In this document: piece after piece, positions 1-64,000 of the stretch | Layout: each line of letters starts with the position of its first letter | Numbering within the stretch: the stretch's first letter is position 1 | Origin: Patescibacteria group bacterium | GTDB taxonomy: Bacteria > Patescibacteriota > WWE3 > UBA101185 > UBA10185 | Reading direction: 5' to 3' | Assembly: GCA_016926555.1 (NCBI GenBank) | Contig: JAFGOI010000004.1 | Coordinates: 168,996-232,995 of the forward strand | Length of the DNA: 64,000 nt | Position numbers and translations under genes: made by a program | The notes under the pieces: model-generated | Database searches by the model: none | What the model saw: the letters and a program-made list of their open reading frames with translations, nothing else | What the model was told of the DNA's origin: nothing

Positions 1-120
1 ATAAATTCCAAAATTTGTTTTTGTTTTTTATATAAAGTTACTGGACTCATATTATAAGCATAGCGAACAATACCCGAATATGTCAAGAATTTTTCCCGAA
101 GATTTGATAAACTTAAACCT

Positions 121-2196
121 ATGTTCAAACTTTACGCCCCCTTCGAACCAACCGGGGACCAACCAAGAGCAATAGATAGAATATCTGAGAACATCGCTAA
201 AGGTATTTCTGATCAAGTGTTGCTAGGTGTAACCGGGAGCGGAAAAACGTATGTAATGGCTAAAGTAATTGAAAAAACCCAAAAACCCGCATTAGTTATT
301 TCTCATAATAAAACTTTAGCTGCGCAGTTGTATCAGGAGTTTAGGGAATTTTTCCCTGAAAACGCGGTTGAGTACTTTGTTAGTTATTATGACTACTATC
401 AGCCTGAAAGCTATATTCCCTCAACTGATACGTACATAGAAAAAGATGCAGATATTAACGAAAGAATTGATAAGCTACGATTATCTGCAACAACCTCATT
501 GATGACAAGAAAGGATGTGATTGTTGTTGCCTCGGTTTCTTGTATTTACAATCTCGGTTCTCCGGTTGAATATTCTAAGTTTGCTATTGAACTTAGGAAG
601 GGAATGAGAATAAGAAAAACGGATTTACTAAAAAGACTATCTCAACTTCAGTATGATAGAAACGAGTTTGAGTTTTCGAGAGGTACTTACAGAGTTACAG
701 GAGATACTATAGATGTATTTCCGGCGTATTTAGATTATGCTTTAAGATTGGAAATACTTAGTGACAGTTTGATTGAAGCATATCCTTTTGATCCACTAAC
801 CGGGGAAGAAATAAGGTTCGACTTTCTCCCGAGTATTAGACAGGGGAGCTCTTCAAGAGCAAATACACAAGATTCAGATGATTACACTAGTCATGCGCTC
901 ACTTCCGGAAATTTGATAATGATTTATCCGGCGAAACACTACATCGCGGCGGAGGATAGGCGCGAGTCAGCGCTAAAACAAATTGAGAATGATCTAGAAG
1001 AGAGGTTGAAAGTTCTAAAATCTGCAGGAAAAGAAATTGAGGCGTATAGACTTAAACAAAGAACCGAATACGATATGGAAATGCTTAGAGAAATCGGATA
1101 CTGCAAAGGGATAGAGAATTATTCGAGATATTTTGACGGCAGAAATTCTGGACAAACCCCTTATTCTCTCATGGACTTTTTTCCGAAAGATTATGTATTA
1201 ATTGTAGATGAGTCTCATATTACGCTTCCTCAAGTTCGTGGTATGTACAATGGGGATTATGCCCGTAAAACTACGTTGATAGATTATGGGTTTAGACTTC
1301 CTTCGGCGCTGGATAACAGGCCACTTAATTTTGATGAGTTTTTGGGTAAAGTAAAACAGGGAGTATATGTAAGCGCTACTCCCGGGGATTGGGAGATAGA
1401 AAGGTCCAAAAGTAATATTGTTGAACTTCTAATAAGACCTACAGGGATAGTTGATCCCGAAGTTGTTATCCGGCCAACAAAGGGACAAATTCAAGATTTA
1501 TCCGACAGGATAACCGAAAGAGTTGGGAGGGGAGAAAGGGTGCTGGTTACGACATTGACAAAGAGAATGGCAGAAGAACTTGCAGGATTCTTATTAGAAA
1601 AGGGAATAAAAGTGACATATCTCCATTCTGATATAGATACGCTAGAAAGAACTGATATTTTGGATAATCTTAGAAAAGGCACATATGATGTTTTAGTGGG
1701 TATAAATCTATTGAGGGAGGGTCTGGATCTCCCCGAAGTTTCTTTGGTAGCAATACTGGATGCAGACAAAGAGGGATTTTTAAGATCAGATAGATCTCTG
1801 ATCCAGACGATGGGTAGGGCCGCGAGACACATATTGGGACAGGTGGTAATGTACGCCGATAATGTGACCGGGAGTATGGAAAGGGCTATAGAAGAGGTAA
1901 GCAGACGGCGAGAAATCCAGATAAAGTACAATGAGAAGTTTGGAATAACACCTCAGCAGATAGTAAAGCCTATAAGAGAGAAACTTATTAATGAAGAATT
2001 GGAGGAGAGCATTTCTAAAGACAAAAAGAAACGTGTTGAAGAAGTTGATTATTCTCAACTTCCGCCAGATGAAGTAGAAAAGGAGGTTACCGATCTGGAG
2101 AAAATGATGAAGTATGAAGCTGAAGTTCTAAACTTTGAGGAGGCGGCAAGACTAAGGGATAAAATTAGAGATATAAGAAAGAAGTATTTGAGTTAA
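121..2196 (+). CDS. uvrB: Excinuclease ABC subunit B (UvrB)
   Basis: 691 aa. Walker A 'GVTGSGKT', UvrB helicase motifs, and a C-terminal UVR motif '[15 protein letters not shown]'. Full-length ORF ends in TAA. Confidence 0.95.
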
Positions 2197-2203
2197 TTCT
2201 CTA

Positions 2204-4456
2204 TTGTTAAATTTTTTCACTCCTGATACATTCAAACTAGAAGCACTAATAATTCCTGCTACGATATTAATGAAAGAGTACGTTGTATTTATTGCGGATA
2301 TAATAAAAACTGTCGGCTATTTTGTTATATGGCCCATAGATCGTTTTGCCGCTTTTATCACTAATTTAAAAAATAAGTGGAAGAAAAAAGGAAGTAAGGA
2401 AAAACGTAAAGTCTCCAAGAAGAAACCATTTGTAAATACTAAAAAAAGAAAGTCCAGAAACAGACGGAGGGTACAAAAGGCAAAGAGACATAAAATAGTG
2501 TTTCACCCCGGCAGTTTTTTTATGGGTGGACTTATAGTTATAGTGTTCGGATTTGTGCCATACGAGTTTTACAAGTGGTTAAGACAGCTGCCTAATCCCA
2601 GCAATCTGATTGCGGAGAGTATTGGGAATAAATCAACCAAGATTTTGGATAAAGACGGGAGACTTCTTTATGAAATATATGTTGATAAGAAATTCGCCCC
2701 CGTTAAGTTATCTCAAATACCGGAGTCTGTTGTGAGAGCTACTATCGCGGTAGAAGACGATAATTTCTACAAACATAATGGTATAAGATTGGGCAGTATT
2801 GTCAGGGCGGGATTAAAAACTTTTTTTGAGGGCGAAGTGCAGGGCGGTTCAACAATTACACAGCAGTTGATTAAGAATGTTTTGCTGTCACCGGAGCAGA
2901 CTATATCCCGAAAACTAAAGGAAGCAATTCTTTCCATTATTGTCGAAACAAAGTATTCAAAGGATCAAATCTTAGAAATGTATCTGAATAATATTCCGTA
3001 CGGAGGTACTTCCTGGGGAGTTCAGTCTGCCTCTCAGAAATTCTTCGGTAAAAATGTGTGGGAGCTTAATTTGTCAGAGTCGAGTTTATTAGCCGGGTTG
3101 CCCTCGTCACCTTCTAGATACTCCCCGTTGTCTGATTTGGATTTGGCAAAGGAGAGGCAGAAATATGTTTTGAATAGGATGATTGATCTTCACTATATTA
3201 CGCAGGAACAGGCCGATGAGGCTTATGCTGAAGAGCTAGTATTTGCCGAACAGACTGATTATATACAGGCTCCGCATTTTGTTGACTACGTGAGAAGAGA
3301 ACTAGAGGAAAAGTATGGAAGAAGAATGGTGGATTTCGGCGGATTAACAGTGATTACGACACTTGATCTGAGCCTGCACAGGGAGGTACAGAATACTGTT
3401 ACTGACGGGGTAATCGAGAGCGCAAAGTACAGTATAACCAACGGCGCGGCAATTGTTCTAGATACGGAAACTGCGGGGATTTTAGCCTATGTTGGTTCTG
3501 TAGATTATTTTACGGAAGACTGGGGTGCGTATGATGTTATTACGGCTTACAGGCAGCCTGGTTCATCAATCAAACCGCTAACCTACGCGTTGGCGCTATC
3601 AAGTAACTACACTGCAGCGTCTGTACTGAAAGACGCGCCGGTTACGTATAAGATTGAAGGCCAGCCGGATTACAAGCCGGTTAACTATGATGGCAAGTAT
3701 CATGGGGATGTTACCTTGCGGGCCGCTTTAGCCAATTCGTACAATATACCCGCCGTCAGACTTTCAAAAGCGCTGGGCCCGGATAATATCATCTCTTTAG
3801 GCAGAAGCATGGGGCTGTCTAATTGGGAAGTGGACGGTTCGTATGGACTGTCAGTCACGCTTGGTGGGAAAGAAGTGCGGTTATTAGATTTAGCAAATTT
3901 ATACGCGACACTTGGGAGGAAAGGTGTGTATAAAAAAGTTTCCCCGTTTATATCGATAAAAGATAGCAAAGGGTATGAAATATATTGGGATACTAGGGTC
4001 GAAACCCGTCCCGTTTCGGAGGGGGTTGCATATATTTTGTGGAGTATATTATCCGATAATACAGCCAGAACACCCGCGTTTGGTCCGCGCAGTTCTTTGT
4101 ATATTCCAAATTATAAGGTGGCTGTGAAAACGGGTACTACGGATGAAAAGAGGGATAACTGGACACTTGGATTTACTCCCTCGTATACAGTAGGTGTGTG
4201 GGTTGGCAATAATAATAACGATCCTATGAACAGATACTTGGCTTCAGGTTTGAGCGGCGCGGCACCTATTTGGAATGAAATCATTCAGAAAGTTTTGGAG
4301 GGAAAACCAGATGAGAAGCTCAGTATGCCTGAGAATGTATTTATGAAAGTGGACGAATCCTGCAAGCCGGAAAGATCTGAGTTATTTATAAAGGGGTCTG
4401 ATATACCGAGGCATTTGTGTGTGACACAGAGGGATAAAGATGAGAGTGCGGATTAG
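2204..4456 (+). CDS. Class A penicillin-binding protein (bifunctional transglycosylase/transpeptidase, PBP1A-like)
   Basis: GT51 motifs 'RATIAVEDDNFYKHNG' and 'GGSTITQQL'. Transpeptidase motifs SxxK ('GSSIKP') and 'KTGTT'. Single TM segment after an unusually Lys/Arg-rich N-terminal tail. The true start may be an internal Met around 2270. Confidence 0.9.
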   Translation: MLNFFTPDTFKLEALIIPATILMKEYVVFIADIIKTVGYFVIWPIDRFAAFITNLKNKWKKKGSKEKRKVSKKKPFVNTKKRKSRNRRRVQKAKRHKIVFHPGSFFMGGLIVIVFGFVPYEFYKWLRQLPNPSNLIAESIGNKSTKILDKDGRLLYEIYVDKKFAPVKLSQIPESVVRATIAVEDDNFYKHNGIRLGSIVRAGLKTFFEGEVQGGSTITQQLIKNVLLSPEQTISRKLKEAILSIIVETKYSKDQILEMYLNNIPYGGTSWGVQSASQKFFGKNVWELNLSESSLLAGLPSSPSRYSPLSDLDLAKERQKYVLNRMIDLHYITQEQADEAYAEELVFAEQTDYIQAPHFVDYVRRELEEKYGRRMVDFGGLTVITTLDLSLHREVQNTVTDGVIESAKYSITNGAAIVLDTETAGILAYVGSVDYFTEDWGAYDVITAYRQPGSSIKPLTYALALSSNYTAASVLKDAPVTYKIEGQPDYKPVNYDGKYHGDVTLRAALANSYNIPAVRLSKALGPDNIISLGRSMGLSNWEVDGSYGLSVTLGGKEVRLLDLANLYATLGRKGVYKKVSPFISIKDSKGYEIYWDTRVETRPVSEGVAYILWSILSDNTARTPAFGPRSSLYIPNYKVAVKTGTTDEKRDNWTLGFTPSYTVGVWVGNNNNDPMNRYLASGLSGAAPIWNEIIQKVLEGKPDEKLSMPENVFMKVDESCKPERSELFIKGSDIPRHLCVTQRDKDESAD

Positions 4457-4469
4457 GTTCATGTGCACT

Positions 4470-5174
4470 TTAGTTGGAGTTTTGTTCGCTTTCCTCCTTG
4501 GAGGACTCGTCCTCTCTTATTTCGTTTCTCTCCGTTTCCTCCAAACATTTTCTCATAAATGATATTTTTACGTGATTAAACCCTCTTTCTGTATAATGCA
4601 CTCCTTTAGCTAACCACGAGTTGAAGTTGTCTGCGGCTTGTATGCTTAAGTAATGAAGTTCAAATATTCTTGCACCGCGTTCTATCCTGGATCGGAGGTA
4701 GTGTGTCGAATCCGCTATTGTCTGTACTTTGTCATCTAGTACCACATGCGGCCATTTTTCTGCTTGTCGAAGATGATAACATTCATGTCCCGTTGCTGCA
4801 GCTAGTCTATACTGGTGATAATAATATTGATATGGATTCTTTTCCCTATTCTCAGCGGCTTCTAAAAAAGCGGAGATAAAACTTTCCTTAATTGCTAAAT
4901 AAGGATCACGCCATTGACCCGATTCCTCTTCAACACCATAACGTACGGTCATAATGCTTGTTCCGGCAAGATTTTCCTTGATTTCCATACCGGGGTATGG
5001 AATATCTAAAATTTGTTCTAAATTGCATTGGTGCTTTGCTATTTCCTCGATGAAATTTAATTTAACTTCTTCGGAATAGTTTGGGAATCTTTCGTCAAGT
5101 TTAAGATCTTCTGCAATCCTTGCTTTTGTCTCTTCTAAATGAACTTCTTTGGGTGGAGGGGCTTCATAGTTCAT
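4470..5174 (-). CDS. Hypothetical zincin-like protein with HExxH..Q motif (DUF4157-like)
   Basis: 234 aa with no signal peptide. Motif 'ATGHECYHLRQAEKWP'. Clear paralog of the adjacent ORF ('FISAFLEAAE' vs 'WVASFLLAAE'). Confidence 0.45.
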   Translation of the reverse strand: MNYEAPPPKEVHLEETKARIAEDLKLDERFPNYSEEVKLNFIEEIAKHQCNLEQILDIPYPGMEIKENLAGTSIMTVRYGVEEESGQWRDPYLAIKESFISAFLEAAENREKNPYQYYYHQYRLAAATGHECYHLRQAEKWPHVVLDDKVQTIADSTHYLRSRIERGARIFELHYLSIQAADNFNSWLAKGVHYTERGFNHVKISFMRKCLEETERNEIREDESSKEESEQNSN

Positions 5175-5248
5175 ACTAACAATAATAGTACCAAATAAAG
5201 TATGTGTGAGTGGGGATTGAAGCTACTTGTATGTTAAGTATTGTCCTG

Positions 5249-6031
5249 TTAGCTTTCTTCCTCAGGTGACTTGTCCTCCAGGAGAGATTGAACTTTTTCT
5301 TTAATACCAAGAGCAAACATTATCTGCGGTTCGAGTTCTTCGATACATTTTGCCACGAGCGCTCTTTTTCTGTTGCGAAGTTCAAGTCCAACTAAACCTG
5401 CTTTTATGCCGTACCTTTCAAATATATCTTCAGCTTCTTGGGTTTCTAGGTAATAATGTGCAAAGATATTTGCAGATTTTTCTAGGCGTGAATCTGCGTA
5501 CTGTCTATAATCTCCCTCTTTTCTTGTTTGCTCGTATCTAGCGTAAGTATTAGGATACTTTTCGGGATATTTTTCATGTTGCTTTTTGTGAAAAAATTCA
5601 TGAGCTAAACTTTCAGTAAATCTTGCTTTCTCATAATTATACGAAAACGGAGTCAAGCTGGGATGCTCTGCTGCAAGCAGAAATGAAGCGACCCATGACC
5701 GGGATAGAGTAACAAACTCTCCCTTCTGGGTTTCTCCTGTTCTCGGAAATTGCGCTTCTCCATCATACAAATCCATGCCCCTATACTTTTGGCCCCCGAA
5801 ACGTTCTACACAATCCGGTATTCTGTCCCAAATCAAGTAAAAATCGGGAGGTTTCTCTATTTCTAATACGTCCTGTAACCTGCAATGATGTTCTGCAAGA
5901 TGGGAAACCAACCTTTCTTTTGCTTCTTTATTGATTCACGGGAATTCCTCGTCTAGAAATAATCTACTTCGGACCAGCTCTTTAGCTTCTTCGAACCTCT
6001 CTGCTTCGGGTGCTTGGGATTCATACTTCAT
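5249..6031 (-). pseudogene. Paralogous zincin-like HExxH protein ('LAHEFFHKKQHEKYP') interrupted by an in-frame TGA, or a split gene
   Basis: The ORF 5249..5911 (TTG start) continues in the same frame upstream to an ATG at 6029-6031. That upstream segment reads 'MKYESQAPEAERFEEAKELVRSRLFLDEEFP*' and aligns with the N-terminus of the 4470..5174 paralog ('MNYEAPPPKEVHLEETKARIAEDLKLDERFPNY'). The in-frame TGA at 5936-5938 sits exactly where the paralog has Asn. Confidence 0.4.
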
Positions 6032-6098
6032 ATGGTTATTATACTAACTTAATAACTAATCTTCACAAACCCGAACAAATACCGTATACTTTATCTCT

Positions 6099-9080
6099 AT
6101 GGACTCAAAACCCGATTACATCAAAATACGGGGTGCTCGTCAGCATAACTTAAAGAATATAGATGTAGATATTCCAAAAAATAAAATGATAGTGTTTACG
6201 GGTGTATCAGGGTCTGGTAAGTCATCTTTAGCGATGGACACTATATATGCTGAAGGCCAAAGAAGATATGTTGAAAGTTTGTCCGCGTATGCCCGTCAAT
6301 TCCTTGGTGTTATGGACAAGCCCGATGTTGATAAAATAGATGGCTTATCTCCCGCTATTGCTATAGATCAGAAAACCACATCAAAAAATCCCAGGTCAAC
6401 CGTAGGTACAGTAACAGAAATATATGATTTTCTGCGGCTGCTATTTGCCCGAGTAGGGCATCCGCACTGCCCGGAATGCGGTAGAGAAATTCAAAGGCAA
6501 AGTGCTGCGGAAATAGTACAAAGTATCTTAAAACTGGTGCAAGAACAAAAGGAGTTCACAACCGAGAGGGGCGTGAGGTTTCTAATTCTGTCTCCAATAA
6601 TTAGGGACAGAAAGGGAGAATATTCTTCGTTGTTTGAAAACTTGGTGAAACAGGGGATTTTAAAAGCCAGAATTGATGGAAAAATAAGGGATATACGCGA
6701 GAAGTTTAATCTCATTAAAACTAATAAACATACTATTGAAGGTCTAATTTCTCGCCATATATATAGCAGGAATAAAGGCGGGGATGTGAGCTATAAAAAG
6801 GATTTTGAGTCGTCACTTTTTCAGTCGGTTGAAACGTCTCTTAGATTATCGAGTGGCAATGTCGTTGTTACAATAGTAACGGATGCCTCTTTTGAGTTTG
6901 ATGATGCCCCGAAAAATACTGAAGACTTTCTGTTTTCGGAAAATTTTGCTTGCCCGGTTTGTAATATTTCACTTTCGGATATTGAGCCTAGAAGCTTTTC
7001 TTTCAATTCTCCCCATGGCGCGTGCCCAACTTGTGACGGACTTGGCACACAAATGCGTATAGACGAGGAAATGTTGGTGAGTCCAACTTTATCAATAATG
7101 GAAGGGGGGATTCTTCCATGGTCGAACTTGTTTGATCATAATACTTGGACGCAGAATGTGATTAGAGCCGTTGCGGAAGATTATGATATTGATCTATCAG
7201 TTCCTATTGGAAAAATGAAACGTGAGAATCTTGAAAAGTTTTTATATGGAGTTCCAGATAGGCGTTTCAAAGTAACATATACTTCGAGAGAAGGTGACAA
7301 AAACACCTATAACGCCAGATTTGAGGGAGTAATTCCCAATATGGCAAGACGTTATAAAGAAACCAAATCTGACTATATAAGAAATGAGATCGAAAAATAT
7401 ATGGTACTCGAACCGTGTCCTGTATGTGAGGGGTCCAGGTTGAAAAAAGAATCCCTATCTATTGTTGTAGCCGGACTAAATATCTCGGAAACCACTGCAA
7501 TGTCTATATTATCAGCCAAAGATTGGGTGTCTAATCTGCCTGGAGTTTTTACAGAAAGGGAGAATCAAATTGCTGAGGTGATTTTGAAAGAAATTAATTA
7601 TAGAATTAGGTTTTTGGTTGATGTGGGTTTGGGATATTTAACGTTAAATCGGGCTTCTGCTCATTTGTCCGGGGGAGAAGCTCAGAGAATAAGACTGGCC
7701 TCCCAGATAGGTACCGGGTTATCAGGAGTATTGTATGTGCTTGATGAGCCTTCAATTGGGTTACACCAAAAGGATCAATCTAAGTTAATAAGCACACTCC
7801 ATCATTTGAGAGACCTTGGGAATACGGTTATTGTTGTTGAGCACGATGAAGAAACTATGCTTGAGAGCGACTATATTTTGGATTTTGGCCCAGGTGCCGG
7901 TTATCACGGCGGAAAAATAATTGCCAAAGGAACTCCGGAGGAAATAAAAGGAAATGAGGAATCATTAACAGGAAGATATTTGGCAAAGAAACTAAAAGTG
8001 GGTAGAAATGGTCACATTGAAAGGAAGAGATTCGAGGAGTTATTGGAAGATGAAAGAAACGGAAAAGTTCAAGAGAAGGTTAACGGAAGATTTCTGTCGT
8101 TAAAAAAAGCCTCAGGTAGGAATCTGAAGAAGATAAATTTGGATATACCTCTTGGAAAAATAGTATGTATTACCGGTGTGTCTGGGTCAGGTAAATCCAC
8201 CTTAATAATGGATACGCTCTATAAGGAACTAAGACATCATTTCGGACTTAAACTTGTTGAGAAACCAGAGGATAACGAAGGTTTAGCAGGAACAGAGTAT
8301 ATTGATAAAGTAATCGCGATTGATCAAAGTCCTATTGGAAGAACACCTAAATCTAATCCGGCAACTTATACAAAGACCTTTGATCATATTCGGCAGCTAT
8401 TTTCAAAGACTCAAGAAGCAAGAATACGCGGATATAGGCCGGGCAGGTTCAGCTTCAATGTAAAAGGCGGAAGATGTGAGGCGTGCGGGGGTGAAGGGCA
8501 GATTAAAATTGAAATGCAGTTTATGCCGGATGTATATGTAAATTGTGAAGTTTGTGATGGGAAAAGATACAATCGGGAGGCTCTGGAAGTCGAGTATAAA
8601 GGTAAGAATATTGCAGATGTCTTAGACATGACTGTTGAAGAAGCACTTAGATTTTTTGATCCTATTCCCCAAATCAGGAGGAAACTTCAGACCCTTTTTG
8701 ATGTGGGATTAGGTTATATACACCTTGGCCAGCCGGCTCCTACCTTATCAGGAGGGGAGGCGCAGAGGATAAAGTTGGCATCTGAATTGTCAAAAAAATC
8801 TACGGGTAGCACACTTTATATTTTAGATGAACCCACAACCGGGTTGCACTTTGCCGATCTGGAAAATCTAATTAGTATCTTTAAAAGGTTAACTGTTAGG
8901 GGCAATACAGTGGTTGTAATAGAACACAACTTAGATATAATCAAAAATTCGGATTGGGTGGTCGACTTAGGACCTGAAGGAGGGGATGCAGGTGGTGAGG
9001 TTGTGTTCGCAGGACCGCTGGAAGAACTTCGTGAACACCCAACATCATACACATCGCAGGCTTTAAATAATTACAAATAG
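6099..9080 (+). CDS. uvrA: Excinuclease ABC subunit A (UvrA)
   Basis: 993 aa. Two ABC ATPase modules ('GVSGSGKSSLA', 'GVSGSGKSTL'), LSGGE signatures and zinc-finger CxxC pairs. Confidence 0.95.
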   Translation: MDSKPDYIKIRGARQHNLKNIDVDIPKNKMIVFTGVSGSGKSSLAMDTIYAEGQRRYVESLSAYARQFLGVMDKPDVDKIDGLSPAIAIDQKTTSKNPRSTVGTVTEIYDFLRLLFARVGHPHCPECGREIQRQSAAEIVQSILKLVQEQKEFTTERGVRFLILSPIIRDRKGEYSSLFENLVKQGILKARIDGKIRDIREKFNLIKTNKHTIEGLISRHIYSRNKGGDVSYKKDFESSLFQSVETSLRLSSGNVVVTIVTDASFEFDDAPKNTEDFLFSENFACPVCNISLSDIEPRSFSFNSPHGACPTCDGLGTQMRIDEEMLVSPTLSIMEGGILPWSNLFDHNTWTQNVIRAVAEDYDIDLSVPIGKMKRENLEKFLYGVPDRRFKVTYTSREGDKNTYNARFEGVIPNMARRYKETKSDYIRNEIEKYMVLEPCPVCEGSRLKKESLSIVVAGLNISETTAMSILSAKDWVSNLPGVFTERENQIAEVILKEINYRIRFLVDVGLGYLTLNRASAHLSGGEAQRIRLASQIGTGLSGVLYVLDEPSIGLHQKDQSKLISTLHHLRDLGNTVIVVEHDEETMLESDYILDFGPGAGYHGGKIIAKGTPEEIKGNEESLTGRYLAKKLKVGRNGHIERKRFEELLEDERNGKVQEKVNGRFLSLKKASGRNLKKINLDIPLGKIVCITGVSGSGKSTLIMDTLYKELRHHFGLKLVEKPEDNEGLAGTEYIDKVIAIDQSPIGRTPKSNPATYTKTFDHIRQLFSKTQEARIRGYRPGRFSFNVKGGRCEACGGEGQIKIEMQFMPDVYVNCEVCDGKRYNREALEVEYKGKNIADVLDMTVEEALRFFDPIPQIRRKLQTLFDVGLGYIHLGQPAPTLSGGEAQRIKLASELSKKSTGSTLYILDEPTTGLHFADLENLISIFKRLTVRGNTVVVIEHNLDIIKNSDWVVDLGPEGGDAGGEVVFAGPLEELREHPTSYTSQALNNYK

Positions 9081-9104
9081 TGTTGTGACTGGTACTACCG
9101 TATA

Positions 9105-10862
9105 TTAATCTATTACCATCAAACTCTTCTCAACGACTTCTCCGTTGAAGGTTTCATATCTCACCTTGCTTGATCCTTTGGGAAGGAATAGTGTCACCTC
9201 TTCATCTGGTGCGAGATTTTGGATTTTATTATTGATGTCGTATACAAAAACGTGACCTTCGTTTTTCAACTTGAATTTTTGGTTGCCTCTAAGGATTTGT
9301 AATATATTAAAATTCCTCTTTTTGATTAATATCAGTTTTTCTTCAAATGCTCTGGGGTCTTCTTCCTGTGCGAAATCGACGTCAACTAGGTTGCCTATAT
9401 CCGAAAATCTGTATGTTCCGGCTGGTAAAGGGTATTCCGATTCAGTTCCTCTGATTACAAAAGCAAAATGATTTGTATCCGTTTTGGTGAAATAGTCGAC
9501 TTTGGCGGTATTTCCCCAAGTTGGGTCGACTTGTATCCAGCCGTAAAATGGGTCATAGAACTCTGCCCATGCGTGAAGGTAATCTCCTCCCCTCAATTTT
9601 ATTGAAAGTGGTTTGTCCTCTGATAAATTTGAAAATGCGTGCCCGTTAATTTCCCGGGCAGGTATCCCCATAGATCTTGCTATGGTTATAAATAGATCCG
9701 AAAACTCCATGCAGGTCCATGGTTTCTTTTGCGTAGCGGCTTTTAGGGCTCCGTTTCTTTGTATATTGCCGTTTTCTACAGCCTCGTAGTTGTATTCAAG
9801 ATTATTTACTACGTAGTTGTAAGTTTCTTGGGCGTTTTGAATCACATTGTTGTCTTCGTTAATCAATGTCTTTGCTATTTTCTGTATCTCCGGAGAGTTG
9901 ACTTCCCAGTAAGGCTGTTCATTCGTATATGCTTTGATATATTTTTTCGGTATATTATCCATCTCTCCGCCGAATTCAGAATTGATCTGTCTGCCTGTAA
10001 TTCTCGCTTTACCTGTTACTGTGATTTCGAGTTTGCCCCTAGATTTTATCTTATATCTTGCCATTGCATTTCCATTGGAATCCAGGACAACGTTTTTTGG
10101 CGCGGGTGTAATGTTTTCGTACTTCACTTGCTGTATATGCGGGATATCCGGTGGGAGGGCTATTTCGTAAGTGCCCGGCAGGATAGAAGGATTCTCTATT
10201 TGATATGTCAACCTAAAATTCACAATTTGATATTTGCCGAAAGAAGCTGAAATTCCTTTGTCAATAAGCTGCTCTCTTGTTAAATAATAATTCGTTTTTC
10301 CGTTACTGTTTTCTTCTGTCACAGGCGATGGAGAGATGTACACTTTTGGACCGAATTGATTAGGTATTGATAGTTGCACGTTATAGAATGCTGTAGATTT
10401 AGTAAATTCGGTTTTTGGAATGTTAATGTTCCAAATTTCTCCTACTTTTGATGAAAGGTCTGTTGTTTTGTAAATCAATTCAATTTTATTTTGTCGTCCT
10501 TCTCCGATAACATAATTCGTTATATTCAGTTTGATCTTTGTTTCATTGTTTTCAGAAGTTTTCTCGGGTTCTATGGACTTGTTGTTTACGGTTGCAGATA
10601 TACCATATACTTCCATTTGTTTGAATGTTAGTGTGTAACTACTTGCGATTACATCGCTGACCAGATTTGTTACATTTATATTTTGGGTTACTACCGCTTC
10701 CCCGTTTTCTTGAAAGTCAAAATGAATTTTATACTCAGTTGAAAACTGCTCGGTTTTAGCGTATGCCTTTTGTGTCAAATGTGTCAAAGGAAATATGCAT
10801 AATAAGCCCAGAGTAGTCAGTAAACTGCCAATAGATTTGATTTTCATCAGTAACTTGGGCAC
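9105..10862 (-). CDS. Secreted transglutaminase-like cysteine protease domain protein
   Basis: N-terminal signal peptide/TM. C-terminal transglutaminase core 'WTCMEFSDLFITIARSMGIPAR...HAWAEFYDPFYGWIQVDPTWG' (Cys-His-Asp). Confidence 0.6.
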   Translation of the reverse strand: MPKLLMKIKSIGSLLTTLGLLCIFPLTHLTQKAYAKTEQFSTEYKIHFDFQENGEAVVTQNINVTNLVSDVIASSYTLTFKQMEVYGISATVNNKSIEPEKTSENNETKIKLNITNYVIGEGRQNKIELIYKTTDLSSKVGEIWNINIPKTEFTKSTAFYNVQLSIPNQFGPKVYISPSPVTEENSNGKTNYYLTREQLIDKGISASFGKYQIVNFRLTYQIENPSILPGTYEIALPPDIPHIQQVKYENITPAPKNVVLDSNGNAMARYKIKSRGKLEITVTGKARITGRQINSEFGGEMDNIPKKYIKAYTNEQPYWEVNSPEIQKIAKTLINEDNNVIQNAQETYNYVVNNLEYNYEAVENGNIQRNGALKAATQKKPWTCMEFSDLFITIARSMGIPAREINGHAFSNLSEDKPLSIKLRGGDYLHAWAEFYDPFYGWIQVDPTWGNTAKVDYFTKTDTNHFAFVIRGTESEYPLPAGTYRFSDIGNLVDVDFAQEEDPRAFEEKLILIKKRNFNILQILRGNQKFKLKNEGHVFVYDINNKIQNLAPDEEVTLFLPKGSSKVRYETFNGEVVEKSLMVID

Positions 10863-10900
10863 ACGATAATTTTACATTATTAATAGTACAATAACACTAA

Positions 10901-12256
10901 ATGAGTGACGTATTAAAAGAAAAAGTTAAGAAATTACCCCGTTCCCCGGGTATATATAAGTTTCTAGATAAAAACGAGAGAATTATTTACGTTGGTAAAG
11001 CTATTGACTTAAAGTCGCGTGTCGGATCTTACTTTAGTGTAAAACTTGATCCGGGGTCTAAAACTTATATTTTGGTTTCCGAAATTAGAGATATCGCCTA
11101 TATAGAGACCGAATCGGAAATAGAGGCGTTAGTTTTAGAGGCCGAATTAATCAAGAAGTATAAACCCAGGTTTAATATAAACCTCAAGGATAATAAGTCT
11201 TTTTTGTACATTGTTGTTAGACCGGAGAAAAAAGAAGTAAGGGGCAGATTGCGCACGTTATCTTCAGTGTTTATCTTGAGAAAACAGGATCTTGAGAAAG
11301 GCGATACTTACTTTGGCCCTTTTCCCAGCAGCCGGATTACAAGATCAGTAGTTCGTACATTAAGAAAGGTGTTTCCGCATAAAGATTGCAGCCCGTCAAA
11401 ATTTACCAGATATAGAAAAGTGCAAAAGACTTGTCTATATGGCCATATAGGTCTGTGCACAGGACCTTGCGTAAATGATGATAATACTGAGATCAGAGAG
11501 TATCAGTCTTATATAAATAAAATAAAGAAATTTCTTGGGGGAGATACGTCTTCATTAATTCAAGGGGTAGTAAAGCAAATGAATGCCGCTTCGAAGAGTC
11601 TTAAGTATGAAAAAGCGGCTTTCTATAGAGATTTGCTGGAGAAGTTTAATTATATCCGTCAGAGTTTCAGGACCCCAAGAGAGTATATGGAAAACCCTTA
11701 TCTCAAATATGATTTGGCGGAGGATGCAGTTGAAGAACTGCGAGAAGTACTGCCTACCCTTCATAAATTGCCTGAGAGGATTGAATGTTACGATATTTCA
11801 ACTATTTCTGGGGATTCTTCGGTTGGATCGATGGTTGTGGCGTTGATGGGCAATCTAGATACTACGGAATATAGAAGATTTAGGATTAAAACAAAAAATA
11901 CGCCAGACGATTTTGAGATGATGCGAGAGGTCTTGTCTAGGAGGCTAAAAAGAGAAAGGAGCAGATCAAAAAATGTTAAAAAATGGGGGTTACCAGATCT
12001 TATTGTTGTAGATGGGGGAAAAGGGCAAGTTAGCGCAGTAAGGGAGATTTTGTCCTGGTTAAATTTTGATATATGCGTAATAGGTTTGGCTAAGAAGAAT
12101 GAAACTGTTATTTATTATGAAAACGGCCAGTACAGGTGTCTTTCCCCGAATAGAGATGCGAAACCAATGAAGTTGCTCATAAAGCTTAGGGATGAGTCCC
12201 ACAGGTTTGCACAAAGCTATCACCACTTGCTTCGCAAGAAAAGTCTGCGAGAATGA
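10901..12256 (+). CDS. uvrC: Excinuclease ABC subunit C (UvrC), short form
   Basis: GIY-YIG domain 'SPGIYKFLDKNERIIYVGKAIDLKSRV' and a UvrC endonuclease region. 451 aa, so the C-terminal HhH region is reduced. Stop codon is TGA. Confidence 0.8.
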   Translation: MSDVLKEKVKKLPRSPGIYKFLDKNERIIYVGKAIDLKSRVGSYFSVKLDPGSKTYILVSEIRDIAYIETESEIEALVLEAELIKKYKPRFNINLKDNKSFLYIVVRPEKKEVRGRLRTLSSVFILRKQDLEKGDTYFGPFPSSRITRSVVRTLRKVFPHKDCSPSKFTRYRKVQKTCLYGHIGLCTGPCVNDDNTEIREYQSYINKIKKFLGGDTSSLIQGVVKQMNAASKSLKYEKAAFYRDLLEKFNYIRQSFRTPREYMENPYLKYDLAEDAVEELREVLPTLHKLPERIECYDISTISGDSSVGSMVVALMGNLDTTEYRRFRIKTKNTPDDFEMMREVLSRRLKRERSRSKNVKKWGLPDLIVVDGGKGQVSAVREILSWLNFDICVIGLAKKNETVIYYENGQYRCLSPNRDAKPMKLLIKLRDESHRFAQSYHHLLRKKSLRE

Positions 12257-12273
12257 AGTATAATTCATAACTA

Positions 12274-12684
12274 ATGAGGGCTTTATTAAAAGTAATCACG
12301 TTTGTCATTTTGTCGGTGTTGGCTTCGCAGTATGTTTTAAGCAGTTTTGATTACGGAGGCAGCCAAAGTAGAACAACGATACTGATAGTTATTGCGCTGA
12401 CACTCCTTTATTACTTCCTTAAACCGGTATTAGTTATTATAGGATTACCGCATCGTGGTTTGGGATTTGCCTTTCTTTTATTAGTAATGACGTCTTTAGT
12501 TTTGTATGTTTTGACAGTATTTCTCCCAGATTTCTACATTAGAGATACAACAATATCAAATTTGAATATTTTTGGCTTTGTGCTACCATCTAAACACCTG
12601 ACTGGCCTTTGGTCAGGTATTTTTTCAGCTTTGGTAATAAGTATTGTATATACTTATCTTGATTGGCTCGGGTCGAAAAAATGA
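12274..12684 (+). CDS. Small 4-TM membrane protein (DUF360/YvlD-like)
   Basis: 136 aa with four hydrophobic segments. 'LPHRGLGFAFLLLVMTS' resembles the DUF360 family. Confidence 0.35.
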   Translation: MRALLKVITFVILSVLASQYVLSSFDYGGSQSRTTILIVIALTLLYYFLKPVLVIIGLPHRGLGFAFLLLVMTSLVLYVLTVFLPDFYIRDTTISNLNIFGFVLPSKHLTGLWSGIFSALVISIVYTYLDWLGSKK

Positions 12685-12905
12685 ATTATTTAAATGTAGG
12701 TAAGATAGCGCAAATTTTAATATCAGTGTTACTGATGGTTTTAACACTGGTACAGTCAAAAGGAACCGGGTTAGCGCAGGGACTAAAAAGCTCGTTTAGC
12801 GGGTATCGTTCGATGCGGGGAGTTGAGAGGATCGTTTTCATCGCAACTATTGTTGCAACTGTACTATTTGTTGCTAATTCCCTGTTCATAATTGCTCTAA
12901 GTTAA
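12681..12905 (+). CDS. secG: Preprotein translocase subunit SecG
   Basis: 'MNYLNVGKIAQILISVLLMVLTLVQSKGTGLAQGLKSSFSGYRSMRG' matches the SecG signature (LxQxGKGxGL...FG) with two TM helices. Likely start is ATG 12681. Confidence 0.65.
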   Translation: MNYLNVGKIAQILISVLLMVLTLVQSKGTGLAQGLKSSFSGYRSMRGVERIVFIATIVATVLFVANSLFIIALS

Positions 12906-12908
12906 TAT

Positions 12909-14246
12909 ATGGCTTCAATTACAGTAGAAGGTAAACATCCTTTGGTAGGGGAAGTTAGAGTCTCCGGAGCTAAGAATGTTGCAACAAAAGTAATTTGTGC
13001 CTCATTGTTTTCAAGTGAAGATATAGTTTTAGAGAATGTTCCTCGGGTCACGTCTGTAATAAACGATCTAGAACTGATCAAAAGTATAGGTGGTACGGCT
13101 ATATGGACGGGTACAAATACAGTTACAGTAAATGGATCCAACATTAATACATATGATGTGCCGTATGAATTGGGTTCAAGGACTAAGACTTCGGTTTTGT
13201 TAACTGGTCCTCTGCTGTTTAGGTTCGGGAAGGCTAGAATACCTAAATTTGCACCGGAAACTTTTAAGCCCGGGCCGTTGAACAGGTTTATTGATACATG
13301 GGAAAGACTTGGGGTAAGAGTTGAGGAAAATGATATTTTTTATGAACTAGATGCATCCGCCATAAAATCGTCCAATATATTATTCTCTTTACCTACGCAT
13401 ATGGGTACAGATAGCGCTATATTATCTTCGCTATTTGTTCCGGGCGAGACAATTATTGATAACGCATCAGAGGAAATTGAAGTTGACAGCCTTATGGATT
13501 TCTGTAATTTAATCGGCGGTTCTGTAACGAGAGTGGATCCAAAGAGGCTCTCTATCAAAGGAACAAATATCTTTAAAGGGGGCAAGTACAAGCTGAGCCC
13601 CGATAAAGCGGAGATAGCCGTTTTCGCTTCATTAGCTATTCTTACCAATGGAAATATAATAGTAAAGGGCGCGGATAGAGTGGCGATGATCCCTTTTGTT
13701 AACTTTCTCACAAAAATAGGTGCAAGATATGAATTTGTAGACGAAGGACTAAAGGTGTGGCACGATGGTTCGCCGTTAAATCCTGTAGATGTAACGATCG
13801 CGCCCACACCGGGACTAGTTCCTGATTGGAAACCGCTTCTCATATTGTTACTGCTAAAAGCTGATGGAGTGAGTATTGTTCATGATACAGTCTATGTTGA
13901 TAGAAACGAGTTTACGAAAGACTTGAACCGTATGAGTGCTGGTTTAGAAGTGCTAAAACCTTCCGATGTAGATCTGACGCCTGTTATAAGTGACGATTCG
14001 TATAGTATTGATACTCAAGGTGAACCCAGTACAATCATAAGAGTAAGCGGGCCTTGTAAACTAAGGGGAGAGAAATTACACATTGACGATACTCAGTATG
14101 GTGCAGTGCTTGTTCTGGCAGCGTTGTTTGCTGAAGGAAAAAGCTGTATAAGTGGAATCGAGAATGTGGATTACCACTTTGAGCGGTTTGTAGAAAAACT
14201 TAAGAATCTTGGAGCTAAAATAACAGCATATGAGAGTGATGATTGA
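12909..14246 (+). CDS. murA: UDP-N-acetylglucosamine 1-carboxyvinyltransferase (MurA)-like enolpyruvyl transferase
   Basis: N-terminal 'VRVSGAKNVATKV' (Lys22 region), 'LLTGPLLFRFG', C-terminal 'GAVLVLAALFAEG...LGAKI', and a 'VPDWKP' Asp305-like region. The Cys115 loop is divergent (see findings). Confidence 0.75.
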   Translation: MASITVEGKHPLVGEVRVSGAKNVATKVICASLFSSEDIVLENVPRVTSVINDLELIKSIGGTAIWTGTNTVTVNGSNINTYDVPYELGSRTKTSVLLTGPLLFRFGKARIPKFAPETFKPGPLNRFIDTWERLGVRVEENDIFYELDASAIKSSNILFSLPTHMGTDSAILSSLFVPGETIIDNASEEIEVDSLMDFCNLIGGSVTRVDPKRLSIKGTNIFKGGKYKLSPDKAEIAVFASLAILTNGNIIVKGADRVAMIPFVNFLTKIGARYEFVDEGLKVWHDGSPLNPVDVTIAPTPGLVPDWKPLLILLLLKADGVSIVHDTVYVDRNEFTKDLNRMSAGLEVLKPSDVDLTPVISDDSYSIDTQGEPSTIIRVSGPCKLRGEKLHIDDTQYGAVLVLAALFAEGKSCISGIENVDYHFERFVEKLKNLGAKITAYESDD

Positions 14247-15306
14247 TCTAATATATCTTTTTATAGCGTCTGTAATATCGTTTCTTCTGTATCCCATATG
14301 GATAAATTTTGTATATAGGTTTCAAATGGGAGAAGAAATCAGGGGCGATGGTCCCAATACCCACCTAATCAAAAAAGGTACTCCCACTATGGGCGGCCTG
14401 GTATTTATTCTTGTAGTTGCTTTTGTAACCTTCATATTTAATAGATCGCGTACCCAAACTTTATTTCCGATATTTATTGCTTCCAGTGCAGGTTTATTGG
14501 GTTTAATTGAGGATTTTACTAAGGTGTATAAAAAATCGGGTTTACCTGGTTTTTTGGAATATCACTTTGGTAAGATTTTCAAAAAAAAGAAAAAGAAATC
14601 TACATTCAAACCATGGCTGGTGTTTAGAGAATTTTGGCGTGCAGTTGGAAGTAGTAGAGGAACAGGTGTGGAGACATACCAGAAGTTTCTTGTTCAGGCT
14701 TTAATGGGTGGTTTTGTGGCCTATTGGACTTATTTCAAACTTGGGTGGGATTATTTATGGCTTCCTTTAGTGGGCAATATACATTTGGGTTTGTTATATC
14801 CTTTATTTGTGTTTGTGCTGTTTATTATCGTGTTGAATGCGGTTGCTATTTCGGATGGTTTGGACGGTTTGGTGGGGGGGCTGTCTCTATTTTCTTTTAT
14901 ATCATTCTGGTTTATCTCGTATTTGCTGGAGTATTATTCGCTGGCTGGGTTCTGTGCGACCTTTGTGGGCGCGCTAATTCCTTTTTTGTATTTTAATGTT
15001 TATCCTGCAAGAATTTTCATGGGGAATGTGGGATCTCATGTGTTAGGGGCAACTTTGGTAGTACTAGCAGTTGTAATGCATAGGGAAGTTGCTCTGTTTT
15101 TTGTTGCGATTGTTATGCTGTTGGATGGTTTCACAAGTCCGTTACAGTCTCTTTCCGTGAAGTATACAGGAAAGAGGGTATTTCTAATGGCTCCTTTTCA
15201 TCATCACTTTGAATTACTAGGATGGCCTGAAACAAAAGTAACTTTAAGGTTCTGGTTGTTCGGAATCTTCTTTGCCTTTGTAGGTATATTTATTGCTCTA
15301 TTGTAA
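14230..15306 (+). CDS. mraY: Phospho-N-acetylmuramoyl-pentapeptide transferase (MraY)
   Basis: 'KKGTPTMGG', 'PFHHHFELLGW', ten TM helices. Contains a poly-Lys insertion encoded by an A8-G-A5 run at 14581-14594. Confidence 0.9.
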   Translation: MRVMIDLIYLFIASVISFLLYPIWINFVYRFQMGEEIRGDGPNTHLIKKGTPTMGGLVFILVVAFVTFIFNRSRTQTLFPIFIASSAGLLGLIEDFTKVYKKSGLPGFLEYHFGKIFKKKKKKSTFKPWLVFREFWRAVGSSRGTGVETYQKFLVQALMGGFVAYWTYFKLGWDYLWLPLVGNIHLGLLYPLFVFVLFIIVLNAVAISDGLDGLVGGLSLFSFISFWFISYLLEYYSLAGFCATFVGALIPFLYFNVYPARIFMGNVGSHVLGATLVVLAVVMHREVALFFVAIVMLLDGFTSPLQSLSVKYTGKRVFLMAPFHHHFELLGWPETKVTLRFWLFGIFFAFVGIFIALL

Positions 15307-15308
15307 CT

Positions 15309-16460
15309 ATGAAAAAAACTCCTCCTGCTCATAACACCAGAAACCTCCTTATATTAATTTTTATACTTCTGTTTATCGGCATAATAGTAATATCCAGTTC
15401 TACATCGGTATATTCACAATCTTTATATGGAAGCCCTTATAGATTCACTATATTACAGGCAGGCTGGATAGTTTTGGGTTTAATAGGTTTTTACTTTTTT
15501 TATAAATATGACTATAAAAAGCTAGATCGCCTTTCTTATTTTCTATTTGTGGGAACAATTGTATTGCTGCTTCTCTTAGCGTTAGTGGGTTTTTTGCCGT
15601 GTGATAAAAGTATTTCATTTATACCTTGTATAAATGGTGCGAACAGATGGCTATTTTTGAATCCGGCTCCTTTGCCGGAAGTGCCTTTTCTTGGTGTGGT
15701 TGGGTTCCAACCTGGGGAGCTGGCAAAATTATCTCTGATAATTTATCTATCTATTCAAATATCAAAAAACCTAAAGAGAAATGAAGACGTTTTCGTTGTT
15801 TATGCAGTTGTATCCGGATTGACCTCTCTTCTTATATTATTTCAGCCTAATATGTCGACTGCTGTAATGGTTTTTGCTTTGGGTTCGATGATTTATTTTT
15901 CGTCAGATGCACCCTTGGGTACACTTTTAAAAATGGTGCCTATTGCCCTTGTAGCTGTAGTGATTTTAGTAGTTTCTTCTCCGTATAGACGGGAAAGGTT
16001 AGTATCTCTTCTCGGACTTGGCAAGGAAGAAACAAGCTATCATATGGAGCAAATACTAATATCTTTAGGTTCTGGGGGTTTAACCGGAGTAGGTTTCGGC
16101 CAGTCGATGCAAAAGTTTCATTATTTGCCGGAAATTGCTTCGGATTCAATATTTGCGGTTATAGGAGAAGAGTTCGGTCTTATTGGTACTACCACACTTG
16201 TAGTAATCTTTTCGTATTTTATATATATAGGGTATAGAATATCTCAAGAATCGAAGGATACACTTGGAAGATTGTTGGCAGTTGGTATTACTTCTTGGGT
16301 GGCCTTACAGTTTTTTGTTAATACAGCTGCCATGACAGGTATAATACCTTTAACCGGAGTGCCTATGCCTTTAATATCCTACGGAGGTTCTTCTATGGTG
16401 TTTAGTATGATGGGAATGGGAATATTAGCAAGCATATCTCGGGATATTGAATCTTCATAA
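15309..16460 (+). CDS. ftsW: SEDS-family peptidoglycan glycosyltransferase FtsW/RodA
   Basis: 383 aa polytopic membrane protein with SEDS conserved blocks. Sits between mraY and murG as in dcw clusters. Confidence 0.85.
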   Translation: MKKTPPAHNTRNLLILIFILLFIGIIVISSSTSVYSQSLYGSPYRFTILQAGWIVLGLIGFYFFYKYDYKKLDRLSYFLFVGTIVLLLLLALVGFLPCDKSISFIPCINGANRWLFLNPAPLPEVPFLGVVGFQPGELAKLSLIIYLSIQISKNLKRNEDVFVVYAVVSGLTSLLILFQPNMSTAVMVFALGSMIYFSSDAPLGTLLKMVPIALVAVVILVVSSPYRRERLVSLLGLGKEETSYHMEQILISLGSGGLTGVGFGQSMQKFHYLPEIASDSIFAVIGEEFGLIGTTTLVVIFSYFIYIGYRISQESKDTLGRLLAVGITSWVALQFFVNTAAMTGIIPLTGVPMPLISYGGSSMVFSMMGMGILASISRDIESS

Positions 16461-16503
16461 ATACAATTATTGCCGATTTTTCAACTGAGTTATAATACGA
16501 GTA

Positions 16504-17610
16504 ATGAAAATAGTTATGACGGGAGGTCACCATTCATCGGCACTTCCTGTGATCAAGGAATTAAAAAAAAGACAAACTGATGTTGATATTATCTGGCTGG
16601 GGCATAGAAGGTCTCAGAGAGGTAATGCGAGTGACACACTTGAATATACTGAGATCACTTCAATGAACATTAAGTTCTATAACCTTAACGCCGGAAAGTT
16701 TTATAGAACAATTGATCCAGTAAGACTAATAAAAATACCCCTTGGTTTTCTGCAGGCGCTAGTTATATTAATCAAAGAAAAACCGGATATTATTCTTTCG
16801 TTTGGAGGTTATTTGGCTGTTCCGCCGGTAATTATGGGCTGGTTGCTTGGAATACCAAGTGTTACTCATGAACAGACTGTTACATCCGGGTACGCGAATA
16901 AACTTATATCTAAGTTTGTAAAGAGAATATTTGTCTCTTGGCCGGATTCGGAGAATCAGTTTGATAGTGGAAAAGTTGTTTTTACGGGGCTTCCCCTGAG
17001 AGAAGCGATATTCAAACAAAGTTCAGATTCTTTCAAAGCGGACAATTCTCTTCCATATGTTTACGTAACTGCAGGCAAAACCGGTTCGCACTTGATAAAC
17101 GGAATTGTACAAAAGTGTTTATTGGATTTGCTCTCAATATGTAATGTCATACATCAGTGTGGGGATCATTCACAGTATAAAGATATTGATGTACTCCAAG
17201 GTCATTATGAAAAAATAAAAGATAATGTCCGGGGGAAGTATTTTTTGAGAAAATTTGTTTTTGAAGATGAAATTGGTGAAGCTCTTACTAGAGCGTCAGT
17301 TGTGATCTCAAGGGCAGGAGCGCACACCATTATGGAGTTACTATATTTGGGTAAGCCGGCTGTGTTGATTCCCATACCATGGGCATCTCATGATGAGCAG
17401 AATAAAAATGCCCAGATGTTAAGGAAATACAAACTATGTGAAATTATTGATGAAGCCAATTTAACGCCAAAATTATTAGTAGACACAGTTAACAAAATTT
17501 TAGCTTCGTATGACAACTATTTAGAAGTCGGCAAATTAAATAGCAAATTTAAGGTAAATAATGCCGCGAGTTTAATTATCGATGAGGTAATGAAAGTTGT
17601 TGGAAGCTAA
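16504..17610 (+). CDS. murG: UDP-GlcNAc:undecaprenyl-PP-MurNAc-pentapeptide GlcNAc transferase (MurG)
   Basis: N-terminal 'MTGGHHSSALPV' G-loop, a GT28 C-terminal domain, and dcw context. Confidence 0.85.
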   Translation: MKIVMTGGHHSSALPVIKELKKRQTDVDIIWLGHRRSQRGNASDTLEYTEITSMNIKFYNLNAGKFYRTIDPVRLIKIPLGFLQALVILIKEKPDIILSFGGYLAVPPVIMGWLLGIPSVTHEQTVTSGYANKLISKFVKRIFVSWPDSENQFDSGKVVFTGLPLREAIFKQSSDSFKADNSLPYVYVTAGKTGSHLINGIVQKCLLDLLSICNVIHQCGDHSQYKDIDVLQGHYEKIKDNVRGKYFLRKFVFEDEIGEALTRASVVISRAGAHTIMELLYLGKPAVLIPIPWASHDEQNKNAQMLRKYKLCEIIDEANLTPKLLVDTVNKILASYDNYLEVGKLNSKFKVNNAASLIIDEVMKVVGS

Positions 17611-18397
17611 AAACTTATCGTACAAAAAACGTTTTAGGAATAGACAGATTCGTAGGCCGAACAAATTTAGAGTAGGTGTAAGAAAGTACAAGTCCTTAGT
17701 ATTTACTTGTATTGCTCTCTCAATTTTGTCTGGCGCAGGATATATGATATATGGCTTTTTCTTTTTATCCGGAAGATATAATGTGAAACACATCTATGTT
17801 GCGGGTACTGAGCAATTTGTAAGTAAAGAGGATCTGAATAACTTGTTAAACGGACAGGTGTTGGGGGCAAATATTCTTGGTTTGGATCCGAAAGATTTAG
17901 AGAGTGCATTGCGGGATAATTTTCTTGGGATAAAAAGTGTTACAGTGACAAAAGATTTTCCCGATATTATTGAAGTCTTAGTTTTGGAACGGGTTCCCAA
18001 GTCCGTTGTATGTGACCCTAAAAAGGAATGTTTTTATATTGATGGGGAAGGCTATGTCTTGGGTGCAACAGGGTATGATGAGACAGATTTTCCAATAATT
18101 GATTACAGTGGTGATATATTTATAGGGAAGATTTTAGAGGAGGATGTTATTCCGGTAAGTTTTGAGATTCTCAATTTTTCAAAGAAACAAAAAATTAGTG
18201 TGAGCTCGATCAGTTACAAACCAGACTACTCTGAAATGTATATAAATGATGATATTGTGGTATTGATCAGCCATAGTAAGGACAAATCGGACGCTTTAAA
18301 AATAGTCGCGTCTTTATTGAATTTAAAAACGGATGATGGCAGAAGTATAAGGAAAATCGATTTACGATATGATAAAGTAGTAGTATCATATGATTAA
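17597..18397 (+). CDS. ftsQ: Cell division protein FtsQ/DivIB (POTRA)
   Basis: N-terminal TM, POTRA-like region, and position between murG and ftsA. ATGA overlap with murG. Confidence 0.7.
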   Translation: MLEAKNLSYKKRFRNRQIRRPNKFRVGVRKYKSLVFTCIALSILSGAGYMIYGFFFLSGRYNVKHIYVAGTEQFVSKEDLNNLLNGQVLGANILGLDPKDLESALRDNFLGIKSVTVTKDFPDIIEVLVLERVPKSVVCDPKKECFYIDGEGYVLGATGYDETDFPIIDYSGDIFIGKILEEDVIPVSFEILNFSKKQKISVSSISYKPDYSEMYINDDIVVLISHSKDKSDALKIVASLLNLKTDDGRSIRKIDLRYDKVVVSYD

Positions 18398-18411
18398 ACT
18401 TTTTTGCCGTT

Positions 18412-19659
18412 ATGCCCAAAGATAAGATCATAACAGGGATCGATATTGGATCCACTAAAGTAAATACGACTATAGCCGCCGTATCTGAGAATAAGGTGTC
18501 AGTGATAGGTGTGTCCGGCGAGATACCTTCAAAGGGTATCAACAAAGGTAACGTAGTGGATATTGATAGCTCAGTTGAGGCTATAGCAAATTCTCTAGAA
18601 CGGGCGGAGCGAATGGCTGGAGTTTCAGTTCATTCAGCATTTGTAACGATAAACGGCAGCCATATAAACACCTTGAATTCTCATGGGGTGGTTGCGGTTT
18701 CACCAAATGAAAACTCTGAGATATCTCACGAGGACGTTGTAAGAGTAATTGATGCGGCCAAAGCTGTATCCCTACCTTCAACCAGAGAAATTATTCATGT
18801 TATACCAAGAGATTTTGTTGTGGATGCTCAGGAAGGGATAAAAGATCCTGTTGGCATGTCCGGTGTAAGGCTCGAAGTTGAGACTAATATAATTCATGGT
18901 TCTGCTACTGCCGCGAAAAATATTATAAAGTGTATTGATCAAGTTGGGGTTGCGGTTGAAGAACTCGTATATGTGGGAATAGCCTCATCAGAAGCTGTTC
19001 TGACTGATACTGAAAAAGAGTTGGGTACGATGCTTGTCGATATTGGAGGCGGTACAACCGCCACGATCGCTTTTATAGATGGAAGTCCGGTTCACTCTAC
19101 AGTTCTTCCAATTGGTGGAAAACTTATTACGAGTGATTTAGCAATTGGGTTACGTGCAAAATTAGAAGATGCGGAGAGGATCAAACTTGATTTAAGTATT
19201 AAAGCTAAGGTTTCAAAAGATAAAAGCGATGAAGATGAATTTGACTTATCCCACTATGGCTTGGAAATGGATTCGGCGCCAAAAAGTGTTTTGCAGGGAA
19301 TAATAGACGCAAGATTAAAAGAGATATTTGAGCTAGTATCCTTAGAGATGTCAAAAGCCGATCTCTATAAAAAACTTCCGGCAGGCATTGTGCTTACTGG
19401 TGGTGCAGCCCACACAGTTGGTATAGAGAGGTCCGCAAAAACGATTCTGAAATTGCCTGTTCGAGTTGGAACACCAAAGGGAGTAACTGGTTTGGTGGAT
19501 GAAATTCAAGGAGTTTCATCTGCTGCTGCGGTTGGTGCGATTATGTATGGGGCTAACCTATATAAAGAAGGTTCCCTATTGTCTTTGGATGACAAAAACG
19601 GTAATATTGGAAAAAGCGTCTCGAAATTTTTTGGAAAATTAAAATCCTTTTTGCCTTAA
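18412..19659 (+). CDS. ftsA: Cell division protein FtsA
   Basis: Actin-fold ATPase 'ITGIDIGSTKV...' and 'DIGGGTT' motifs. Immediately upstream of ftsZ. Confidence 0.9.
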   Translation: MPKDKIITGIDIGSTKVNTTIAAVSENKVSVIGVSGEIPSKGINKGNVVDIDSSVEAIANSLERAERMAGVSVHSAFVTINGSHINTLNSHGVVAVSPNENSEISHEDVVRVIDAAKAVSLPSTREIIHVIPRDFVVDAQEGIKDPVGMSGVRLEVETNIIHGSATAAKNIIKCIDQVGVAVEELVYVGIASSEAVLTDTEKELGTMLVDIGGGTTATIAFIDGSPVHSTVLPIGGKLITSDLAIGLRAKLEDAERIKLDLSIKAKVSKDKSDEDEFDLSHYGLEMDSAPKSVLQGIIDARLKEIFELVSLEMSKADLYKKLPAGIVLTGGAAHTVGIERSAKTILKLPVRVGTPKGVTGLVDEIQGVSSAAAVGAIMYGANLYKEGSLLSLDDKNGNIGKSVSKFFGKLKSFLP

Positions 19660-19682
19660 ACTGCCCGATATACAATTAGAAT

Positions 19683-20798
19683 ATGTTAGTAAAACCTGAA
19701 ATCGAAAGATTTGCAAAGATACGTGTCGTTGGAGTTGGCGGCGCGGGAGGAAACGTTTTAAACTCCATGATCGAGTCCCAACAGATTACTGGTGTAGAGT
19801 TTATTGCTATTAATGCGGACGCTCAGGATTTATCCATTAATAAAGCCCCCATCAAAATACCTATAGGACATGAGTTAACCGGAGGTTTAGGTTGTGGTGC
19901 GGATCCCACTTTGGGAAAAAAGGCCGGTGAAGAATCGGAAGGAGTGATTAGAAGTAATTTGGAAGGCGCAGATATGGTGTTTATTACTGCGGGAATGGGT
20001 GGTGGTACAGGAACCGGTGCCGCTCCGGTAGTAGCTCGTATTGCTAAAGAAGCTGGTGCTTTAACTATTGGTGTTGTTACAAAACCATTTGCTTTTGAGG
20101 GAGCTCAGAGATTGAAGAACGCCGAGTTGGGAATTGATGCATTAAGGAGTGAAGTTGACGCACTAATCACTATTCCGAATGAGAAGCTTTTAGAAATTGC
20201 TGATGAGACTATGTCTATTATAGAAGCGTTTAAATTATCAGATAGTGTGTTAAACCAGGGTGTACAGGGTATAGCGGATTTGATTGTGATGCCCGGGCTA
20301 ATTAACGTAGACTTTGCCGATGTGCGAACAATAATGAAGGACGCGGGGACAGCTTTGATGGGTATAGGGATTGGGACAGGTGAAACTAGGGCAGAAGAAG
20401 CTGCAAGAGCAGCTATATCATCCCCCTTACTCGAACAAAACATAGAAGATGCGACCGGTATTTTGTTTAATGTTGTTGGAGGTAATGATCTGGCCATGAA
20501 GGAAGTGGATAGGGCAGCGAACATTATAAGGGGTATTGCTTCCGCTGATGCAAATATTATATTTGGAACTTCTATAGATGAGAAACTAAGTGGACAGATG
20601 AAGATTACTGTTATAGCTACCGGTTTTGAAACAGAGGAATCGCCAATAAAAACTGCTATCCGGGAAAGTTTTGCACCCCGAGAGCAATTTACTTCGCTCG
20701 AGGAAGGTGTTTCTAAGGGAAAAGAGTCGCCCAAGGAAACCCCTTCGGGTGATTTAGATAGTAAATACGACATTCCAGCATTTTTAAGAGGCAAATAA
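19683..20798 (+). CDS. ftsZ: Cell division GTPase FtsZ
   Basis: Tubulin signature 'GGGTGTGAAP' and 'VGVGGAGGNV'. Confidence 0.97.
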   Translation: MLVKPEIERFAKIRVVGVGGAGGNVLNSMIESQQITGVEFIAINADAQDLSINKAPIKIPIGHELTGGLGCGADPTLGKKAGEESEGVIRSNLEGADMVFITAGMGGGTGTGAAPVVARIAKEAGALTIGVVTKPFAFEGAQRLKNAELGIDALRSEVDALITIPNEKLLEIADETMSIIEAFKLSDSVLNQGVQGIADLIVMPGLINVDFADVRTIMKDAGTALMGIGIGTGETRAEEAARAAISSPLLEQNIEDATGILFNVVGGNDLAMKEVDRAANIIRGIASADANIIFGTSIDEKLSGQMKITVIATGFETEESPIKTAIRESFAPREQFTSLEEGVSKGKESPKETPSGDLDSKYDIPAFLRGK

Positions 20799-21010
20799 GT
20801 TTAGAATTCTTGCAACAAAAGCGAATGAGTTTTTTTGAAGTTTTATCTATAAGAAATAATGAGCATATACTAATGAGGGTTGTATTGTAAATTGTATAGA
20901 ATTTTGCAATGCTTAATAGTATATAGGTAAATAGTTTGGAGTAAGTTCATAGTCCGGCAAGCTCTACAAGGCAGTGGGAGATTGTTGGCTCGTGACCTTC
21001 CAGTTTCTGA

Positions 21011-23455
21011 ATGAGTTCATATCTTTATTTCTCTGATTCATCTGAGCTGCACAAAAATAGAGCAATTGAGTTTTCTGATAATTCAAGAAAAATACTAGAA
21101 AAAAGGTATTTGAGAAGAAATGAAGCTGGAGAGGTAGCTGAAACACCGGAAAAAATGTTTGAGAGAATCGCTACCGTTATAGCTGAACCGGACAGACCTT
21201 ACAGAGATGTAGAAAAGACTAAAATTGAGTTTTATAATCTCCTATCCAAGAAACGCTTTTTTCCGAACTCCCCGACATTTACAGGTGCAGGAACACCTTT
21301 AGGACAGCTGGCGGCGTGTTTTGTTCTGCCCATTGAGGATGATTTAGGCAAAAATCGGGCGGGTATATTTTCGACTTTATTAGTGGCGGCGTTGATTCAG
21401 CAATCCGGAGGGGGAAATGGCTTTTCTTTTTCCAATTTAAGGCCAAGAGGTGATAATGTTGCCTCGAGTAATGGTAAGGCAACAGGTCCGATCGGATTTC
21501 TATCCGTATATGATTCAGCTTTTGGCGAGATCGCGCAGGGTGGTATTAGACGAGGCGCGAATATGGCTGTATTGAAAGTGGACCATCCAGATATAAGGGA
21601 GTTTATTAAGTGTAAATCTTCTGAAGGCACTATTTCGAATTTTAACATATCTGTGACAATTACAGATGCGTTTATGGACGCGGTAAGGCAGGATACTACA
21701 TATGATCTAGTCAATCCAAGAACAGGTGAAGTAGTCGAGAGCCCCCCTGCGAGAGAAATATTTGACATGATAGTTGATTATGCATACAGAAATGGTGAAC
21801 CGGGCGTTTTGTTTATTGACACGGCCAATAAGTATAATCCTGTACCGCATAGATACAGATTGGAGGCAACAAATCCATGTGGGGAGCAGTGGTTGGGGCC
21901 TTATGAGAATTGTTGCCTGGGTTCAATAAATCTCGCCGAGCATGTAAATGATAACGGATATTTTAATTGGGAAGAACTTAGAAAGACTATAATTCTTAGT
22001 ACAAGGTTCCTTGATAACGTGGTTACCGCGAATGGCTACATTCCGAGTGTTCCAGAACTTCGTAAATCTGCGTATGAGGTTAGAAGAATTGGTCTTGGGA
22101 TAATGGGACTTGCAGATATTATGTACGCTCGGGGGATTAGGTATGGTAGTGACGAAGGGCAGGAATTTGCAGCTCAGATAATGGAATTTATTAGATTTCA
22201 TGCGATGAAGAGTTCAATTGAATTAGCTAGAGAGCGAGGTTCATTTCCCGCGATTAGAGGAAGTATATACGATCCGCAGAATATACAGTGGACTCCCCCC
22301 ACACCAATAAAGCCATTCGGAAGAGATTGGGGAAGGCCGGAAATTGATTGGGACGAGGTAACCGAGGGGCTGAAGTCTTATGGGATTAGAAATGGAGCAC
22401 AAACTACTATTGCACCTACTGGTACGATTTCCACCGTTGCAGGAATTGAAGGTTATGGATGTGAACCCGTTTTTGCGCTTGCCTATTACAGGAATGTTTA
22501 TCAAGCTGCTGGGGATGAAGGTACATTAACGTTGACGTACATAAGTCCAATGTTTGAGAAGGCGCTTAATAGTTCCGGTTTAGCGGAGGAACAGAAGAAA
22601 AATGTTATTGATGAAGTTATAAAAAAGGGTTCATGTCAAAATATAGATGAGATACCTGAACATGTAAAGAATACATTTGTGGTGTCAGCCGATATAAAGC
22701 CGGAAGAGCATATACTTATGCAGGCTTCACTCCAAGCTTTTGTAGACAATTCTATTTCTAAGACATGTAATTTTCCCGAATCGGCCACGAAAGATGATAT
22801 AGCAAAGGTGTATCTAATGGGTTGGGAATTAGGGTGTAAGGGACTGACGGTATATGTGACAGGTAGCAGAACAGAAGTAGTATTGGAAACCAAAGATACT
22901 AAAGATAAGAAGGATGGTGGTGCGTTTAATAAGCCAGTGGAGTTTGAGAGGGGGTATAAACTTGCGGGTTCTACGTATAAACTTCCCACACCTCAAGGAA
23001 AAGCTTTTATAACCGTTAATAAGGTTGCGGATGGAACACCGGTTGAAGTTTTTGCGAACGTTGGCAAAGCCGGTAGTGATGTTGCCGGTTTATCTGAGGC
23101 TTTAGGTCGGTTGATTTCCGGTTGGCTGAGGGTATCGCCATATCCGATAGAAACGGTAAAAGAAATAGTGCATCAGATGATTGGAATCGGTGGGTCGCAG
23201 TCAGTTGGTTTTGGAAAAAACAGAGTCACTTCCATACCCGATGCTGTGGCAAAAGTGTTGGTTGAAGAGTTCCAGCTGCGTGTTCGCCCAGGTGATGTGT
23301 ATGATGATAATGGGGCAGGGTCTCATGTAATAGAGAACGGTAAGAAGCAGAATGTGTTCGATAGGACGGATATGTGTCCGGAATGTGGAAACTATACGTT
23401 GGTGTATGAAGAGGGTTGTGCAAAATGCTACTTTTGCGGATTCTCGAAATGCTAA
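21011..23455 (+). CDS. nrdJ: Adenosylcobalamin-dependent (class II) ribonucleotide reductase NrdJ
   Basis: 814 aa. 'TNPCGEQWL' active-site Cys region and a C-terminal Cys cluster '[26 protein letters not shown]'. Confidence 0.9.
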
Positions 23456-23478
23456 TAATTTTGGTATAGCAAAAATAT

Positions 23479-24033
23479 ATGCCTTACTACACTAAAAACG
23501 GGGATGAAGGAAAGACAACACTATATAAAGGGAACGAACAAAAGTTCAAGTCCAGTGAGGTGTTTGACGTTTTGGGTACTCTTGATGAGCTTAACGCTTC
23601 GTTAGGATTTCAGCATATATCTCATATCAAAAGTATCAGCAGGCTTATAATTGAAATACAAAACGAGTTATTTGTTATTGGTAGTATTATAGCTAAAGAT
23701 TCCGCTGAACCGGTTAATGTAGAATATTGGGAAAATAAAATAGAACGGATGGAGAAGGAAATAATTTTCTATGATAAGGATCTTCCTGGACTTAGCTCTT
23801 TTGTTATTCCCGGAGGAACTAGTGAAGCAGTACATCTTCATGTGTCCCGCACAATTGCCAGAAGGCTAGAGAGGAGACTAGTATCTTATATAAACAGTGA
23901 GAATAAAAGAAATTACATTATTCTTGAAAAGTATATAAATCGTTTATCCGACTTATTATTTGTTTTGTCTCGCTATGCGAACAATGTACTAAATACTGAG
24001 GAAGTTTTTGTTAAGAATGCTAATATTATCTAA
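23479..24033 (+). CDS. ATP:cob(I)alamin adenosyltransferase, PduO type
   Basis: 'NGDEGKTTLYKGNE...FDVLGTLDELNASLG' matches the PduO/MMAB family. Adjacent to the B12-dependent RNR. Confidence 0.8.
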   Translation: MPYYTKNGDEGKTTLYKGNEQKFKSSEVFDVLGTLDELNASLGFQHISHIKSISRLIIEIQNELFVIGSIIAKDSAEPVNVEYWENKIERMEKEIIFYDKDLPGLSSFVIPGGTSEAVHLHVSRTIARRLERRLVSYINSENKRNYIILEKYINRLSDLLFVLSRYANNVLNTEEVFVKNANII

Positions 24034-24167
24034 TGAAAAAATACTACATAAGCTTATTTCTGCTCTTGATGATTGGAATTGCAGCCATAATTTTTTTGGG
24101 GTACAGAGCAAATCAAGCTGATGAGTATTTTAAGTCTGGATCTCATGAAATCTATGAAGACTATTAA
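24033..24167 (+). CDS. Possible 44-aa single-TM peptide (not in the ORF track)
   Basis: ATG overlaps the previous stop (taATGa). Hydrophobic core 'ISLFLLLMIGIAAIIFLGY'. No clear SD. Confidence 0.2.
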   Translation: MKKYYISLFLLLMIGIAAIIFLGYRANQADEYFKSGSHEIYEDY

Positions 24168-24187
24168 AATTTTGGTACTATACCCTC

Positions 24188-27034
24188 ATGTTTAAAGAAA
24201 TATTATCTGTTCCTGATCTGCCGAAAAATGAAGACGAGGTAATCCGATTTTGGAAAGAAATTGATATTGTCGAAAGACTAAAGGATTTAAGAAGATCCTC
24301 GGAAGAAAAAGTCTATTATGATGGGCCAATAACCGCAAATAATTTTCCCCATTATGGTCATGTTGTTCAATGGATTCTAAAGGATATGGTCCCGAGATAT
24401 TGGAGTATGAAAGGGTATTTTGTATCAAGAAATATGGGATGGGATTGTCAAGGTCTTCCTGTTGAAATTGAGGTTGAAAAGGCTCTGGGTTTCAATGAAA
24501 AGGGAGATGTACTCAAATATGGGATAGCTCCTTTTAATAAACTGTGTAAGGAGTCCGTTTTTAAATACCGCGATGCAATTTATGAATATGAAACCCGTAT
24601 TGGTAGATGGTTCGATGATAAAGATATGTATTACACACTTGATAAGGACTTTATTGAGAGTATATGGTGGGCTTTTAAGGAGCTATATGAAAAGGGTTTG
24701 ATATACAAGGGTTTAAAAGTTGTTGCTTACTCAACTCGGGCGGGGTGCTCGTTATCTCAGCACGAAGTTAGCGCCGGAGGTTACAAAGATATGGAAGATC
24801 CTACAGTTGTTGTAAAATTTAAGCTTCTTGACCGAGATAATACGTATATTTTGGCTTGGACGACTACTCCGTGGACCATCCCGGGTAACTTGATGCTTGC
24901 TATTGGAAAGAAAGTTAAGTATGTGAAAGTTGAGTATGAGAACGAGTTTTATATACTGGCCGCTACAAGAGTGGAGGATATATTTGGTGACAAAGAATAC
25001 AAAGTTTTGAAAGAAGTGAAACATGAGGATATTCTTGGTACGGAGTATAGTCCTCCTTATGATTACTTTGAGGGGAAACGCACAGAAGGAGCTTTTAGGG
25101 TGATATATGCCGACCATGCTAATGATGAGGAAGGTACAGGTATTGTTCATCTGGCGCCTTATGGAGAGGAGGATTTTTATGTATTTCAGGAATTAAGTAT
25201 AAAGATATTTGATTATTTGGATGAGACAGCCCATTTCACTAATATGCTTCCGTTATATAAAGGTTTGTTTTACAAGGATGCGAATCTGAGAATCACGGAA
25301 GATCTGAAAAAAAATGGGGTTTTATTTAGTAGTGATACATTTGTTCATAGAATGCCTCTGTGCTGGAGAACGAACACTCCTTTGATTTATAAACCGGTTG
25401 AGAGCTGGTATGTTGCAGTTACGGAACTTAAGGAAAGAATGCTTGAAGAAAATCAGAAAGTAAATTGGGTGCCGGACCATATCAAAAACGGAATATCTAA
25501 AAGTTGGTTGGAAGGTGCGCGAGATTGGGCTATCAGCAGGTCACGATTTTGGGGCACTCCTATGCCTGTTTGGGTAAATGATAAAACAGGTGAGCAAGTT
25601 GTTGTTGGATCGTATAAAGAGTTAAAACAAAAGTCGGGTATTATGGTAAACGATCCTCACAGACCCCATGTTGATGAAATAACCTGGAAGGATAAAGAAA
25701 ATGGAGGTGTGTTTAGGAGGATTCCTGATGTGCTGGATGTATGGTTTGATTCAGGATCGGTTCCGTTTGCGAAGCTTCACTATCCGTTTGAAAACAGCGA
25801 TATATTCAGTAAGAAAGTTCCTGCGGAGTATATTGCTGAATCAACAGAACAAGTGAGGTGGTGGTTTTATACAATGCATGTTTTAGGTGTGGCACTATTT
25901 GACCAAATTCCGTATAAATCTGCAGTAGTTCACGGAATAATGCTTTCAAAAGACGGAGAAAAGTTGTCAAAGAGTAAGAAAAATTACCCTCCAATGGACG
26001 AAGTGCTGGAAACGTTTGGTGCAGACGTTCTTAGAATGTTTGTTTTGACCTCCCCTATTGTTCAAGGAGAAAGTGCGAGATTTTATAAAGAGGCACTCGC
26101 AGATACAAAAAAAGAGTTTTTCCTGCCGCTTTGGAATTCTTTAAGATATTTTACAACCTACGCAAACATGCATATGTATGAGCCCCATTCTGGTGAACCC
26201 GTAGTTTACCATACACTTGATAAATGGATATTAGCCAGACTAGGAGAGACTATTAATAATGTTGATAACTACATGGGCGACTTACTGTTAATGCAAGCAT
26301 CGCGGGAATTAGTGCCGTTTGTTCAGGATCTTTCAACCTGGTACATAAGAAGGTCTAGAGATCGTATTAAGAACGGTGACCTGGAATCTCTGGACACTCT
26401 TTACTATGTACTGACTCAGATTAGTATTCTTATGGCCCCGATGGCGCCGTTTATGGCTGAGAGTATGTATAAGATATTAAATATGCAGGAATTGTTTAAT
26501 TTGGAATCAGTGCATCTCTGTTTGTATCCCGACAAAGTCGATTTAGCCTCTGAACAGTTAGAACTACTTGCAAACATGAAGGAAGATAGAGAGACGGTAA
26601 CTGCTTTATTGTCTGTAAGATCAAGTAGGGAAATTCCTGTACGTCAGCCTCTGTCGGATGTGGTGAGTGTCAAGAAAGTACACTATCCAAGTATTGTAAA
26701 AAGTGAAGTAAATGTTAAAGATTTGTCTCATGTTTCAAGTCTTAGTAAATACGTAGCCGGGGGTAACTATGCCCAAGATGAAAGCGGACAGGTGGCGCTT
26801 AATATAAAAATAACGGCGGAGCTTAAGTTGGAAAGGGGCAGGAGAGAAATGATACGAAAAATTCAGGATTTGCGGAAAAAGGCAGGACTTCAAGTAACCG
26901 ATGAAATAAAAGTTGTTTACGAAGGAACAAATGCAAACCATTCAATTGTGAAACATTTTGGGGATGATATAAAGTCGGAAGTTTACGCAAAAATTATAGA
27001 AGCAGGAGAGGATTTTTCGATAGAGAAATTATGA
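24188..27034 (+). CDS. ileS: Isoleucyl-tRNA synthetase
   Basis: HIGH motif 'PHYGH', KMSKS as 'KLSKS', and 'WTTTPWTIPGN' typical of IleRS. 948 aa. Confidence 0.92.
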   Translation: MFKEILSVPDLPKNEDEVIRFWKEIDIVERLKDLRRSSEEKVYYDGPITANNFPHYGHVVQWILKDMVPRYWSMKGYFVSRNMGWDCQGLPVEIEVEKALGFNEKGDVLKYGIAPFNKLCKESVFKYRDAIYEYETRIGRWFDDKDMYYTLDKDFIESIWWAFKELYEKGLIYKGLKVVAYSTRAGCSLSQHEVSAGGYKDMEDPTVVVKFKLLDRDNTYILAWTTTPWTIPGNLMLAIGKKVKYVKVEYENEFYILAATRVEDIFGDKEYKVLKEVKHEDILGTEYSPPYDYFEGKRTEGAFRVIYADHANDEEGTGIVHLAPYGEEDFYVFQELSIKIFDYLDETAHFTNMLPLYKGLFYKDANLRITEDLKKNGVLFSSDTFVHRMPLCWRTNTPLIYKPVESWYVAVTELKERMLEENQKVNWVPDHIKNGISKSWLEGARDWAISRSRFWGTPMPVWVNDKTGEQVVVGSYKELKQKSGIMVNDPHRPHVDEITWKDKENGGVFRRIPDVLDVWFDSGSVPFAKLHYPFENSDIFSKKVPAEYIAESTEQVRWWFYTMHVLGVALFDQIPYKSAVVHGIMLSKDGEKLSKSKKNYPPMDEVLETFGADVLRMFVLTSPIVQGESARFYKEALADTKKEFFLPLWNSLRYFTTYANMHMYEPHSGEPVVYHTLDKWILARLGETINNVDNYMGDLLLMQASRELVPFVQDLSTWYIRRSRDRIKNGDLESLDTLYYVLTQISILMAPMAPFMAESMYKILNMQELFNLESVHLCLYPDKVDLASEQLELLANMKEDRETVTALLSVRSSREIPVRQPLSDVVSVKKVHYPSIVKSEVNVKDLSHVSSLSKYVAGGNYAQDESGQVALNIKITAELKLERGRREMIRKIQDLRKKAGLQVTDEIKVVYEGTNANHSIVKHFGDDIKSEVYAKIIEAGEDFSIEKL

Positions 27035-27046
27035 TATATTGTTAAT

Positions 27047-28429
27047 ATGCAAGACTTAATTGTATCTCTTAGTAAAAATACTGTTAAGGTCTCAACTGTA
27101 GGAAAAGAAGGTTTATCATATCAAAAAACTGAATTAGGTAATGATATAGCGGCCGACTTTTTGGTTAAAGATGTCCCGCGTTTTTCTGAAGAACTTGGCA
27201 ATCTAATTTCAAAAGTGACCCCAGCTTCCCCGAAAAATCTCTCTCTTACATTCTTGGCAGGTCCAGAGAAAACTCATTTTAAATTTGTTACTGTTGCAAA
27301 GGGTACAGAAGACGTGGAAGCTAAGGTTTTGGCGGAGGCACAGGAAAAACTGGAAGGAGTATCTCTTGAAAGCTTGTATTTTGGATATGAAAAAATAGCG
27401 CCTTTTGTCTATCAATTTATAGGAGTTGATAAGGAATTTCTTGAGACATTCATAGAAGTTTCAAATGTAGTTGGAATCTCTCTTAAAGCAGTGGTGCCTT
27501 GGGTTTTGCTTCTTCCTAAATACGCGGAAGTGAATAATCCCGCAATATTCATTGCAAACTATAACAACGAACAGGTAGTAGTTTTATCTGAATTGAACGG
27601 TGTTTTTTTCACAGAGGTTTTTGAGAGGGAACAAAAACCAAAGGAGTTGGAGAAATTAGTTCAACAGTTATCAATATATAAAAGATCTAACCCGATAAAT
27701 AAAATTTATACACTCAACTACGAGAATTTATTTATGGATTCTGGGTATGAAGTAGAGAATCTGCAGGTTCCGAATGAAGAAATGTTCGAAGAGAGTGGTT
27801 ATGAACTAAATGTACTAGCAAATTATATGATGGATACGCACAAAGAGTTATTTTTACGCCAGCTCAACCTGCTTAACCTACTTCCAGTTCCTGTTGAAGT
27901 TGAAAAGAAAAGTAAAGCACTTGTATATGTCGGGTCTGTCTTAGCAGTAGTATTAGTCGTGGGAGGGATTCTTCTTGTTAAATCTAGAGGCAATAAAAGT
28001 GGGGAGGATATGTTAGCAGGTAATGGCAGTGAGGCTACAGACGTTCTAAGTGAGAATGTTGAAACACAGGAACCCACGGAGGATACTCATGCGGAACAAA
28101 CAGGGCAGACACAAGAAGTTGAGGAACAGCTCTCAAGAGAAGATCTTAGTATACGTGTGGAGAACGGTGCTGGTATATCTGGTGTGGCCGGAAGAACAAG
28201 AGATCGCCTAGAAGAGTTTGGTTATGTAATCGGAGACAACATCGGAAATGCAGATGAGGTGGGGAATTCTGAGACAGTACTGAGGTTCAAAAAAGATAAG
28301 GTTAAGTATCAGGATTTATTGAAAGAGGACATGAAAGAAGTTTATTTGGATATAGTAGTTGAAGACACACTTGACGATTCGGCTGAATATGATCTGCTAA
28401 TTACTGTCGGAACAAATATCGAAGAGTAG
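27047..28429 (+). CDS. Membrane protein with C-terminal LytR_C (cell-envelope related) domain
   Basis: One TM ('ALVYVGSVLAVVLVVGGILLV'), an acidic linker, and a C-terminal 'IRVENGAGISGVAGRTRDRLEEFGYVIGDNIGNAD' LytR_C-like fold. Confidence 0.5.
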   Translation: MQDLIVSLSKNTVKVSTVGKEGLSYQKTELGNDIAADFLVKDVPRFSEELGNLISKVTPASPKNLSLTFLAGPEKTHFKFVTVAKGTEDVEAKVLAEAQEKLEGVSLESLYFGYEKIAPFVYQFIGVDKEFLETFIEVSNVVGISLKAVVPWVLLLPKYAEVNNPAIFIANYNNEQVVVLSELNGVFFTEVFEREQKPKELEKLVQQLSIYKRSNPINKIYTLNYENLFMDSGYEVENLQVPNEEMFEESGYELNVLANYMMDTHKELFLRQLNLLNLLPVPVEVEKKSKALVYVGSVLAVVLVVGGILLVKSRGNKSGEDMLAGNGSEATDVLSENVETQEPTEDTHAEQTGQTQEVEEQLSREDLSIRVENGAGISGVAGRTRDRLEEFGYVIGDNIGNADEVGNSETVLRFKKDKVKYQDLLKEDMKEVYLDIVVEDTLDDSAEYDLLITVGTNIEE

Positions 28430-28495
28430 TAACACAAGCTGTAAAGGGGCACATAATTGCAAAATATCCTTTGAATACGTATAATAGCACGGCGT

Positions 28496-28963
28496 ATGAA
28501 GTATGCAGTAATCCGTTTAGGCGGAAAACAATTTATAGTAAAAGAGAAAGACAAGATTGAATTGGAAAGACAACAGTCTCCATTAAATGTTGATGTTTTG
28601 CTATATTCTGAGGATGAGAATGTCTTAATCGGCGAGCCGGTTCTCGATAAAGTCTTAGTTGAGGCTGAGGTAGTTGAGGAGAAAAAGGGCGATAAAGTCC
28701 GTGTGGTAAGGTTTAAATCTAAATCAAGGTATAGGAAAGTAAAAGGGCACAGACAGCCATTGAGCGTTGTTGAGATAAAAAAGATATCGCTTTCTTCTTC
28801 CTCGAGCCTGAAAGCAAAACCAGCCGCAACAGAGAAAAAGGTAGAGCCCAAAGAAGTTGAAAGTAAGGAAAAGAAATCCAACACAAAAAAAGATGTAAAG
28901 GATAAGAAAGTTAGTGCAAGGAAAAGTATGCCAAGTGCTAAAAAGGAAGGAGCTAGAAAATAG
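28496..28963 (+). CDS. rplU: 50S ribosomal protein L21 with Lys-rich C-terminal extension
   Basis: 'MKYAVIRLGGKQFIVKEKDKI...' L21 core followed by about 60 aa of K/E/S-rich tail. Confidence 0.9.
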   Translation: MKYAVIRLGGKQFIVKEKDKIELERQQSPLNVDVLLYSEDENVLIGEPVLDKVLVEAEVVEEKKGDKVRVVRFKSKSRYRKVKGHRQPLSVVEIKKISLSSSSSLKAKPAATEKKVEPKEVESKEKKSNTKKDVKDKKVSARKSMPSAKKEGARK

Positions 28964-28966
28964 TAT

Positions 28967-29227
28967 ATGGCACATACAAAAGCAGGAGGCTCAAAAGCAA
29001 AACAGGGTGGTAACGTAGCAGGAAAAAGACTTGGAATTAAAGTCTTTGGCGGAGGTATCGTGAAACCCGGCCAGATAATAGTTCGTCAGAGAGGCAGAAA
29101 TTATATTCCAGGTGAGAATGTGAAAATGGGGAAGGATTTTACTTTATTTTCGGTGATTGATGGCACAGTTCACTGGTTATGGTCCTCAAGAAAAAAGAAG
29201 AAGATTAATGTATTGCCTCTAAAATAA
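28967..29227 (+). CDS. rpmA: 50S ribosomal protein L27
   Basis: 'MAHTKAGGSKAKQGGNVAGKRLGIKVFGG'. Confidence 0.95.
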   Translation: MAHTKAGGSKAKQGGNVAGKRLGIKVFGGGIVKPGQIIVRQRGRNYIPGENVKMGKDFTLFSVIDGTVHWLWSSRKKKKINVLPLK

Positions 29228-29235
29228 CTCGTATT

Positions 29236-29832
29236 TCATTTGACGAATCTTGCTTTTCCCAGTGGATAGTATACAAATAGTGCCCTTCCGATTATTCTAT
29301 CTACTTTTATTGCGCCCCATTCCCGGGAGTCTTTGCTGTGCTCCCTATTATCCCCGAGGAGAACATAGGCATCCTTGTCGATTTTGTATGAGACCTCTTC
29401 GGCAATAGCATCTCTTCCCGCCGTTACAGTGCCATCTGTGAGATAGGTCTCATCAAGGGGTTGATCATCAACATATACTTTGCCTTCGGATATTCTAATT
29501 ACTTCGTCGGGAAGCCCGACAACGCGTTTTATAATAAGTCTTTGATTAACTTCGGGATAATTAGGATTAACGAATATCACAATATCGCCACGTTCAGGTT
29601 CTTTAAATTTAACTGATACTTTTTCGGCAATGAGCCTCTCTTTATCGTAAAATGCTGGGGTCATAGAATCTCCTGACACCTCAAGTAACTGTCCTATAAA
29701 AAAGTATACTACGATGAAAACAGTAGTGCTAATTAATATGAGTTCAATGACATCCAATATGATATTTACTGTGCCACGCGGTATTTTTGCCACATTAATA
29801 TTGTAGGTGCGTCCATGATTTGATGCAAACAC
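29236..29832 (-). CDS. lepB: Signal peptidase I
   Basis: 'GDSMTPAF' Ser box and 'GDNREHSKDSREWG' box E. N-terminal TM. Confidence 0.85.
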   Translation of the reverse strand: MFASNHGRTYNINVAKIPRGTVNIILDVIELILISTTVFIVVYFFIGQLLEVSGDSMTPAFYDKERLIAEKVSVKFKEPERGDIVIFVNPNYPEVNQRLIIKRVVGLPDEVIRISEGKVYVDDQPLDETYLTDGTVTAGRDAIAEEVSYKIDKDAYVLLGDNREHSKDSREWGAIKVDRIIGRALFVYYPLGKARFVK

Positions 29833-29887
29833 TTTTTTCGCGGTTTTATAATAAAAGAAGCTGGTATAATATATGTGTTAAGAATTG

Positions 29888-29964
29888 GGGCTTGTAGCTC
29901 AGTTGGTTAGAGCGCTGTGTTCACATCGCAGAGGTCCCTGGTTCGAGTCCAGGCAAGCCCACCA
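29888..29964 (+). tRNA. tRNA-Val (anticodon CAC), CCA encoded
   Basis: Cloverleaf folded by hand. Acceptor GGGCTTG/CAAGCCC, D-arm GCTC/GAGC, anticodon stem CTGTG/CGCAG with loop TTCACAT, T-arm CCTGG-TTCGAGT-CCAGG, discriminator A plus CCA. Confidence 0.85.
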
Positions 29965-29976
29965 TCGAAAAGTTAG

Positions 29977-31203
29977 CTACTTCACAAACTTTTCGTACAG
30001 CAAATCCCAGAGTTCAATATAACCGCCATCATAACCTAAAGCCCAGATTCCAACTCCCGCAAGATTATTTTCGTTAATTAAGCTATATTTTGCTTCTAGT
30101 GATTGGGAATTCTCATAATAGACCTCTCTTATCTGGTCTGTTTCTTCGCTTGTGTATGTGAAAAAAGGAGTTTGTCCCAATTCATCCCACATAATTTCCG
30201 GATCGTTTTCTAAAATTACTTCCATAACTTCTTCATATGCCTGAGACATTGAATATCCCGAATTGTCATTTCCTTCAATTCTTTTGGCATATTCCTCATC
30301 TGTTTCTACAACCCAGTTGTAGCCATAATAGGGTACACCCATAATAAGCTTGTTTGGAGGAGAAACTGATAGATAGTCTTTTACCATTGTTTTTAGATCA
30401 TAATCCGAATGGATGCCTATACCCCCTAGTGGCGCCACTGGGCCGGCATTGTCAGAAGTGGGTCTATGGAAGTCATATCCCATTATAAATATGCCATCTG
30501 CACTTTTTGAGAGGTTGTCAATGTCTGATGTTACTCTGGGTTTTACTAAAGAATCTGCGAATGTTGCTACCACAACAAAAGAATCCCCGAATTCTTTATC
30601 TAGTTCCTCGTTATAATACTTAATTAACTCCTGGTAGAGCTTATGTTGGGAGTTTTCCGTATACTCGTAGTATTCAAAGTTCATGTTCAAATCTGTTATA
30701 TCTTTAAATCTGAGTTCCTGTTTAATATTTTCCAAGAGAGTGTCCCAGCATTCTCTGCAGTTTAGGAATTCATCTGAAACCTCGTCGACATGTGAAATAA
30801 TTGTTAGCGCGAATCTCACACCTTCCTCCTTAGATTTTTTTATAATTTCGTCCAAATCGGGGCTGTCTTTCCAGTTCAGATACCCCGGAATCTGATTTCC
30901 CTCCACGTCGACTTTTAGAAAATTTCCGTCTTTATCAATGTGAAGGCCAAAATAAGCTATGTCTGTTAGTTTGTCGTATTGTAGAAACTCCTTTTTTTCG
31001 ATAGTCCAATAGGGCAGATAGCCGTATATTATTCTTTTAGGGCGTTCTTTCTTTTTAAATAAGGAAAATATATTCACGCTTTTACTAAAAGGCGACAGCA
31101 AAGATCTACCTCTAGGAATACTTCTCATAATATGTGTGAAGGTAATTCCCAGAATTACACCAAAAAAGATTATTATTAAAGCAAGCTTTGTTTCCGGTTT
31201 CAC
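29977..31203 (-). CDS. Glycoside hydrolase family 18-like protein (membrane anchored)
   Basis: N-terminal TM. GH18 blocks 'YGYLPYWT', 'LTDIAYFGLHIDKDG', 'IMGYDFH', 'GVGIWALGYDGG'. The catalytic DxxDxDxE is altered to 'DITDLNMNFE' (Glu retained). Confidence 0.55.
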   Translation of the reverse strand: MKPETKLALIIIFFGVILGITFTHIMRSIPRGRSLLSPFSKSVNIFSLFKKKERPKRIIYGYLPYWTIEKKEFLQYDKLTDIAYFGLHIDKDGNFLKVDVEGNQIPGYLNWKDSPDLDEIIKKSKEEGVRFALTIISHVDEVSDEFLNCRECWDTLLENIKQELRFKDITDLNMNFEYYEYTENSQHKLYQELIKYYNEELDKEFGDSFVVVATFADSLVKPRVTSDIDNLSKSADGIFIMGYDFHRPTSDNAGPVAPLGGIGIHSDYDLKTMVKDYLSVSPPNKLIMGVPYYGYNWVVETDEEYAKRIEGNDNSGYSMSQAYEEVMEVILENDPEIMWDELGQTPFFTYTSEETDQIREVYYENSQSLEAKYSLINENNLAGVGIWALGYDGGYIELWDLLYEKFVK

Positions 31204-31259
31204 TCAATTATTTTACATGATTTGGTTAATTTTGAGTGATCTATTAGAATTGTTAATGT

Positions 31260-32450
31260 ATGAAGAAAAGATGGGTGTTATCTTCCTTAATTATGTTTGT
31301 GCTAGCTGTGGTTGTTTTGGATGCTTTTTATATTCCTCAGTTTAAGCGGTTTAGTGGGATTGGTAATATCCATGATCCATTTTCAATTAAAACAATTAAG
31401 GAACGGTTTTTTTCCTCGAAAATGTGTTATGTAAAAGATGAATTAGAGTATTTTTATTATGAGGATAAAGGTGAACTTTGGGAGCCTAATAATAAATTCG
31501 GATTGTACATATACGCTGAGGATCGGGATTTCTTTGAAATTGCCCAGGAACTTGTGAATTCTAATGGTGGCGAGTGGGGTTATGTTCTGATTCCATATAA
31601 TATGGATGATAGGGATGTAGATAAGTGGAATAGAGTGTTTGGGCAGCTTATAAATAAGCAGCTGATTCCTATTATCCAGCTGTGGAAGCTTGATAAAGAC
31701 AGTTACAAGGAACAAACAGAGGAGGTCGCTGAATTCTTAAACAGATTTGTTTGGCCAATAAAACAAAGATATATAAGCGTTTACAACGAGCCTAATGACG
31801 CCGATTTTTGGTATGGAGAGGTAAATCCTGAAGAATATGCAAAAATACTTGATTACACAATAAATACTTTTAAAAGAACAAATCGGGACTACTTTATGCT
31901 AAATGGCGCTTTCAATATAAGCGCTTCGAAGGGTTACAGCACCATGGACGCCTTTGAGTATATGAAAAGGATGGATGAGGAGATACCTGGAATTTTCTCA
32001 AAATTGGATGGATGGGCATCCCATCCATATCCCCAGCCGAATTTTAGTGGGAGCCCTCAGAATGAAGGAAGATGGAGTATAAAAGCTTATGAAAAAGAAT
32101 TGGAATTTTTACGCAATGATTTGGATATACAGAAGGATTTGCCCGTTTTTATCACGGAAACCGGGTGGGCGCATGCGGAAGGGCAGAATTATAACAGTTC
32201 GTATTTTACTGTGGATGAAATTGCAGACTATTTTGAAGAAGCCTATAAGGAGGTTTGGTTAAAAGATGAGAGAGTGCGCGCTGTAACACCTTTTACAATA
32301 AGGTATAATCCTCCGTATGATCACTTTTCCTGGATAAATGAAGATAAGGTGCCATATAGACATTATGAGAAGGTACAGGAAATGGAAAAGGAAAAAGGAG
32401 ATCCTCCAAAGATAAACCCTGCCAGTGTCTCTTTTGGAGAGTGTGAGTAA
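31260..32450 (+). CDS. Clan GH-A (GH5-like) glycoside hydrolase (membrane anchored)
   Basis: N-terminal TM. 'SVYNEPND' (acid/base NEP), 'WASHPYP' (HxY) and 'VFITETGW' (nucleophile TExG) at GH5-like spacing. Confidence 0.5.
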   Translation: MKKRWVLSSLIMFVLAVVVLDAFYIPQFKRFSGIGNIHDPFSIKTIKERFFSSKMCYVKDELEYFYYEDKGELWEPNNKFGLYIYAEDRDFFEIAQELVNSNGGEWGYVLIPYNMDDRDVDKWNRVFGQLINKQLIPIIQLWKLDKDSYKEQTEEVAEFLNRFVWPIKQRYISVYNEPNDADFWYGEVNPEEYAKILDYTINTFKRTNRDYFMLNGAFNISASKGYSTMDAFEYMKRMDEEIPGIFSKLDGWASHPYPQPNFSGSPQNEGRWSIKAYEKELEFLRNDLDIQKDLPVFITETGWAHAEGQNYNSSYFTVDEIADYFEEAYKEVWLKDERVRAVTPFTIRYNPPYDHFSWINEDKVPYRHYEKVQEMEKEKGDPPKINPASVSFGECE

Positions 32451-33727
32451 TGGCTAAAGAACCTTCCACGAAAAGAAAAGTTGCAAGTAACACTTTTTAC
32501 CAGCTTGCGGGTAAAGGTGTAAGTATGTCTATAACGGTTCTGGCGACTATGATTGTTGCTAAGATGTACGGTAGGGAAGACTATGGGAATTTTAGCTTAA
32601 TGCAAAGCTGGCCGGCTTTCTTTTTTATTATTGCCGATTTTGGGATTAACGCGATATCTGTGCGGGAATTGGCTAAAGATTGGAGTAAGGTGGATAAATA
32701 TTTTAATAGTGTGCTAGTACTTCGGACTGTTTTTTCAATATTTCTGGTTATTTTGCTAAGTGGGGTACTACTTCTGTTTCCGTACTCAAGTGATTTAATA
32801 TTCGGAATTAGACTTAGCTTACTTTTGATACTGACTCAAAGCCTTTATTCAACAACAAATATAGTTTTTCAGTCTCAAATGAGATATGACTACTCTACCG
32901 TAGGGTATATTAGCGGGTATGTTGTTATTTTGTTGCTGATATTGATTACATCTTTTCTAGATGTAGATATTGTTTGGTTTAATTTCAGCTATGTCGTAGG
33001 CGGTTTGTGTACTTTTCTGGTTAATATGCGATATGTAAAGAAGCTCGGGATTAGGGTTACCTACAAAATTGACAAACGTTTATGTAAAAGTATTATTTTA
33101 CAGTCTTTGCCTTTAGGATTAATGTTTATTTTTAGCCAGATGAGTTTTAAAGAGGACGCAATTATGCTCTCTTTTCTGAGATTACCGGCTAGCTACGGTC
33201 TAAATAATACAGAATCAGTTGCAGTGTATTCTTTGCCGTATAAGGTGTTTGAAGTCACATTGGTCGTCCCAACTTTTTTTATGAATGCGGCTTTTCCGGT
33301 TTTGGTAAAACATATGGAAAGGGGACAAAAGAAGCTGAAGAAAACGTTAAGAGCTATCTTAGAATATATGGTAGTTGGGGGAGTAGGGTCAGGTATACTT
33401 GTGTATAATTTTGCACCTAGAATAGTTGAGATTCTAGGAGGTAGTGAATTTAATGAATCAATAAGTGTTCTGAGAATATTATCGCTTGGATTTGTATTAT
33501 TTTATATAACATCTCCCCTATCGTGGCTAATAGTAGCTTTTGAAAAGCAGAGTGAACTTCCGAAGATATATGCAGCGAGTGCCTTGTTTAATCTTGTATC
33601 CAACCTAATCTTTATACCGATATATTCATTTTATGCGGCGACAGTAATAACCCTATTATCGGAACTCCTGGGTTTGATTCTTCTTATTTATTCAGTAATG
33701 AAAATGTGGCGGATGAGATATGCTTAA
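32450..33727 (+). CDS. Polysaccharide biosynthesis protein / Wzx-type flippase (MOP superfamily)
   Basis: 425 aa, about 12 TM. N-terminal 'NTFYQLAGKGVSMSITVLATMIVAKMYGREDYG' is typical of PST-family flippases. ATGA overlap with the upstream GH5-like gene. Confidence 0.7.
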   Translation: MAKEPSTKRKVASNTFYQLAGKGVSMSITVLATMIVAKMYGREDYGNFSLMQSWPAFFFIIADFGINAISVRELAKDWSKVDKYFNSVLVLRTVFSIFLVILLSGVLLLFPYSSDLIFGIRLSLLLILTQSLYSTTNIVFQSQMRYDYSTVGYISGYVVILLLILITSFLDVDIVWFNFSYVVGGLCTFLVNMRYVKKLGIRVTYKIDKRLCKSIILQSLPLGLMFIFSQMSFKEDAIMLSFLRLPASYGLNNTESVAVYSLPYKVFEVTLVVPTFFMNAAFPVLVKHMERGQKKLKKTLRAILEYMVVGGVGSGILVYNFAPRIVEILGGSEFNESISVLRILSLGFVLFYITSPLSWLIVAFEKQSELPKIYAASALFNLVSNLIFIPIYSFYAATVITLLSELLGLILLIYSVMKMWRMRYA

Positions 33728-34907
33728 TTATTTATATTATTTATGTGTCCTTGCCCTTTCTCTTGGTCAGTTCAGTAGTATTAGCAAATCAGGAGGTATA
33801 AATATATATGTTTTTGATGTTTTGGTATTGGTTTTCTTTTTTGTTGGTTTTATATATTTAGCTTTAGTTAAAAGGACTTTTTATATATCCAGGTTGTTCA
33901 TGCCTTTTGTGTTATTCTCGGTAGTAGCAGCGATTTCGTTAATAATAAACTCTTATAAATATTCCGAGAGAGAGGTATTATCGGCCTTTTTCTATTTCTT
34001 AAGATATGTCTCTTATTTGGGCTCCGGAATTGTCTTGGAAAATATGAAGCGTATTAAAATGATAGGTTCAAAAGATATTTACAAAGCGTTTATTTTATCA
34101 GGTGTGTTTTTGTCTCTGGCGGGATTTATACAATTAGTGGTACTGCCTGATTTTGAGGTTCTTGAATCGTCTCTGGGATGGGATCCTCATAAGAACCGCC
34201 TAGCGTCCACATTTTTCGACCCAAACTTTCTCGGGGTCTATTTAGTTATGTGTTTAGGTATTTTGTTTAACAAACATTTTGAAGGAGATAAACTCAGTTT
34301 GGTCGATATTGCGGCTGGAGTTTTTATTCTGCTGGCGATAATTCTGACTTTTTCGCGCAGCACGTGGCTAATGCTCGCCGTGATGGTCTTGTTATATGGA
34401 ATAGTGAAGTCACGAGTGCTATTTATCTTATCTTTGTTCCTATTATTTTCTACTTATTATTTTATTCCAAGAGTTCAGACCAGAATATCCGGGATAACTG
34501 ATCCCGCGGATTCGGCTCATTATAGATTAATTTCCTGGAGGAATACTCTGGAAATTATTGAAGATAACTGGTTATTTGGTGTTGGTTTCAATGCTTATAG
34601 ATACGTTCAAAAGGAATACGGTTTCTTAGATTTTGATACTTATTTGGATCATTCTGGCGCGGGATCTGATTCCAGTTTTCTATTTGTTGTGGCGACGTCA
34701 GGTGTATTTGGGCTTCTAGCCTTTCTGTATGGATTCTTCCAGCCGCTTTATATTTCAGCAAGATCCCCGTCCGGTAAAAATATGTTGTACATACTCTTGA
34801 CGGTGGGATTATTTGTTGAAGCTCAGTTTATAAATTCCATGTTTTTCCCTCAGATAATGTTCGTGTATTATTCTTTACTCTCTAGTGACTCTTTTGTTCG
34901 TACTTGA
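33720..34907 (+). CDS. O-antigen ligase / polymerase-like membrane protein (Wzy_C)
   Basis: 395 aa polytopic. 'TFSRSTWLMLAVMVLLYGI' is Wzy_C-like with a large periplasmic loop. Overlaps the flippase by 8 nt. Confidence 0.55.
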   Translation: MLNYLYYLCVLALSLGQFSSISKSGGINIYVFDVLVLVFFFVGFIYLALVKRTFYISRLFMPFVLFSVVAAISLIINSYKYSEREVLSAFFYFLRYVSYLGSGIVLENMKRIKMIGSKDIYKAFILSGVFLSLAGFIQLVVLPDFEVLESSLGWDPHKNRLASTFFDPNFLGVYLVMCLGILFNKHFEGDKLSLVDIAAGVFILLAIILTFSRSTWLMLAVMVLLYGIVKSRVLFILSLFLLFSTYYFIPRVQTRISGITDPADSAHYRLISWRNTLEIIEDNWLFGVGFNAYRYVQKEYGFLDFDTYLDHSGAGSDSSFLFVVATSGVFGLLAFLYGFFQPLYISARSPSGKNMLYILLTVGLFVEAQFINSMFFPQIMFVYYSLLSSDSFVRT

Positions 34908-35622
34908 CTTTAATGCTTTCTATAGAGTCATTCCCTGCTTCATCAATAGCTTTTACTTTGATTTCAATCCATCCCTCGTTGACTCCCAAAAGGTATTCGT
35001 AGGAGTAATCCGGTTTTTGGATTACCATCCTGTCATTTATTAGAATTTGAGCTTTTTCGTTTATTTTTCCTGATATTTCGATTCTTTTATCCAAGTTTTT
35101 AATTGTTTCATTATCTTTTGGTTTATCTATCTCAATTTCCGGTTTTTCTTTGTCAAGAATAATAATAAGGGTTTGAGATTTGTCACTTTCGTTTCCCTGC
35201 GAGTCTTCTACTTTCGCAAAGAGTGTATTTCTTCCGGGAATTAATTTCACCTCTGAAAATGTGAAAATGCCATCATTATCTACTGTTGTTTCCTCTTTTT
35301 CAGGCCCGTTGACAAATAATTTTACTTTCATGCCCTTTTGTGCGTACCCTTGTAAAGTGACTTTATCGTCTTTACTTGCAGTTGGGGGATTGGAAAAAAC
35401 CGGAGTGTTGGGTTTAATCAACGGTACCTCACCCGGGTCGTTTCTGTGAACTGAAAGAAATCCCAGTAAGTAGCCTATTTGTGGCGCAAAAAAAGTTAGA
35501 GAAACAACGGCAACTAAGCTTACTATTAATATACCAAGGACGGCGATTTTGAGTCTTTTGTAGTAATCAGGTTGTTTGGAAGCGCTCCTTAGATTTCCAG
35601 GTGTATTTTTTACCACATGCAA
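34882..35622 (-). CDS. Membrane-anchored protein with Ig-like (Big) beta-sandwich domains
   Basis: N-terminal TM 'LKIAVLGILIVSLVAVVSL', then two segments of about 90 aa rich in T/V/K/E/G typical of bacterial Ig-like folds. Confidence 0.4.
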   Translation of the reverse strand: MHVVKNTPGNLRSASKQPDYYKRLKIAVLGILIVSLVAVVSLTFFAPQIGYLLGFLSVHRNDPGEVPLIKPNTPVFSNPPTASKDDKVTLQGYAQKGMKVKLFVNGPEKEETTVDNDGIFTFSEVKLIPGRNTLFAKVEDSQGNESDKSQTLIIILDKEKPEIEIDKPKDNETIKNLDKRIEISGKINEKAQILINDRMVIQKPDYSYEYLLGVNEGWIEIKVKAIDEAGNDSIESIKVKYEQKSH

Positions 35623-35628
35623 ATTCTA

Positions 35629-36528
35629 TCACGATTCTGATGCTTCATTTTTTATGAAATCCAGTATCTTTTCTCTTAAGTCATCTCTTCTTAGTGCGAA
35701 TTTTATCGAGGTTTTAAGGTATCTTAAAGGATCCCCTGTTGTCAGCCATTCACCTTTAATTGGGGGAGCAATTACTTTTTTACCTTCATGCGCGAGCTCG
35801 TTAAGAATATCCGATACCCATAATTCATTGTCTTTACCGGGTTTCGTCTCTTCAGCCTTTCTGATTACATCATACGAAAAGACGAATCTGCCAAATTGAA
35901 CTTTGTTAGAATACGCTTCTTCTTTTGGCAATTTCTCCATAATTCCTTCTACTTCGCATCCATTTTCATCCTTGTATTTTACTGTGCCGTATCTATCCAC
36001 TTCTTCCCAAGGTACTTCTTGAACACCTACTGCGGCTACGGCATTATGCTCTAGATATGCGTCTATAAGTTGTTTGGTGATTGGAGGGAACCCGTTGCAC
36101 CATGTTAGGTCGTCAGCGAACATATAAACGAAGGAATCATTCTCATCAATTAATTCTTTTATAGCTATTAAAGGAGAGCCGTTTCCGTAGGGAAGGTGTC
36201 CCTTTTGCCTTACGTAGACAAAATTAGCCATTTGAGGAATATTTCGGACCATTTCCAGCCGCTTTGTTTTTCTGGATGATTCTAATTGGGCCTCCAGTTC
36301 GTATCTGTTATCAAAATAATCCTCAATAAGGTGATTTCCAAATCTAGTGACTAATATTATATCCCGTATACCGGAATTTACTGCTTCTTCCACCACATAA
36401 TGGAGAATCGGTTTGTCGATTATCGGGAGCATCTCTTTTGGCTGGTTTTTTGTTGCCGGTAAAAATCTGGTTCCGAATCCAGCCGCAATTATAACTGCCT
36501 TTGTTATTTGTGTCTGGGGATTTTCCAT
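35629..36528 (-). CDS. galU: UTP--glucose-1-phosphate uridylyltransferase (GalU)
   Basis: 'KAVIIAAGFGTRFLPATKNQPKEMLPIIDKP' nucleotidyltransferase signature. 299 aa. Confidence 0.9.
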   Translation of the reverse strand: MENPQTQITKAVIIAAGFGTRFLPATKNQPKEMLPIIDKPILHYVVEEAVNSGIRDIILVTRFGNHLIEDYFDNRYELEAQLESSRKTKRLEMVRNIPQMANFVYVRQKGHLPYGNGSPLIAIKELIDENDSFVYMFADDLTWCNGFPPITKQLIDAYLEHNAVAAVGVQEVPWEEVDRYGTVKYKDENGCEVEGIMEKLPKEEAYSNKVQFGRFVFSYDVIRKAEETKPGKDNELWVSDILNELAHEGKKVIAPPIKGEWLTTGDPLRYLKTSIKFALRRDDLREKILDFIKNEASES

Positions 36529-36580
36529 AGTTGTATGATTATACCATTTAGTGGCTCGCTATATTTCAGGGGGCAGCTTC

Positions 36581-37231
36581 TTATCCCCATTTTATTTTTG
36601 GTGATGTTTTTTTGTCTTGAGGATTCCACAAAGGGGATACTTCCACTGCTGCTACAAATCCAATATCAGTTCGTTCTGTTGGGATTCTGCGAAGTTTTGG
36701 GTCGCCTTTACCGTAGAGAGGATCCCAAACGACAAGAGCGGTATTATCTTCCGAGTGTCCAATAGCTAAAACGGCATGACGTTCAGTATCTAACAGGATG
36801 GATGCGATCATACCACTGTTAATCAGGCGTACCAGGCCATCTCCGGTATGCTCATTCTCTTGTATATACGGTACGAGAGTTTCTATTTGTCTGGCAGTGC
36901 CTGCTCTTTCACGCAGTATGTTGCGCGCAGTGTGGTTGCTTAGCCAGGGTTCTTGATATTCTTCCTTCAACATTCTAGCTCCGTTCATAATACCTGATAA
37001 TGAGATTACATTTCTCTGAGCATGTTCAGGTATTCTATCCTCTTTTGCTAGATACATTTGTGCTGCAACAGCAAGATATAGACATGCATCTGCATCCGTT
37101 TGAATTTGACCTTTAAACACTTTGGGTTGTATTGACAAAATATCTGTATTCCGTAGCGTTTCACCGGGGACATCCTTTAGACTTTCAGGATCATCTTGAG
37201 GTATTTCGCCAAAGCGTATTCTATTAGGCAT
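36581..37231 (-). CDS. Papain-like (peptidase C39-like) cysteine peptidase domain protein
   Basis: 'GQIQTDADACLYLAVAAQMY' (Gln...Cys) and 'HAVLAIGHSEDNTALVVWDPLYG' (His, Asp). No fused ABC transporter. Confidence 0.4.
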   Translation of the reverse strand: MPNRIRFGEIPQDDPESLKDVPGETLRNTDILSIQPKVFKGQIQTDADACLYLAVAAQMYLAKEDRIPEHAQRNVISLSGIMNGARMLKEEYQEPWLSNHTARNILRERAGTARQIETLVPYIQENEHTGDGLVRLINSGMIASILLDTERHAVLAIGHSEDNTALVVWDPLYGKGDPKLRRIPTERTDIGFVAAVEVSPLWNPQDKKTSPKIKWG

Positions 37232-37258
37232 GTTGTAATTCTATCATTTCACTATAAA

Positions 37259-37333
37259 TGGAGCCAGAGGTGGGATTCGAACCCACGGCCTGACGTTTAC
37301 GATACGCCTGCTCTACCCCTGAGCTACTCTGGC
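37259..37333 (-). tRNA. tRNA-Thr (anticodon CGT), CCA encoded
   Basis: Reverse complement folds as GCCAGAG-TA-GCTC-AGGGGTA-GAGC-A-GGCGT-ATCGTAA-ACGTC-AGGCC-GTGGG-TTCGAAT-CCCAC-CTCTGGC-T-CCA. Confidence 0.85.
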
Positions 37334-37445
37334 AATACTTGTGGAACCTTTTTGGTTATATAACTTCTCTAGCCGAATAATTCTCCATTTCATGACAGAA
37401 AACTCACTTTGAGGCATTTTTGGACCTTAAAACAGCTAAAAAACC

Positions 37446-37521
37446 ATGGAGCGAGTGACGGGTTTCGAACCCGCGACCTTCTGCTTGGGAAGCAGATGCT
37501 CTGCCAACTGAGCTACACTCG
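37446..37521 (-). tRNA. tRNA-Gly (anticodon CCC), CCA encoded
   Basis: Reverse complement folds as GCGAGTG-TA-GCTC-AGTTGGCA-GAGC-A-TCTGC-TTCCCAA-GCAGA-AGGTC-GCGGG-TTCGAAA-CCCGT-CACTCGC-T-CCA. Confidence 0.85.
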
Positions 37522-37631
37522 CTTGATTCAAAAAAAAACACAAGAAAATTATACAGCAATCCCCTCCCTCCCGAGTACTCGGGATCTGCGGAGGGGAACC
37601 GCTATCAGAGAAGTAATCAAGTTTATTAATA

Positions 37632-38108
37632 TTAAGGCAGAACCAGGACCTGGCCCGGCATTATGAGAGCCTGTTGGCCATTTGGAAGATAACCAACGCT
37701 ATCAGGGTTCGCATTGAGTATCTTCACCCAGTCTAAACCATTTCCGTAAACTGCCTCGGAGATTTCCCATAAAGTATCACCGGCTTTTACTGTGTATGTT
37801 TTTCCGGCGATGTCTCCTTCTTTATAGTCAGTAGCTTGCCATGAGGGTGTGGTAATCTGTGCCCCTCCCGGCTGCTGTTGAGCTTCTTCTGTACTTGTGG
37901 AAATCCCTTCTCCGATGAGTTCACCTTCTCTTGTACTTTTGCCCTTAACCTCTTCGGTTCCCCCGCTTTTTGATCCCAGTCCATTGCTTAAATTATCGGT
38001 TTTATTGAAATAGTTATAGGCTGCAAATACAAGGGCGAGAATAAATAGTCCCCCTACAATTAATGCCAATCCATCTTTCTGTTCAGTTTGTGCCATCTGC
38101 TTTAACAC
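37632..38108 (-). CDS. LysM peptidoglycan-binding domain protein (membrane anchored)
   Basis: N-terminal TM. C-terminal LysM 'YTVKAGDTLWEISEAVYGNGLDWVKILNANPD'. Confidence 0.75.
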   Translation of the reverse strand: MLKQMAQTEQKDGLALIVGGLFILALVFAAYNYFNKTDNLSNGLGSKSGGTEEVKGKSTREGELIGEGISTSTEEAQQQPGGAQITTPSWQATDYKEGDIAGKTYTVKAGDTLWEISEAVYGNGLDWVKILNANPDSVGYLPNGQQALIMPGQVLVLP

Positions 38109-38281
38109 CTCCTTTTTAATTTTTAGTGTTTATCGTTCACTTTTGGGGCAGGAAATACACAAATTTGTGATGGTCTAATTTATATTATATTGGTTATTTT
38201 GGAATTGTCATGTATGTATTTGTAGAATTGCTAATCATTTGGAAAAATATAAATGATAAAATATTGAATATATGATTGTGA

Positions 38282-38587
38282 GTGGAAAGGCAGGTGATTG
38301 GTCTGTTATCCAAATTACCAATAGATTTAAATAAAATTGGCAAAGACAATATTGATTCGGAAATACTTAGGGCGGGAATAATTGCAGAATTAGACGCTAT
38401 TAATCTTTATGAACAAATGTCTGAGATGGCGGTGGATAAACATCTCAAAGATCTTTTGTTAGATATTGCTAGAGAAGAAAAAACCCACGTTGGAGAGTTT
38501 CAGGCGTTATTATTACGGGTTGATAAAGAGCAGGAGAAAGAGTTGGAGAAGGGAAGAGAGGAGATGGAGGAGATTTTGGAGAAATAA
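38282..38587 (+). CDS. Small ferritin-like (half diiron site, EncFtn/rubrerythrin-like) protein
   Basis: 101 aa with a GTG start. 'AELDAINLYEQMSE...DIAREEKTHVGEF' matches the E...ExxH pattern of about 100-aa encapsulated-ferritin-like proteins. No C-terminal encapsulin targeting peptide is present. Confidence 0.45.
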   Translation: MERQVIGLLSKLPIDLNKIGKDNIDSEILRAGIIAELDAINLYEQMSEMAVDKHLKDLLLDIAREEKTHVGEFQALLLRVDKEQEKELEKGREEMEEILEK

Positions 38588-38618
38588 AAAACGACTCATT
38601 TCTGAGTCGTTTCTTATA
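38588..38618 (+). terminator. Hairpin terminator candidate after the ferritin-like gene
   Basis: Perfect 9-bp stem 'aacgactca/tgagtcgtt' with a tttc loop immediately after the TAA stop, followed by 'ttcttat'. The T-tract is weak. Confidence 0.4.
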
Positions 38619-38744
38619 CAAAATCAACCAAATCAAGTTGATTACCTTTGTGTATACGTATTCATAGGCTTGTTTCACTCCTACTATTTTCACCCTTGCG
38701 GGGCAAAAACTACGTATACTTCACTGACAACAGGAAAGTAAGTA

Positions 38745-38969
38745 TCACTCCCGTCTTCTGGACAGTGGCCCTTCTTCCGTTAGCGTCCAGGTGCCCTCGG
38801 CTTCTTGCTTAAGGTCATAGGTAACACCATTTAGCACAATGGCAAACCATAGCCTGCCCGGCACGAGCAAGATGACGATATTTACTTCCACACGTTTCCC
38901 GTTAAGTTTGAAAGATTTGGGTTCTCCCTTTTCGAGTTTTACATCTGTTACAGTTACAGTCCCTTTCAA
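38745..38969 (-). CDS. Hypothetical 74-aa protein
   Basis: TTG start preceded by a strong SD 'GGGAGGTGA' at 5-7 nt. No recognisable domain. Confidence 0.4.
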   Translation of the reverse strand: MKGTVTVTDVKLEKGEPKSFKLNGKRVEVNIVILLVPGRLWFAIVLNGVTYDLKQEAEGTWTLTEEGPLSRRRE

Positions 38970-39109
38970 CTTTACTCACCTCCCTTTACAATGTATTGTT
39001 TGTTAAACCGATAGTGCGAATTATATCATAAAAGTACGTATGTGACGCAACATAAGTTTATAAGAAAGTAGACAGGATTAATAGTTGCTATAGCTTAATC
39101 GTGTGTGAG

Positions 39110-39382
39110 TTAATGTCTAAGGGGAGTGCTAGGGGCAATATGAATTAAGGAGAGAAACAATAACGTTAAAATCATTATGACAATAAGTATATAGAAGTTT
39201 ATAGCTTGTTTTTTTGTCATAGTGTGATGGCTTAAATCGGCATAGGTGTAGTCTTTTAATCTATCATTTATTGTTATTTGTGGATTTAGTTCGAGTATTT
39301 TCTTAATAAAAACTGATATTTGTTCCTGATTACCGCGATGTGCCCGTAAAAAAGGAGTATTACAGTGTCCGTTGTTTTTCAT
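39110..39382 (-). CDS. Hypothetical 90-aa protein with C-terminal TM
   Basis: ORF with hydrophobic 'FYILIVIMILTLLFLSLIHI'. No homolog recognised. Confidence 0.3.
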   Translation of the reverse strand: MKNNGHCNTPFLRAHRGNQEQISVFIKKILELNPQITINDRLKDYTYADLSHHTMTKKQAINFYILIVIMILTLLFLSLIHIAPSTPLRH

Positions 39383-39548
39383 TGATGTATGTTATCAGGT
39401 TTGAGTAAAAAATAATCATCCGGGAGTGTGTAATAGGTACTGTTTGTCTAAAGAGTTTTGCTTCGGTTCGGTATTCTCGTCCCTATCCATTGTTTCCACT
39501 AAAAAGAAAGACTGGTTAATACCTAAAGGCATTACCAAGTTTTCCTTA

Positions 39549-39625
39549 TGGCGGGACCGACGGGGCTCGAACCCGCGACCTCTTGCGTGACAGGCAAGCG
39601 CTCTAACCGACTGAGCTACGGCCCC
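39549..39625 (-). tRNA. tRNA-Asp (anticodon GTC), CCA encoded
   Basis: Reverse complement folds as GGGGCCG-TA-GCTC-AGTCGGTTA-GAGC-G-CTTGC-CTGTCAC-GCAAG-AGGTC-GCGGG-TTCGAGC-CCCGT-CGGTCCC-G-CCA. Confidence 0.85.
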
Positions 39626-39766
39626 ATAAAAGCTATAAGTATGAGCAAAAAGATGTTATCAACTTTATACTTTAAGGTCAATAATACCTTAATTTTTCCT
39701 CTAAGCGTCCTCTTAATGCAATTCTTGCTAAAAATCAACTATTAAAATACTATTTACATAGAATTT

Positions 39767-40450
39767 ATGTGGTTATATAAGCCATATCTCAAAAATGCCA
39801 TATTTACAACATTAGTTGTATTTTTGCTTATAACGATAAGTTTTCTAATAATTTTTAGTGGGAGTCAAAGCAAAAAAACAGAGTTTCTTTATGCCCGAAA
39901 TCGCGTATTACAAGACGAAGTCAATAGACTAGGCAATAAATTTACAAGAGAGGAAGTCGTGTGCGAGCTGGACGATGAAAAAGCTATATGTAACATAAAT
40001 AATATGCGCCTAAACTGCGATCTTAAAGAATATACTCCCGTAGATAAAGATCAAAATTGCTGTGAGGATCAATGTTTGACGGTAAGTAGTTATGGAATGG
40101 AGGGGTATGCAAAGTTAACGGGTTACTATAAACCTGTAATGATTGACGATGGATATGGTTTAGTGGAGTGTTCTGGGTTTGTAGTAAAAGCAGGTTCGGT
40201 GCCCTTAATACGAAACAGCAAGGAAAAAGGCCATGTTGTGTATGATCCAAGGGGTGAAGTTGTCTTAAAGATAACTATACCCGCGGGTGATAATTTAAAA
40301 GAATACGATAGAAAACTTCTCAAGGAATCCAATGCGGATAATCAAGTTGAAATTGGTATTTTAAAGCTTACTTCACTTGAAAAAGAAGTTGGATCTTGTT
40401 ACAGCGATTATAATATTGTGAATGTAAGGCCGTTGACTGTAAAAGAATAA
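39767..40450 (+). CDS. Hypothetical membrane-anchored, Cys-containing extracytoplasmic protein
   Basis: N-terminal TM 'IFTTLVVFLLITISFLIIF' with eight Cys in the ectodomain. No domain recognised. Confidence 0.4.
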   Translation: MWLYKPYLKNAIFTTLVVFLLITISFLIIFSGSQSKKTEFLYARNRVLQDEVNRLGNKFTREEVVCELDDEKAICNINNMRLNCDLKEYTPVDKDQNCCEDQCLTVSSYGMEGYAKLTGYYKPVMIDDGYGLVECSGFVVKAGSVPLIRNSKEKGHVVYDPRGEVVLKITIPAGDNLKEYDRKLLKESNADNQVEIGILKLTSLEKEVGSCYSDYNIVNVRPLTVKE

Positions 40451-40483
40451 TTCAAGTTGTTGTTCTTATGTTAAAATTTTAGC

Positions 40484-42244
40484 GTGCCAAGTTTCTATGA
40501 TTTTTCCAATTCAGAAGTTGTTCAGCAGTTAAAAGAGGTTTTGGCCGCGATGCAGATTAAGGATGCGGACGCTTTTAGAATTAGGGCTTATGATAACGCG
40601 GTTACCGCATTAGATAACCTGACTGTTTCCATTAAAGATGTGTGGGAGGATGATCGATTGAACCAAATTCCCGGAATTGGTTCCAGTTTGGCGCAGCATT
40701 TAAATGAACTTTTTACGAAGGGTCGGGTTTCGGAATGGGAGAAGGTAAAGGAAAATCTTCCTGAAGGAATGTTTGGTTTAATTGGGCTAAGAGGGGTTGG
40801 TGCTAAGAAAGCTTATAAATTGGCAAGTGAGTTCCAGCTTAATTCCAAGGAAACCGCTATCGAAGAACTTAAGGATTACGCGGAAAAACAAGAAATTAGA
40901 GATCTTTCTGGATTCGGCGATAAATCTGAAAAAGATATCTTAGAAGCTATTGAACAATCGAAAATGACAAAAAGTGAGAAGCCCCGAATGTTGCTAATAC
41001 GAGCTGAAATCATCGCGGAAAGAATAAAAAAGCACATGAATTTGCTTGACTGCATTGAAAAAATGGAAGTTCTAGGGTCTTTTAGGAGGAGAAATCCAAC
41101 TGTGGGAGATTTGGATTTCGCTGTTGCTACAACAAAGACAAAAGAAGTGATAGACCATTTTCTTGAATTCCCGGAAATTTCCGAGATCTTAGCCCAAGGA
41201 GAAAATAAAGTCATGGTTGTTCTTTCAAATGATACGCAGGTTGATTTAAGAGTGTCTTCTCCCGAAGCGTATGGCGCGATGCTTCAATATAACACGGGGA
41301 ATGTGCAGCATAACATAATTCTTAGAACCCACGCGTTGGAAAAGGGATTATCTTTATCGGAATACGGAATAAAAGATAAAAAGACAAACAAAATAAAAGA
41401 ATTCGCTACAGAAGAAGAATTTTATGAATATTTAGGTCTGCAGTATATTCCACCTGAATTAAGGTACGGGCATAACGAAATAGAATTGGCTCGTGAAAAC
41501 AAAATTCCAAAATTAATAGATGTCAGTGATATTAAAGGTGATCTTCACACACATACGGTTTATTCTGATGGGCTGAATTCTGTTTCCGAGATGGCGGAGA
41601 CGGCTTTGTCTTTAGGATATGAGTATTATGGGATCACGGATCATTCTCCCAGCATTCAAAGTAGGGGAAGGGATGAGGTGGAAAAATTAATTTCGAGTCA
41701 GAAAGCCGAAATAGAGAGTTTTAATAAAAGTCAGAATAAGCTTAGGGTGCTTTTTGGTTATGAATTGAATATTCTTGTGAGTAATAAGTTGAGTCTCCCC
41801 GATGACATTCTGAAGGAACTAGATATTGTGGTTGCAGGGGTGCATTCCTCGTTTGAGCAAGACAAAAATACAATGACAAAAAGGCTTATTTCTGCCATTG
41901 AAAACGAATATGTCCATATTATCGCGCATCCATTGAATCGATTAATTAACGAAAGGAAGGCGGTTGATCTAAATTGGAATAAAGTGTTTGACTCCATAAA
42001 GGAGAATAATAAGGTGTTGGAGATCAATTCTCAGCCAAATAGACTTGACCTTTCGGATGATTTAGTGCGCGAGGCGGCTCAAAAAGGTATAAAGATGATT
42101 ATTGATACAGATGCGCATCAAACCTCGCAACTGTTATATATGAGATACGGAGTTGATGTTGCCAGGAGGGGTTGGTGCGAAAGAAAACATATTCTGAATA
42201 CTCTGCCAAGATCAGACTTCTTAAAAGAACTCGGGATTAAATAA
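40484..42244 (+). CDS. polX: Family X DNA polymerase with C-terminal PHP phosphoesterase domain (PolX)
   Basis: HhH N-domain. Pol-beta-like 'GSFRRRNPTVGDLDFAV'. PHP motifs 'DLHTHTVYSDG', 'ITDH' and 'DTDAHQ'. Confidence 0.85.
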   Translation: MPSFYDFSNSEVVQQLKEVLAAMQIKDADAFRIRAYDNAVTALDNLTVSIKDVWEDDRLNQIPGIGSSLAQHLNELFTKGRVSEWEKVKENLPEGMFGLIGLRGVGAKKAYKLASEFQLNSKETAIEELKDYAEKQEIRDLSGFGDKSEKDILEAIEQSKMTKSEKPRMLLIRAEIIAERIKKHMNLLDCIEKMEVLGSFRRRNPTVGDLDFAVATTKTKEVIDHFLEFPEISEILAQGENKVMVVLSNDTQVDLRVSSPEAYGAMLQYNTGNVQHNIILRTHALEKGLSLSEYGIKDKKTNKIKEFATEEEFYEYLGLQYIPPELRYGHNEIELARENKIPKLIDVSDIKGDLHTHTVYSDGLNSVSEMAETALSLGYEYYGITDHSPSIQSRGRDEVEKLISSQKAEIESFNKSQNKLRVLFGYELNILVSNKLSLPDDILKELDIVVAGVHSSFEQDKNTMTKRLISAIENEYVHIIAHPLNRLINERKAVDLNWNKVFDSIKENNKVLEINSQPNRLDLSDDLVREAAQKGIKMIIDTDAHQTSQLLYMRYGVDVARRGWCERKHILNTLPRSDFLKELGIK

Positions 42245-42335
42245 ATCTTATTTAAAACTCTCGGAATGCTGTATAATCAACTTGTTTGGTTGAAACTAAT
42301 TAAATTGGATTTCTTAGAAAATAGGAGGTGAAATT

Positions 42336-42911
42336 ATGTCTTTATTTACTGTGCTAATACTAGCTGTAGTTTTAGCAGGAATATATTTAATTACCATATA
42401 CAACGTCTTTGCGTCCCTGAAAATTAAGATAGGTGAAGCGTGGAGCCAGATTGATGTTCAACTTAAAAGAAGAACCGATCTGATACCTAATTTGGTTGAA
42501 ACAGTCAAGGGGTATGCCTCACATGAGAAGGAAGTTTTTGAGAATGTTACACAGGCAAGATCTGCTTTAATGTCGGCTCAGAACCCGAAAGAAGCCGGGG
42601 AGGCCGATAAAGCGCTAACCTCCGCTTTGGGAAGGCTTTTTGCTGTTGCTGAAAACTATCCGGTGCTTAAAGCTCAGGAAGGCTTCTTGAATTTGCAGAA
42701 AGAATTGAGTGATACTGAAGACAAAGTTGCTTATTCCAGACAGTTTTACAATAGCGTTGTAAGACAGTTTAATGAAAAGCTTGCGGTGTTTCCCAGCAAT
42801 TTAATTGGGAAGCTATTTGGCTATAAATCCGAGGAGTTTTTCGAAGCTGAGGAATCAGAAAGAAAAGCAGTTAAAGTTGATTTCTCTGATAAATCTGACA
42901 AAAAAGAATAG
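42336..42911 (+). CDS. lemA: LemA family protein
   Basis: N-terminal TM plus 'YNVFASLKIKIGEAWSQIDVQLKRRTDLIPNLVETVKGYASHEKEVFE'. Strong SD 'AGGAGGTGA' upstream. Confidence 0.85.
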   Translation: MSLFTVLILAVVLAGIYLITIYNVFASLKIKIGEAWSQIDVQLKRRTDLIPNLVETVKGYASHEKEVFENVTQARSALMSAQNPKEAGEADKALTSALGRLFAVAENYPVLKAQEGFLNLQKELSDTEDKVAYSRQFYNSVVRQFNEKLAVFPSNLIGKLFGYKSEEFFEAEESERKAVKVDFSDKSDKKE

Positions 42912-42929
42912 TTGTCTGCAAATTAGAAC

Positions 42930-43847
42930 ATGCCGAATATTTATCAACACATAGGTAAAAATAAGCGTGATACTTTTATTATTGTTGTGTTATTTATCGC
43001 TGTTATAAGTTTTATCGGATGGTTCATGGGTGAAATTTACATAGGTGGGGAGGGGTATTTTTTTGTCGGGTGGGCTTTGGTGTTGTCCGGTTTGTCGTCT
43101 TTCATCACTTATTATAATTCGGATAAGATCGTGTTGGCTATATCCGGCGCGACAGAAGTAAAGTATGAAGACGATCCCTACCTTCATAAATTAGTCGAAA
43201 ATATGACTATCGCTTCCGGTATTCCAACGCCGCGTATATATAAGATAGAGGATACCGCCATGAATGCTTTTGCCACAGGGAGAGATCCGGAACATAGTGT
43301 TATATGTTTTACAACGGGTATTGTGGATGGTTTGGAAAAGCGCGAATTAGAAGGAGTTATAGCCCATGAAATGTCACATATTGGAAATTATGATATTAGA
43401 TTAATGTCCATAGTAAGTGTGTTAGTAGGTTCTATACAGTTGCTGGCGGATTTCTTTACAAGAGGAAGGTTTTATAAAATGGGAGGGGGAAGAAGGTCTG
43501 GTTCTTCCAGAAGTGGCGGTCGAGTGGGGATGATTATTATGGTTCTTGGAATACTAATGCTTATTATCAGCCCTATAATTGCTACGTTGATCAAGATGGC
43601 TATTAGCAGAAAAAGGGAATACTTGGCTGATTCAACAGCGGCTTTAATTACACGTTATCCTCAGGGTTTGGCAAACGCTTTAAGAAAGCTGTCTAAGGAT
43701 AGGGAAATACTTGAGGCTGCAAATGGAGCTACTGCACATCTTTATATAGTTGCTCCTATCAAGGATAGTTTTGGTTTTACTATTATGACTGCTTTCAGCA
43801 CGCATCCTCCTATAGAAGATAGAATTGCGCGTCTTGAGAGTATGTAA
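42930..43847 (+). CDS. htpX: Zinc metalloprotease HtpX (M48)
   Basis: 'GVIAHEMSHIGNYD' HExxH and four TM helices. Confidence 0.85.
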   Translation: MPNIYQHIGKNKRDTFIIVVLFIAVISFIGWFMGEIYIGGEGYFFVGWALVLSGLSSFITYYNSDKIVLAISGATEVKYEDDPYLHKLVENMTIASGIPTPRIYKIEDTAMNAFATGRDPEHSVICFTTGIVDGLEKRELEGVIAHEMSHIGNYDIRLMSIVSVLVGSIQLLADFFTRGRFYKMGGGRRSGSSRSGGRVGMIIMVLGILMLIISPIIATLIKMAISRKREYLADSTAALITRYPQGLANALRKLSKDREILEAANGATAHLYIVAPIKDSFGFTIMTAFSTHPPIEDRIARLESM

Positions 43848-44190
43848 GTATGAGATTGAGTATATATTGATGCTAAGGTATTATGTGTCCATGAAAGCAA
43901 TTTCGAAAGAACAAGTAAAACGCATCGCAGAGCTGGCGAAATTAAATGTTTCCGGTGAAGAGGAAGAATTTTCCGAGATCCTTAGTGACACAATAGATTA
44001 TATTAACGTTTTAGGGGAGCTTGATGTTTTTGATACGAAGCCCACCTGTCAGGTTACCGGTCTTAAGAATGTTTATCAGGAAGGGGATAAGCAGAAGGCC
44101 ACTTTGTCACAAAAAGATGCCCTATCAAACGCCAGTGAGGTAATAGACGGATTATTCGCAACCGATGCGGTTTTTGAAAGAGATATATGA
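43825..44190 (+). CDS. gatC: Asp/Glu-tRNA amidotransferase subunit C (GatC)
   Basis: 'ISKEQVKRIAELAKLNVSGEEEEFSEILSDTIDYINVLGELD'. The likely true start is an internal Met around 43888. Confidence 0.8.
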   Translation: MRVLRVCKYEIEYILMLRYYVSMKAISKEQVKRIAELAKLNVSGEEEEFSEILSDTIDYINVLGELDVFDTKPTCQVTGLKNVYQEGDKQKATLSQKDALSNASEVIDGLFATDAVFERDI

Positions 44191-45617
44191 GTGGATTAAA
44201 CAAATTCAGCCTTGCAGAATCTAGGGAGCTTTTAAAAAAGGGGGAGATATCCAGCGAAGATTTGGTTAGGGCGTGTTTAGAACAGATAGAAGTTTATGAT
44301 CCGAAAATAAAGGCCTTTGTTACAGTGTTAGAGGATAAAGCTTTAAGACAGGCAAAAAGGGCTGATAATCTAATAAAAAAACGAGGCAAGGAGGTGTTTG
44401 ATGAAAAACCTCTTCTTGGGATACCATATGCGGCTAAAGATAACTTTTCAACTAGAGGAGTACTTACCACATCTTCGTCCAATATGCTTGATAATTATAT
44501 TCCCCCATTTGACGCAACCGTAATAAAAAGGTTAAACGAAGCCGGTGCTATTCTTATTGGAAAAACAAACATGGATGCCTTTGCTCATGGCGCTTCAACT
44601 GAAGCGTCTGATTTCTTTACTACTAAAAACCCCTGGGATACTGATAAGGTTGCGGGTGGTTCATCGGGAGGCTCCGCTGCCGCAGTAGGATCTGATATGT
44701 GTGTTTTTGCAGTTGGGAGTGAAACCGGAGGAAGTATTAGGGGGCCCGCATCTTGGTGTGGGGTTGTCGGGTTTAAACCAAGTTATGGAAGAGTATCTAG
44801 ATATGGTGTAACTGCCATGGCCTCATCGACGGATTCTCCTGGTCCGATCACTAAAACTGTTAAAGATGCCGCCATAGTATTGGGTATTATTGCAGGTAAA
44901 GATCCTTTTGACGCTACAACATCCCCTGTGCAAGTGCCAAATTATTTGTCCGGCAGTGAAGAAATTGATGTGAAAGGTTTAAAAATCGGGAAACCACGAT
45001 CGTATTTTGAGGTGGGTCTTGATGAGCCAATTAGGAAATGTGTTGAGAGTGGTTTGAAAGAGCTTGGAAAGCAAGGCGCGGAAATTGTGGACGTAGACCT
45101 TTTAGATCCGAAATACTCAATTTCTGTGTACACAATTCTTCAGAGATCGGAAGTGTCATCAAATCTCGGCAGACTTGACGGGATAAGGTACGGTAACACA
45201 CGGGACCATTTTGGTAAGGAAGCAAAGAAAAGGATAATGCTAGGTACGTATACGTTGAGTTCCGGTTATTATGATGAATACTATGGAAAGGCTCAGAAAG
45301 TACGTACTTTGATAATAGATGATTTCAATAAAGTGCTGGAAAGAGTGAATTTTATATGTGGTCCTACGATGCCATGCACAGCCATGGATATTGGTGCGAT
45401 AGATACTTCTCCTTTGTTTGGGGAATTGATAGACTTACTAAATGAACCTAGTAGTATCGCTGGGTTACCCGGTGTGACTATTCCGTGTGGTTATGTTAAG
45501 GATCTTCCGGTGGGAATTCAGTTTATAGGAAGAATGATGGGTGAAAAGACAATTTTAAATGTTTCTCATAGATTTCAACAAGTAACAAATTATCACAAAG
45601 AAAGGCCAAATCTATGA
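44187..45617 (+). CDS. gatA: Asp/Glu-tRNA amidotransferase subunit A (GatA)
   Basis: Amidase signature 'GGSSGGSAAAVG' with the Ser-cisSer-Lys triad context. ATGA overlap with gatC. Confidence 0.92.
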   Translation: MSGLNKFSLAESRELLKKGEISSEDLVRACLEQIEVYDPKIKAFVTVLEDKALRQAKRADNLIKKRGKEVFDEKPLLGIPYAAKDNFSTRGVLTTSSSNMLDNYIPPFDATVIKRLNEAGAILIGKTNMDAFAHGASTEASDFFTTKNPWDTDKVAGGSSGGSAAAVGSDMCVFAVGSETGGSIRGPASWCGVVGFKPSYGRVSRYGVTAMASSTDSPGPITKTVKDAAIVLGIIAGKDPFDATTSPVQVPNYLSGSEEIDVKGLKIGKPRSYFEVGLDEPIRKCVESGLKELGKQGAEIVDVDLLDPKYSISVYTILQRSEVSSNLGRLDGIRYGNTRDHFGKEAKKRIMLGTYTLSSGYYDEYYGKAQKVRTLIIDDFNKVLERVNFICGPTMPCTAMDIGAIDTSPLFGELIDLLNEPSSIAGLPGVTIPCGYVKDLPVGIQFIGRMMGEKTILNVSHRFQQVTNYHKERPNL

Positions 45618-45817
45618 ATACTCGCGCACTTTTACCTGTAATAGTATTTATCTTGATGCTCGGTTTAGCTATAGTGGCGGGGAATTTTGTTATCGCCAAA
45701 ATAATACACATCCCGTTGGATAAAGCACCGTTCTTTTTGAAGGCAATCGTCCATGGAGTAGCGTTAGGAGGTGTATTTTATGTTGGCGCGAAGTACTTTG
45801 GGAGTAAAATGGGATGA
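45614..45817 (+). CDS. Hypothetical 67-aa two-TM membrane peptide
   Basis: Hydrophobic 'LLPVIVFILMLGLAIVAGNFVIAKII' and 'AIVHGVALGGVFYVGA'. ATGA overlap with the gatA stop. Confidence 0.4.
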   Translation: MNTRALLPVIVFILMLGLAIVAGNFVIAKIIHIPLDKAPFFLKAIVHGVALGGVFYVGAKYFGSKMG

Positions 45818-46200
45818 ATTTATTTTGGTGGCTCTCTCCTAAGAAGAAAAGAGCCATAGTAAAAGGTGAGACTTTAGATTCAGTCAGGAGAGAATGGAGT
45901 GAAATTAAAATATTGCTTGCCCAAGGTAGTCCTAGCCAGTTGAAACAGGCCTTGATTGCAGCCGATAAGACTGTAGATACGGTGTTAAAAGATATTATTG
46001 AGGGGGATACAATGGGTGAAAGATTAAGGAATGCTAGGGATAAATTCGATGACAGAGATACGTACCAAGGTATATGGGATGCACATAAAATGAGGAATGC
46101 TTTAGTGCACGAATCAGGCTTTGAGCTTACCCATTTCTCCCTTAAGAAGGGTGTTGAAAAGCTGAAAGAAGGTTTGAAGGCTTTAGGAATAGCTGTATGA
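45814..46200 (+). CDS. HEPN-domain protein, HepT/DUF86-like (Rx4H motif)
   Basis: 128 aa, predicted all-alpha. Carries 'GIWDAHKMRNALVHESGF', i.e. a W-x6-R-N-x3-H-E arrangement. ATGA overlaps with both the upstream peptide and gatB. Confidence 0.4.
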   Translation: MNLFWWLSPKKKRAIVKGETLDSVRREWSEIKILLAQGSPSQLKQALIAADKTVDTVLKDIIEGDTMGERLRNARDKFDDRDTYQGIWDAHKMRNALVHESGFELTHFSLKKGVEKLKEGLKALGIAV

Positions 46201-47534
46201 ATGAGACCGATAAAGAAAATATATTAGGTGAATACAAGTTGGTGCTTGGTTTGGAAATACACGCACATGCGAAGACCGAGAATAAAATGTTTTGCGGCTG
46301 TAGCGCGGATATATGGAAAGCCGAGCCAAACTCCCATACTTGTCCCACGTGTCTTGGGTTGCCGGGAGCGTTGCCTGTTCCGAACCTGGAAGCAATTAAA
46401 AAGACCCAAAAACTCGGTATAGCACTTAATTGTGAGATAAACAGAGATTCCCGTTTTGATAGGAAGCATTACTTCTATCCGGATTTACCGAAGGGATTTC
46501 AGATTAGTCAGTACAAGCAGCCGTTATGCATAAATGGATGGTTAGAACTGGATTCCGGCAATAATGCGGATATAGAGAGGATACATTTAGAGGAGGATAC
46601 GGCAAAGTCTTTTCATAAGAAGGGGAAAACTCTTATTGATTTCAATAAGTCCGGAGTTCCGCTGATTGAGTTAGTTACTAGACCATGCTTTACATCTGCG
46701 GAAGATGCGGTGGATTTTTCTAAGAAGTTTCACACCATTTTAAGATATTTAGATGTAAGTGATGCCGACATGGAAAAGGGGCAGTTTAGAATTGAGCCTA
46801 ATATCTCCCTTCGTACTCCTGAAATGGAAGAAAAAAACGAGCTTCCTAATTATAAGGTGGAGGTTAAGAACATTAATTCTTTTAAATTTATGGAGAAAGC
46901 AGTGCGGGCGGAAATGAAACGTCAGCGTGAACTTTTAGATAAAGGGGAAACTCCTGTTCAAGAAAACAGGGGATATAACGAATATACAGGGAAGACCGAT
47001 CCGCAAAGATCAAAGGAAGAAGCGCATGATTATAGATATTTTCCGGAGCCGGATATTCCGCCAATGGAATTCGATACTGAATATATGGAAGATTTAGTAA
47101 AAGGTTTGCCTGAATTGCCGGGGCAGATAATTACTAGATTAACTAAAACACATGGAGTGCCGGAAAGTATAGCCAAAACGTTAGTTGAGAAATTTGGAAA
47201 AGAATATGTATCTAGGTTTGATTCTATTGTGTCTTTAGGTCTATCAGGAGATAAAGTAGCGAGTTTATTGGTTAATAGAAAGGAATATCAGGAGTTATCC
47301 TCGGAGGAGTTTAAGAAAAGATTAGAAGATGATGAAAAGACGATAGATACCGATTTAAAGCCAATTGTGGCAGAAGTGCTAAAGGAAAATCCGCAAGCTT
47401 TACGGGATTACAAAAAAGGGAAGGAAAATGCAGCTCAATTCCTACTTGGCATGGTAATGAGAAAAACAAAAGGGCAGGCTAACGCTGCGCAAGTACAGGA
47501 ATTGCTGCTGAAGGAAATTAAAGAACAAATGTAG
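46197..47534 (+). CDS. gatB: Asp/Glu-tRNA amidotransferase subunit B (GatB)
   Basis: 'YKLVLGLEIHAHAKTENKMFCGCS...HTCPTCLGLPGALPVPN'. Length typical of GatB. Confidence 0.92.
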   Translation: MNETDKENILGEYKLVLGLEIHAHAKTENKMFCGCSADIWKAEPNSHTCPTCLGLPGALPVPNLEAIKKTQKLGIALNCEINRDSRFDRKHYFYPDLPKGFQISQYKQPLCINGWLELDSGNNADIERIHLEEDTAKSFHKKGKTLIDFNKSGVPLIELVTRPCFTSAEDAVDFSKKFHTILRYLDVSDADMEKGQFRIEPNISLRTPEMEEKNELPNYKVEVKNINSFKFMEKAVRAEMKRQRELLDKGETPVQENRGYNEYTGKTDPQRSKEEAHDYRYFPEPDIPPMEFDTEYMEDLVKGLPELPGQIITRLTKTHGVPESIAKTLVEKFGKEYVSRFDSIVSLGLSGDKVASLLVNRKEYQELSSEEFKKRLEDDEKTIDTDLKPIVAEVLKENPQALRDYKKGKENAAQFLLGMVMRKTKGQANAAQVQELLLKEIKEQM

Positions 47535-47580
47535 ATTTGTGTAACTAACACACCGATTAGTTTACTGATATATTACAATT

Positions 47581-49428
47581 ATGGATTTGAAATTTGATCC
47601 GGACAACCCGAAATATGAATACGTAACCTCATTGGATCAGGCAAACGTTGCGTTAGAAGCATTGGAGAAAGAGCGCGTTGTGGGTGTGGACGTAGAAGCT
47701 AATTCTTTAGACCCGTTTTCGATTATCTTGTTTACAGTTCAGATCGGAACTCCAACCATTTCATATATTTTTGATGCCAGGAAGTTGGATCTGGAGAAAT
47801 TCGAAAGATTCAAGAGCTTGCTTGAAAATCCAAAAACTACAAAGCTTCTTATGAATGCGAAATATGATTACAAGGTACTAAAAGCTCAGCTAGGAATTAA
47901 TATGCGGAATTTGTACGATGTAATGCTTGCTGAGCTCGTCTTAAATGCAGGGATAGGAAGAAAATTTTATAGTCTCAAATATTTAGCCAGTAAATATGTT
48001 CAGGTAATTATGGATAAGGACACCAGAGATAAGTTTATAAAAATGACAAAAAGATCAAATTTATCGGAAGATCTCTTAAGGTATGGAGCTATGGATACAT
48101 TAGTATTATTTCCGATTTTTGAGCAACAGATAGTGAAATTAAAGGAAGAAAAGCTTATTAATGTGGCAAAATTAGAGTTTGCTGCAGTGAGAGTTGTCGG
48201 TGACATGGAACTTAGAGGAATATACATTGATAGTAAAAGATGGAAAGATATTATTAAAAACCTTGAGGACAAAAGAAATATCTATGCGGTACAGTTTCAG
48301 GAGATTATTCGTCCTTATTACAACTATAAGTTAGTCGATTTGTTTGGGAATGTGGGCAATGCGATTAACATAAACAGTCAGACGCAGTTAATGGACCTTT
48401 TTAATAACCGTTTGAATTTTAACATTCCTTCTACGGGAGACTCAATTTTATCGACGGTTGATCACCCCGTAGCTGAAGTGTTGAGGAACTACAGAAAGTA
48501 TGAGAAATTGGTTTCCGCTTTTGGTATTAGCTTACTGGCTAAACTTCATCCCAAGACAAAGAGGTTTCATCCAGAGTTTAACCAAATGGGAACTGCAACT
48601 GGAAGATTTTCCTGTAATAATCCAAATTTACAGCAAATACCGAGAAACACGGAAGAGGCACCTTTTAGGGAGTGTTTCAATCCGGCGAAGGGATATAAGC
48701 TCGTAACCGCGGACTATTCATCTTTTGAAATGAGGATTCTGGCGGAACTCTCAAATGATGCCAAGATGCTAAAGGCTTTAAACGAGGGTTTAGACATACA
48801 CTCCTATACGGCTTCTCTAATGTTTAATAAGCCTTATTCAGCGGATTTTAAAAATAAATATCCGGATTTACGGCAAATAGCTAAACCGATAGGATTCGGT
48901 TTGATGTACGGAATGGGTCCTATAGGTTTGGTAAGCACGTTAGAAATGCAGACGGGTACGGTTATTAGCAAGGATATCGCGGAGGATTATATGGAGAAGT
49001 ATTTCGCCAGTTATCCCAGTGTTCGGGATTTTCTGGAGACTACAGCTAAAAGGGCAGTCCAGCGGGGATGGAGTATGACGCCCGCCGGGAGAAAACGATG
49101 GTTTAATATACCTGATAAAGATGATCCCGATTACAGAAGAAAAATAGCGCAAATAATGAGAGAAGCGAAAAATCATCCGATTCAGGGTACAAATGCTGAC
49201 GCTATAAAATTTGCCCTTGTGTATATTTCGGACAGATTGGAAAAAGAAGGTGTCGATGGCGGGATAACTCATACGGTGCATGACGAAATAGTATGTGAAA
49301 TAAGGGAAGATCAGGCAGAAGACTGGGCGTTGATCCAATCAGAGGAAATGGTGAGAGCGGCAGAGTTATTTATAAGTAAGGTGGAAGTTACATCAGAGCC
49401 TTTCGTCGGGGATGTTTGGGAGCACTAG
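47581..49428 (+). CDS. polA: Family A DNA polymerase (3'-5' exonuclease + polymerase domains, no 5'-nuclease domain)
   Basis: Exo motif 'VGVDVEAN'. Polymerase motifs 'MGTATGRFSCNNPNLQQIP', 'DYSSFEMRILAELS' and 'HDEIVCE'. 615 aa. Confidence 0.8.
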   Translation: MDLKFDPDNPKYEYVTSLDQANVALEALEKERVVGVDVEANSLDPFSIILFTVQIGTPTISYIFDARKLDLEKFERFKSLLENPKTTKLLMNAKYDYKVLKAQLGINMRNLYDVMLAELVLNAGIGRKFYSLKYLASKYVQVIMDKDTRDKFIKMTKRSNLSEDLLRYGAMDTLVLFPIFEQQIVKLKEEKLINVAKLEFAAVRVVGDMELRGIYIDSKRWKDIIKNLEDKRNIYAVQFQEIIRPYYNYKLVDLFGNVGNAININSQTQLMDLFNNRLNFNIPSTGDSILSTVDHPVAEVLRNYRKYEKLVSAFGISLLAKLHPKTKRFHPEFNQMGTATGRFSCNNPNLQQIPRNTEEAPFRECFNPAKGYKLVTADYSSFEMRILAELSNDAKMLKALNEGLDIHSYTASLMFNKPYSADFKNKYPDLRQIAKPIGFGLMYGMGPIGLVSTLEMQTGTVISKDIAEDYMEKYFASYPSVRDFLETTAKRAVQRGWSMTPAGRKRWFNIPDKDDPDYRRKIAQIMREAKNHPIQGTNADAIKFALVYISDRLEKEGVDGGITHTVHDEIVCEIREDQAEDWALIQSEEMVRAAELFISKVEVTSEPFVGDVWEH

Positions 49429-49475
49429 ACGTATCACTCATTGACTTGAAGTGCTAATTTGCTAGAATATTTCTT

Positions 49476-51575
49476 ATGGTAATGTGTCATAGATGCGGGC
49501 AAAGGCCCGCGAAATACTCTCTTAATAAAGTCGTTGACGGTAAGCAGGTGTATTTAGCTTTGTGTGAGGTATGTTATAGCGCAGTGATGAAAGAGACTTC
49601 CAGCGCAGCAGATAAACTTGATAAGTTCGGTCGGGATTTAACGGAAATGGCAAAGGAAGGCAAATTGGATCCTGTAATTGGAAGAGCGGATGAGATCGAG
49701 AGGGTAATTCATATACTATCCCGAAGAACAAAAAATAATCCGGTTTTAATAGGTGACCCCGGGGTTGGAAAAACAGCTATTGTTGAAGGTTTGGCACAAA
49801 AAATAGTAGCTGGGCAGGTTCCTGAGCCTCTTAGAAATAAGAGGGTATTTGCTCTAGATCTTGCTTCTATTGTCGCTGGAACATCTCATAGAGGTATGTT
49901 TGAGAAACGCCTAAAGGAAATTATTGTGGAGGTAGTTAAAGCAAAAGGGCAGATTATATTGTTCGTCGATGAGCTTCATACAGTTGTAGGGGCTGGGAGT
50001 GCAGAAGGTTCCATGGATGCAGCGAATATACTAAAGCCCGCACTATCCAGAGGGGAACTTCAAATGGTGGGCGCTACTACAATAGATGAGTACAGAAAAT
50101 ATATTGAAAAGGATGCGGCTCTGGAAAGAAGGTTTCAGCAGATTATGGTAAACGAACCTACAACTGAGGATACAATAGAGATACTAAAAGGGTTGCGAGA
50201 GAGATATGAGAAGCATCACAATGTGCGAATTCTAGATGGTGCCATTGAAACAGCCGTTAAGATGAGTGATAGATATATAAGTGATAGATTTCTTCCTGAT
50301 AAAGCTATAGATATTGTTGATGAAGCTTGTGCGTTGGTGAGATTATCTCAGGTAAAAGAGCCTGAAAACCTGAAGAAGGTAGAGGAGGAAATAAATGAGA
50401 TTAAAGATAAACTTCGGGATAAAGATATCAAAGATGAGCAAAGATCAGATTACACGCAAAAATTAGTAGATTTGGAAAAAGTAAAAGGAGAGTTAACAGA
50501 AATCTGGACCCGGACAAAACTTGAGGAAGTTCACGATGTTACTGAGAATCATATTATGCGAGTTGTTTCAAGAGCAACCGGCATACCTTTGGATAAATTG
50601 AGTGTAGCTGAACGTGAGCGTTTATTACATCTAGAAGACAAAATAAAGGAAAGAATTGTCGGTCAAGATGAAGCGGTGCATGTACTCTCTGACGCTATAA
50701 GAAGAGCTAGAGCAGGTTTGAAAGACCCCAAGAGGCCAATTGGATCCTTTTTGTTTTTAGGTCCCACGGGAGTCGGTAAAACTGAATTAGCAAAGACATT
50801 AGCCGAAGCATTATACGGAGATGAAGATATGATAATTCGTTTAGATATGAGTGAGTTTATGGAGAAACACTCTGTTGCTAAGTTAATAGGAGCGCCTCCG
50901 GGATATATTGGTTTTGATCAGGGAGGACAGTTAACGGAAGTTGTTAGAAGAAAACCGTTCTCCGTAATTCTGCTTGATGAAATTGAGAAGGCCCACCCAG
51001 ATACGTTTAATTCTCTTCTACAAATAATGGAAGATGGAAGATTGACAGATAGCAAGGGTAGAACTGTAGATTTTAAAAATACAATTCTGGTACTAACGTC
51101 AAATGTTGGTTCAGAGTTGCTGAGAAAGCAAAATATAGGCTTTGGCGATAATAAAGAAAAATCAAAAGATACTTCGAGAGAGGAGTTTGAGAGAAGGATT
51201 AGGGATTTGTTGAAAGAATCATTTAGACCGGAGTTTCTAAATAGACTGGATGAGGTCATAATATTTACAAGTTTGACGGAAGAGGATGTTGAGGAAATAG
51301 CCAGGAGGTTTGTTGAAAAGGTTAAAGAACTTCTCCAAGAGCAAAAAATCTCCATTAACGTGACTCAGAAGGTGATTAAGCAATTAGCCAAAGAGGGTTT
51401 TAGTTATGAATACGGTGCGCGTCCCCTCAGGAGGCTGATTCAAAAAGAATTGGATAATGTGCTATCCGAAATGCTGATAAAAGGGGAATTAGGTGAGGGG
51501 GATAATGTAAGTGTCAAAGTAGTAGATGGAAAGGTTTCCATTGAAGTTAACGAACCAGTCGAAGTAAAAAAGTAA
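49476..51575 (+). CDS. Clp/Hsp100 ATPase, ClpE/ClpC-like (N-terminal zinc ribbon, two AAA+ modules, ClpP-binding IGF loop)
   Basis: 'CHRCGQ...CEVCYS' zinc ribbon. '[15 protein letters not shown]' and '[12 protein letters not shown]' Walker A motifs. 'NIGFGD' P-loop tripeptide. Short coiled-coil M-domain. Confidence 0.8.
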
Positions 51576-51623
51576 GTTGCAGTTGAAAATATAGGCAAAA
51601 TCTGATAATCTGCTTAGGTTCTT

Positions 51624-52022
51624 ATGACTGAAAAAACTCAAACAACAACTGAAGATATAACTCATCACGAAGATTCAACTCAATCTGTGCCTTCTTGGCC
51701 CGATTTCAGGCCCGGCGACATAGTTAGAGTATTATATAAAATAATAGAAGGCAAAAAGGTAAGAACACAGCCGTATGAGGGCATAGTGATCGCGAAAAAA
51801 GGTTCCGGAGTGTCAAAAACGTTTACAGTGAGACGTATTGGAGTACATGGAATTGGAGTCGAAAGGATCTTTCCGTTTTACTCTCCAAATATAGAAAAAC
51901 TTGAAGTAGTCAAAAGGGGTAAGGTTAGAAGGGCGAAACTATATTACTTGAGAGAGAAAAAGGGAAAAGAAGCTATGCGTGTGAGAGAGCGAAAAACGGT
52001 GAAGAAAGTAAAAAACAAGTAG
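51624..52022 (+). CDS. rplS: 50S ribosomal protein L19 with N-terminal extension
   Basis: '[39 protein letters not shown]'. Confidence 0.9.
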
Positions 52023-52079
52023 TCTCTATTAGAAACCTTATTATTAAGTATCCTTGTCATTTCTGATATCATTACTATA

Positions 52080-53435
52080 GTGCGCAAGCTGTCTGTAAAT
52101 AAAATAATTTTCTTAATTTCGTTATTATTGACACTGCATCAATTTACGTATGCTACCATAATTACGTGTGAGGACGGTGAGCCTGGTCTTAACCCAGGGA
52201 GTGTTTGTACTATAGGAGATCCAAGTGTAGTTACGCGTTGCTGTCCCGGTTTGCAGGAGTATGGATGTCGGCATATAGATCCTGGTGCCCCTCCCAATGT
52301 GGGTGTTTGCACTGCAACTTGTTATGGAAATAATCTCGGATGCTATGCCGGCGGGCCAATGACCTGCTGCGGTTACCCAGATTGGGATTGTGAGGTTACA
52401 AATCCTCCGGCAGGCACGGGGATTTGCAGAAGGCAGTGTACAGCGCATTATAACCAATGTGATTGGGAAGACGATGATTGCTGTGATTATCCTGATTGGA
52501 AGTGTCTTTACGAGACCCCCAGCTATGGCCGTTGCTCAGTAACATGTATATATTTAGGTGAATCCGGCTGTTCTTGGGATGTTCCGTGTTGCGATGATGG
52601 AGATCCCAATTATGATTATCTCTGTGATAATGGCACATGCGTGCTAGATGTGGCAGCAACGTGTCATACAGACGCCGACGTTGATTTTCAGTGTAATACT
52701 GATCTTGATTGTTGCGGGGGCTATGTGTGTAATTCTGATGGTGTTATTGCTCGTTGCACTGCTTGTGGCGGATCAAATGCAGTTTGCGATAGTTATCATC
52801 CTTGCTGCGGAGATTATGTTTGTAGAGAAGGTTACTGTGTTTTAGAGTGTGTTTATGAGAATTGTGATGACGACCATCTCTGCTGTGGGCAGTATACGTG
52901 TGAATCAGGAAATTGTGTGGAAGATTGTCTTGGCCATGGCGCTACATGTACGTCTCAAGGTGAGTGCTGCCTTTCTATGGATTTAGAATGTGACTTTTCT
53001 GCGGATCCTTACACAGGGCGTTGTACAACATATTATGAAGGAGATCCAAATGATCCTGATACCTGTTATCACACCGGTTATGCCTGCGATACAAGTTCTG
53101 ATTCGTGTTGCAATTACTTAGGGCTTGATTGTGAGGCATCTCCTTTGACTACGCAGGGTATTTGTACGAACTCTGCTGCAGCAGTACCCTCCGCAGATTT
53201 TACGGAGTTCCTAGGAATTATTAGTACGTTTGTAGATATTGCCTTTTATATAGCATTTGTATTGGGTGCGGCTATAGTTATGAAATCGGGGTATGGATTC
53301 ATTACTAGTGCAGGGGATCCAATGAAGATGAAAGAAGCTCGCGACGACTTCATAAGTGCGGTAACCGGTGTTGGATACGTTGTTTTATCTCGCCCATTGA
53401 TCAATATTTTTATGAGTTCTATGCTGGGTGTGTGA
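52080..53435 (+). CDS. Cysteine-rich modular extracytoplasmic protein with C-terminal two-helix membrane anchor
   Basis: Signal peptide 'MRKLSVNKIIFLISLLLTLHQFTYA'. About 54 Cys in a 335-aa ectodomain arranged as nine C-x5-6-CC-x4-6-C-x4-10-C-x2-3-C modules. C-terminal hydrophobic hairpin 'FVDIAFYIAFVLGAAIVM...ISAVTGVGYVVLSRPLINIFM'. Confidence 0.55.
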   Translation: MRKLSVNKIIFLISLLLTLHQFTYATIITCEDGEPGLNPGSVCTIGDPSVVTRCCPGLQEYGCRHIDPGAPPNVGVCTATCYGNNLGCYAGGPMTCCGYPDWDCEVTNPPAGTGICRRQCTAHYNQCDWEDDDCCDYPDWKCLYETPSYGRCSVTCIYLGESGCSWDVPCCDDGDPNYDYLCDNGTCVLDVAATCHTDADVDFQCNTDLDCCGGYVCNSDGVIARCTACGGSNAVCDSYHPCCGDYVCREGYCVLECVYENCDDDHLCCGQYTCESGNCVEDCLGHGATCTSQGECCLSMDLECDFSADPYTGRCTTYYEGDPNDPDTCYHTGYACDTSSDSCCNYLGLDCEASPLTTQGICTNSAAAVPSADFTEFLGIISTFVDIAFYIAFVLGAAIVMKSGYGFITSAGDPMKMKEARDDFISAVTGVGYVVLSRPLINIFMSSMLGV

Positions 53436-53556
53436 GAGACGGAAAGCTTTTTTTCCGTGAAAGAATTTTCTTACCAAAATGGATATAACTAATTGCTTTT
53501 TGAAATTTACCTACTGCTGTCTAGGTTTTCATACTAGGTCAGGTTATAATTAAAGA

Positions 53557-53967
53557 ATGGTAAATATTCTTGCTTTGCTAAAGTTTCTTTTATTTTTTGG
53601 GCTAATTATTTTTGCATTCACACTTGAGATCTGGTTTAGAAAGTTATATTTCTCTATTACAAAGACTCATTATAAGTCTCATGAATTCACGTTTGGCAAG
53701 TATATATATTTTCTGATCCTTCCGATAATTGTAATCATATATTCTGTTAGTGAGTTTGAGTTTAATTATTTGGGTGTATTTTTAAGCTTTATGTTTTTAG
53801 GTACTTTGGCGGAGTGGTTGATAGGATTCTTCTATCATAAATTAATGGGGCATCGTTTGTGGACTTATAACAAGTTTAGTATTACAAAATACACTAGTTT
53901 CTTATCTATGCCGTTATGGGGATTAGCCGGATTGATTTTCTGGCTTTTTATGAGGATTTTTTTGTAG
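53557..53967 (+). CDS. Hypothetical 4-TM membrane protein
   Basis: 136 aa with four hydrophobic segments. No domain recognised. Confidence 0.4.
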   Translation: MVNILALLKFLLFFGLIIFAFTLEIWFRKLYFSITKTHYKSHEFTFGKYIYFLILPIIVIIYSVSEFEFNYLGVFLSFMFLGTLAEWLIGFFYHKLMGHRLWTYNKFSITKYTSFLSMPLWGLAGLIFWLFMRIFL

Positions 53968-53987
53968 TTGATGGGGATATGCTAATG

Positions 53988-54623
53988 CTAATAGGATACT
54001 TTACTTAAGTCCATTTCCTTTGAGACATACTCCCATATGTTTTTATGAACTTTTTCAACTGTATCATCTGATTTTACTATGTTCCATTTAAACTTTTCCG
54101 CTAAATTAAGATGTATTTCGCGGTTTTTATTCCATATTTCATTTGGTGAGTCCTCAAATATATGTCCCTTTTCAATAGCTTGAACAAATCTTTTTCCATC
54201 CATCAAAATGGATAAATCGGGTGTCAACAAATAATTATTAACTTTTAAAAGCGATTTTAATGGCAAGCCTTTTGTTACACCCCATGCTAATCCCGTACCT
54301 ATATAATCTTCTGCTACAACATTGATGCCGGCTTTGAGACAGCTTTCCAAGGTTGTTTGAAAGTCTCTCCTGTTTTGTGCGTAGAGCGCTTGCAGTTCCA
54401 AATCAGTTATTTTCTGTTTATTCTTATTTTTTTTAATTATCTGGTATAGTTGGGGTCCCGTAGGTTCCAGAGTGTATATGGGGTATTTTAATATCATAAT
54501 TTGAATATGATACTGTGTTATTAGTTTTTTGGATAATAGATCTATTTGGGTAGATTTGCCGACATTATTTGGACCGTATATTACTATAAAACGACCTCTT
54601 TGTACTATATCGAGATACTTCAC
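53988..54623 (-). CDS. tmk: Thymidylate (dTMP) kinase-like
   Basis: P-loop 'IYGPNNVGKSTQ', 'LEPTG' and a LID-like region. Size and block order match Tmk. Confidence 0.55.
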   Translation of the reverse strand: MKYLDIVQRGRFIVIYGPNNVGKSTQIDLLSKKLITQYHIQIMILKYPIYTLEPTGPQLYQIIKKNKNKQKITDLELQALYAQNRRDFQTTLESCLKAGINVVAEDYIGTGLAWGVTKGLPLKSLLKVNNYLLTPDLSILMDGKRFVQAIEKGHIFEDSPNEIWNKNREIHLNLAEKFKWNIVKSDDTVEKVHKNIWEYVSKEMDLSKVSY

Positions 54624-54777
54624 TATTGGTTATTGTAACATGGGATAACCAGACCAATAATATACTGATGGGAAAGAGTGTATGTATGTGATTATGGGGA
54701 GATTACAGCATTGATTGTTCGCAGGGTTCGAAAATCCAGTTTAGTTAGATATCGAGCATTTAATAAAATTACCGGTA

Positions 54778-55071
54778 GTGTATAATCGGAAATATCAGTA
54801 CTGTATGAAAAGCTTAACAATTACTTCCATAACCTTTGATAAAAGTTTAAAAAGCAAGATTATTAGAGCTTTCGGTAAAAAGAAAACTGCAGGTGGTTTG
54901 ATCGTAGAATCTGAATCTGAGAGACCCGTTTTAACGAAGCAGGGAGAAGAACTGCGTTTATCTGAGTTTGGTGGGATAGTAAAGGGGTCCGAGGTCTACT
55001 TAAAATCAGATATAACTTCTCTAATCGAGTTCTACGAGGATAGTGGATTATGGGATTCAGAGAATGGTTAA
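54778..55071 (+). CDS. Hypothetical protein (about 90 aa)
   Basis: ORF with no recognised domain. The probable start is ATG 54804 (MKSLTI...), with a TATAAT hexamer at 54777-54782. Confidence 0.3.
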   Translation: MYNRKYQYCMKSLTITSITFDKSLKSKIIRAFGKKKTAGGLIVESESERPVLTKQGEELRLSEFGGIVKGSEVYLKSDITSLIEFYEDSGLWDSENG

Positions 55072-55886
55072 AAGGTCTATTTAAGATCGAAAACCTCACG
55101 TTTTCACCCTCGTTTAAATTGTTTTCAGATAACCAGAAAGAGGAAAATACATACGTTTTGCATCTGGGTGGAGAAAGAACCGAGATAGATACGGAAAATC
55201 AGAAAATTATAATTTCTTCCAGGGATGTAGAAGAAAAATACCTCCCAGAGGTGCTAAATAAACACGGTATACCTATACTTGAAGATGAGTATAAAAGAGA
55301 TGGAGATGAATATGCTCTTCTCGCTAGAGATACTGGTAGTAAGGCGTTTGCAGTTGTGAACTTTTTTAATGGTATCCTAACCAATAACGATATAACAATA
55401 TTAAAGGCCGCTGTTTTTGTACGAAAGGCGAGTGCCCAGAATCCTGAGAAAGTACCAAGAATAAGGCAAGGTATCATAGATAGGTTTGGTCGATACGGTA
55501 ACAATATGTGTAATCTTTTTACAGCTGGTCACTATACAGATTGGTTTATACCAATGTATGAGGAGATGGCCAAAAGAGAGGACTTTACGAATGAGAAATT
55601 TAGAACCCTGCATGAGGATATCGTGTGGAATTATCCATTTGCTGTTTTCGTGTCGACGCATAGAAATGAGGAGGAGACTAGAGAAGAGATAGTAGATAAA
55701 ATTAACCAAATGGAGACTTACGGTATTAAGACACTTTATATACATGGTATTGGAGAGGAAAATATTAGAACAATAAGGAGAGTTGTTGATGAGCTAATTG
55801 AGGAGAAGGGTGATTACTTGCAAAAGACTGTGATTGAGGATGTCCGTTTTATATCTGTAAAGATAAGAAGAATTTCAGTTAAATAG
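55050..55886 (+). CDS. Hypothetical protein (278 aa)
   Basis: Overlaps the upstream ORF by 22 nt in another frame. No recognisable motif. Acidic and soluble. Confidence 0.4.
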   Translation: MGFREWLKGLFKIENLTFSPSFKLFSDNQKEENTYVLHLGGERTEIDTENQKIIISSRDVEEKYLPEVLNKHGIPILEDEYKRDGDEYALLARDTGSKAFAVVNFFNGILTNNDITILKAAVFVRKASAQNPEKVPRIRQGIIDRFGRYGNNMCNLFTAGHYTDWFIPMYEEMAKREDFTNEKFRTLHEDIVWNYPFAVFVSTHRNEEETREEIVDKINQMETYGIKTLYIHGIGEENIRTIRRVVDELIEEKGDYLQKTVIEDVRFISVKIRRISVK

Positions 55887-56060
55887 TGATACAGTAAGCC
55901 GGTTTGCGATTGCAAAAAGTGTTCTTGATAAATACTATTGAAGTGTGACTATCAATTTTCATGGTGGGGTACGCTGAATAACCCCGAATTGGATTATAAC
56001 TTGATTTTTACTTTCGTTGACATAGATTCAACGATTGTTAGGATAGGTAGTAAAAATTAA

Positions 56061-56858
56061 TTAGACAATTATCGTAGTAGATAAGGGGAAATGGTCAGAA
56101 ACACTATGAAATAATTCTTCCTTGTGAACAATAGTGTCTTTAGTTTTGATATCAGGTGTGTGAAATATATAATCTACCCTTACAAATGGTTCTGTGACCT
56201 TAGCGGGGAACAATTTACTTGGCATTGTTGGACTTGCACTATTGTCAGCGTCTATAAATCCGTTTTTCTTTATAACTTCAACAACTTCACATCGTTGCAT
56301 TTCGTCAATAACCGGTTTTAACTGTTTGTTTAGTTCTTTATTTTCTGCTTCAAATTGATTTCTGATTTTATTTTCGCCTTTTAAATCGGTGTTTGTGAAG
56401 GTATTTAAATCACCATGAATGATTGCTGGTTTTTTTATTTGTTCTAACAATGAACTTACTTCCCTTAGCCGTGTGTCTTCGCTTAGGTCATCGAAGTAGC
56501 ACGTATATATATTCAAATCGTCTAAAACTGTTTCAATATAGTTACGGTTAAATGCACGTATGATATTAAACTGCTTAACTTCCAAATTGGCCATTACAGC
56601 TACACCTACTTCTTTTTCTACACGTGAATCTTCCATATCAACATGAAGAACATGTTTATAACCGAAGGCTTGTTTCAGTTCCTCTATACTAAAGGTATCT
56701 TTCCACTTGAAAGTATCACACAGACCAACGTATTCAGCATTTATTGTTTTTACAGCATCTTTCAATAGTTCGAATCTATTTGTTAATTTCGAAGTCAGTT
56801 CGTAATTTTCAAAGCAACCTGACATTATGTTATAGCTAAGTAGTTTAAATGGATTCAC
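56061..56858 (-). CDS. Endonuclease/exonuclease/phosphatase (EEP) family protein
   Basis: 'LSYNIMSG' N-terminal block and the C-terminal 'SDHFPL' EEP signature. Confidence 0.7.
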   Translation of the reverse strand: MNPFKLLSYNIMSGCFENYELTSKLTNRFELLKDAVKTINAEYVGLCDTFKWKDTFSIEELKQAFGYKHVLHVDMEDSRVEKEVGVAVMANLEVKQFNIIRAFNRNYIETVLDDLNIYTCYFDDLSEDTRLREVSSLLEQIKKPAIIHGDLNTFTNTDLKGENKIRNQFEAENKELNKQLKPVIDEMQRCEVVEVIKKNGFIDADNSASPTMPSKLFPAKVTEPFVRVDYIFHTPDIKTKDTIVHKEELFHSVSDHFPLSTTIIV

Positions 56859-56874
56859 AGGAAAATTATATCAT

Positions 56875-56949
56875 TGGTGGGGGTGGAGGGGATCGAACCC
56901 TCGACACATAGCTTAAAAGGCTACTGCTCTACCACTGAGCTACACCCCC
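56875..56949 (-). tRNA. tRNA-Lys (anticodon TTT), CCA encoded
   Basis: Reverse complement folds as GGGGGTG-TA-GCTC-AGTGGTA-GAGC-A-GTAGC-CTTTTAA-GCTAT-GTGTC-GAGGG-TTCGATC-CCCTC-CACCCCC-A-CCA. Confidence 0.85.
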
Positions 56950-57015
56950 TAAAAAGCGCCAGTAACCTGAAAGATTATACCGTAAGCGGGTATTTTTTTA
57001 AACTATAAGGAAATT

Positions 57016-57294
57016 CTACTTTATATTGATTTTAATTGCCATTCCCTCTGTAAGTGCTTTACCGATTTTTTCGTGTGCGGATGTGATAATTCTCTGGAAA
57101 GTACTCTGTGAGATCTTCATTTGTTCTGCCGCCGCTGTTTGATTTAGCTCCTCGCAATCGGCAAGTCTGACTGCTTCTAATTCGTCATGCGAGAGTTCAA
57201 TTTCTTCCAAGTGGCGCATAGGAACACCTCTTGGTTTGTAATATGTAACCGATGGGTTAAATTGAATATGTCTGAATCTTTTTGGTCTTGGCAT
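57016..57294 (-). CDS. DUF134 (UPF0251) predicted DNA-binding protein
   Basis: 'MPRPKRFRHIQFNPSVTYYKPRGVP' N-terminal signature and a C-terminal sigma-70 region-4-like HTH ('ISQSTFQRIITSAHEKIGKAL'). Confidence 0.65.
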   Translation of the reverse strand: MPRPKRFRHIQFNPSVTYYKPRGVPMRHLEEIELSHDELEAVRLADCEELNQTAAAEQMKISQSTFQRIITSAHEKIGKALTEGMAIKINIK

Positions 57295-57354
57295 AAATGG
57301 AGTATATCAGATTTTTATATTTTTTCTGGGGCGGTAAAAACCGCCCCATATAAT

Positions 57355-57618
57355 TTATTTTTGTAGTTCGATTAAATCTTCTTCAACAGCTTTCATCTCT
57401 TCTTCAAGCATTTTTTTGTAGTCTTTTAAATATTCTAACTGGTCTTCTTTGGTAGGTGGCTTCTGCCAGAAAAATCTTCTTCCGAAACCCCTGCCGGGAC
57501 CTCTTCCAAATCCTCTACCAAAGCCACGTCCATGTGCGTAACCGTCACCACAGGGACCCATTCCTCTTCCAGTCATTGGTCCGTGACCCATAGGTCCTGT
57601 TCCGTCAAAATATGGCAT
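57355..57618 (-). CDS. DUF5320-like Gly/Arg-repeat protein
   Basis: 'MPYFDGTGPMGHGPMTGRGMGPCGDG' then 'GRGFGRGFGRGPGRGFGRR', then a coiled coil 'KEDQLEYLKDYKKMLEEEMKAVEEDLIELQK'. SD 'AGGAGG' 7 nt before the internal ATG used here. The ORF track extends to 57684. Confidence 0.55.
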   Translation of the reverse strand: MPYFDGTGPMGHGPMTGRGMGPCGDGYAHGRGFGRGFGRGPGRGFGRRFFWQKPPTKEDQLEYLKDYKKMLEEEMKAVEEDLIELQK

Positions 57619-57724
57619 ATTTAGTACCTCCTTATAATGAAATTCATACATTATGAATATATACCCATATCGTAATTTTGTCAAGATGCGGTTATTACTA
57701 ACACAAATAGAGACTAAAGTGTAT

Positions 57725-58801
57725 TTACTGCCTGAGAGAATTAATTACAGTATTGTAGGTATGTACATTGTGTATGCTCGCCAAACGGTATGCAGTAGTT
57801 TCATTGATTTTAAATAAATGATGCAAGTATGCTTTGGTATATTTTTTACATGTGGTGCAATTGCAGGATTTTGATATCGGGTTTTTATCTTTTTTATACT
57901 TTGAGCTTCCGATGTTTATTAGTTCGTATGACTCCGGATCACATAAACTTGTTAGCGAATTTCGGGCACGTTTCAAACTATACAACCGTTTGTGTCTGGC
58001 ATCTCTAGTGGGAAGTGTACAATCAAAAATTTCCCAGCCCTGTGTAAATAGTGTAACTATCTGCCAGGGAGTTCCAATTCCCAAAGCAAATTTAAAATAA
58101 TTATCAGGAATAAGTTGTGCTGTATATTCTGATATCCCATAGTCAAAGTTGCCTTTTTTATCCATCGGATAGCCGCCATAACCGTATCCATCGAAACCGA
58201 TTTCTAAAAGTTTTTCTGCGCAGTACTTACGCAGTTTTTTGTCGGAATGTCCTTGTATAACTGCCATTAGTTTTGGTCTATCATGTTGCTTCATTTGCCG
58301 TTTTGTTATCTGTTTCTCAAATTCTATTTTTGACTTTTGAGCCCATAAAATAGTTCTTTCCACAGAGTTTTTTAGTTCTTTTTTGTCAGCTTTCGGATTC
58401 GTAAAATCATCTAGACATACTATAATATCGGAACCTATTTCAAATTGGATTTTAATTGATTCTTCCGGTGTGAATAGTTTCTTTTTTTGGCCATTTTCTT
58501 GAAAATAAACACCTTCATCCGTAATTTTTCCGGATCTTTTATGTCTATAAATTAACGAAAAAATCTGCCATCCCCCCGAATCCGAAACAACCAGACCTTT
58601 ATAGTTCATAAAGCCTTTTATACCGCCAAATTTCCCTAAAACTTCCATACCGGGATTTTTCAATAGGTGGTAAGTGTTAACTACAACTCCCTCCACTTTT
58701 TTAAGATCTTCAAGGCCGAGTGATCTAATTACGCCTAAAGTCGCATCTGGTAGGTATATAGGTAGCTTGTAATTTTTTCCTTGTATGTTTATTTTGGTCA
58801 C
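57725..58801 (-). CDS. tgt: tRNA-guanine transglycosylase (queuine tRNA-ribosyltransferase)
   Basis: 'LPDATLGVIRSLG', catalytic 'VVSDSGGWQ' and zinc site 'CNCTTCKKYTKAYLHHL'. Confidence 0.85.
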   Translation of the reverse strand: MTKINIQGKNYKLPIYLPDATLGVIRSLGLEDLKKVEGVVVNTYHLLKNPGMEVLGKFGGIKGFMNYKGLVVSDSGGWQIFSLIYRHKRSGKITDEGVYFQENGQKKKLFTPEESIKIQFEIGSDIIVCLDDFTNPKADKKELKNSVERTILWAQKSKIEFEKQITKRQMKQHDRPKLMAVIQGHSDKKLRKYCAEKLLEIGFDGYGYGGYPMDKKGNFDYGISEYTAQLIPDNYFKFALGIGTPWQIVTLFTQGWEIFDCTLPTRDARHKRLYSLKRARNSLTSLCDPESYELINIGSSKYKKDKNPISKSCNCTTCKKYTKAYLHHLFKINETTAYRLASIHNVHTYNTVINSLRQ

Positions 58802-58826
58802 GAAGGGATTATATCGTATAAATTAT

Positions 58827-60557
58827 TTAAACTTTGGAAAGGATGTAGTTTCTCTTTTTTAAGAATGACAGGACTCTTTCAGCGGATTTTTCTATGCCTT
58901 CTAAGTCCGGACGAAGTTCAATTTCCGGAATCTCCGGTTTTTCGTAAGGAGCTGAGATACCGGTAAAATCTTTGATTTTACCTTCACGGGCTTTTTTGTA
59001 GTATCCCTTTTTGTCCCATTCCTCGCATATTTTTAAAGGGGTATTTACAAATACTTCAATAAAATTTGGGGTTTTCAGACGGATGCTATCCCTTTGGCTT
59101 TTATAAGGGGATATAAAAGACGCTATTACACCCACACCATTTCTGGCGAGCAACTTTGCTACAAAACCCACTCTTCTAATATTCTCGTCTCTATCCTGTT
59201 TTGTGAATCCAAGATCTTTAGTAAGACTTTCCCTAACTATATCCCCATCTAAACGTTCTATTTTTAGTTCGGCGTCTTTTAATTTGTCGTAAACAATATC
59301 GGCTATTGTACTTTTGCCCGATTGTGGAAGACCGGTAAACCACAAAACGAAACCCTCATTATTTCTGTTACTTTTATACAATTCATCAACTAAAGCATTA
59401 TCGCTATTAATGATTAGTTTGAATACTTCTGGCGCGATTAAGTACTCTTGAGGTATGTCTTTATTTTTTATAAGAGTCCTTAATGAAGTTCCACTGAATC
59501 TCACTCTATTATCTTCATGACAGTCATCAAAAAAACAATGTCTTTTATTTCGTTTATCGTAAACTACTTCGGGATATTTTAATATTTTAATGCCTATTTC
59601 TTTAGGATCGAATTGGTCAAAAATTTCATGGGCTGCAGACGGCTCGTAGAAATCACCTACACCTGCGTGGTCTCGTCCTACTATAAAATGTGTACAGCCA
59701 TAGTTTTTTCTTATAATTGCGTGAAAGACTGCTTCCCGCGGTCCTGCGTAGCGCATTTCAACCGGGAGTATCCCCAGAACCACTTTTCCTTGGGGAAGAT
59801 ATTTATCTATTAAAATCTCATAGCTTCCTATAATGTATTCGTCTTTGAAATCTTCTATTTTCTTTTCCCCAATCACTGGTTGAATAAAGAGGCCATCGGT
59901 TTGTTTTAGTGTTTCTCTTTGTAAATACTCATGTCCTTTGTGAGGTATATTTCTTGTCTGAAATGCGCCGATAGTTTTCCACCCTCTGTTTAAAAATATT
60001 TTTCGTGTTTGTTCCGGACTCATGTTGTGTTCTGGAAAGATCATTTCGTTGGTTTCCATTAGAAAGGTCTCACCTCCCAGTAAGTATTTTTTCATTTTAA
60101 GAACCTCTTCAACTCCCGGGTGTTTTTTATCCGTTGTGCCAAATACATATTTAGCTAATTCCTCTTTACTATAAGTGTAGATTTCCGGTTTTGTTAAAAC
60201 AGCCACCGGATGCTTGGTTTCTTTCGAATAGACAATCACTCTTTCGTTGTCTGAAATACGCTTTTTATCTGTTTCTGATATGTCAAGAACTATCGGGATT
60301 GTCCAAACTATTCCGTTTGCCAAACGCATGTGTTTCAAAACATTTCTATAATCCTTTTTATACAGGAATCCTGTTAAGGGAGAGTACACTCCGAGGGAAA
60401 TATTTTTTATATCTTTTATTCGCTCTGTTGATGCGTATATTTTCGGATATTTTTCAAGATTTTTGTAGTAATACTTAGATTTGTTGTAAGAAAGTACTTT
60501 ATTAATAAGTTTACCTCCGTGTGGGGTTATCATGGCATCGAAAATTATATCAGACAT
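58827..60557 (-). CDS. Bifunctional sulfate adenylyltransferase (ATP sulfurylase) / adenylylsulfate (APS) kinase
   Basis: N-terminal 'QTRNIPHKGHE' sulfurylase motifs (QTRN, HxxH). C-terminal APS kinase P-loop 'VLWFTGLPQSGKSTIA' and 'ISPYKSQRD'. Confidence 0.85.
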   Translation of the reverse strand: MSDIIFDAMITPHGGKLINKVLSYNKSKYYYKNLEKYPKIYASTERIKDIKNISLGVYSPLTGFLYKKDYRNVLKHMRLANGIVWTIPIVLDISETDKKRISDNERVIVYSKETKHPVAVLTKPEIYTYSKEELAKYVFGTTDKKHPGVEEVLKMKKYLLGGETFLMETNEMIFPEHNMSPEQTRKIFLNRGWKTIGAFQTRNIPHKGHEYLQRETLKQTDGLFIQPVIGEKKIEDFKDEYIIGSYEILIDKYLPQGKVVLGILPVEMRYAGPREAVFHAIIRKNYGCTHFIVGRDHAGVGDFYEPSAAHEIFDQFDPKEIGIKILKYPEVVYDKRNKRHCFFDDCHEDNRVRFSGTSLRTLIKNKDIPQEYLIAPEVFKLIINSDNALVDELYKSNRNNEGFVLWFTGLPQSGKSTIADIVYDKLKDAELKIERLDGDIVRESLTKDLGFTKQDRDENIRRVGFVAKLLARNGVGVIASFISPYKSQRDSIRLKTPNFIEVFVNTPLKICEEWDKKGYYKKAREGKIKDFTGISAPYEKPEIPEIELRPDLEGIEKSAERVLSFLKKRNYILSKV

Positions 60558-60615
60558 TCTAATATTAAAAAGTTATTTGTGTTAAAGTGTTTTAAATATA
60601 CAATACAGATAATTA

Positions 60616-61215
60616 ATGTTTTCTAATCGTTCCAACCTGAATATTAAGAATAAGCTTCTTATTCTGGGTTTTGCATTGATGTTGGTACTCGGTTTAATTG
60701 ACTCTTCCCGTGACGAGATTATTTATGAAGATGTGACAAATGAAGATGGAAATATAGCGGGAGTAAATATCGGGACAATAGAAGAAGATTTTTATGAGGG
60801 ACCTTTTGAAGTATTGTCCGTTACAGATGGGGATACGTTTAGAGTGTCTTATTATGGTGAGAACACGCCCGTTAGGTTAATCGGTATAGATGCTCCCGAA
60901 TCTGGCAACTCAAAAGAAAAGTCGGAGTGTTTTAGTAAGGAATCAACAGAGATATTAACCGATTTATTGTTAGGGGAGTATATTCTGCTGGAAAAAGATC
61001 CACAAACGAATGATAGAGATGGTTACAACAGACTTTTAAGATATGCGATAATTGATAATAAGGATGATGTTGGTTTATTAATGATTCAAAAGGGTGCCGC
61101 GTTGGAGTATGAATACACAAAGTATAAATATGCGAGTGAGTATAAAAGGGCGCAGCAAGAAGCTAAAGAATTGGAACTTGGGATGTGGAATATATCCAAG
61201 TATAAGTTAGAGTAA
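60616..61215 (+). CDS. Thermonuclease (staphylococcal nuclease-like), secreted/membrane anchored
   Basis: N-terminal TM. 'VTDGDTFRV...PVRLIGIDAPE' SNase motif and 'YNRLLRYA'. Confidence 0.85.
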   Translation: MFSNRSNLNIKNKLLILGFALMLVLGLIDSSRDEIIYEDVTNEDGNIAGVNIGTIEEDFYEGPFEVLSVTDGDTFRVSYYGENTPVRLIGIDAPESGNSKEKSECFSKESTEILTDLLLGEYILLEKDPQTNDRDGYNRLLRYAIIDNKDDVGLLMIQKGAALEYEYTKYKYASEYKRAQQEAKELELGMWNISKYKLE

Positions 61216-61282
61216 CATCCTAATTATGCTGACGAAAATTGTCTTGATTTGGTAACCTATTTAATAGAGAATTAATAGATAT

Positions 61283-62161
61283 ATGAACCCTGAAAAAGAC
61301 TTTTCTGGATCAATTGGATTTACGAGGGAAGGTGCCCGGAGCAGACAGCAGATGGAAGAGAGGCTTGACATTGTGGCTGCTGTTGCAGAATTTTCTAGAA
61401 CTACGTATGAGAGGTTATCTACAATGGATGGGGTTCAAAGTGAATTGGGTGAAAAAAGAGGGACTATCTTTAATGAAAGAGGGGGATTAAGACTCGACGA
61501 AGAAGCAAATACCGAGAGGATACAGTCAGTGTTGGATGTATTCGACATCGTGGATATGTTGATTGCGGATGCAGAAGAAATGCCAGAAGGATCAAGACAA
61601 GCATTTGTTAAACAGGTTAAGATGGTGTTTAGGACACTAGTTGATGATGAAGAAAGTGTTGAAACTCTCTTTTCAACGGAAGATGAGGTGAGATTACTTG
61701 GCAGAAAAATAGTTGCCGAAGATATTGACCCTCTACATGGAAAGGAAGTGTTATCTGATGCGTCTTCTCGGGGCGAAGATATTGCTATTGATTTTAGCAG
61801 AACAGACGCGTTTTCTAAAGTGTGTAGAAGTCTTTTTGATATCAGAGCTGAGGGGCTTTATAACGCTTTACTCGAAAGTGGGGGAACTGCAGAGGTTCAC
61901 GAGAGGGTAGATCTTACGGTAATGAGACAGCATTTTGATACGCTTATCGCAACTGAAGTACTATTCCGAGAAATTAGTAAGCGTGCACAATATGAAGCGC
62001 GGAGAGACTTGGAGTTTAGAAGACAGGCAGAAACAGGGGAGGTTACTTACGTTCACCCTTATCATGCTTATGCCGATCAGATTGTGCTGGAACGGTATTA
62101 TGCAGGTGGCGGTACTTCGGATGTTAGACAGGTAAGTGATGTCAGTAGATATGCTCGCTAG
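61283..62161 (+). CDS. Hypothetical protein (292 aa, Arg/Asp/Glu-rich)
   Basis: Long ORF with no recognisable domain. Composition differs from the Lys/Ile/Asn-rich housekeeping proteins. Confidence 0.45.
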   Translation: MNPEKDFSGSIGFTREGARSRQQMEERLDIVAAVAEFSRTTYERLSTMDGVQSELGEKRGTIFNERGGLRLDEEANTERIQSVLDVFDIVDMLIADAEEMPEGSRQAFVKQVKMVFRTLVDDEESVETLFSTEDEVRLLGRKIVAEDIDPLHGKEVLSDASSRGEDIAIDFSRTDAFSKVCRSLFDIRAEGLYNALLESGGTAEVHERVDLTVMRQHFDTLIATEVLFREISKRAQYEARRDLEFRRQAETGEVTYVHPYHAYADQIVLERYYAGGGTSDVRQVSDVSRYAR

Positions 62162-62241
62162 TTGAGTATAGGTGTAGTTTCCTACAAGAATTTTCAATTT
62201 AATATTATTGTTTGCCCTAAATGCTATGATAGACTTTATAT

Positions 62242-62940
62242 ATGTCAGGAACAAAGCCAATGCAACCAGAGGGATTTATTCCGCCTTGGGAATTACATGG
62301 GTCGAAAGAAGAAGGAGAGGCTAGGTATCCTGAAGGTGAAGTTCCGGATATAGTTAGGGAAATAAGGAAGCAGGAGAAGTATCTTGAAGGGTTACATATA
62401 TCTTCCAGTTTACGCGAGTTATTAGATGATAAATCTGGGAAAAAAGGGTATGAATTACATCCTGTAGAATCCGGTGCTGTGGAAATATGGAAAAGTGGGT
62501 ATCGCAGGACGGAAATAATAGACGGGAAATATGTGTTACGTTGCGTTGAAGTAGATCCGCCCTCGACAATTGGAGTGGAATATGATTCGAATTCATTTAC
62601 AATTATGGTGAAAGAAAATGGCGTAGGTTCCGTGGCCCGTGATTTTGGGGTGGATAAGATTAGACCAACAACAAAATTAGGTAAATTGATTGCGGTATCG
62701 GAACAGACCGGGGTGCCATACACGCAAGCTACCAGAATGGCTATGTCGGTTTATAGAAGAACTGTATTATATCGAGATGGAAAAGTATCGGGAGAAATAG
62801 AAGTTAAAATTGAGGATTCCTACGCGCAAAGTGTTCGTGGGGAGCATATGGAAGGCGTAATGGACCATACAACGATAAAAGCGGGTCCAACCGGGGAAGA
62901 TGTGTCTGTAGTGACTACGCAAGAATTTTTGCCGTGGTAA
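62242..62940 (+). CDS. Hypothetical protein (232 aa)
   Basis: Long ORF with no recognisable domain. The start may be the internal ATG at 'MQPEG'. Confidence 0.45.
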   Translation: MSGTKPMQPEGFIPPWELHGSKEEGEARYPEGEVPDIVREIRKQEKYLEGLHISSSLRELLDDKSGKKGYELHPVESGAVEIWKSGYRRTEIIDGKYVLRCVEVDPPSTIGVEYDSNSFTIMVKENGVGSVARDFGVDKIRPTTKLGKLIAVSEQTGVPYTQATRMAMSVYRRTVLYRDGKVSGEIEVKIEDSYAQSVRGEHMEGVMDHTTIKAGPTGEDVSVVTTQEFLPW

Positions 62941-62959
62941 TTATTTTTAAGGAGGAACG

Positions 62960-63175
62960 ATGTTTGAAATCGAGTGGGAGAGCTCCCGCTATAGAATCTC
63001 CGGGAAAAACAGCAACGTTTTTTTACCTGATCGAAACGTTCGGCTGTTAGTTGTATTTTCCGGAGATAATGTGTCTCGAGTGATGGAGATTTCTCTACAC
63101 ACGGTACTTGGGATGCAGGGGGCCGAGAAAGCGAAAAGGGTTCGAAAGAGAAAAAGTAGAAAGGGGAAGCAGTAA
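62960..63175 (+). CDS. Hypothetical 71-aa protein with basic C-terminal tail
   Basis: Strong SD 'AAGGAGG' 6 nt upstream of the ATG. C-terminal 'KAKRVRKRKSRKGKQ'. Confidence 0.45.
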   Translation: MFEIEWESSRYRISGKNSNVFLPDRNVRLLVVFSGDNVSRVMEISLHTVLGMQGAEKAKRVRKRKSRKGKQ

Positions 63176-63180
63176 AAGAT

Positions 63181-63216
63181 AAAAAATAAAATAAAATAGA
63201 GACCCTGCCGAGTCTC
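63181..63216 (-). terminator. Rho-independent terminator (bidirectional context) for the minus-strand gene 63251..>64000
   Basis: Hairpin GAGAC-cctgccga-GTCTC (63199-63216). On the minus strand it is followed by 'TATTTTATTTTATTTTTT'. It lies between convergent genes. Confidence 0.55.
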
Positions 63217-63250
63217 ACGTAAATACCAAGTTTCTATTCTCTTATACCTC

Positions 63251-64000
63251 TTAGCTACTTTCTTCGGGGTAATAATTTTTGGATAGCATTTCCCAGTTTT
63301 GAGCGATTCTAACGGTACGTGCCATGTTTTCAACAAATAATCTAGTGGTGATTTCTAGTCTTTTTTCTGCTTGTGCATATTCATCTGAATCAGGTAATGA
63401 AGTCGCGATATCATATCTTAGTGTGGCGACTTCTTTAAGAAGCATACTTCCCATACCTATTCTTGCAAATGCTGGGTGTCCTTTGTCGGCGTGAATTGTC
63501 TCCACGGCGCCTGTTTCTTCATTGATTCTGCCAACGGTTTTTTCTGCAAAATAGTTGCCAAGTTGTATCGGGTAATTTCCGTGTGTGATATTTCCCTCTG
63601 TATCAACGTCCACACCCATGCGAGCCAAAAACCTTAATTGTGTAATTTCGTTTGGTGAGAAATCTTTTCCGTCAGGATGTTTTAAGTGGAAAGATAATAT
63701 TGAGCTTTGTAGTAATCCTGTATCTTCCCCGGTTTTTTGTAGATCAACCATTCCATAGTTTCGGAGGGTTCCTTCTGAATAATTTAACCCATTCAATTCC
63801 AGATATTTCTCTACGGATTCCGTGAGATATTTTGCCGCGTCGGAATATATTTCTCTGTTTTTGGGATCCATGATTTCTCTGTATGTACTGATTGCTCCTC
63901 CCAATCTTGTTTGTAACGCTACCTTCTCTGACAATTCAGCCCCTATAGGCGTGCCCTCCGCTTCGTCCTCCACGAATGTTACGGGTATTCCTTTATCAAG
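63251..64000 (-). CDS. Hypothetical protein (partial; ORF continues past window end)
   Basis: Open frame with no stop upstream of the listed GTG, so it extends beyond 64000. No domain recognised. Arg/Glu-rich like its neighbours. Confidence 0.4.
   Translation of the reverse strand, partial: LDKGIPVTFVEDEAEGTPIGAELSEKVALQTRLGGAISTYREIMDPKNREIYSDAAKYLTESVEKYLELNGLNYSEGTLRNYGMVDLQKTGEDTGLLQSSILSFHLKHPDGKDFSPNEITQLRFLARMGVDVDTEGNITHGNYPIQLGNYFAEKTVGRINEETGAVETIHADKGHPAFARIGMGSMLLKEVATLRYDIATSLPDSDEYAQAEKRLEITTRLFVENMARTVRIAQNWEMLSKNYYPEESS

Follow-up and report, generated by a model that had tools for sequence, protein, structure and literature searches.

A HEPN-fold protein as an apparent ancient fourth gene product of the tRNA amidotransferase operon in Patescibacteria

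The gat operon in the 64-kb stretch of WWE3 (Patescibacteria) DNA analysed here, hereafter the window, raises the question of why two small genes, encoding a 67-aa membrane peptide and a 128-aa protein (X), separate gatA from gatB, and whether X is a toxin lodged among tRNA amidotransferase genes or a partner of the enzyme itself. All five genes lie on the forward strand. The gatC gene (43891-44190) encodes 99 aa from an ATG at 43891 (Pfam GatC, E 7.6e-09), its longest open reading frame beginning at a TTG at 43825 and overlapping the upstream htpX-like gene. It is followed by gatA (44187-45617; 476 aa), which matches Pfam Amidase over its full length (E 7.5e-128), the peptide gene (45614-45817), the X gene (45814-46200) and gatB (46197-47534; 445 aa; Pfam GatB_N, E 2.9e-104, and GatB_Yqey, E 1.1e-17). 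Each of the four consecutive junctions from gatC through gatA, the peptide and X to gatB is an ATGA overlap with an SD-like purine-rich stretch 6-14 nt upstream, confirming the two small genes and the overlaps described in an earlier note on this DNA. A rough gene call by longest ORF over the whole window, for which start-codon choice is a caveat, gave 45 same-strand neighbour pairs; 4-nt overlaps occurred at all four operon junctions and at none of the 41 others (hypergeometric ~7e-6). X is encoded inside gatC-gatA-gatB and coupled to all three by ATGA overlaps that are unique within the window, which bears out the translational coupling proposed earlier. The GC content of the peptide and X insert (~0.40) equals that of its flanks and so gives no sign of recent acquisition. 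A promoter and terminator scan of 42.2-47.7 kb returned counts equal to shuffled expectation and was therefore uninformative on the operon boundaries.

We found 80 close homologues of X, and a profile search placed at least 4,329 clusters in its family; homologues of the peptide occupy the same position in 10 other loci, so both small ORFs are real genes. All taxon-named homologues of X are from Patescibacteria, with the exception of one probably chimeric contig. Among 89 X sequences (88 loci and the window), 87 have gatA upstream and 85 have gatB following; 66 have gatA and 61 have gatB within 150 nt of X. The order gatA-X-gatB is common to WWE3, Saccharimonadia, Berkelbacteria, Nealsonbacteria, Uhrbacteria and WS5, and is kept in these distant lineages despite different flanking genes. 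The sole locus with X away from gat genes (L065, labelled Methylophilaceae) was rejected as a probable assembly chimera: a fragment of X is fused there into a 199-aa ORF at a contig end, beside ligA. At another locus (L010) an AspRS gene (aspS) lies between gatA and X; AspRS is the enzyme that makes the Asp-tRNAAsn substrate of GatCAB. Unrelated genes, including those for a cyclophilin PPIase, an SDR and small TM proteins, are also found inside the gat operon in some lineages, and the gatA-gatB interval therefore tolerates passengers.

Pairwise identities of X track those of its neighbours. The correlation of identity matrices was 0.80 (rho) between X and GatA, 0.81 between X and GatB and 0.80 between GatA and GatB, a co-divergence reached in none of 499 permutations in a Mantel test, and mean pairwise identity was 0.47 for X, 0.53 for GatA and 0.49 for GatB. 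In rate and in branching, the evolution of X follows that of GatA and GatB. The description of X in the earlier note as an orphan inserted into the operon cannot be upheld as a recent insertion, given this co-divergence and the conservation of gene order across lineages. From gene order and sequence comparison, the X family appears to be a large, uncharacterised one, encoded by a vertically inherited extra cistron in a gatC-gatA-X-gatB arrangement throughout Patescibacteria (CPR), and X would be an ancient fourth gene of the tRNA amidotransferase operon in these ultra-small bacteria. The same note had allowed that the arrangement might prove widely conserved as that of a known gatCAB accessory subunit; widely conserved it is, but X is not a known subunit. 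Compensation by X for a missing Gat domain was considered and rejected, there being no consistent correlation with Gat subunit lengths. The lengths of GatC (99 aa) and GatA (476 aa) are unremarkable; GatB in WWE3 is ~30 aa shorter than we would expect, and GatB reaches 472-509 aa in Saccharibacteria and WS5, where X is present too.

A fold search with the structure model of X was unambiguous for HEPN, and we regard this fold as virtually certain. The segment GIWDAHKMRNALVHESGF (X residues 86-103) holds W88, R94, N95, H99 and E100, matching the Trp followed by R-N-x3-H-E that had been read from the sequence before, and the HEPN assignment made at that time agrees with the fold and with a canonical Rx4H site. 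The catalytic-type motif, W88-D-A-H91-K92-M-R94-N95-A-L-V-H99-E100 (46075-46113, forward strand), lies at the end of helix 3, with R94-N95-A-L-V-H99 at the C-terminal end of a model helix spanning residues 81-99. In the HEPN superfamily an Rx4-6H motif, its Arg followed by a polar residue, closes helix 3 or opens the helix3-helix4 loop (PMC3710099), and X conforms in motif, position and polar residue (N95). W88, H91, R94, N95 and H99 are invariant in an alignment of 67 diverse family members (A2), and the pattern WxxH[KR]xR[NDHST]xxxH occurs in 226 of 227 family sequences. HEPN domains are further expected to have an acidic residue in helix 2 that faces the motif (PMC3710099); in X, D51 and D55 (D51-K-T-V-D55; 45964-45978, forward strand) are at least 90% conserved, fall within model helix 40-61 and are thus predicted, by conservation and helix position, to fill this role. 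The insert between helices 2 and 3 (46003-46029, forward strand) is conserved as well, G64, M67, G68, E69 and R70 being invariant in a further alignment (A1) and G64, R70 and L71 at least 90% conserved in A2; as a rule this insert is poorly conserved in HEPN domains (PMC3710099). X is, in sum, a protein of HEPN four-helix fold with an intact, near-invariant Rx4H site and helix-2 acidic residues. HEPN domains dimerise to form a composite, metal-independent site that binds and cleaves RNA, and judged by its residues X is probably a catalytically active RNase. A HEPN RNase expressed constitutively and without regulation should be harmful, so that X may cleave only very sparingly or not at all.

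Scans of X and the 67-aa peptide against Pfam, NCBIfam, PADLOC and PHROGs gave nothing above threshold; the sub-threshold Pfam and PADLOC matches of the X family are mostly to HEPN modules. Weak, non-significant PDB sequence/profile matches (E 0.024 and 0.005) had suggested homology with bS20, which we rejected: because the fold search was unambiguous for HEPN, we attribute the match to helical-hairpin composition.

The reading offered in the earlier note was that X is an orphan HepT-like HEPN toxin, of a type II/VII toxin-antitoxin or defence-like system, inserted into gatCAB with the 67-aa peptide as its non-canonical partner. By the Pfam check suggested there, X is not a member of the HepT (DUF86) subfamily, since no HEPN-family profile, PF01934 included, matched the window protein at E<=1, and HepT was not among the 25 most-matched of 70 families when 67 X-family members were scanned. 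The second position after the catalytic-type His is S101 in X (H99-E100-S101) and S, A, T, P or V across the family, never a conserved Tyr; lacking the Tyr of Rx4HxY, X lacks the site of MntA AMPylation. The observation that no MNT antitoxin is present was borne out, and none adjoins X in any of the loci examined. In 87 of 89 sequences X is bordered by gatB and by gatA or, in place of gatA, by the peptide, PPIase or aspS. The peptide is itself absent from most loci. Matches of X to PADLOC and PHROGs defence and phage models were all sub-threshold (E>=0.01), and the locus shows no compositional anomaly. Inheritance of X is vertical, superphylum-wide and at a single locus, at the GatA/GatB rate, and the conserved gatA-X-gatB order together with co-divergence excludes a mobile toxin-antitoxin module. 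The HepT-like toxin reading is already contradicted by distribution and synteny, and we consider it extremely improbable; that X is a conserved member of the gat operon and not a toxin-antitoxin module is in our judgement close to certain.

The 67-aa peptide has one TM segment at residues ~5-29 and a second, weaker and only moderately hydrophobic one at ~40-58. Two-TM homologues of 60-65 aa lie between gatA and X in ten loci (L015, L016, L017, L028, L032, L035, L037, L039, L042 and L043), the window peptide sharing 38% identity with that of L037 (tblastn), and this separate peptide is specific to a WWE3 subclade. It is consequently not the general partner of X that had been supposed, homologues elsewhere having their own N-terminal TM segment or hydrophobic N-terminus. 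In X, a hydrophobic-then-basic N-terminal segment, MNLFWWLSPKKKR (45814-45852, forward strand; pLDDT ~61), presumably contacts the membrane and holds the place of the TM helix found in most non-WWE3 homologues. An N-terminal TM segment was found in 85 of 147 family representatives, the rest having Trp/Phe-rich hydrophobic N-termini. The K+R count rose from 0.46 ahead of the TM helix to 4.0 over the 15 residues that follow, from which we infer that the HEPN domain of TM-bearing homologues faces the cytoplasm; X itself would be placed on the cytoplasmic side of the membrane. In most lineages X would be held at the membrane by an N-terminal TM helix, WWE3 would have X with a short hydrophobic N-terminus only, and in the subclade of the window the separately encoded two-TM peptide may act as an anchor for X. 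We infer an interaction between peptide and X purely from their adjacency.

A protein resembling X by operon position, length and ECOD domain is present in Southlakia epibionticum, where SEML1_0535 (139 aa) lies between gatA and gatB, has a DPAM domain at residues 26-135 that falls in a HEPN-type ECOD group, and is flagged as belonging to a core, Patescibacteria-enriched family (Meheust et al. 2019 as used in PMC10633639). Tn-seq calls for this gene were GD/GD/ES, with normalised reads falling from 126.6 to 5.9 to 2.8 (PMC10633639, Tables S1 and S2); SEML1_0535 and the terms HEPN and DUF4145 are not discussed in the main text of that article (Cell 2023). Matching SEML1_0535 by name against X-family cluster members brought up Saccharibacteria MAG proteins only. 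By analogy X may be essential, and the depletion could also reflect a polar effect on gatB.

Taking this evidence together, we favour the second alternative of the earlier note, in which X would be a domesticated HEPN protein with a role in tRNA metabolism, and on balance we lean towards a membrane-tethered HEPN partner of GatCAB and the tRNA pathway. As far as is known, Patescibacteria generally rely on GatCAB for Gln-tRNA and Asn-tRNA. X would serve as a housekeeping partner of tRNA-dependent transamidation, not as a toxin, its HEPN site engaging, at the membrane, the tRNAs that GatCAB acts on or yields (Glu-tRNAGln, Asp-tRNAAsn). X would do so either by tethering the amidotransferase or transamidosome as a fourth subunit or by removing, as a nuclease, tRNA that escapes amidation. 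A functional or physical link of X to GatCAB and tRNA seems, by a little, the better bet, and tRNA as the target of X is a tentative proposal; operon position alone is no proof that X and GatCAB physically associate. In its strongest form, which we think unlikely, X would anchor a GatCAB holoenzyme or transamidosome peculiar to Patescibacteria to the membrane as its stoichiometric fourth subunit, with a HEPN site that cleaves or holds back unamidated Glu-tRNAGln and Asp-tRNAAsn.

A partnership with GatCAB has to be weighed against the possibility that X is a general housekeeping, membrane-tethered endoribonuclease acting in bulk mRNA and rRNA turnover or processing, for which the gat position would be a frozen accident giving constitutive expression. 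RNase Y, which is TM-anchored, and RNase E, anchored by an amphipathic helix, would be its functional analogues. An intact, invariant catalytic motif, a near-universal N-terminal TM or hydrophobic segment with a domain predicted to be cytoplasmic, and a Patescibacteria-wide, apparently core distribution all suit such an enzyme, as does the presence of PPIase and SDR genes riding in the same interval. Yet X stays between gatA and gatB even where the surroundings of the operon have been entirely rearranged, the gat junctions are unusually tight for this genome, and the co-divergence of X with GatA and with GatB is as tight as that between the two, although the same would hold for any core gene inherited vertically. 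A general RNase strikes us as rather unlikely, and quite unlikely is a non-nucleolytic structural or adaptor subunit, whose HEPN domain would bind a nucleotide, the aminoacyl-CCA end or a Gat subunit and would tie GatCAB to the membrane or regulate it there. HEPN domains that only bind have, as far as is known, usually lost their Rx4H residues, whereas R94, N95, H99, W88 and H91 of X do not vary over more than 30%-identity divergence.

A large part of bacterial diversity falls within Patescibacteria, and many essential genes specific to this lineage lack a known function. Retention inside the gatCAB operon across the radiation, a predicted membrane tether and Tn-seq depletion of the gene at this position in the one dataset available point to X as a possible undescribed component of their translation and tRNA machinery, which would alter the common picture of small HEPN proteins in bacteria as toxin or conflict modules. 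Were X indeed a fourth subunit whose HEPN site cleaves or holds back unamidated tRNA, it would represent a new kind of quality control of tRNA mischarging and, as far as we are aware, the first HEPN nuclease with an essential housekeeping role to be described from bacteria. In Saccharibacteria, which can be manipulated genetically, the hypothesis can be tested directly.

Among the papers searched, none combined GatCAB with HEPN, and for GatCAB and CPR there was a Tn-seq review only. X was compared with known HEPN families and Gat subunits. From HepT of the HepT-MntA (HEPN-MNT) type VII system (DUF86/PF01934; Shewanella SO_3166, PDB 5yep) X differs in profile, in having H99-E-S in place of HxY, in its neighbours and in not being mobile, and further in its predicted membrane association and its place in a housekeeping operon across a superphylum. 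UPF0332 and classical HEPN proteins (AF0298, PDB 2hsb; TT1696; ST0689) are, as far as is known, MNT-associated and cytosolic; they show 9% identity to X and no profile match, and X is distinguished from them by its conserved helix2-helix3 insert and putative membrane anchor. Swt1-like HEPN (PF18731) and RiboL-PSP-HEPN (PF18735) were weakly matched by 9 and 4 of the 67 family members, respectively (best E 0.015-0.019). With DUF4145-type HEPN these families share with X what we take to be a common layout, a 'Gxx(L/M)GE+L' helix followed by 'RN..xH', but all X-family matches are far below gathering thresholds, the window protein matches none, and their domain contexts (PIN fusions, restriction enzymes) are unrelated. 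DUF4145 (PF13643) itself gave no match to the window protein at E<=1 and was not among the 25 families listed for the 67 members, the label 'DUF4145 domain-containing protein' on some of the family being automatic UniRef/ProtNLM naming only. Las1, the eukaryotic HEPN nuclease of Las1-Grc3 pre-rRNA processing, differs by description in both partners and substrate. We know of no description of a fourth subunit of bacterial GatCAB. GatC, present at the window locus as usual, and GatF of yeast mitochondrial GatFAB are, like X, small proteins encoded or assembled with GatA and GatB, and unlike X they are not HEPN proteins.

The gat operon of the window comprises five ORFs on the same strand: gatC (43891-44190), gatA (44187-45617; Amidase, E 7.5e-128), an ORF for a 67-aa hydrophobic peptide (45614-45817), the gene for a 128-aa protein, here termed X (45814-46200), and gatB (46197-47534; GatB_N, E 2.9e-104). 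The ATGA overlaps of stop and following start that an earlier note had described at gatA/peptide, peptide/X and X/gatB were all seen, together with a fourth at gatC/gatA, and a purine-rich stretch resembling a Shine-Dalgarno sequence precedes each of the four junctions by 6-14 nt. When genes were called roughly over the window as longest ORFs (63 ORFs, 95% coding), 45 pairs of same-strand neighbours were obtained and only these four overlapped by 4 nt, so such tight coupling marks the gat operon and not the genome generally. The window X is identical to a hypothetical protein of a 'Patescibacteria group bacterium' MAG. The surrounding polX(PHP)-lemA-htpX(M48)-gatC-gatA-(X)-gatB-polA-clpB-like neighbourhood (40484-51575) is conserved in WWE3 relatives (loci L001-L003); its 699-aa Clp ATPase (49476-51575) has a Cys-rich CxxC...CxxC segment at the N-terminus, and its polA encodes 615 aa, relatives' annotation showing 3'-5' exonuclease and polymerase domains only. 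An Rfam scan of the window at gathering thresholds found no RNA family besides five tRNAs (29888-29964, 37259-37333, 37447-37522, 39549-39625 and 56875-56949, listed as Val-CAC, Thr-CGT, Gly-CCC, Asp-GTC and Lys-TTT).

The synteny survey suggested in the earlier note, covering 88 relatives' loci (L001-L088) and the window, showed the gatA-X-gatB order to be common to most of the 89 sequences and to several Patescibacteria lineages; L001 and L021 come from one contig, and the loci within each of the sets L002/L003/L058 and L004/L005 are nearly identical. gatA lies upstream of X in 87/89 and gatB after X in 85/89 (it was not found within the fetched flank of L070 and L079), with 150 nt or less from gatA to the start of X in 66 loci and from the end of X to gatB in 61. 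The gatCA-X-B order is kept despite completely different outer genes: WWE3 has polX-lemA-htpX-gatCA-X-B-polA-clpB, and Saccharibacteria have an EPSP-synthase-type gene, gatCA-X-B and an NTP-transferase gene. Between gatA and X, L010 carries a complete bacterial-type AspRS gene (L010:2196-3959; tRNA-synt_2, E 7e-118, plus OB and GAD), giving gatC-gatA-aspS-X-gatB, an arrangement that unites the enzyme making Asp-tRNAAsn with the amidotransferase genes and X. A cyclophilin PPIase occupies this position in three Patescibacteria lineages (L086:2666-3415, labelled WS5; L087:2778-3500; L088:2887-3498); in L086 two unannotated ORFs, of 155 aa and 164 aa, additionally separate X from gatB, and an ORF of 286 aa separates gatC from gatA. 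In many WWE3 loci X and gatB are separated by a further gene, namely a ~232-aa short-chain dehydrogenase (SDR) in L032 and L037-L040 (adh_short, E 4e-49 in L037) and, judged from a gap of ~700 bp only, one in L042, L045, L050 and L052; a ~90-aa single-TM protein without family match lies there in L015 (4381-4650), L016 (2123-2398) and L035 (4336-4632). GatB has 445 aa in the window and 433-445 aa in other WWE3, presumably ~30 aa below the length expected of a bacterial GatB, and the GatB_Yqey match of the window GatB spans profile positions 92-148 only. Saccharibacteria and WS5 have full-length GatB (472-509 aa), so short GatB is not correlated with the presence of X.

Across 71 loci, pairwise-identity matrices gave rho values of 0.80 for X vs GatA, 0.81 for X vs GatB and 0.80 for GatA vs GatB (Mantel test, 0/499 permutations as high as observed), with mean pairwise identities of 0.47 (X), 0.53 (GatA) and 0.49 (GatB). 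X has thus been inherited vertically with the amidotransferase genes under constraint about equal to theirs, a pattern that, judged by sequence divergence, is the opposite of a mobile toxin's. The earlier picture of small genes inserted into gatCAB does not hold for X in the sense of a recent event, given this inheritance, the conserved place of X in the operon and the GC content of both small genes (~0.40, the same as gatA and gatB): within the Patescibacteria gat operon X is an ancient and conserved gene, translationally coupled to its neighbours.

When 1.84 billion representatives were scanned in full with a HMMER profile, 2,846 clusters (50% identity) matched at E<=1e-3, 2,063 of them at E<=1e-10, and a profile search of 90% clusters recovered at least 4,329 at E<=1e-5. 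All taxon-named homologues were Patescibacteria (WWE3, Saccharibacteria/Saccharimonadia, Berkelbacteria, Nealsonbacteria, Uhrbacteria and WS5), and none was named for a function, the labels being 'hypothetical' or, automatically assigned, 'DUF4145 domain-containing protein'. The sole copy seen away from gat genes, a 199-aa ORF (L065:3878-4477) with 53% identity to X in its middle part, ends a contig labelled Methylophilaceae (smc-like, zipA-like, ligA) and probably reflects chimeric assembly at the contig end.

Neither Pfam nor NCBIfam yields a match to X, and no solved structure matches it at the sequence level. Its AlphaFold2 model (36-sequence alignment) was confident (mean pLDDT 93.4, pTM 0.84), with predicted helices at residues 18-37, 40-61, 67-73 (short), 81-99 and 107-123, and Foldseek was concordant (probability ~1, TM 0.59-0.66), yet with E-values >0.05. 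In HEPN domains helix 2 bears a conserved acidic residue, and the insert separating helices 2 and 3 is as a rule poorly conserved (PMC3710099). Helix 40-61 of X contains D51 and D55, the insert is residues 62-80 and R94-N95-x3-H99 closes helix 81-99, a layout that fits this canonical description exactly; unusually for HEPN, the insert contains a motif, GETMGERLK, that hardly varies (window version GDTMGERLR). The string quoted in the earlier note, GIWDAHKMRNALVHESGF, corresponds to residues 86-103. W88, H91, R94, N95 and H99 are invariant in 67 diverse family members, and the extended motif WxxH[KR]xR[NDHST]xxxH occurs in 226/227 collected sequences. From fold, Rx4H position and motif invariance, X is therefore, as first proposed, a HEPN-superfamily protein; its Rx4H site is intact and apparently of catalytic type. 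A recurrent but non-significant bS20 match (family profile ~25-90, window 45886-46083; PDB E 0.024 and 0.005), with one member matching Pfam Ribosomal_S20p (0.014), is probably helical-hairpin similarity only.

An N-terminal TM segment was found in 85/147 family representatives, and most of the others have Trp/Phe-rich hydrophobic N-termini (e.g. IGILKGLWWLISLPFR). In TM-bearing members K+R averages 0.46 ahead of the helix and 4.0 over the 15 residues that follow, which by the positive-inside rule makes their HEPN domain cytoplasmic and suggests that X sits at the cytoplasmic membrane face. In WWE3-type X, including the window copy (MNLFWWLSPKKKR...), the N-terminus is merely short, hydrophobic and then basic, and a separate 60-67-aa two-TM ORF lies between gatA and X in the window and 10 other WWE3-type loci. 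These ORFs fall into two sequence subtypes, one sharing GN(F/L)...PPFLK...H with the window peptide; the window peptide is thus the product of a real gene. Proposed earlier as the partner of X, it is confined to a WWE3 subclade, where its position suggests that it may substitute for the lost TM anchor.

In the Saccharibacterium Southlakia epibionticum, SEML1_0535, a 420-bp gene for a 'hypothetical protein', separates GatA (SEML1_0536) from GatB (SEML1_0534); it is flagged 'core family' and 'Patescibacteria enriched', with Tn-seq HMM calls GD/GD/ES and normalised reads that drop from 126.6 through 5.9 to 2.8 (PMC10633639 Table S1). ProtNLM labels it 'DUF4145 domain-containing protein' (0.98), and residues 26-135 form a DPAM domain of the ECOD group 'Nucleotidyltransferase substrate binding subunit/domain' (e1wtyA1) (PMC10633639 Table S2); the main text of that study does not mention it (PMC10633639). 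Many Saccharibacteria X members have 139 aa. We take the ECOD group of e1wtyA1 to be the HEPN fold. Matching the X family in position, length and fold, SEML1_0535 is on these three points a candidate member, and its depletion could be a polar effect on gatB. Databases list the family only as a Patescibacteria-enriched core family without a name, and its identity as HEPN is so far on record only in a supplementary table.

We infer that X works with the GatCAB/tRNA pathway, and consider such a functional link somewhat probable. X would then be a membrane-tethered HEPN partner engaging GatCAB's tRNA substrates, either as a fourth subunit providing the tether or as a nuclease acting on mischarged tRNA left non-amidated. 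X could instead be a general membrane-bound housekeeping RNase and a mere rider in the gat operon, as the PPIase and SDR genes likewise ride there; this we regard as rather unlikely, and a non-catalytic adaptor as more improbable still. Our literature search found no paper combining GatCAB and HEPN and no earlier description of superphylum-wide gatCAB residence, membrane anchoring or the split-anchor variant. The HEPN family that X represents is new, and so is its housekeeping context.

The earlier reading of X as a HepT/DUF86 toxin in a toxin-antitoxin-like module is essentially excluded. The Pfam families listed for 67 members include neither HepT/DUF86 nor the classical HEPN family, their recurrent matches all being sub-threshold: Swt1-like HEPN (9 members, best E 0.015), RiboL-PSP-HEPN (4), Cthe_2314 HEPN and pEK499_p136 HEPN. 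PADLOC and PHROGs scans gave matches at E>=0.01 only, some centred on the motif region. The lack of an adjoining minimal nucleotidyltransferase (MNT) antitoxin gene, already remarked in the window, extends to every locus examined, and vertical inheritance under GatA/GatB-like constraint also speaks against such a module; X is not HepT, not a toxin-antitoxin module and not a recent insertion. An x-Tyr after the His occurs nowhere in the family, the residues there being variable in other members. In HepT this x-Tyr is the residue AMPylated by MntA, whereas the window X has E-S in its place.

Follow-up and report, generated by a model that had tools for sequence, protein, structure and literature searches.

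A candidate modular T4SS pilin with nine six-cysteine, knottin-framework modules in a WWE3-related Patescibacteria bacterium

In the sole genetically tractable Patescibacteria, the T4SS and its VirB2-like pilins are essential to epibiotic life; no adhesin has been found for the Patescibacteria T4SS (PMC12102498, PMC10633639, PMC12857230). VirB2-like pilins of the family PF18895 are widespread in Patescibacteria, divergent in sequence and often multi-copy, VirB2 itself being noted for its small size; a pilin lies near virB4 in 1,135 of 1,948 assemblies and away from it in the other 813 of 1,948 (PMC12102498). In Ca. Southlakia epibionticum, an array of these pilins is essential for epibiotic growth (PMC10633639; PMC12857230).

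No reports of cysteine-rich pilins or of cystine knots in CPR were found in the literature. A pilin domain fused to a displayed binding module is known from modular type IV pilins such as Streptococcus sanguinis PilB; however, PilB is part of a type IV pilus and not of a T4SS, has an unrelated pilin fold and carries its module C-terminal to the pilin domain. To our knowledge, the knottin scaffold has otherwise been seen essentially in the toxins and defence peptides of eukaryotes. Among these, the closest in layout to the protein described here are DkTx (tau-theraphotoxin-Hs1a), the remipede Xibalbin3-Xt3a and SCREPs, in which the pattern C-x6-C-x5-6-CC-x4-6-C-xn-C likewise occurs in tandem, suggesting a multivalent design.

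Here, a 64,000-nucleotide stretch of DNA (the window) from a Patescibacteria MAG related to WWE3 was analysed. The genome is small, in agreement with an earlier note on this DNA that had described a tiny-genome organism. The gene of interest encodes a 451-residue protein that carries the label 'hypothetical protein' at NCBI, and we consider it, with a probability of roughly 0.55, to be a modular VirB2-like T4SS pilin bearing an acidic poly-knottin string that likely serves in multivalent binding of the host surface. Its features are as follows, in window coordinates.

52080..53435, + strand: whole gene, GTG start and TGA stop, encoding the 451-aa candidate modular pilin (NCBI MBN1162386.1, JXA34_01425)
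52080..52154, + strand: predicted Sec-type signal peptide, aa 1-25, from sequence inspection; predicted cleavage after T-Y-A
52167..52310, + strand: module 1, aa 30-77, loops 12/10/0/7/13; the longest and most divergent
52320..52427, + strand: module 2, aa 81-116, loops 6/7/0/6/11
52437..52535, + strand: module 3, aa 120-152, loops 6/6/0/6/9; modelled with AF2, pLDDT 70.5
52545..52640, + strand: module 4, aa 156-187, loops 7/5/0/10/4; followed by a 7-aa linker
52662..52757, + strand: module 5, aa 195-226, loops 9/5/0/4/8; holds the best Pfam Toxin_12 stretch, aa 204-220
52764..52838, + strand: module 6, aa 229-253, loops 6/5/0/4/4; minimal canonical ICK spacing
52848..52916, + strand: module 7, aa 257-279, loops 4/5/0/4/4
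52926..53024, + strand: module 8, aa 283-315, loops 6/5/0/6/10; followed by a 13-aa linker rich in Pro, Asp and Asn
53064..53165, + strand: module 9, aa 329-362, loops 6/6/0/6/10
53214..53402, + strand: PF18895 T4SS_pilin domain, aa 379-441, from Pfam, NCBIfam and AF2; lies inside the helical hairpin

The gene is native to the genome, because its GC3 (0.338) is the same as that of its neighbours and because it is embedded, as a solitary gene between rplS and tmk, in conserved housekeeping synteny; recent horizontal transfer and chimeric assembly were ruled out on the same two grounds. Tandem and direct repeat searches of the sequence revealed no DNA-level repeats of note. A signal peptidase I gene lies at 29236-29832 of the window.

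Homologue searches returned nothing beyond the protein itself. A word-indexed search of 5.8 billion proteins with the full protein retrieved only the query, and the C-terminus alone gave no match in the same set; exhaustive HMMER with the ectodomain against 1.84 billion representative proteins likewise found only the protein itself, the sole other match being a spurious repeat protein. A JGI metagenome scan with the protein yielded no homologue, and none of 80 L19-anchored metagenome loci held a Cys-module or pilin ORF. Weak C-terminal matches in four loci were hydrophilic and were rejected. In three PolA-anchored relatives other than the closest one (76% PolA identity), the upstream synteny is kept and no orthologue is present. 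A ClpC-anchored genome scan was saturated by universal conservation (best identity 57%, in unrelated phyla) and useless for synteny or taxonomy, and the source MAG is absent from the listing in the supplement of PMC12102498. The protein is thus a singleton, present in one MAG and in a Logan contig from one sequencing run, and neither its conservation nor, in consequence, selection on it can be shown.

The C-terminus forms a hydrophobic hairpin of two helices, as the earlier note had described, and the inter-helix loop that it quoted (TSAGDPMKMKEARDDF) is present. Helix 1 spans about aa 373-409 (hydrophobic core 377-402) and is joined by the loop SGYGFITSAGDPMKMKEARDDF to helix 2 at about aa 414-450, and both helices were modelled confidently by AF2 (pLDDT 74-84); in the full-length AF2 model, built without an alignment, the ectodomain reached pLDDT 30-60 and was unusable. 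When the isolated C-terminus (aa 366-451) was compared with PF18895, it scored 28.9 bits (E 1.2e-6) against a curated cut-off of 26.6 and aligned to profile positions 7-68 of 71 (62/71, 87%), which bears out the suggestion in the earlier note that the hairpin is VirB2/TrbC-like. The hairpin also falls within the limits given in PMC12102498, namely an i-E below 0.001 and a coverage above 50%. The full-length protein scored 24.3 bits (E 3.3e-5), slightly under the 26.6 cut-off. The only match among 18,950 NCBIfam models was Mbov_0395 (NF045849; E 0.0025), a T4SS pilin-like conjugal transfer protein of mycoplasma ICEs; the hairpin covers positions 12-79 of the 80 in this profile, but at 17.5 bits the match falls well short of the 40-bit cut-off, and the Mbov_0395 family lacks a Cys-rich ectodomain. 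This match fits the MPF-FATA ancestry reported for the Patescibacteria T4SS (PMC12102498). The TrbC/VirB2 pilin family PF04956 matched neither the full protein at E<=10 nor the isolated domain at E<=0.01, the C-terminus gave no match to PDB sequences of solved pilins, and nothing meaningful came from comparing either the full protein or the C-terminus with PDB sequences. Foldseek with the full-length model retrieved generic, non-specific helical hairpins only. As a counterpoint to the pilin reading, a hydrophobic hairpin of two helices is structurally simple.

The protein shares with the Patescibacteria PF18895 pilins the phylum, a divergent and lineage-specific sequence, and the family layout of a Sec signal peptide with a two-helix hydrophobic hairpin, as judged by inspection, hydropathy and AF2. 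Unlike those pilins, it is not small, with 451 residues in total and 345 Cys-rich residues between signal peptide and hairpin, and it is solitary, with neither array nor virB4 beside it and no detectable orthologue. The earlier note had proposed to check whether homologues lie near T4SS or pilus genes; around the gene itself, in the region from about -58 kb to +15 kb, no T4SS gene (virB4, virB6, prgI) and no second pilin was found. This lack of neighbours is not disqualifying, because a pilin lies near virB4 in only 1,135/1,948 assemblies. The empty neighbourhood nevertheless favours a minority possibility in which the gene encodes a membrane-anchored surface protein outside the T4SS, with a hairpin, pilin-derived or convergent, that would be a mere anchor and a poly-knottin rod that would act as spacer, coat or adhesin. 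An ectodomain several-fold larger than the pilin domain, the non-specific fold search and the sub-cut-off score of the full-length protein point the same way; however, the score of the isolated domain, above the PF18895 cut-off across 87% of the profile, a sole NCBIfam match that is itself T4SS pilin-like, and the numerous Patescibacteria pilin genes that lie away from virB4 all argue for the T4SS pilin.

The ectodomain is set apart by its cysteines. There are exactly 54 Cys, all within residues 30-362, where they make up 16% of the stretch; the average over ten other genes of the window is 0.6%. The counts of the earlier note (about 54 Cys, about 16%, nine CC doublets) therefore hold, and the four module strings that it quoted are all found in the protein. 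The nine CC doublets, at residues 54, 96, 134, 170, 211, 242, 268, 296 and 343, are no more numerous than chance would give at this Cys density (8.3 +/- 2.4 in 200,000 shuffles), but their phasing is beyond chance: they recur at every sixth Cys, all nine being Cys 3-4 of a hexad, and only 2 of 200,000 shuffles placed at least five doublets in one phase. The largest gap between successive Cys is 13 residues, a value reached in 75 of 200,000 shuffles.

The frame proposed earlier, C-x5-6-CC-x4-6-C-x4-10-C-x2-3-C, proved to be one Cys off: it leaves C30 unused and the last module without a sixth Cys, and, even when the pattern was relaxed, no more than 5 of the nine modules fitted it. The frame C1-x4-12-C2-x5-10-C3C4-x4-10-C5-x4-13-C6 uses all 54 Cys as 9 x 6, and the spacers of 13 and 7 aa, the longest two, then fall between modules. 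Judged from the sequence, the correct module frame is thus C-C-CC-C-C, nine times over, which is the inhibitor-cystine-knot (ICK/knottin) framework, and all nine modules conform to it, with loops of 4-12, 5-10, 0, 4-10 and 4-13 residues. The six Cys columns are invariant across the modules; a hydrophobic or aromatic residue stands two before C5, and Gly two before C6 in 8/9 modules. The linkers from C6 to the next C1 measure 2-13 residues, mostly 2-3. The whole ectodomain contains only 9 Lys and Arg residues and has a net charge of about -46.

Export of this domain is predicted from the N-terminus, where the signal peptide named in the earlier note was recognised on inspection by its basic n-region, a hydrophobic core of 11 residues and the motif T-Y-A at -3 to -1, the predicted cut falling between MRKLSVNKIIFLISLLLTLHQFTYA and T. 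The signal region holds no lipobox by inspection, and a lipoprotein reading was rejected, as the -1 position of IITC is Thr and module 1 requires C30 as its C1. A cytoplasmic Cys-rich protein with reduced, metal-binding Cys is highly improbable, although the Logan gene call begins at TTG codon 17 (52128) and gives 435 aa without a signal peptide, and a promoter-like site, TTGTCA-16-TATAGT, has a -10 box that overlaps the GTG start. Such a protein would also agree with the window, in which neither the DsbA or VKOR homologues that the earlier note had proposed to look for nor any other disulfide-forming enzyme was found over 64 kb. However, the 16 in-frame codons upstream of the TTG complete a textbook signal peptide, which is improbable by chance, NCBI annotation likewise chose the GTG start of the 451-aa ORF, and the promoter scan was at background level (7 sites found against 8.1 expected). 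Metal clusters are unlikely because the protein contains no CxC and a single CxxC, unlike metallothioneins or zinc ribbons, and the six-Cys periodicity with one CC per unit is that of a disulfide framework.

The modules resemble knottins at the level of this framework. A profile of the nine modules, searched against PDB sequences, found almost only ICK peptides, which made up the top 11 matches, the best being the double-knot toxin of a tarantula (E 6e-6). Pfam Toxin_12 (PF07740) matched 3/9 modules (best E 2.4e-4) and scored 16 bits on the full protein, under its 21-bit cut-off. The AF2 model of module 3 has medium confidence and three strands, and its nearest folds in Foldseek were knottins, with DkTx and tandem ICK peptides the best matches by both sequence and fold, though both fold matches were statistically weak. 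Loop-shuffled modules still matched ICK toxins only and scored nearly as well (16-18 bits, where the real modules reached 18-20 bits); the knottin similarity is therefore carried almost wholly by the Cys framework, and ancestry is not proven. DkTx and the present protein are accordingly alike at the framework level only, with no shared ancestry shown: DkTx has two units, whereas the present protein is bacterial, membrane-anchored and strongly acidic and has nine units joined by linkers of mostly 2-3 aa. Of the granulin- or knottin-like framework suggested in the earlier note, the knottin part stands, since ICK peptides head the PDB matches in both sequence and fold, and the granulin part does not, as no match to it was found. 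The other comparisons proposed there gave little: Dickkopf_N matched one module only (E 0.033), no NCBIfam repeat such as the Myxococcus Cys-rich repeat matched, and no characterised common bacterial repeat family accounts for the modules. Granulin, Dickkopf, hevein/CBM and Myxococcus repeat families have 8-12 Cys per unit, against six here.

On this framework, the modules would be expected to pair 1-4, 2-5 and 3-6, with the third disulfide threaded through the ring, as in knottins. That all nine modules are true cystine knots, arisen independently or long diverged from the eukaryotic ones and borne on a VirB2-like pilin for host recognition, which would make this the first bacterial poly-knottin, is a tentative proposal that we hold to be possible but somewhat doubtful. 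The resemblance of each tandem unit to a free toxin, together with the tandem disulfide-rich precursors that eukaryotes make and that are catalogued in ScrepYard (PMC9885460), could also suggest a polyprotein that is cut, like plant multi-knottin precursors, into soluble toxins, antimicrobials or protease inhibitors directed at host or competitors. This is decidedly improbable: most linkers between modules span just 2-3 residues, processing motifs of a dibasic or repeated kind are absent and basic residues few, the modules are acidic where most membrane- or channel-active ICK toxins are not, and a secreted precursor would not need a C-terminal membrane anchor. The plant knottins PA1b and leginsulin, which also count among the nearest known counterparts, are free, single-domain eukaryotic peptides of 37 aa with 16-24% identity.

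A narrower version of the adhesin role would make the string a glycan-binding array of hevein- or CBM1-like lectin modules with host peptidoglycan or chitin-like polymers of GlcNAc as their ligands. A conserved aromatic near C5 in most modules, partial Foldseek matches of the module model to fungal CBM1 cellulose-binding domains, the GH18 and LysM proteins encoded in the same window, and the essential polysaccharide-binding envelope proteins known in Southlakia (PMC10633639) are consistent with it. Pfam Chitin_bind_1, CBM_1 and CBM_14, however, gave no match even at E<=10, and the CBM1 alignments span only 17 columns. Hevein, moreover, contains eight Cys and places its aromatics in another register, and we regard this version as improbable.

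In the preferred reading, that of a modular T4SS pilin, the pre-protein would be exported via Sec and cleaved by signal peptidase I after Ala25. The N-terminal 345 residues of the mature protein would fold outside the cytoplasmic membrane into nine successive six-Cys, ICK-framework mini-domains, which the short linkers of 2-13 residues would hold as a stiff, very acidic and protease-resistant string with highly variable loops, and the PF18895 hairpin would retain this string in the membrane. Solved conjugative pili have outward-facing termini. Should the T4SS take up the hairpin in the same way as the family's other pilins, the string would be displayed on the exterior or tip of the pilus. Most probably, the string would then serve an epibiotic lifestyle by recognising the surface of the host cell or binding it multivalently. 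However, it should be noted that pilins are typically small and that a load of 345 aa per subunit may preclude a helical pilus, so that the protein may never polymerise.

As a single orphan gene from one MAG, it says little about the phylum unless other modular pilins turn up. If the reading is true, the knottin scaffold would gain a bacterial example and a membrane-anchored tandem layout of nine units, which would interest protein engineers, and the modular T4SS pilin would be a class not described so far. A pilin whose ectodomain is large, disulfide-knotted and variable in its loops would offer a specific candidate for host recognition, placing a hypervariable, protease-proof and multivalent array on the essential T4SS pilus of an ultrasmall epibiont.

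The open reading frame at 52080-53435 encodes a protein in which a cysteine-rich ectodomain of nine modules is fused to a C-terminal helical hairpin, and its features are as follows.

52080-53435 (+): target gene, GTG start, 451 aa
Residues 30-77, 81-116, 120-152, 156-187 and 195-226: modules 1-5 of the ectodomain
Residues 229-253, 257-279, 283-315 and 329-362: modules 6-9 of the ectodomain
29236-29832: signal peptidase I gene, in the window

The protein contains exactly 54 Cys, all within residues 30-362, and nine CC doublets; the Cys content of ten other genes of the window averages 0.6%. The peptides quoted in the earlier note, as well as the loop TSAGDPMKMKEARDDF, were all found in this protein, and the signal peptide proposed there is supported by an N-terminus, MRKLSVNKIIFLISLLLTLHQFTYA followed by T, that appears to carry all three Sec regions, with T-Y-A preceding the predicted cleavage site. 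No canonical start codon lies upstream of the GTG, and NCBI entry MBN1162386.1 (JXA34_01425; "hypothetical protein [Patescibacteria group bacterium]") gives the same 451 aa with the same start. In an independent Logan assembly the gene is called from a TTG 16 codons later (codon 17, 52128), and the signal peptide would thereby be lost. A cytoplasmic metal-binding protein made from this alternative start is a less serious rival; CxC motifs are absent from the protein and CxxC occurs once, which argues against metal clusters. A promoter-like TTGTCA-16-TATAGT (10 of 12 matches; 52054-52081) ends within the GTG start codon, in a scan that overall was at background (7 sites vs 8.1 expected). Directly past the stop codon, a short hairpin missed by the terminator scan, ACGGAAA-GCTTT-TTTTCCGT (53436-53465), may be the end of an rplS-pilin transcript.

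The modules had been framed in the earlier note as C-CC-C-C-C, which leaves out C30 and deprives the final unit of its sixth Cys; when they are framed as C1-C2-C3C4-C5-C6, all 54 Cys fall into nine units. This frame also places the longest spacers, of 13 and 7 aa, between units, and the remaining linkers measure 2-3 aa. In the module alignment each of the six Cys columns is fully conserved, position C5 minus 2 is hydrophobic or aromatic, and Gly stands at C6 minus 2 in eight of nine modules. Loops of 4-12, 5-10, 0, 4-10 and 4-13 residues match the inhibitor cystine knot (ICK, knottin) pattern. A count of nine CC doublets is ordinary (8.3 +/- 2.4 in ectodomain shuffles), but their placement is unusual, every doublet being Cys 3-4 of a six-Cys run: at least five doublets in one phase occurred in 2 of 200,000 shuffles, and all Cys-Cys gaps were 13 residues or shorter in 75 of 200,000. 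No DNA-level repeat was found in the gene, and identity between modules outside the Cys columns is only 5-33%, which points to an ancient or rapidly evolving array whose scaffold is fixed and whose loops vary.

Pfam Toxin_12 (spider ICK) matched the whole protein weakly (16 bits) and three of nine modules scanned singly (best E 2.4e-4). When a profile of the nine modules was searched against all PDB sequences, the best 11 matches were all ICK peptides; the tarantula double-knot toxin DkTx was matched at E 6e-6 with both knots aligned, and further matches included DkTx single knots, asteropsins, heteropodatoxin, wrightide, hainantoxin and lambda-MeuTx. An AF2 model of module 3, with the nine modules as alignment, showed three short strands (pLDDT 70.5), and its best Foldseek match was a remipede double-ICK toxin (TM 0.57, E 0.84), with leginsulin also at TM 0.57. 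As a control, non-Cys residues were permuted within each module and the PDB search was rerun; the matches were again ICK toxins only, at 16-18 bits, where the native modules had given 18-20 bits per knot. Cys spacing by itself is thus diagnostic of the ICK class in PDB, and a shared origin with the knottins of animals or plants does not follow from the sequence evidence. From this spacing we infer a cystine knot in the modules. The granulin likeness suggested earlier found no match, nor did hevein or the NCBIfam Cys-repeat families, and Dickkopf_N, also suggested, matched one module only (E 0.033). With D+E 55 and K+R 9, the ectodomain is markedly acidic, which sets it apart from most channel toxins. 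Less serious rival readings of the array are a lectin-type array and a polyprotein precursor from which peptides are released.

At the C-terminus, the Pfam family PF18895 (T4SS_pilin, the VirB2-like type IV secretion system pilins of Patescibacteria) matched residues 380-439 of the full-length protein at E 3.3e-5 and 24.3 bits, slightly below the 26.6-bit cut-off. Residues 366-451 alone exceeded it (28.9 bits, E 1.2e-6, profile positions 7-68 of 71), which upholds the VirB2-like hairpin of the earlier note. The sole match among 18,950 NCBIfam models was the mycoplasma-ICE "Mbov_0395 pilin-like conjugal transfer protein" (E 0.0025, under its cut-off), and AF2 gave two long helices, 373-409 and 414-450 (pLDDT 74-84). 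By these profile matches, the C-terminus is a T4SS pilin domain. PF04956 (TrbC/VirB2) and solved pilin sequences did not match the protein, and a fold search with the hairpin was non-specific; a plain membrane-anchored surface protein is the one serious rival. In a relative, contig L164 (768 kb) carries at 19595-21753 a gene for a hydrophobic 85-aa protein of two helices and, after it, genes for membrane proteins of 526 aa and 103 aa; none has a Pfam match at E<=0.01, and the group could be a divergent pilin-like cluster.

The PolA encoded 2.6 kb upstream of the target is identical to an NCBI "Patescibacteria group bacterium" protein from a 288-kb contig; after it, the closest named relatives belong to candidate division WWE3 (65%). 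Relatives at 67-69% PolA identity, one on a 768-kb contig, keep the block LysM-PolX-LemA-M48-GatCAB-PolA-ClpC-L19, and their genes past rplS are unrelated. The GC3 of the target (0.338) is that of its neighbours, indicating a native gene and ruling out recent import or a chimera. A similar ORF was found in 0 of 80 metagenome loci anchored on ribosomal protein L19, and searches of 5.8 billion clustered proteins, of 1.84 billion representatives and of JGI contigs gave no homologue of the ectodomain. The window holds housekeeping genes (uvrABC, a PBP, dcw cluster, RNR, ileS, gatCAB, polA, clpC, rplS, tmk, tgt); over the stretch covered around the target, about -58 kb to +15 kb, there was no T4SS gene, no second pilin and no Dsb/VKOR gene.

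Other genes of the window were also recorded. Between gatA and gatB (45617-46200) lie one or two small genes without Pfam match (~61-70 aa and ~128-132 aa), here ORF 45814-46200 and a 67-aa gene called directly upstream; their same position in related contigs (L162 1058-1644, L163 7350-7961, L164 7850-8248) indicates a conserved, uncharacterised insertion within the gatCAB operon. A polymerase of the PolX type (pol-beta thumb and PHP domain; 40484-42244, +) belongs to the order PolX-LemA-M48-GatCAB-PolA-ClpC-L19 kept in relatives, and a small rubrerythrin/EncFtn-like protein lies at 38282-38587 (+). A class II-type ribonucleotide reductase with TSCPD domain, followed by a cobalamin adenosyltransferase (21011-24033), implies dependence on scavenged B12. 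A 576-aa PUA_2 - ATP-sulfurylase - APS-kinase fusion (58827-60557, -) would make PAPS in this reduced-genome Patescibacteria, which suggests that some molecule, secreted or on the surface, is sulfated. Three further proteins may interact with cell walls or glycans: a GH18 (chitinase-like) protein (29977-31203, -), a LysM protein (37632-38108, -) and a Big_13/Glucodextranase-B-domain surface protein (34882-35622, -). A 794-aa protein without recorded Pfam match overruns the 3' end of the window (63251-64000, -; L166 11010-13394), the ORF at 63251-63973 being its C-terminal part only.

In Patescibacteria, VirB2-like PF18895 pilins occur almost universally and in multiple copies, diverge strongly from one another and often lie away from virB4, and no adhesin for the Patescibacteria T4SS has been found so far (PMC12102498). 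Epibiotic growth of Southlakia requires a pilin array (PMC10633639; PMC12857230), and freshwater-specific structural clusters are dominated by PF18895 (bioRxiv 10.1101/2025.04.23.650224). Given this literature, the protein is most economically read as a modular pilin. The pre-protein would be exported by Sec and its signal peptide cleaved, the nine knottin-like beads would fold oxidatively into a stiff acidic stalk, and the pilin hairpin would anchor that stalk. If the T4SS recruits the hairpin, the stalk would be exposed on the pilus surface or at its tip and there bind the host. Of this reading, the architecture is shown by the analysis, and the knot, the entry into a pilus and the adhesin role are proposed. 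The parts are of known kinds, a PF18895 pilin and an ICK framework; for their combination, nine tandem knottin-like units in a bacterial protein fused N-terminally to a T4SS pilin, no precedent was found. The weight of the finding is reduced in that the protein is a singleton in one MAG whose function we infer; its relevance is moderate to high for specialists in T4SS and CPR biology and in knottins.

Follow-up and report, generated by a model that had tools for sequence, protein, structure and literature searches.

A DUF5320–DUF134 gene pair of a Patescibacteria group bacterium, with a candidate palindromic operator and a possible link to metal-sulfur handling

CsoR-CopZ and SmtB-SmtA are autoregulated pairs of a metalloregulator and a small metal protein, and FUS, the hnRNPs and nucleolin are eukaryotic RGG/RG-motif proteins. 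In Pyrococcus furiosus, the iron-sulfur storage protein IssA carries a NifX-like domain and a disordered, cationic Gly/Arg/aromatic tail with a single Cys, and this tail has been proposed to bind anionic thioferrate (PMC5524996). The ORP clusters of Desulfovibrio encode the MinD-like Fe-S ATPases Orp3 and Orp4, the NifX-like orange protein Orp8, the Mrp/NBP35 protein Orp9 and the small Orp5 (PMC6345978, PMC4641369), and their regulation in D. vulgaris involves the sigma-54 activator DVU2106 (PMC4641369). Both DUF134 and DUF5320 go back to early genome annotation and continue to be listed as of unknown function; the literature consulted contains no operator and no experiment on either family, and a PDB sequence search with the two proteins described here returned no solved relative, its best match being an HTH (E=0.36) and the others coiled-coil noise.

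Both genes were found in tandem in the window, that is, the whole 64-kb stretch of DNA analysed, with the following neighbours.

58827 to 60557, minus strand: bifunctional ATP-sulfurylase/APS kinase gene, upstream of the pair
57725 to 58801, minus strand: tgt, upstream of the pair
57355 to 57618, minus strand: DUF5320 coding sequence (PF17253), 87 aa, ATG at 57618 and TAA at 57357-57355
57016 to 57294, minus strand: DUF134/UPF0251 coding sequence, 92 aa, sigma-70 region-4-like HTH with three short flanking beta-strands
56875 to 56949: tRNA-Lys(UUU), downstream of the pair

The 87-aa protein reads MPYFDGTGPMGHGPMTGRGMGPCGDG...GRGFGRGFGRGPGRGFGRR..., followed by a coiled coil, and matched PF17253 at E=1.1e-24 (87.9 bits, cutoff 27) over profile positions 1-99 of 99, while the 92-aa protein, MPRPKRFR...YYKPRGVP..., matched PF02001 at E=1.8e-21 (77 bits, cutoff 27). 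The first-pass annotation had assigned both families and had placed the pair between tgt/ATP-sulfurylase and tRNA-Lys; the Pfam scan, the minus-strand positions in the list of open reading frames and the coordinates of the flanking genes (57725-60557 and 56875-56949) bear this out. Both families are already catalogued and their presence here is not new, as NCBI holds both exact proteins under the names DUF5320 domain-containing protein (100% identical) and DUF134 domain-containing protein [Patescibacteria group bacterium]. Against NCBIfam NF003257 (PRK04217), an equivalog model of one UPF0251 subgroup, DUF134 scored 57.2 bits, under the curated cutoff of 115, which by sequence score places it in the broad UPF0251 family and outside that equivalog. 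The mechanically called DUF5320 frame extends to a TTG at 57684; the ATG at 57618 was taken as the start in view of the conserved MP- N-terminus found there and of a GGAGG 8 nt upstream.

Synteny was analysed in two directions. Forward, 80 GTDB-species loci anchored on DUF5320 were retrieved with a 14-sequence subset of a 37-sequence alignment and their neighbours were taken within 6 kb; DUF134 lay within this distance in 55 (31 times directly downstream on the same strand, 9 times directly upstream) and was missing from it in 25. In reverse, of 80 metagenome loci with DUF134 as the anchor, 47 contained DUF5320, directly upstream in 38. Same-strand adjacency therefore recurs in unrelated genomes (55/80 and 47/80), the pairing in bacteria and archaea put forward in the first-pass annotation is upheld by these counts, and a chance neighbourhood of the two genes is excluded. 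At 50% identity DUF5320 alone forms about 10,000 or more clusters, drawn from both Bacteria and Archaea, with CPR and DPANN lineages among them.

The following signals were recognised around the two coding sequences.

57656 to 57684, minus strand: sigma-70-type DUF5320 promoter, -35 box TTGACA at 57684-57679, 17-nt spacer, -10 box TATATT at 57661-57656
57651 to 57670, no strand: candidate 20-bp palindromic operator over the DUF5320 -10 box, ATATGGGTAT·ATATTCATAA on the minus strand
57627 to 57631, minus strand: Shine-Dalgarno sequence GGAGG, 8 nt before the DUF5320 ATG
57327 to 57348, minus strand: GC hairpin GGGGCGG-TTTTTA-CCGCCCC within the 60-nt intergenic spacer, dG -18.9, z -5.3
57301 to 57309, minus strand: extended -10-like box TGaTATACT with its end 6 nt upstream of the DUF134 ATG, speculatively an own promoter or a leaderless start

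The DUF5320 promoter agrees with the consensus at 11 of 12 positions, the palindrome is centred on its -10 box, and the TTGACA-N17-TATAcT arrangement recurs in related CPR loci. In the window the palindrome differs by one mismatch from TTATGRRTANNTAYYCATAA and is the sole strong match in the 64 kb. A scan of 160 related loci (1.13 Mb) at no more than two mismatches gave 114 matches, of which 107 fell in the -60 to +250 nt interval upstream of the start of DUF5320 or DUF134, against 1-4 in block-shuffled controls. The family-wide consensus of 20 bp is rTTATGrryAT·ATrryCATAAy, and bases left free in the search pattern proved to be conserved as well, position 10 being T in 196 and position -1 a purine in 210 of the 228 half-sites. 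Archaeal loci (L024, L029 and L033) carried the palindrome too, and it stood directly before DUF134 in 17 of 34 loci having DUF134 only; 38 of the 80 GTDB loci had none at up to two mismatches. Since 25 of 80 loci have no DUF134 nearby and these 38 no palindrome, the operator model fits CPR-type and some other lineages better than it fits all.

Operator base 8 and residue 63, in the recognition helix of DUF134, covary. Where this residue is Gln the half-site base is T (132/132), and where it is Arg the base is C (58/60); the two operator types differ at positions 7-8 only. Gln-adenine and Arg-guanine are classical protein-DNA contacts. About nine apparent Gln/Arg switches, each paired with an operator switch, were counted on a neighbour-joining tree that is noisy, as built from a 90-aa protein, and the link persists inside one band of GC content (35 Gln-T, 8 Arg-C). 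The palindrome could instead belong to another regulator, such as a Fur-family protein or DUF5320 itself, with DUF134 doing something else: it is AT-rich, as Fur-type boxes are, and Fur genes occur in 9/80 DUF5320-anchored and 3/80 DUF134-anchored loci. This is very unlikely, as the palindrome covaries with the DUF134 recognition helix, is found where both Fur and DUF5320 are missing, and has an even 10+10 symmetry, against the 7-1-7 symmetry of Fur/Zur/PerR boxes. Location of the site together with its covariation with residue 63 leads to DUF134 being read as a self-regulating, palindrome-binding repressor.

The model of DUF134 is a sigma-70 region-4-like HTH, and structural superposition of the HTH core agrees with that fold, in keeping with the DNA binder of this type predicted in the first-pass annotation; the PF04545 profile of sigma-70 region 4 gave 18.9 bits, below its gathering score of 24.1. 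The 92-aa protein consists only of the region-4-like domain and beta-strands, and as it has no sigma region 2 (core binding, -10 recognition) it is not a sigma factor. Compared with sigma-70 region 4 and with the LuxR-GerE and DeoR(SorC) N-terminal HTH domains, it has extra N- and C-terminal beta-strands; whereas region 4 recognises a -35 element, the predicted site of DUF134 is a 20-bp palindrome, as for a classical dimeric repressor.

Translation signals of the two genes differ. Among 55 tandem pairs, 71% have a Shine-Dalgarno sequence of 5 nt or longer before DUF5320 and 7% have one before DUF134, and in the window none was found ahead of the DUF134 start. The genes are set apart by the 60-nt spacer with its strong GC hairpin and are not simply a tight operon; a hairpin occupies the same intergenic place in 85% of the 55 pairs (median dG -24.5) and is possibly an attenuator or a stabiliser of the mRNA 3'-end. 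As a canonical terminator it was set aside, as a sense U-tract is absent in the window and the scan called it terminator-like only on the plus strand. The TGaTATACT box of the window would place the +1 at the A of the DUF134 ATG; this feature is weak because the 6-nt spacing recurs in only 5/55 relatives, and a leaderless DUF134 mRNA was rejected as a general feature. An Rfam scan of the window region and seven related loci yielded tRNAs only.

Neighbours of DUF5320 elsewhere point to iron-sulfur or metal handling. Among the 80 DUF5320-anchored loci, 30 contain MinD-type ATPases with 4Fe-4S inserts (51 genes), NifX-like Nitro_FeMo-Co genes are neighbours in 21+11 loci, and further families are Mrp/NBP35 (12 loci), Fur (9), YibE/F (7), ZIP (6) and CDF (5). 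EncFtn-like genes occur in 6-7 loci, and in locus L126 an EncFtn-like ferritin has its own palindrome; YibE/F, ZIP and a glutaredoxin-DsbD-like membrane protein are neighbours in CPR-type loci, and some NifX-like neighbours bear Gly-rich and/or coiled-coil tails. HMMs of the neighbour families disclosed no Fur, ZIP, YibE/F, NifX-like, Mrp or MinD-Fer4 gene in the 64-kb window, so that for this genome the metal link rests on relatives.

The combination typical of ORP clusters (NifX-like protein with MinD-type Fe-S ATPases and/or Mrp/NBP35) was found in 30 of the 80 relatives, where two MinD-type 4Fe-4S ATPases, NifX-like and Mrp/NBP35 genes occur, often with DUF134 first, and where the two ATPases are immediately preceded by a small protein, an arrangement that mirrors the order Orp5-Orp4-Orp3; none of these genes lies within the window. 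The ORP genes of D. vulgaris differ in being under the sigma-54 activator DVU2106 and not DUF134. It may be guessed that Orp5 (Dde_3197) is a Cys-ribbon paralog resembling DUF5320; no Desulfovibrio name appeared among the homologues retrieved with the Cys-ribbon paralog.

A toxin-antitoxin-like or otherwise mobile two-gene cassette would share with the pair the general type II layout of two genes for proteins of about 90 aa, one an HTH, and a promoter palindrome. PADLOC profiles for type II toxin-antitoxin and defence systems gave no match for the pair, though, the PHROGs hits were limited to weak, sigma-factor-like ones for DUF134, DUF5320 has a disordered, Gly-rich make-up and no toxin fold, and the pair is embedded in Fe-S/metal operons across many phyla. 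Such a cassette, or a pair of neighbours with no functional link, which the adjacency statistics oppose, is therefore extremely improbable.

DUF5320 is a stand-alone family of 80-100 aa in three parts, which in the window are encoded as follows.

57541 to 57618, minus strand: N-terminal motif MPxx(D/N)xTGPxGxGPxTGRGxGxC, codons 1-26, with the single conserved Cys23, from alignment columns
57475 to 57531, minus strand: RG/aromatic repeat of (GRGF)x4 type, codons 30-48, in a cationic disordered segment, from composition
57358 to 57453, minus strand: amphipathic C-terminal helix, codons 56-87, putative coiled-coil oligomerisation element, from the AF2 model and heptads

In the 37-sequence alignment the columns P2, T7, G8, P9, G11, G13, T16, G17, G19, G21 and C23 are invariant, and all are kept in the window protein, in accordance with the earlier description of the N-terminal block as the family hallmark. 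In a set of 99 open reading frames D/N5 occurred in 99/99, R18 in 97/99 and C23 in 97/99, and in a search of 1.84 billion representatives nearly all of the 150 best matches began at residue 1. AF2 pLDDT was below 50 over the N-terminal motif and the RG stretch, the motif receiving no structure, so that it is predicted to be disordered on its own. The C-terminal coiled coil proposed earlier was recovered, residues 57-86 being predicted helical (pLDDT about 90); in the best heptad register, 7 of the 9 a/d positions are hydrophobic. The motif DGTGP and an RG stretch are also seen fused to a 4-Cys ribbon, indicating module shuffling, and the same ribbon, or RG tails of the GRGxGxC type, form the C-termini of longer DUF134 proteins. 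A Met-rich motif was considered as a Cu(I) site and kept as a lead only, as its Met positions are L/F/V or R/K in many members.

The central stretch had been called a eukaryote-like RGG repeat, a description that fails: there are five RG dipeptides and no RGG triplet (family medians 5 and 0), so that DUF5320 has no tri-RGG box of at least three closely spaced RGG, and the repeat is FGRG/RG. It is instead RG-rich in the tri-RG sense (at least three RG spaced by 0-4 residues), with four RG within 16 residues in GRGFGRGFGRGPGRGF; the underlying DNA shows only a weak 12-nt repeat of 1.9 copies. Like eukaryotic RGG/RG motifs it lies in a disordered region and has RG repeats spaced by aromatic residues, but it differs from them in the lack of RGG, its length of about 20 residues, its prokaryotic origin and its place between a Cys motif and a coiled coil. 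DUF5320 might accordingly be an RG-motif binder of RNA, G-quadruplexes or DNA that forms a two-protein regulator with DUF134, for instance a co-repressor whose cationic tail adds non-specific contacts. Residues 27-50 do carry a net charge of +6 (38% Gly) with RG repeats and aromatics in a disordered context, similar RG tails end the longer DUF134 proteins, which are DNA binders, and a quadruplex-binding-like RG motif was picked up by a motif scan in both the DUF5320 and the DUF134 protein of M. mazei (PMC7565180). A role of this kind is nonetheless unlikely, given the absence of RGG, an invariant part that is the N-terminal Cys motif while the RG stretch varies in length, neighbours that are Fe-S/metal and not RNA-metabolism genes, and a palindrome that tracks DUF134 even without DUF5320.

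Sigma region 4 bound to small helical anti-sigma proteins accounts for many of the structures most similar to DUF134, and the 92-aa protein has no sensor domain of its own and no obvious ligand site. With the invariant Cys and helix of DUF5320 and the tight adjacency of both genes, this could speak for a DUF5320 whose helix docks on DUF134 as NepR, RsdA and RslA dock on sigma region 4, and whose Cys senses redox state or metal and so releases or captures DUF134, with no storage or chaperone role. DUF5320 has a single Cys and no zinc-associated anti-sigma (ZAS) HxxxCxxC motif, however, and lies away from any DUF134 in the 25 loci noted above, while its position beside NifX-like and MinD-Fer4 genes suggests other partners; an anti-sigma-like antagonist is thus also improbable.

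The tail of IssA offers a parallel, with which DUF5320 residues 1-50 share chemical character, a compositional likeness and not homology, and IssA is fused to a NifX-like domain whereas DUF5320 lies beside NifX-like genes in many loci. Differences are that DUF5320 is free-standing, with an invariant N-terminal motif, a coiled coil and no sequence homology, and that the window locus has no NifX-like partner. From composition and neighbourhood, we infer that DUF5320 may handle Fe-S species in the manner of IssA.

It is about an even call that the pair is a compact self-regulated module, in which DUF134 would be an autorepressor and DUF5320 the main target, handling or sensing metal-sulfur species. 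DUF134 would most likely bind the 20-bp palindrome as a dimer. As the palindrome overlaps the DUF5320 -10 box, binding there should repress the DUF5320 promoter, and as the same palindrome precedes DUF134 where DUF5320 is missing, DUF134 would be an autoregulator. DUF5320 would be the most constant regulated product of the module, and the two-component regulator of the first-pass annotation is thus only half right: the part that stands is DUF134 as a putative palindrome-binding autoregulator, with the DUF5320 gene as its most constant target. The species handled or sensed would be anionic, namely a cluster of Fe-S or thioferrate-like type or some other soft metal; the Cys would nucleate its binding, the RG/aromatic tail would wrap it, as proposed for IssA, and the coiled coil would multimerise the protein. 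Through some putative contact, DUF5320 may report the metal-sulfur state back to the sensor-less DUF134. The layout resembles CsoR-CopZ and SmtB-SmtA in its small HTH protein, a predicted operator over the promoter of an adjacent small Cys-containing protein, and metal transporters nearby. It differs from them in belonging to unrelated families and in its order, target first and regulator second, and neither DUF134 nor DUF5320 has a known metal site.

The broadest reading, held only tentatively and rather doubtful as a whole, is that DUF134 and DUF5320 form a widespread switch that has gone unrecognised: a sigma-4-like repressor on a 20-bp palindrome, and a disordered Cys/RG coiled-coil protein, a free-standing version of the IssA tail, that would sense or store anionic Fe-S or metal-sulfide species and report to the repressor. 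Both families persist in the tiny genomes of CPR and DPANN organisms, where regulators are few. With a concrete operator, a residue predicted to set specificity (Gln or Arg 63 against base 8) and a target gene, what was one DUF next to another becomes readily testable. If the link to Fe-S or metal-sulfide is true, DUF134 would be the missing regulator of the ORP, NifX-like and MinD-Fer4 clusters of anaerobes, and DUF5320 would be a further, prokaryotic example of a cationic disordered region with a function.

Two small minus-strand genes were found where the first-pass annotation, made from the sequence alone, had placed a DUF5320/DUF134 pair between tgt/ATP-sulfurylase and tRNA-Lys, and a Pfam scan bore out both family assignments.

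57355-57618, minus: DUF5320 gene, 87 aa; end-to-end match to PF17253 (E=1.1e-24, 87.9 bits)
57016-57294, minus: DUF134/UPF0251 gene, 92 aa; match to PF02001 (E=1.8e-21, 77 bits)
57725-58801: tgt, upstream of the pair
58827-60557: bifunctional sulfate adenylyltransferase/APS kinase gene, upstream of the pair
56875-56949: tRNA-Lys(UUU), downstream of the pair

In the profile search the DUF134 protein also gave below-threshold matches to sigma-70 region 4 and further HTH models. Both families are already catalogued but uncharacterised, and annotation of this very pair exists too, NCBI holding 100% identical proteins under these names in a Patescibacteria (CPR) MAG. As for the surroundings, 57725-60557 shows a bifunctional gene with PUA_2, ATP-sulfurylase and APS_kinase directly upstream of tgt in a CPR genome, the Tgt scoring 287 bits, slightly under the 307-bit bacterial Tgt equivalog cutoff; 3' of the tRNA lie a 265-aa ORF (56061-56858), whose sole match is a sub-threshold one to endonuclease/exonuclease/phosphatase, and an adjoining 278-aa ORF (55050-55886) with no Pfam family.

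Scanning GTDB species, each represented by one genome, with the DUF5320 motif gave 444 confirmed sites. Among the best 80 of these, DUF134 occurred within the 6-kb flanks at 55/80 loci, directly 3' on the same strand, as in the window, at 31 and directly 5' at nine; conversely, DUF5320 was present at 47/80 DUF134-anchored metagenome loci, directly upstream in 38. Carriers include CPR bacteria, DPANN and methanogenic archaea, Spirochaetota, Clostridia, Desulfobacterota, Chloroflexota and Planctomycetota, among others, and synteny elsewhere, on which the first-pass annotation had made its claim depend, is therefore established across many phyla. Nine of the related loci (L003, L004, L007, L016, L017, L020, L023, L031 and L042) come from MAGs labelled 'uncultured Gammaproteobacteria/Pseudomonadota/Bdellovibrionales'; judged by the genes present, the operator flavour and protein identity they look CPR-type, and their taxonomic labels may be unreliable.

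At CPR-type loci DUF5320 is preceded by a TTGACA-N17-TATAcT promoter, the -10 box of which is central in a 20-bp palindrome, rTTATGrryAT·ATrryCATAAy. The corresponding elements of the window are as follows.

57684-57679 (-35) and 57661-57656 (-10), minus: DUF5320 promoter, 11/12 match
57651-57670: candidate operator overlying this promoter, 1 mismatch; the sole strong match within 64 kb

The DUF5320 start codon is the ATG at 57618, with GGAGG 8 nt 5' of it, and the alternative TTG at 57684 belongs to the -35 box. When the pattern TTATG[AG][AG][TC]A..T[AG][CT][CT]CATAA was searched with at most 2 mismatches in the 160 collected loci (1.13 Mb), 114 matches were obtained, 107 of them in the interval -60..+250 nt ahead of the start of DUF5320 or DUF134, against 1-4 in block-shuffled sequence; positions left free by the pattern were conserved too. 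The palindrome is found in archaeal loci (L024, L029, L033), and where DUF5320 is missing it stands directly before DUF134 in 17/34 loci, often heading a DUF134-NifX-like-...-MinD-Fer4 operon. A weak match at 38648-38667 (3 mismatches) is at chance level, 0.84 being expected per window. Just 3' of the main palindrome, the DUF5320 5' UTR (57635-57650, minus, TGTATGAATTTCATTA) holds one more element resembling a half-site, TATGAAT, together with a short inverted repeat, ATAATG...CATTAT.

Operator flavours follow the DUF134 recognition-helix sequence. The identity of residue 63 (window numbering, S-Q/R-x-T) goes with half-site base 8: Gln accompanies T (132/132 half-sites) and Arg accompanies C (58/60). 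The two operator classes differ at positions 7-8 only; Gln-adenine and Arg-guanine are textbook recognition contacts. The link is kept inside a single GC band (35 Q-T, 8 R-C), and on an NJ tree omitting column 63 every one of ~9 apparent Q/R switches, an upper estimate as the tree is noisy, was paired with an operator change. DUF134 is taken to bind the palindrome because base 8 covaries with residue 63, and to repress because the candidate operator covers the -10 box; on these sequence patterns, it is quite probably a palindrome-binding autorepressor. A Fur-type protein is an unlikely reader of the palindrome, since Fur genes occur in a minority of loci only and the symmetry is even (10+10).

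DUF5320 is the main target of the module, and the spacer between the two genes suggests that they are not expressed alike.

57327-57348: GC hairpin of 7-9 bp in the 60-nt intergenic spacer, dG -18.9, with no U-tract on the sense strand

Among 55 tandem pairs, 85% have a hairpin at the equivalent position (median dG -24.5, median z -4.3), and an SD of 5 nt or longer stands before DUF5320 in 71% and before DUF134 in 7%; loci with a weak hairpin have another palindrome in front of DUF134 (L120, L132, L151, L154). Differing expression levels, or two separate units, are therefore probable. Leaderless DUF134 mRNA as a general feature did not hold across relatives. Eight loci of a Saccharibacteria/CPR-type subset (L010, L028, L035, L048, L050, L054, L062, L069) have no SD before DUF5320 and carry, between palindrome and ATG, a short stem-loop with loop AAAGGUCG (e.g. 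L050 GGATATAATAAAAAGGTCGATATATCC), for which an Rfam scan gave no match.

The DUF5320 family comprises 10,087 clusters (E<=1e-3; 1.84 billion representatives searched), and matches begin at residue 1 in nearly all of the best 150. Alignment and ORF counts disclosed an invariant N-terminus, MPxx(D/N)xTGPxGxGPxTGRGxGxC, bearing a single conserved Cys; residues 1-45 are predicted disordered, residues 27-50 form a Gly/Arg/aromatic segment of net charge +6, and residues 57-86 a predicted amphipathic C-terminal helix (pLDDT ~90). The "RGG" repeat of the first-pass annotation is in fact (GRGF)x4, with five RG dipeptides and no RGG triplet (family medians 5 and 0); its observation of the pair was confirmed and its interpretation borne out only in part. 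An RG nucleic-acid binder is still a live rival for the function of DUF5320, as is an anti-sigma-like antagonist.

In a widespread 72-76-aa paralog the DGTGP motif and RG stretch are kept and a 4-Cys ribbon (CxCxxCG...CxxxxCPxCG) replaces the coiled coil (L005:1368-1589, L012:1383-1589, L068:5736-5957 and the 286 relatives collected); PF17253 reaches only ~1/3 of members. Longer DUF134 proteins (L005:196-672, L024:270-737, L033:692-1150, L046:3190-3720, L067:4304-4924, L065:5197-5649) end in this same 4-Cys ribbon or in long RG/QG-rich tails closing on Cys ('GRGRGRC', 'GDGSC'), extensions that echo DUF5320 chemistry in cis, and some NifX-like neighbours have Gly-rich and/or coiled-coil tails. 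A divergent Cys-rich DUF5320-like protein with a coiled coil (MPRCDGTGS...CC..C..CCPPC) lies at L140:~275-520, and an additional small Cys-rich ORF (MMCPHGNRKSCNFQCEYC...) follows a palindrome promoter at L007:5808-5999.

Neighbours in the 80 DUF5320-anchored species loci include MinD-type ATPases with 4Fe-4S inserts (51 genes, 30 loci), NifX-like Nitro_FeMo-Co proteins (21+11 loci), Mrp/NBP35 and metallo-beta-lactamase-fold proteins (12 each), Fur (9), YibE/F (7), ZIP (6) and CDF, in some cases fused to NifX-like (5); a profile search of the 64-kb window found none of these families. At CPR-type loci DUF134 adjoins or overlaps YibE/F, ZIP or a membrane protein of ~380-420 aa, whose N-terminal domain is weakly glutaredoxin/thioredoxin-like and whose transmembrane part is DsbD-like. 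This last family, with no Pfam match above threshold, lies 3' of DUF134/YibE_F in CPR genomes (12 species and 18 metagenome loci; e.g. L002:4922-6112, L004:7763-8893, L021:6622-7776, L016:6812-8086). EncFtn-like (PF22277) mini-ferritin genes are within or adjoin the module in 6-7 loci (L126:3731-3999, L021:7745-8047, L141:5552-5803, also L142, L147, L144), that of L126 having its own palindrome copy directly upstream.

These neighbour families are those of the ORP cluster of Desulfovibrio (PMC6345978, PMC4641369), and the Cys-ribbon paralog, judged from position and description alone, may be Orp5/Dde_3197, which binds [2Fe-2S]. In copper-surface transcriptomes of D. alaskensis, Dde_3197-3199 vary together with feoA and flavodoxin (PMC10533852), which is a hint at most. 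P. furiosus IssA joins a NifX-like domain to a disordered cationic Gly/Arg/aromatic tail that holds its only Cys and for which wrapping of anionic thioferrate has been proposed (PMC5524996); DUF5320 resembles this tail turned free-standing and oligomeric, a likeness of composition and context without homology. We tentatively favour DUF5320 as a putative binder or sensor of metal-sulfur species. The operator and the residue 63/base 8 covariation, of which no description was found in the literature searched, make the question of the pair's function directly testable.
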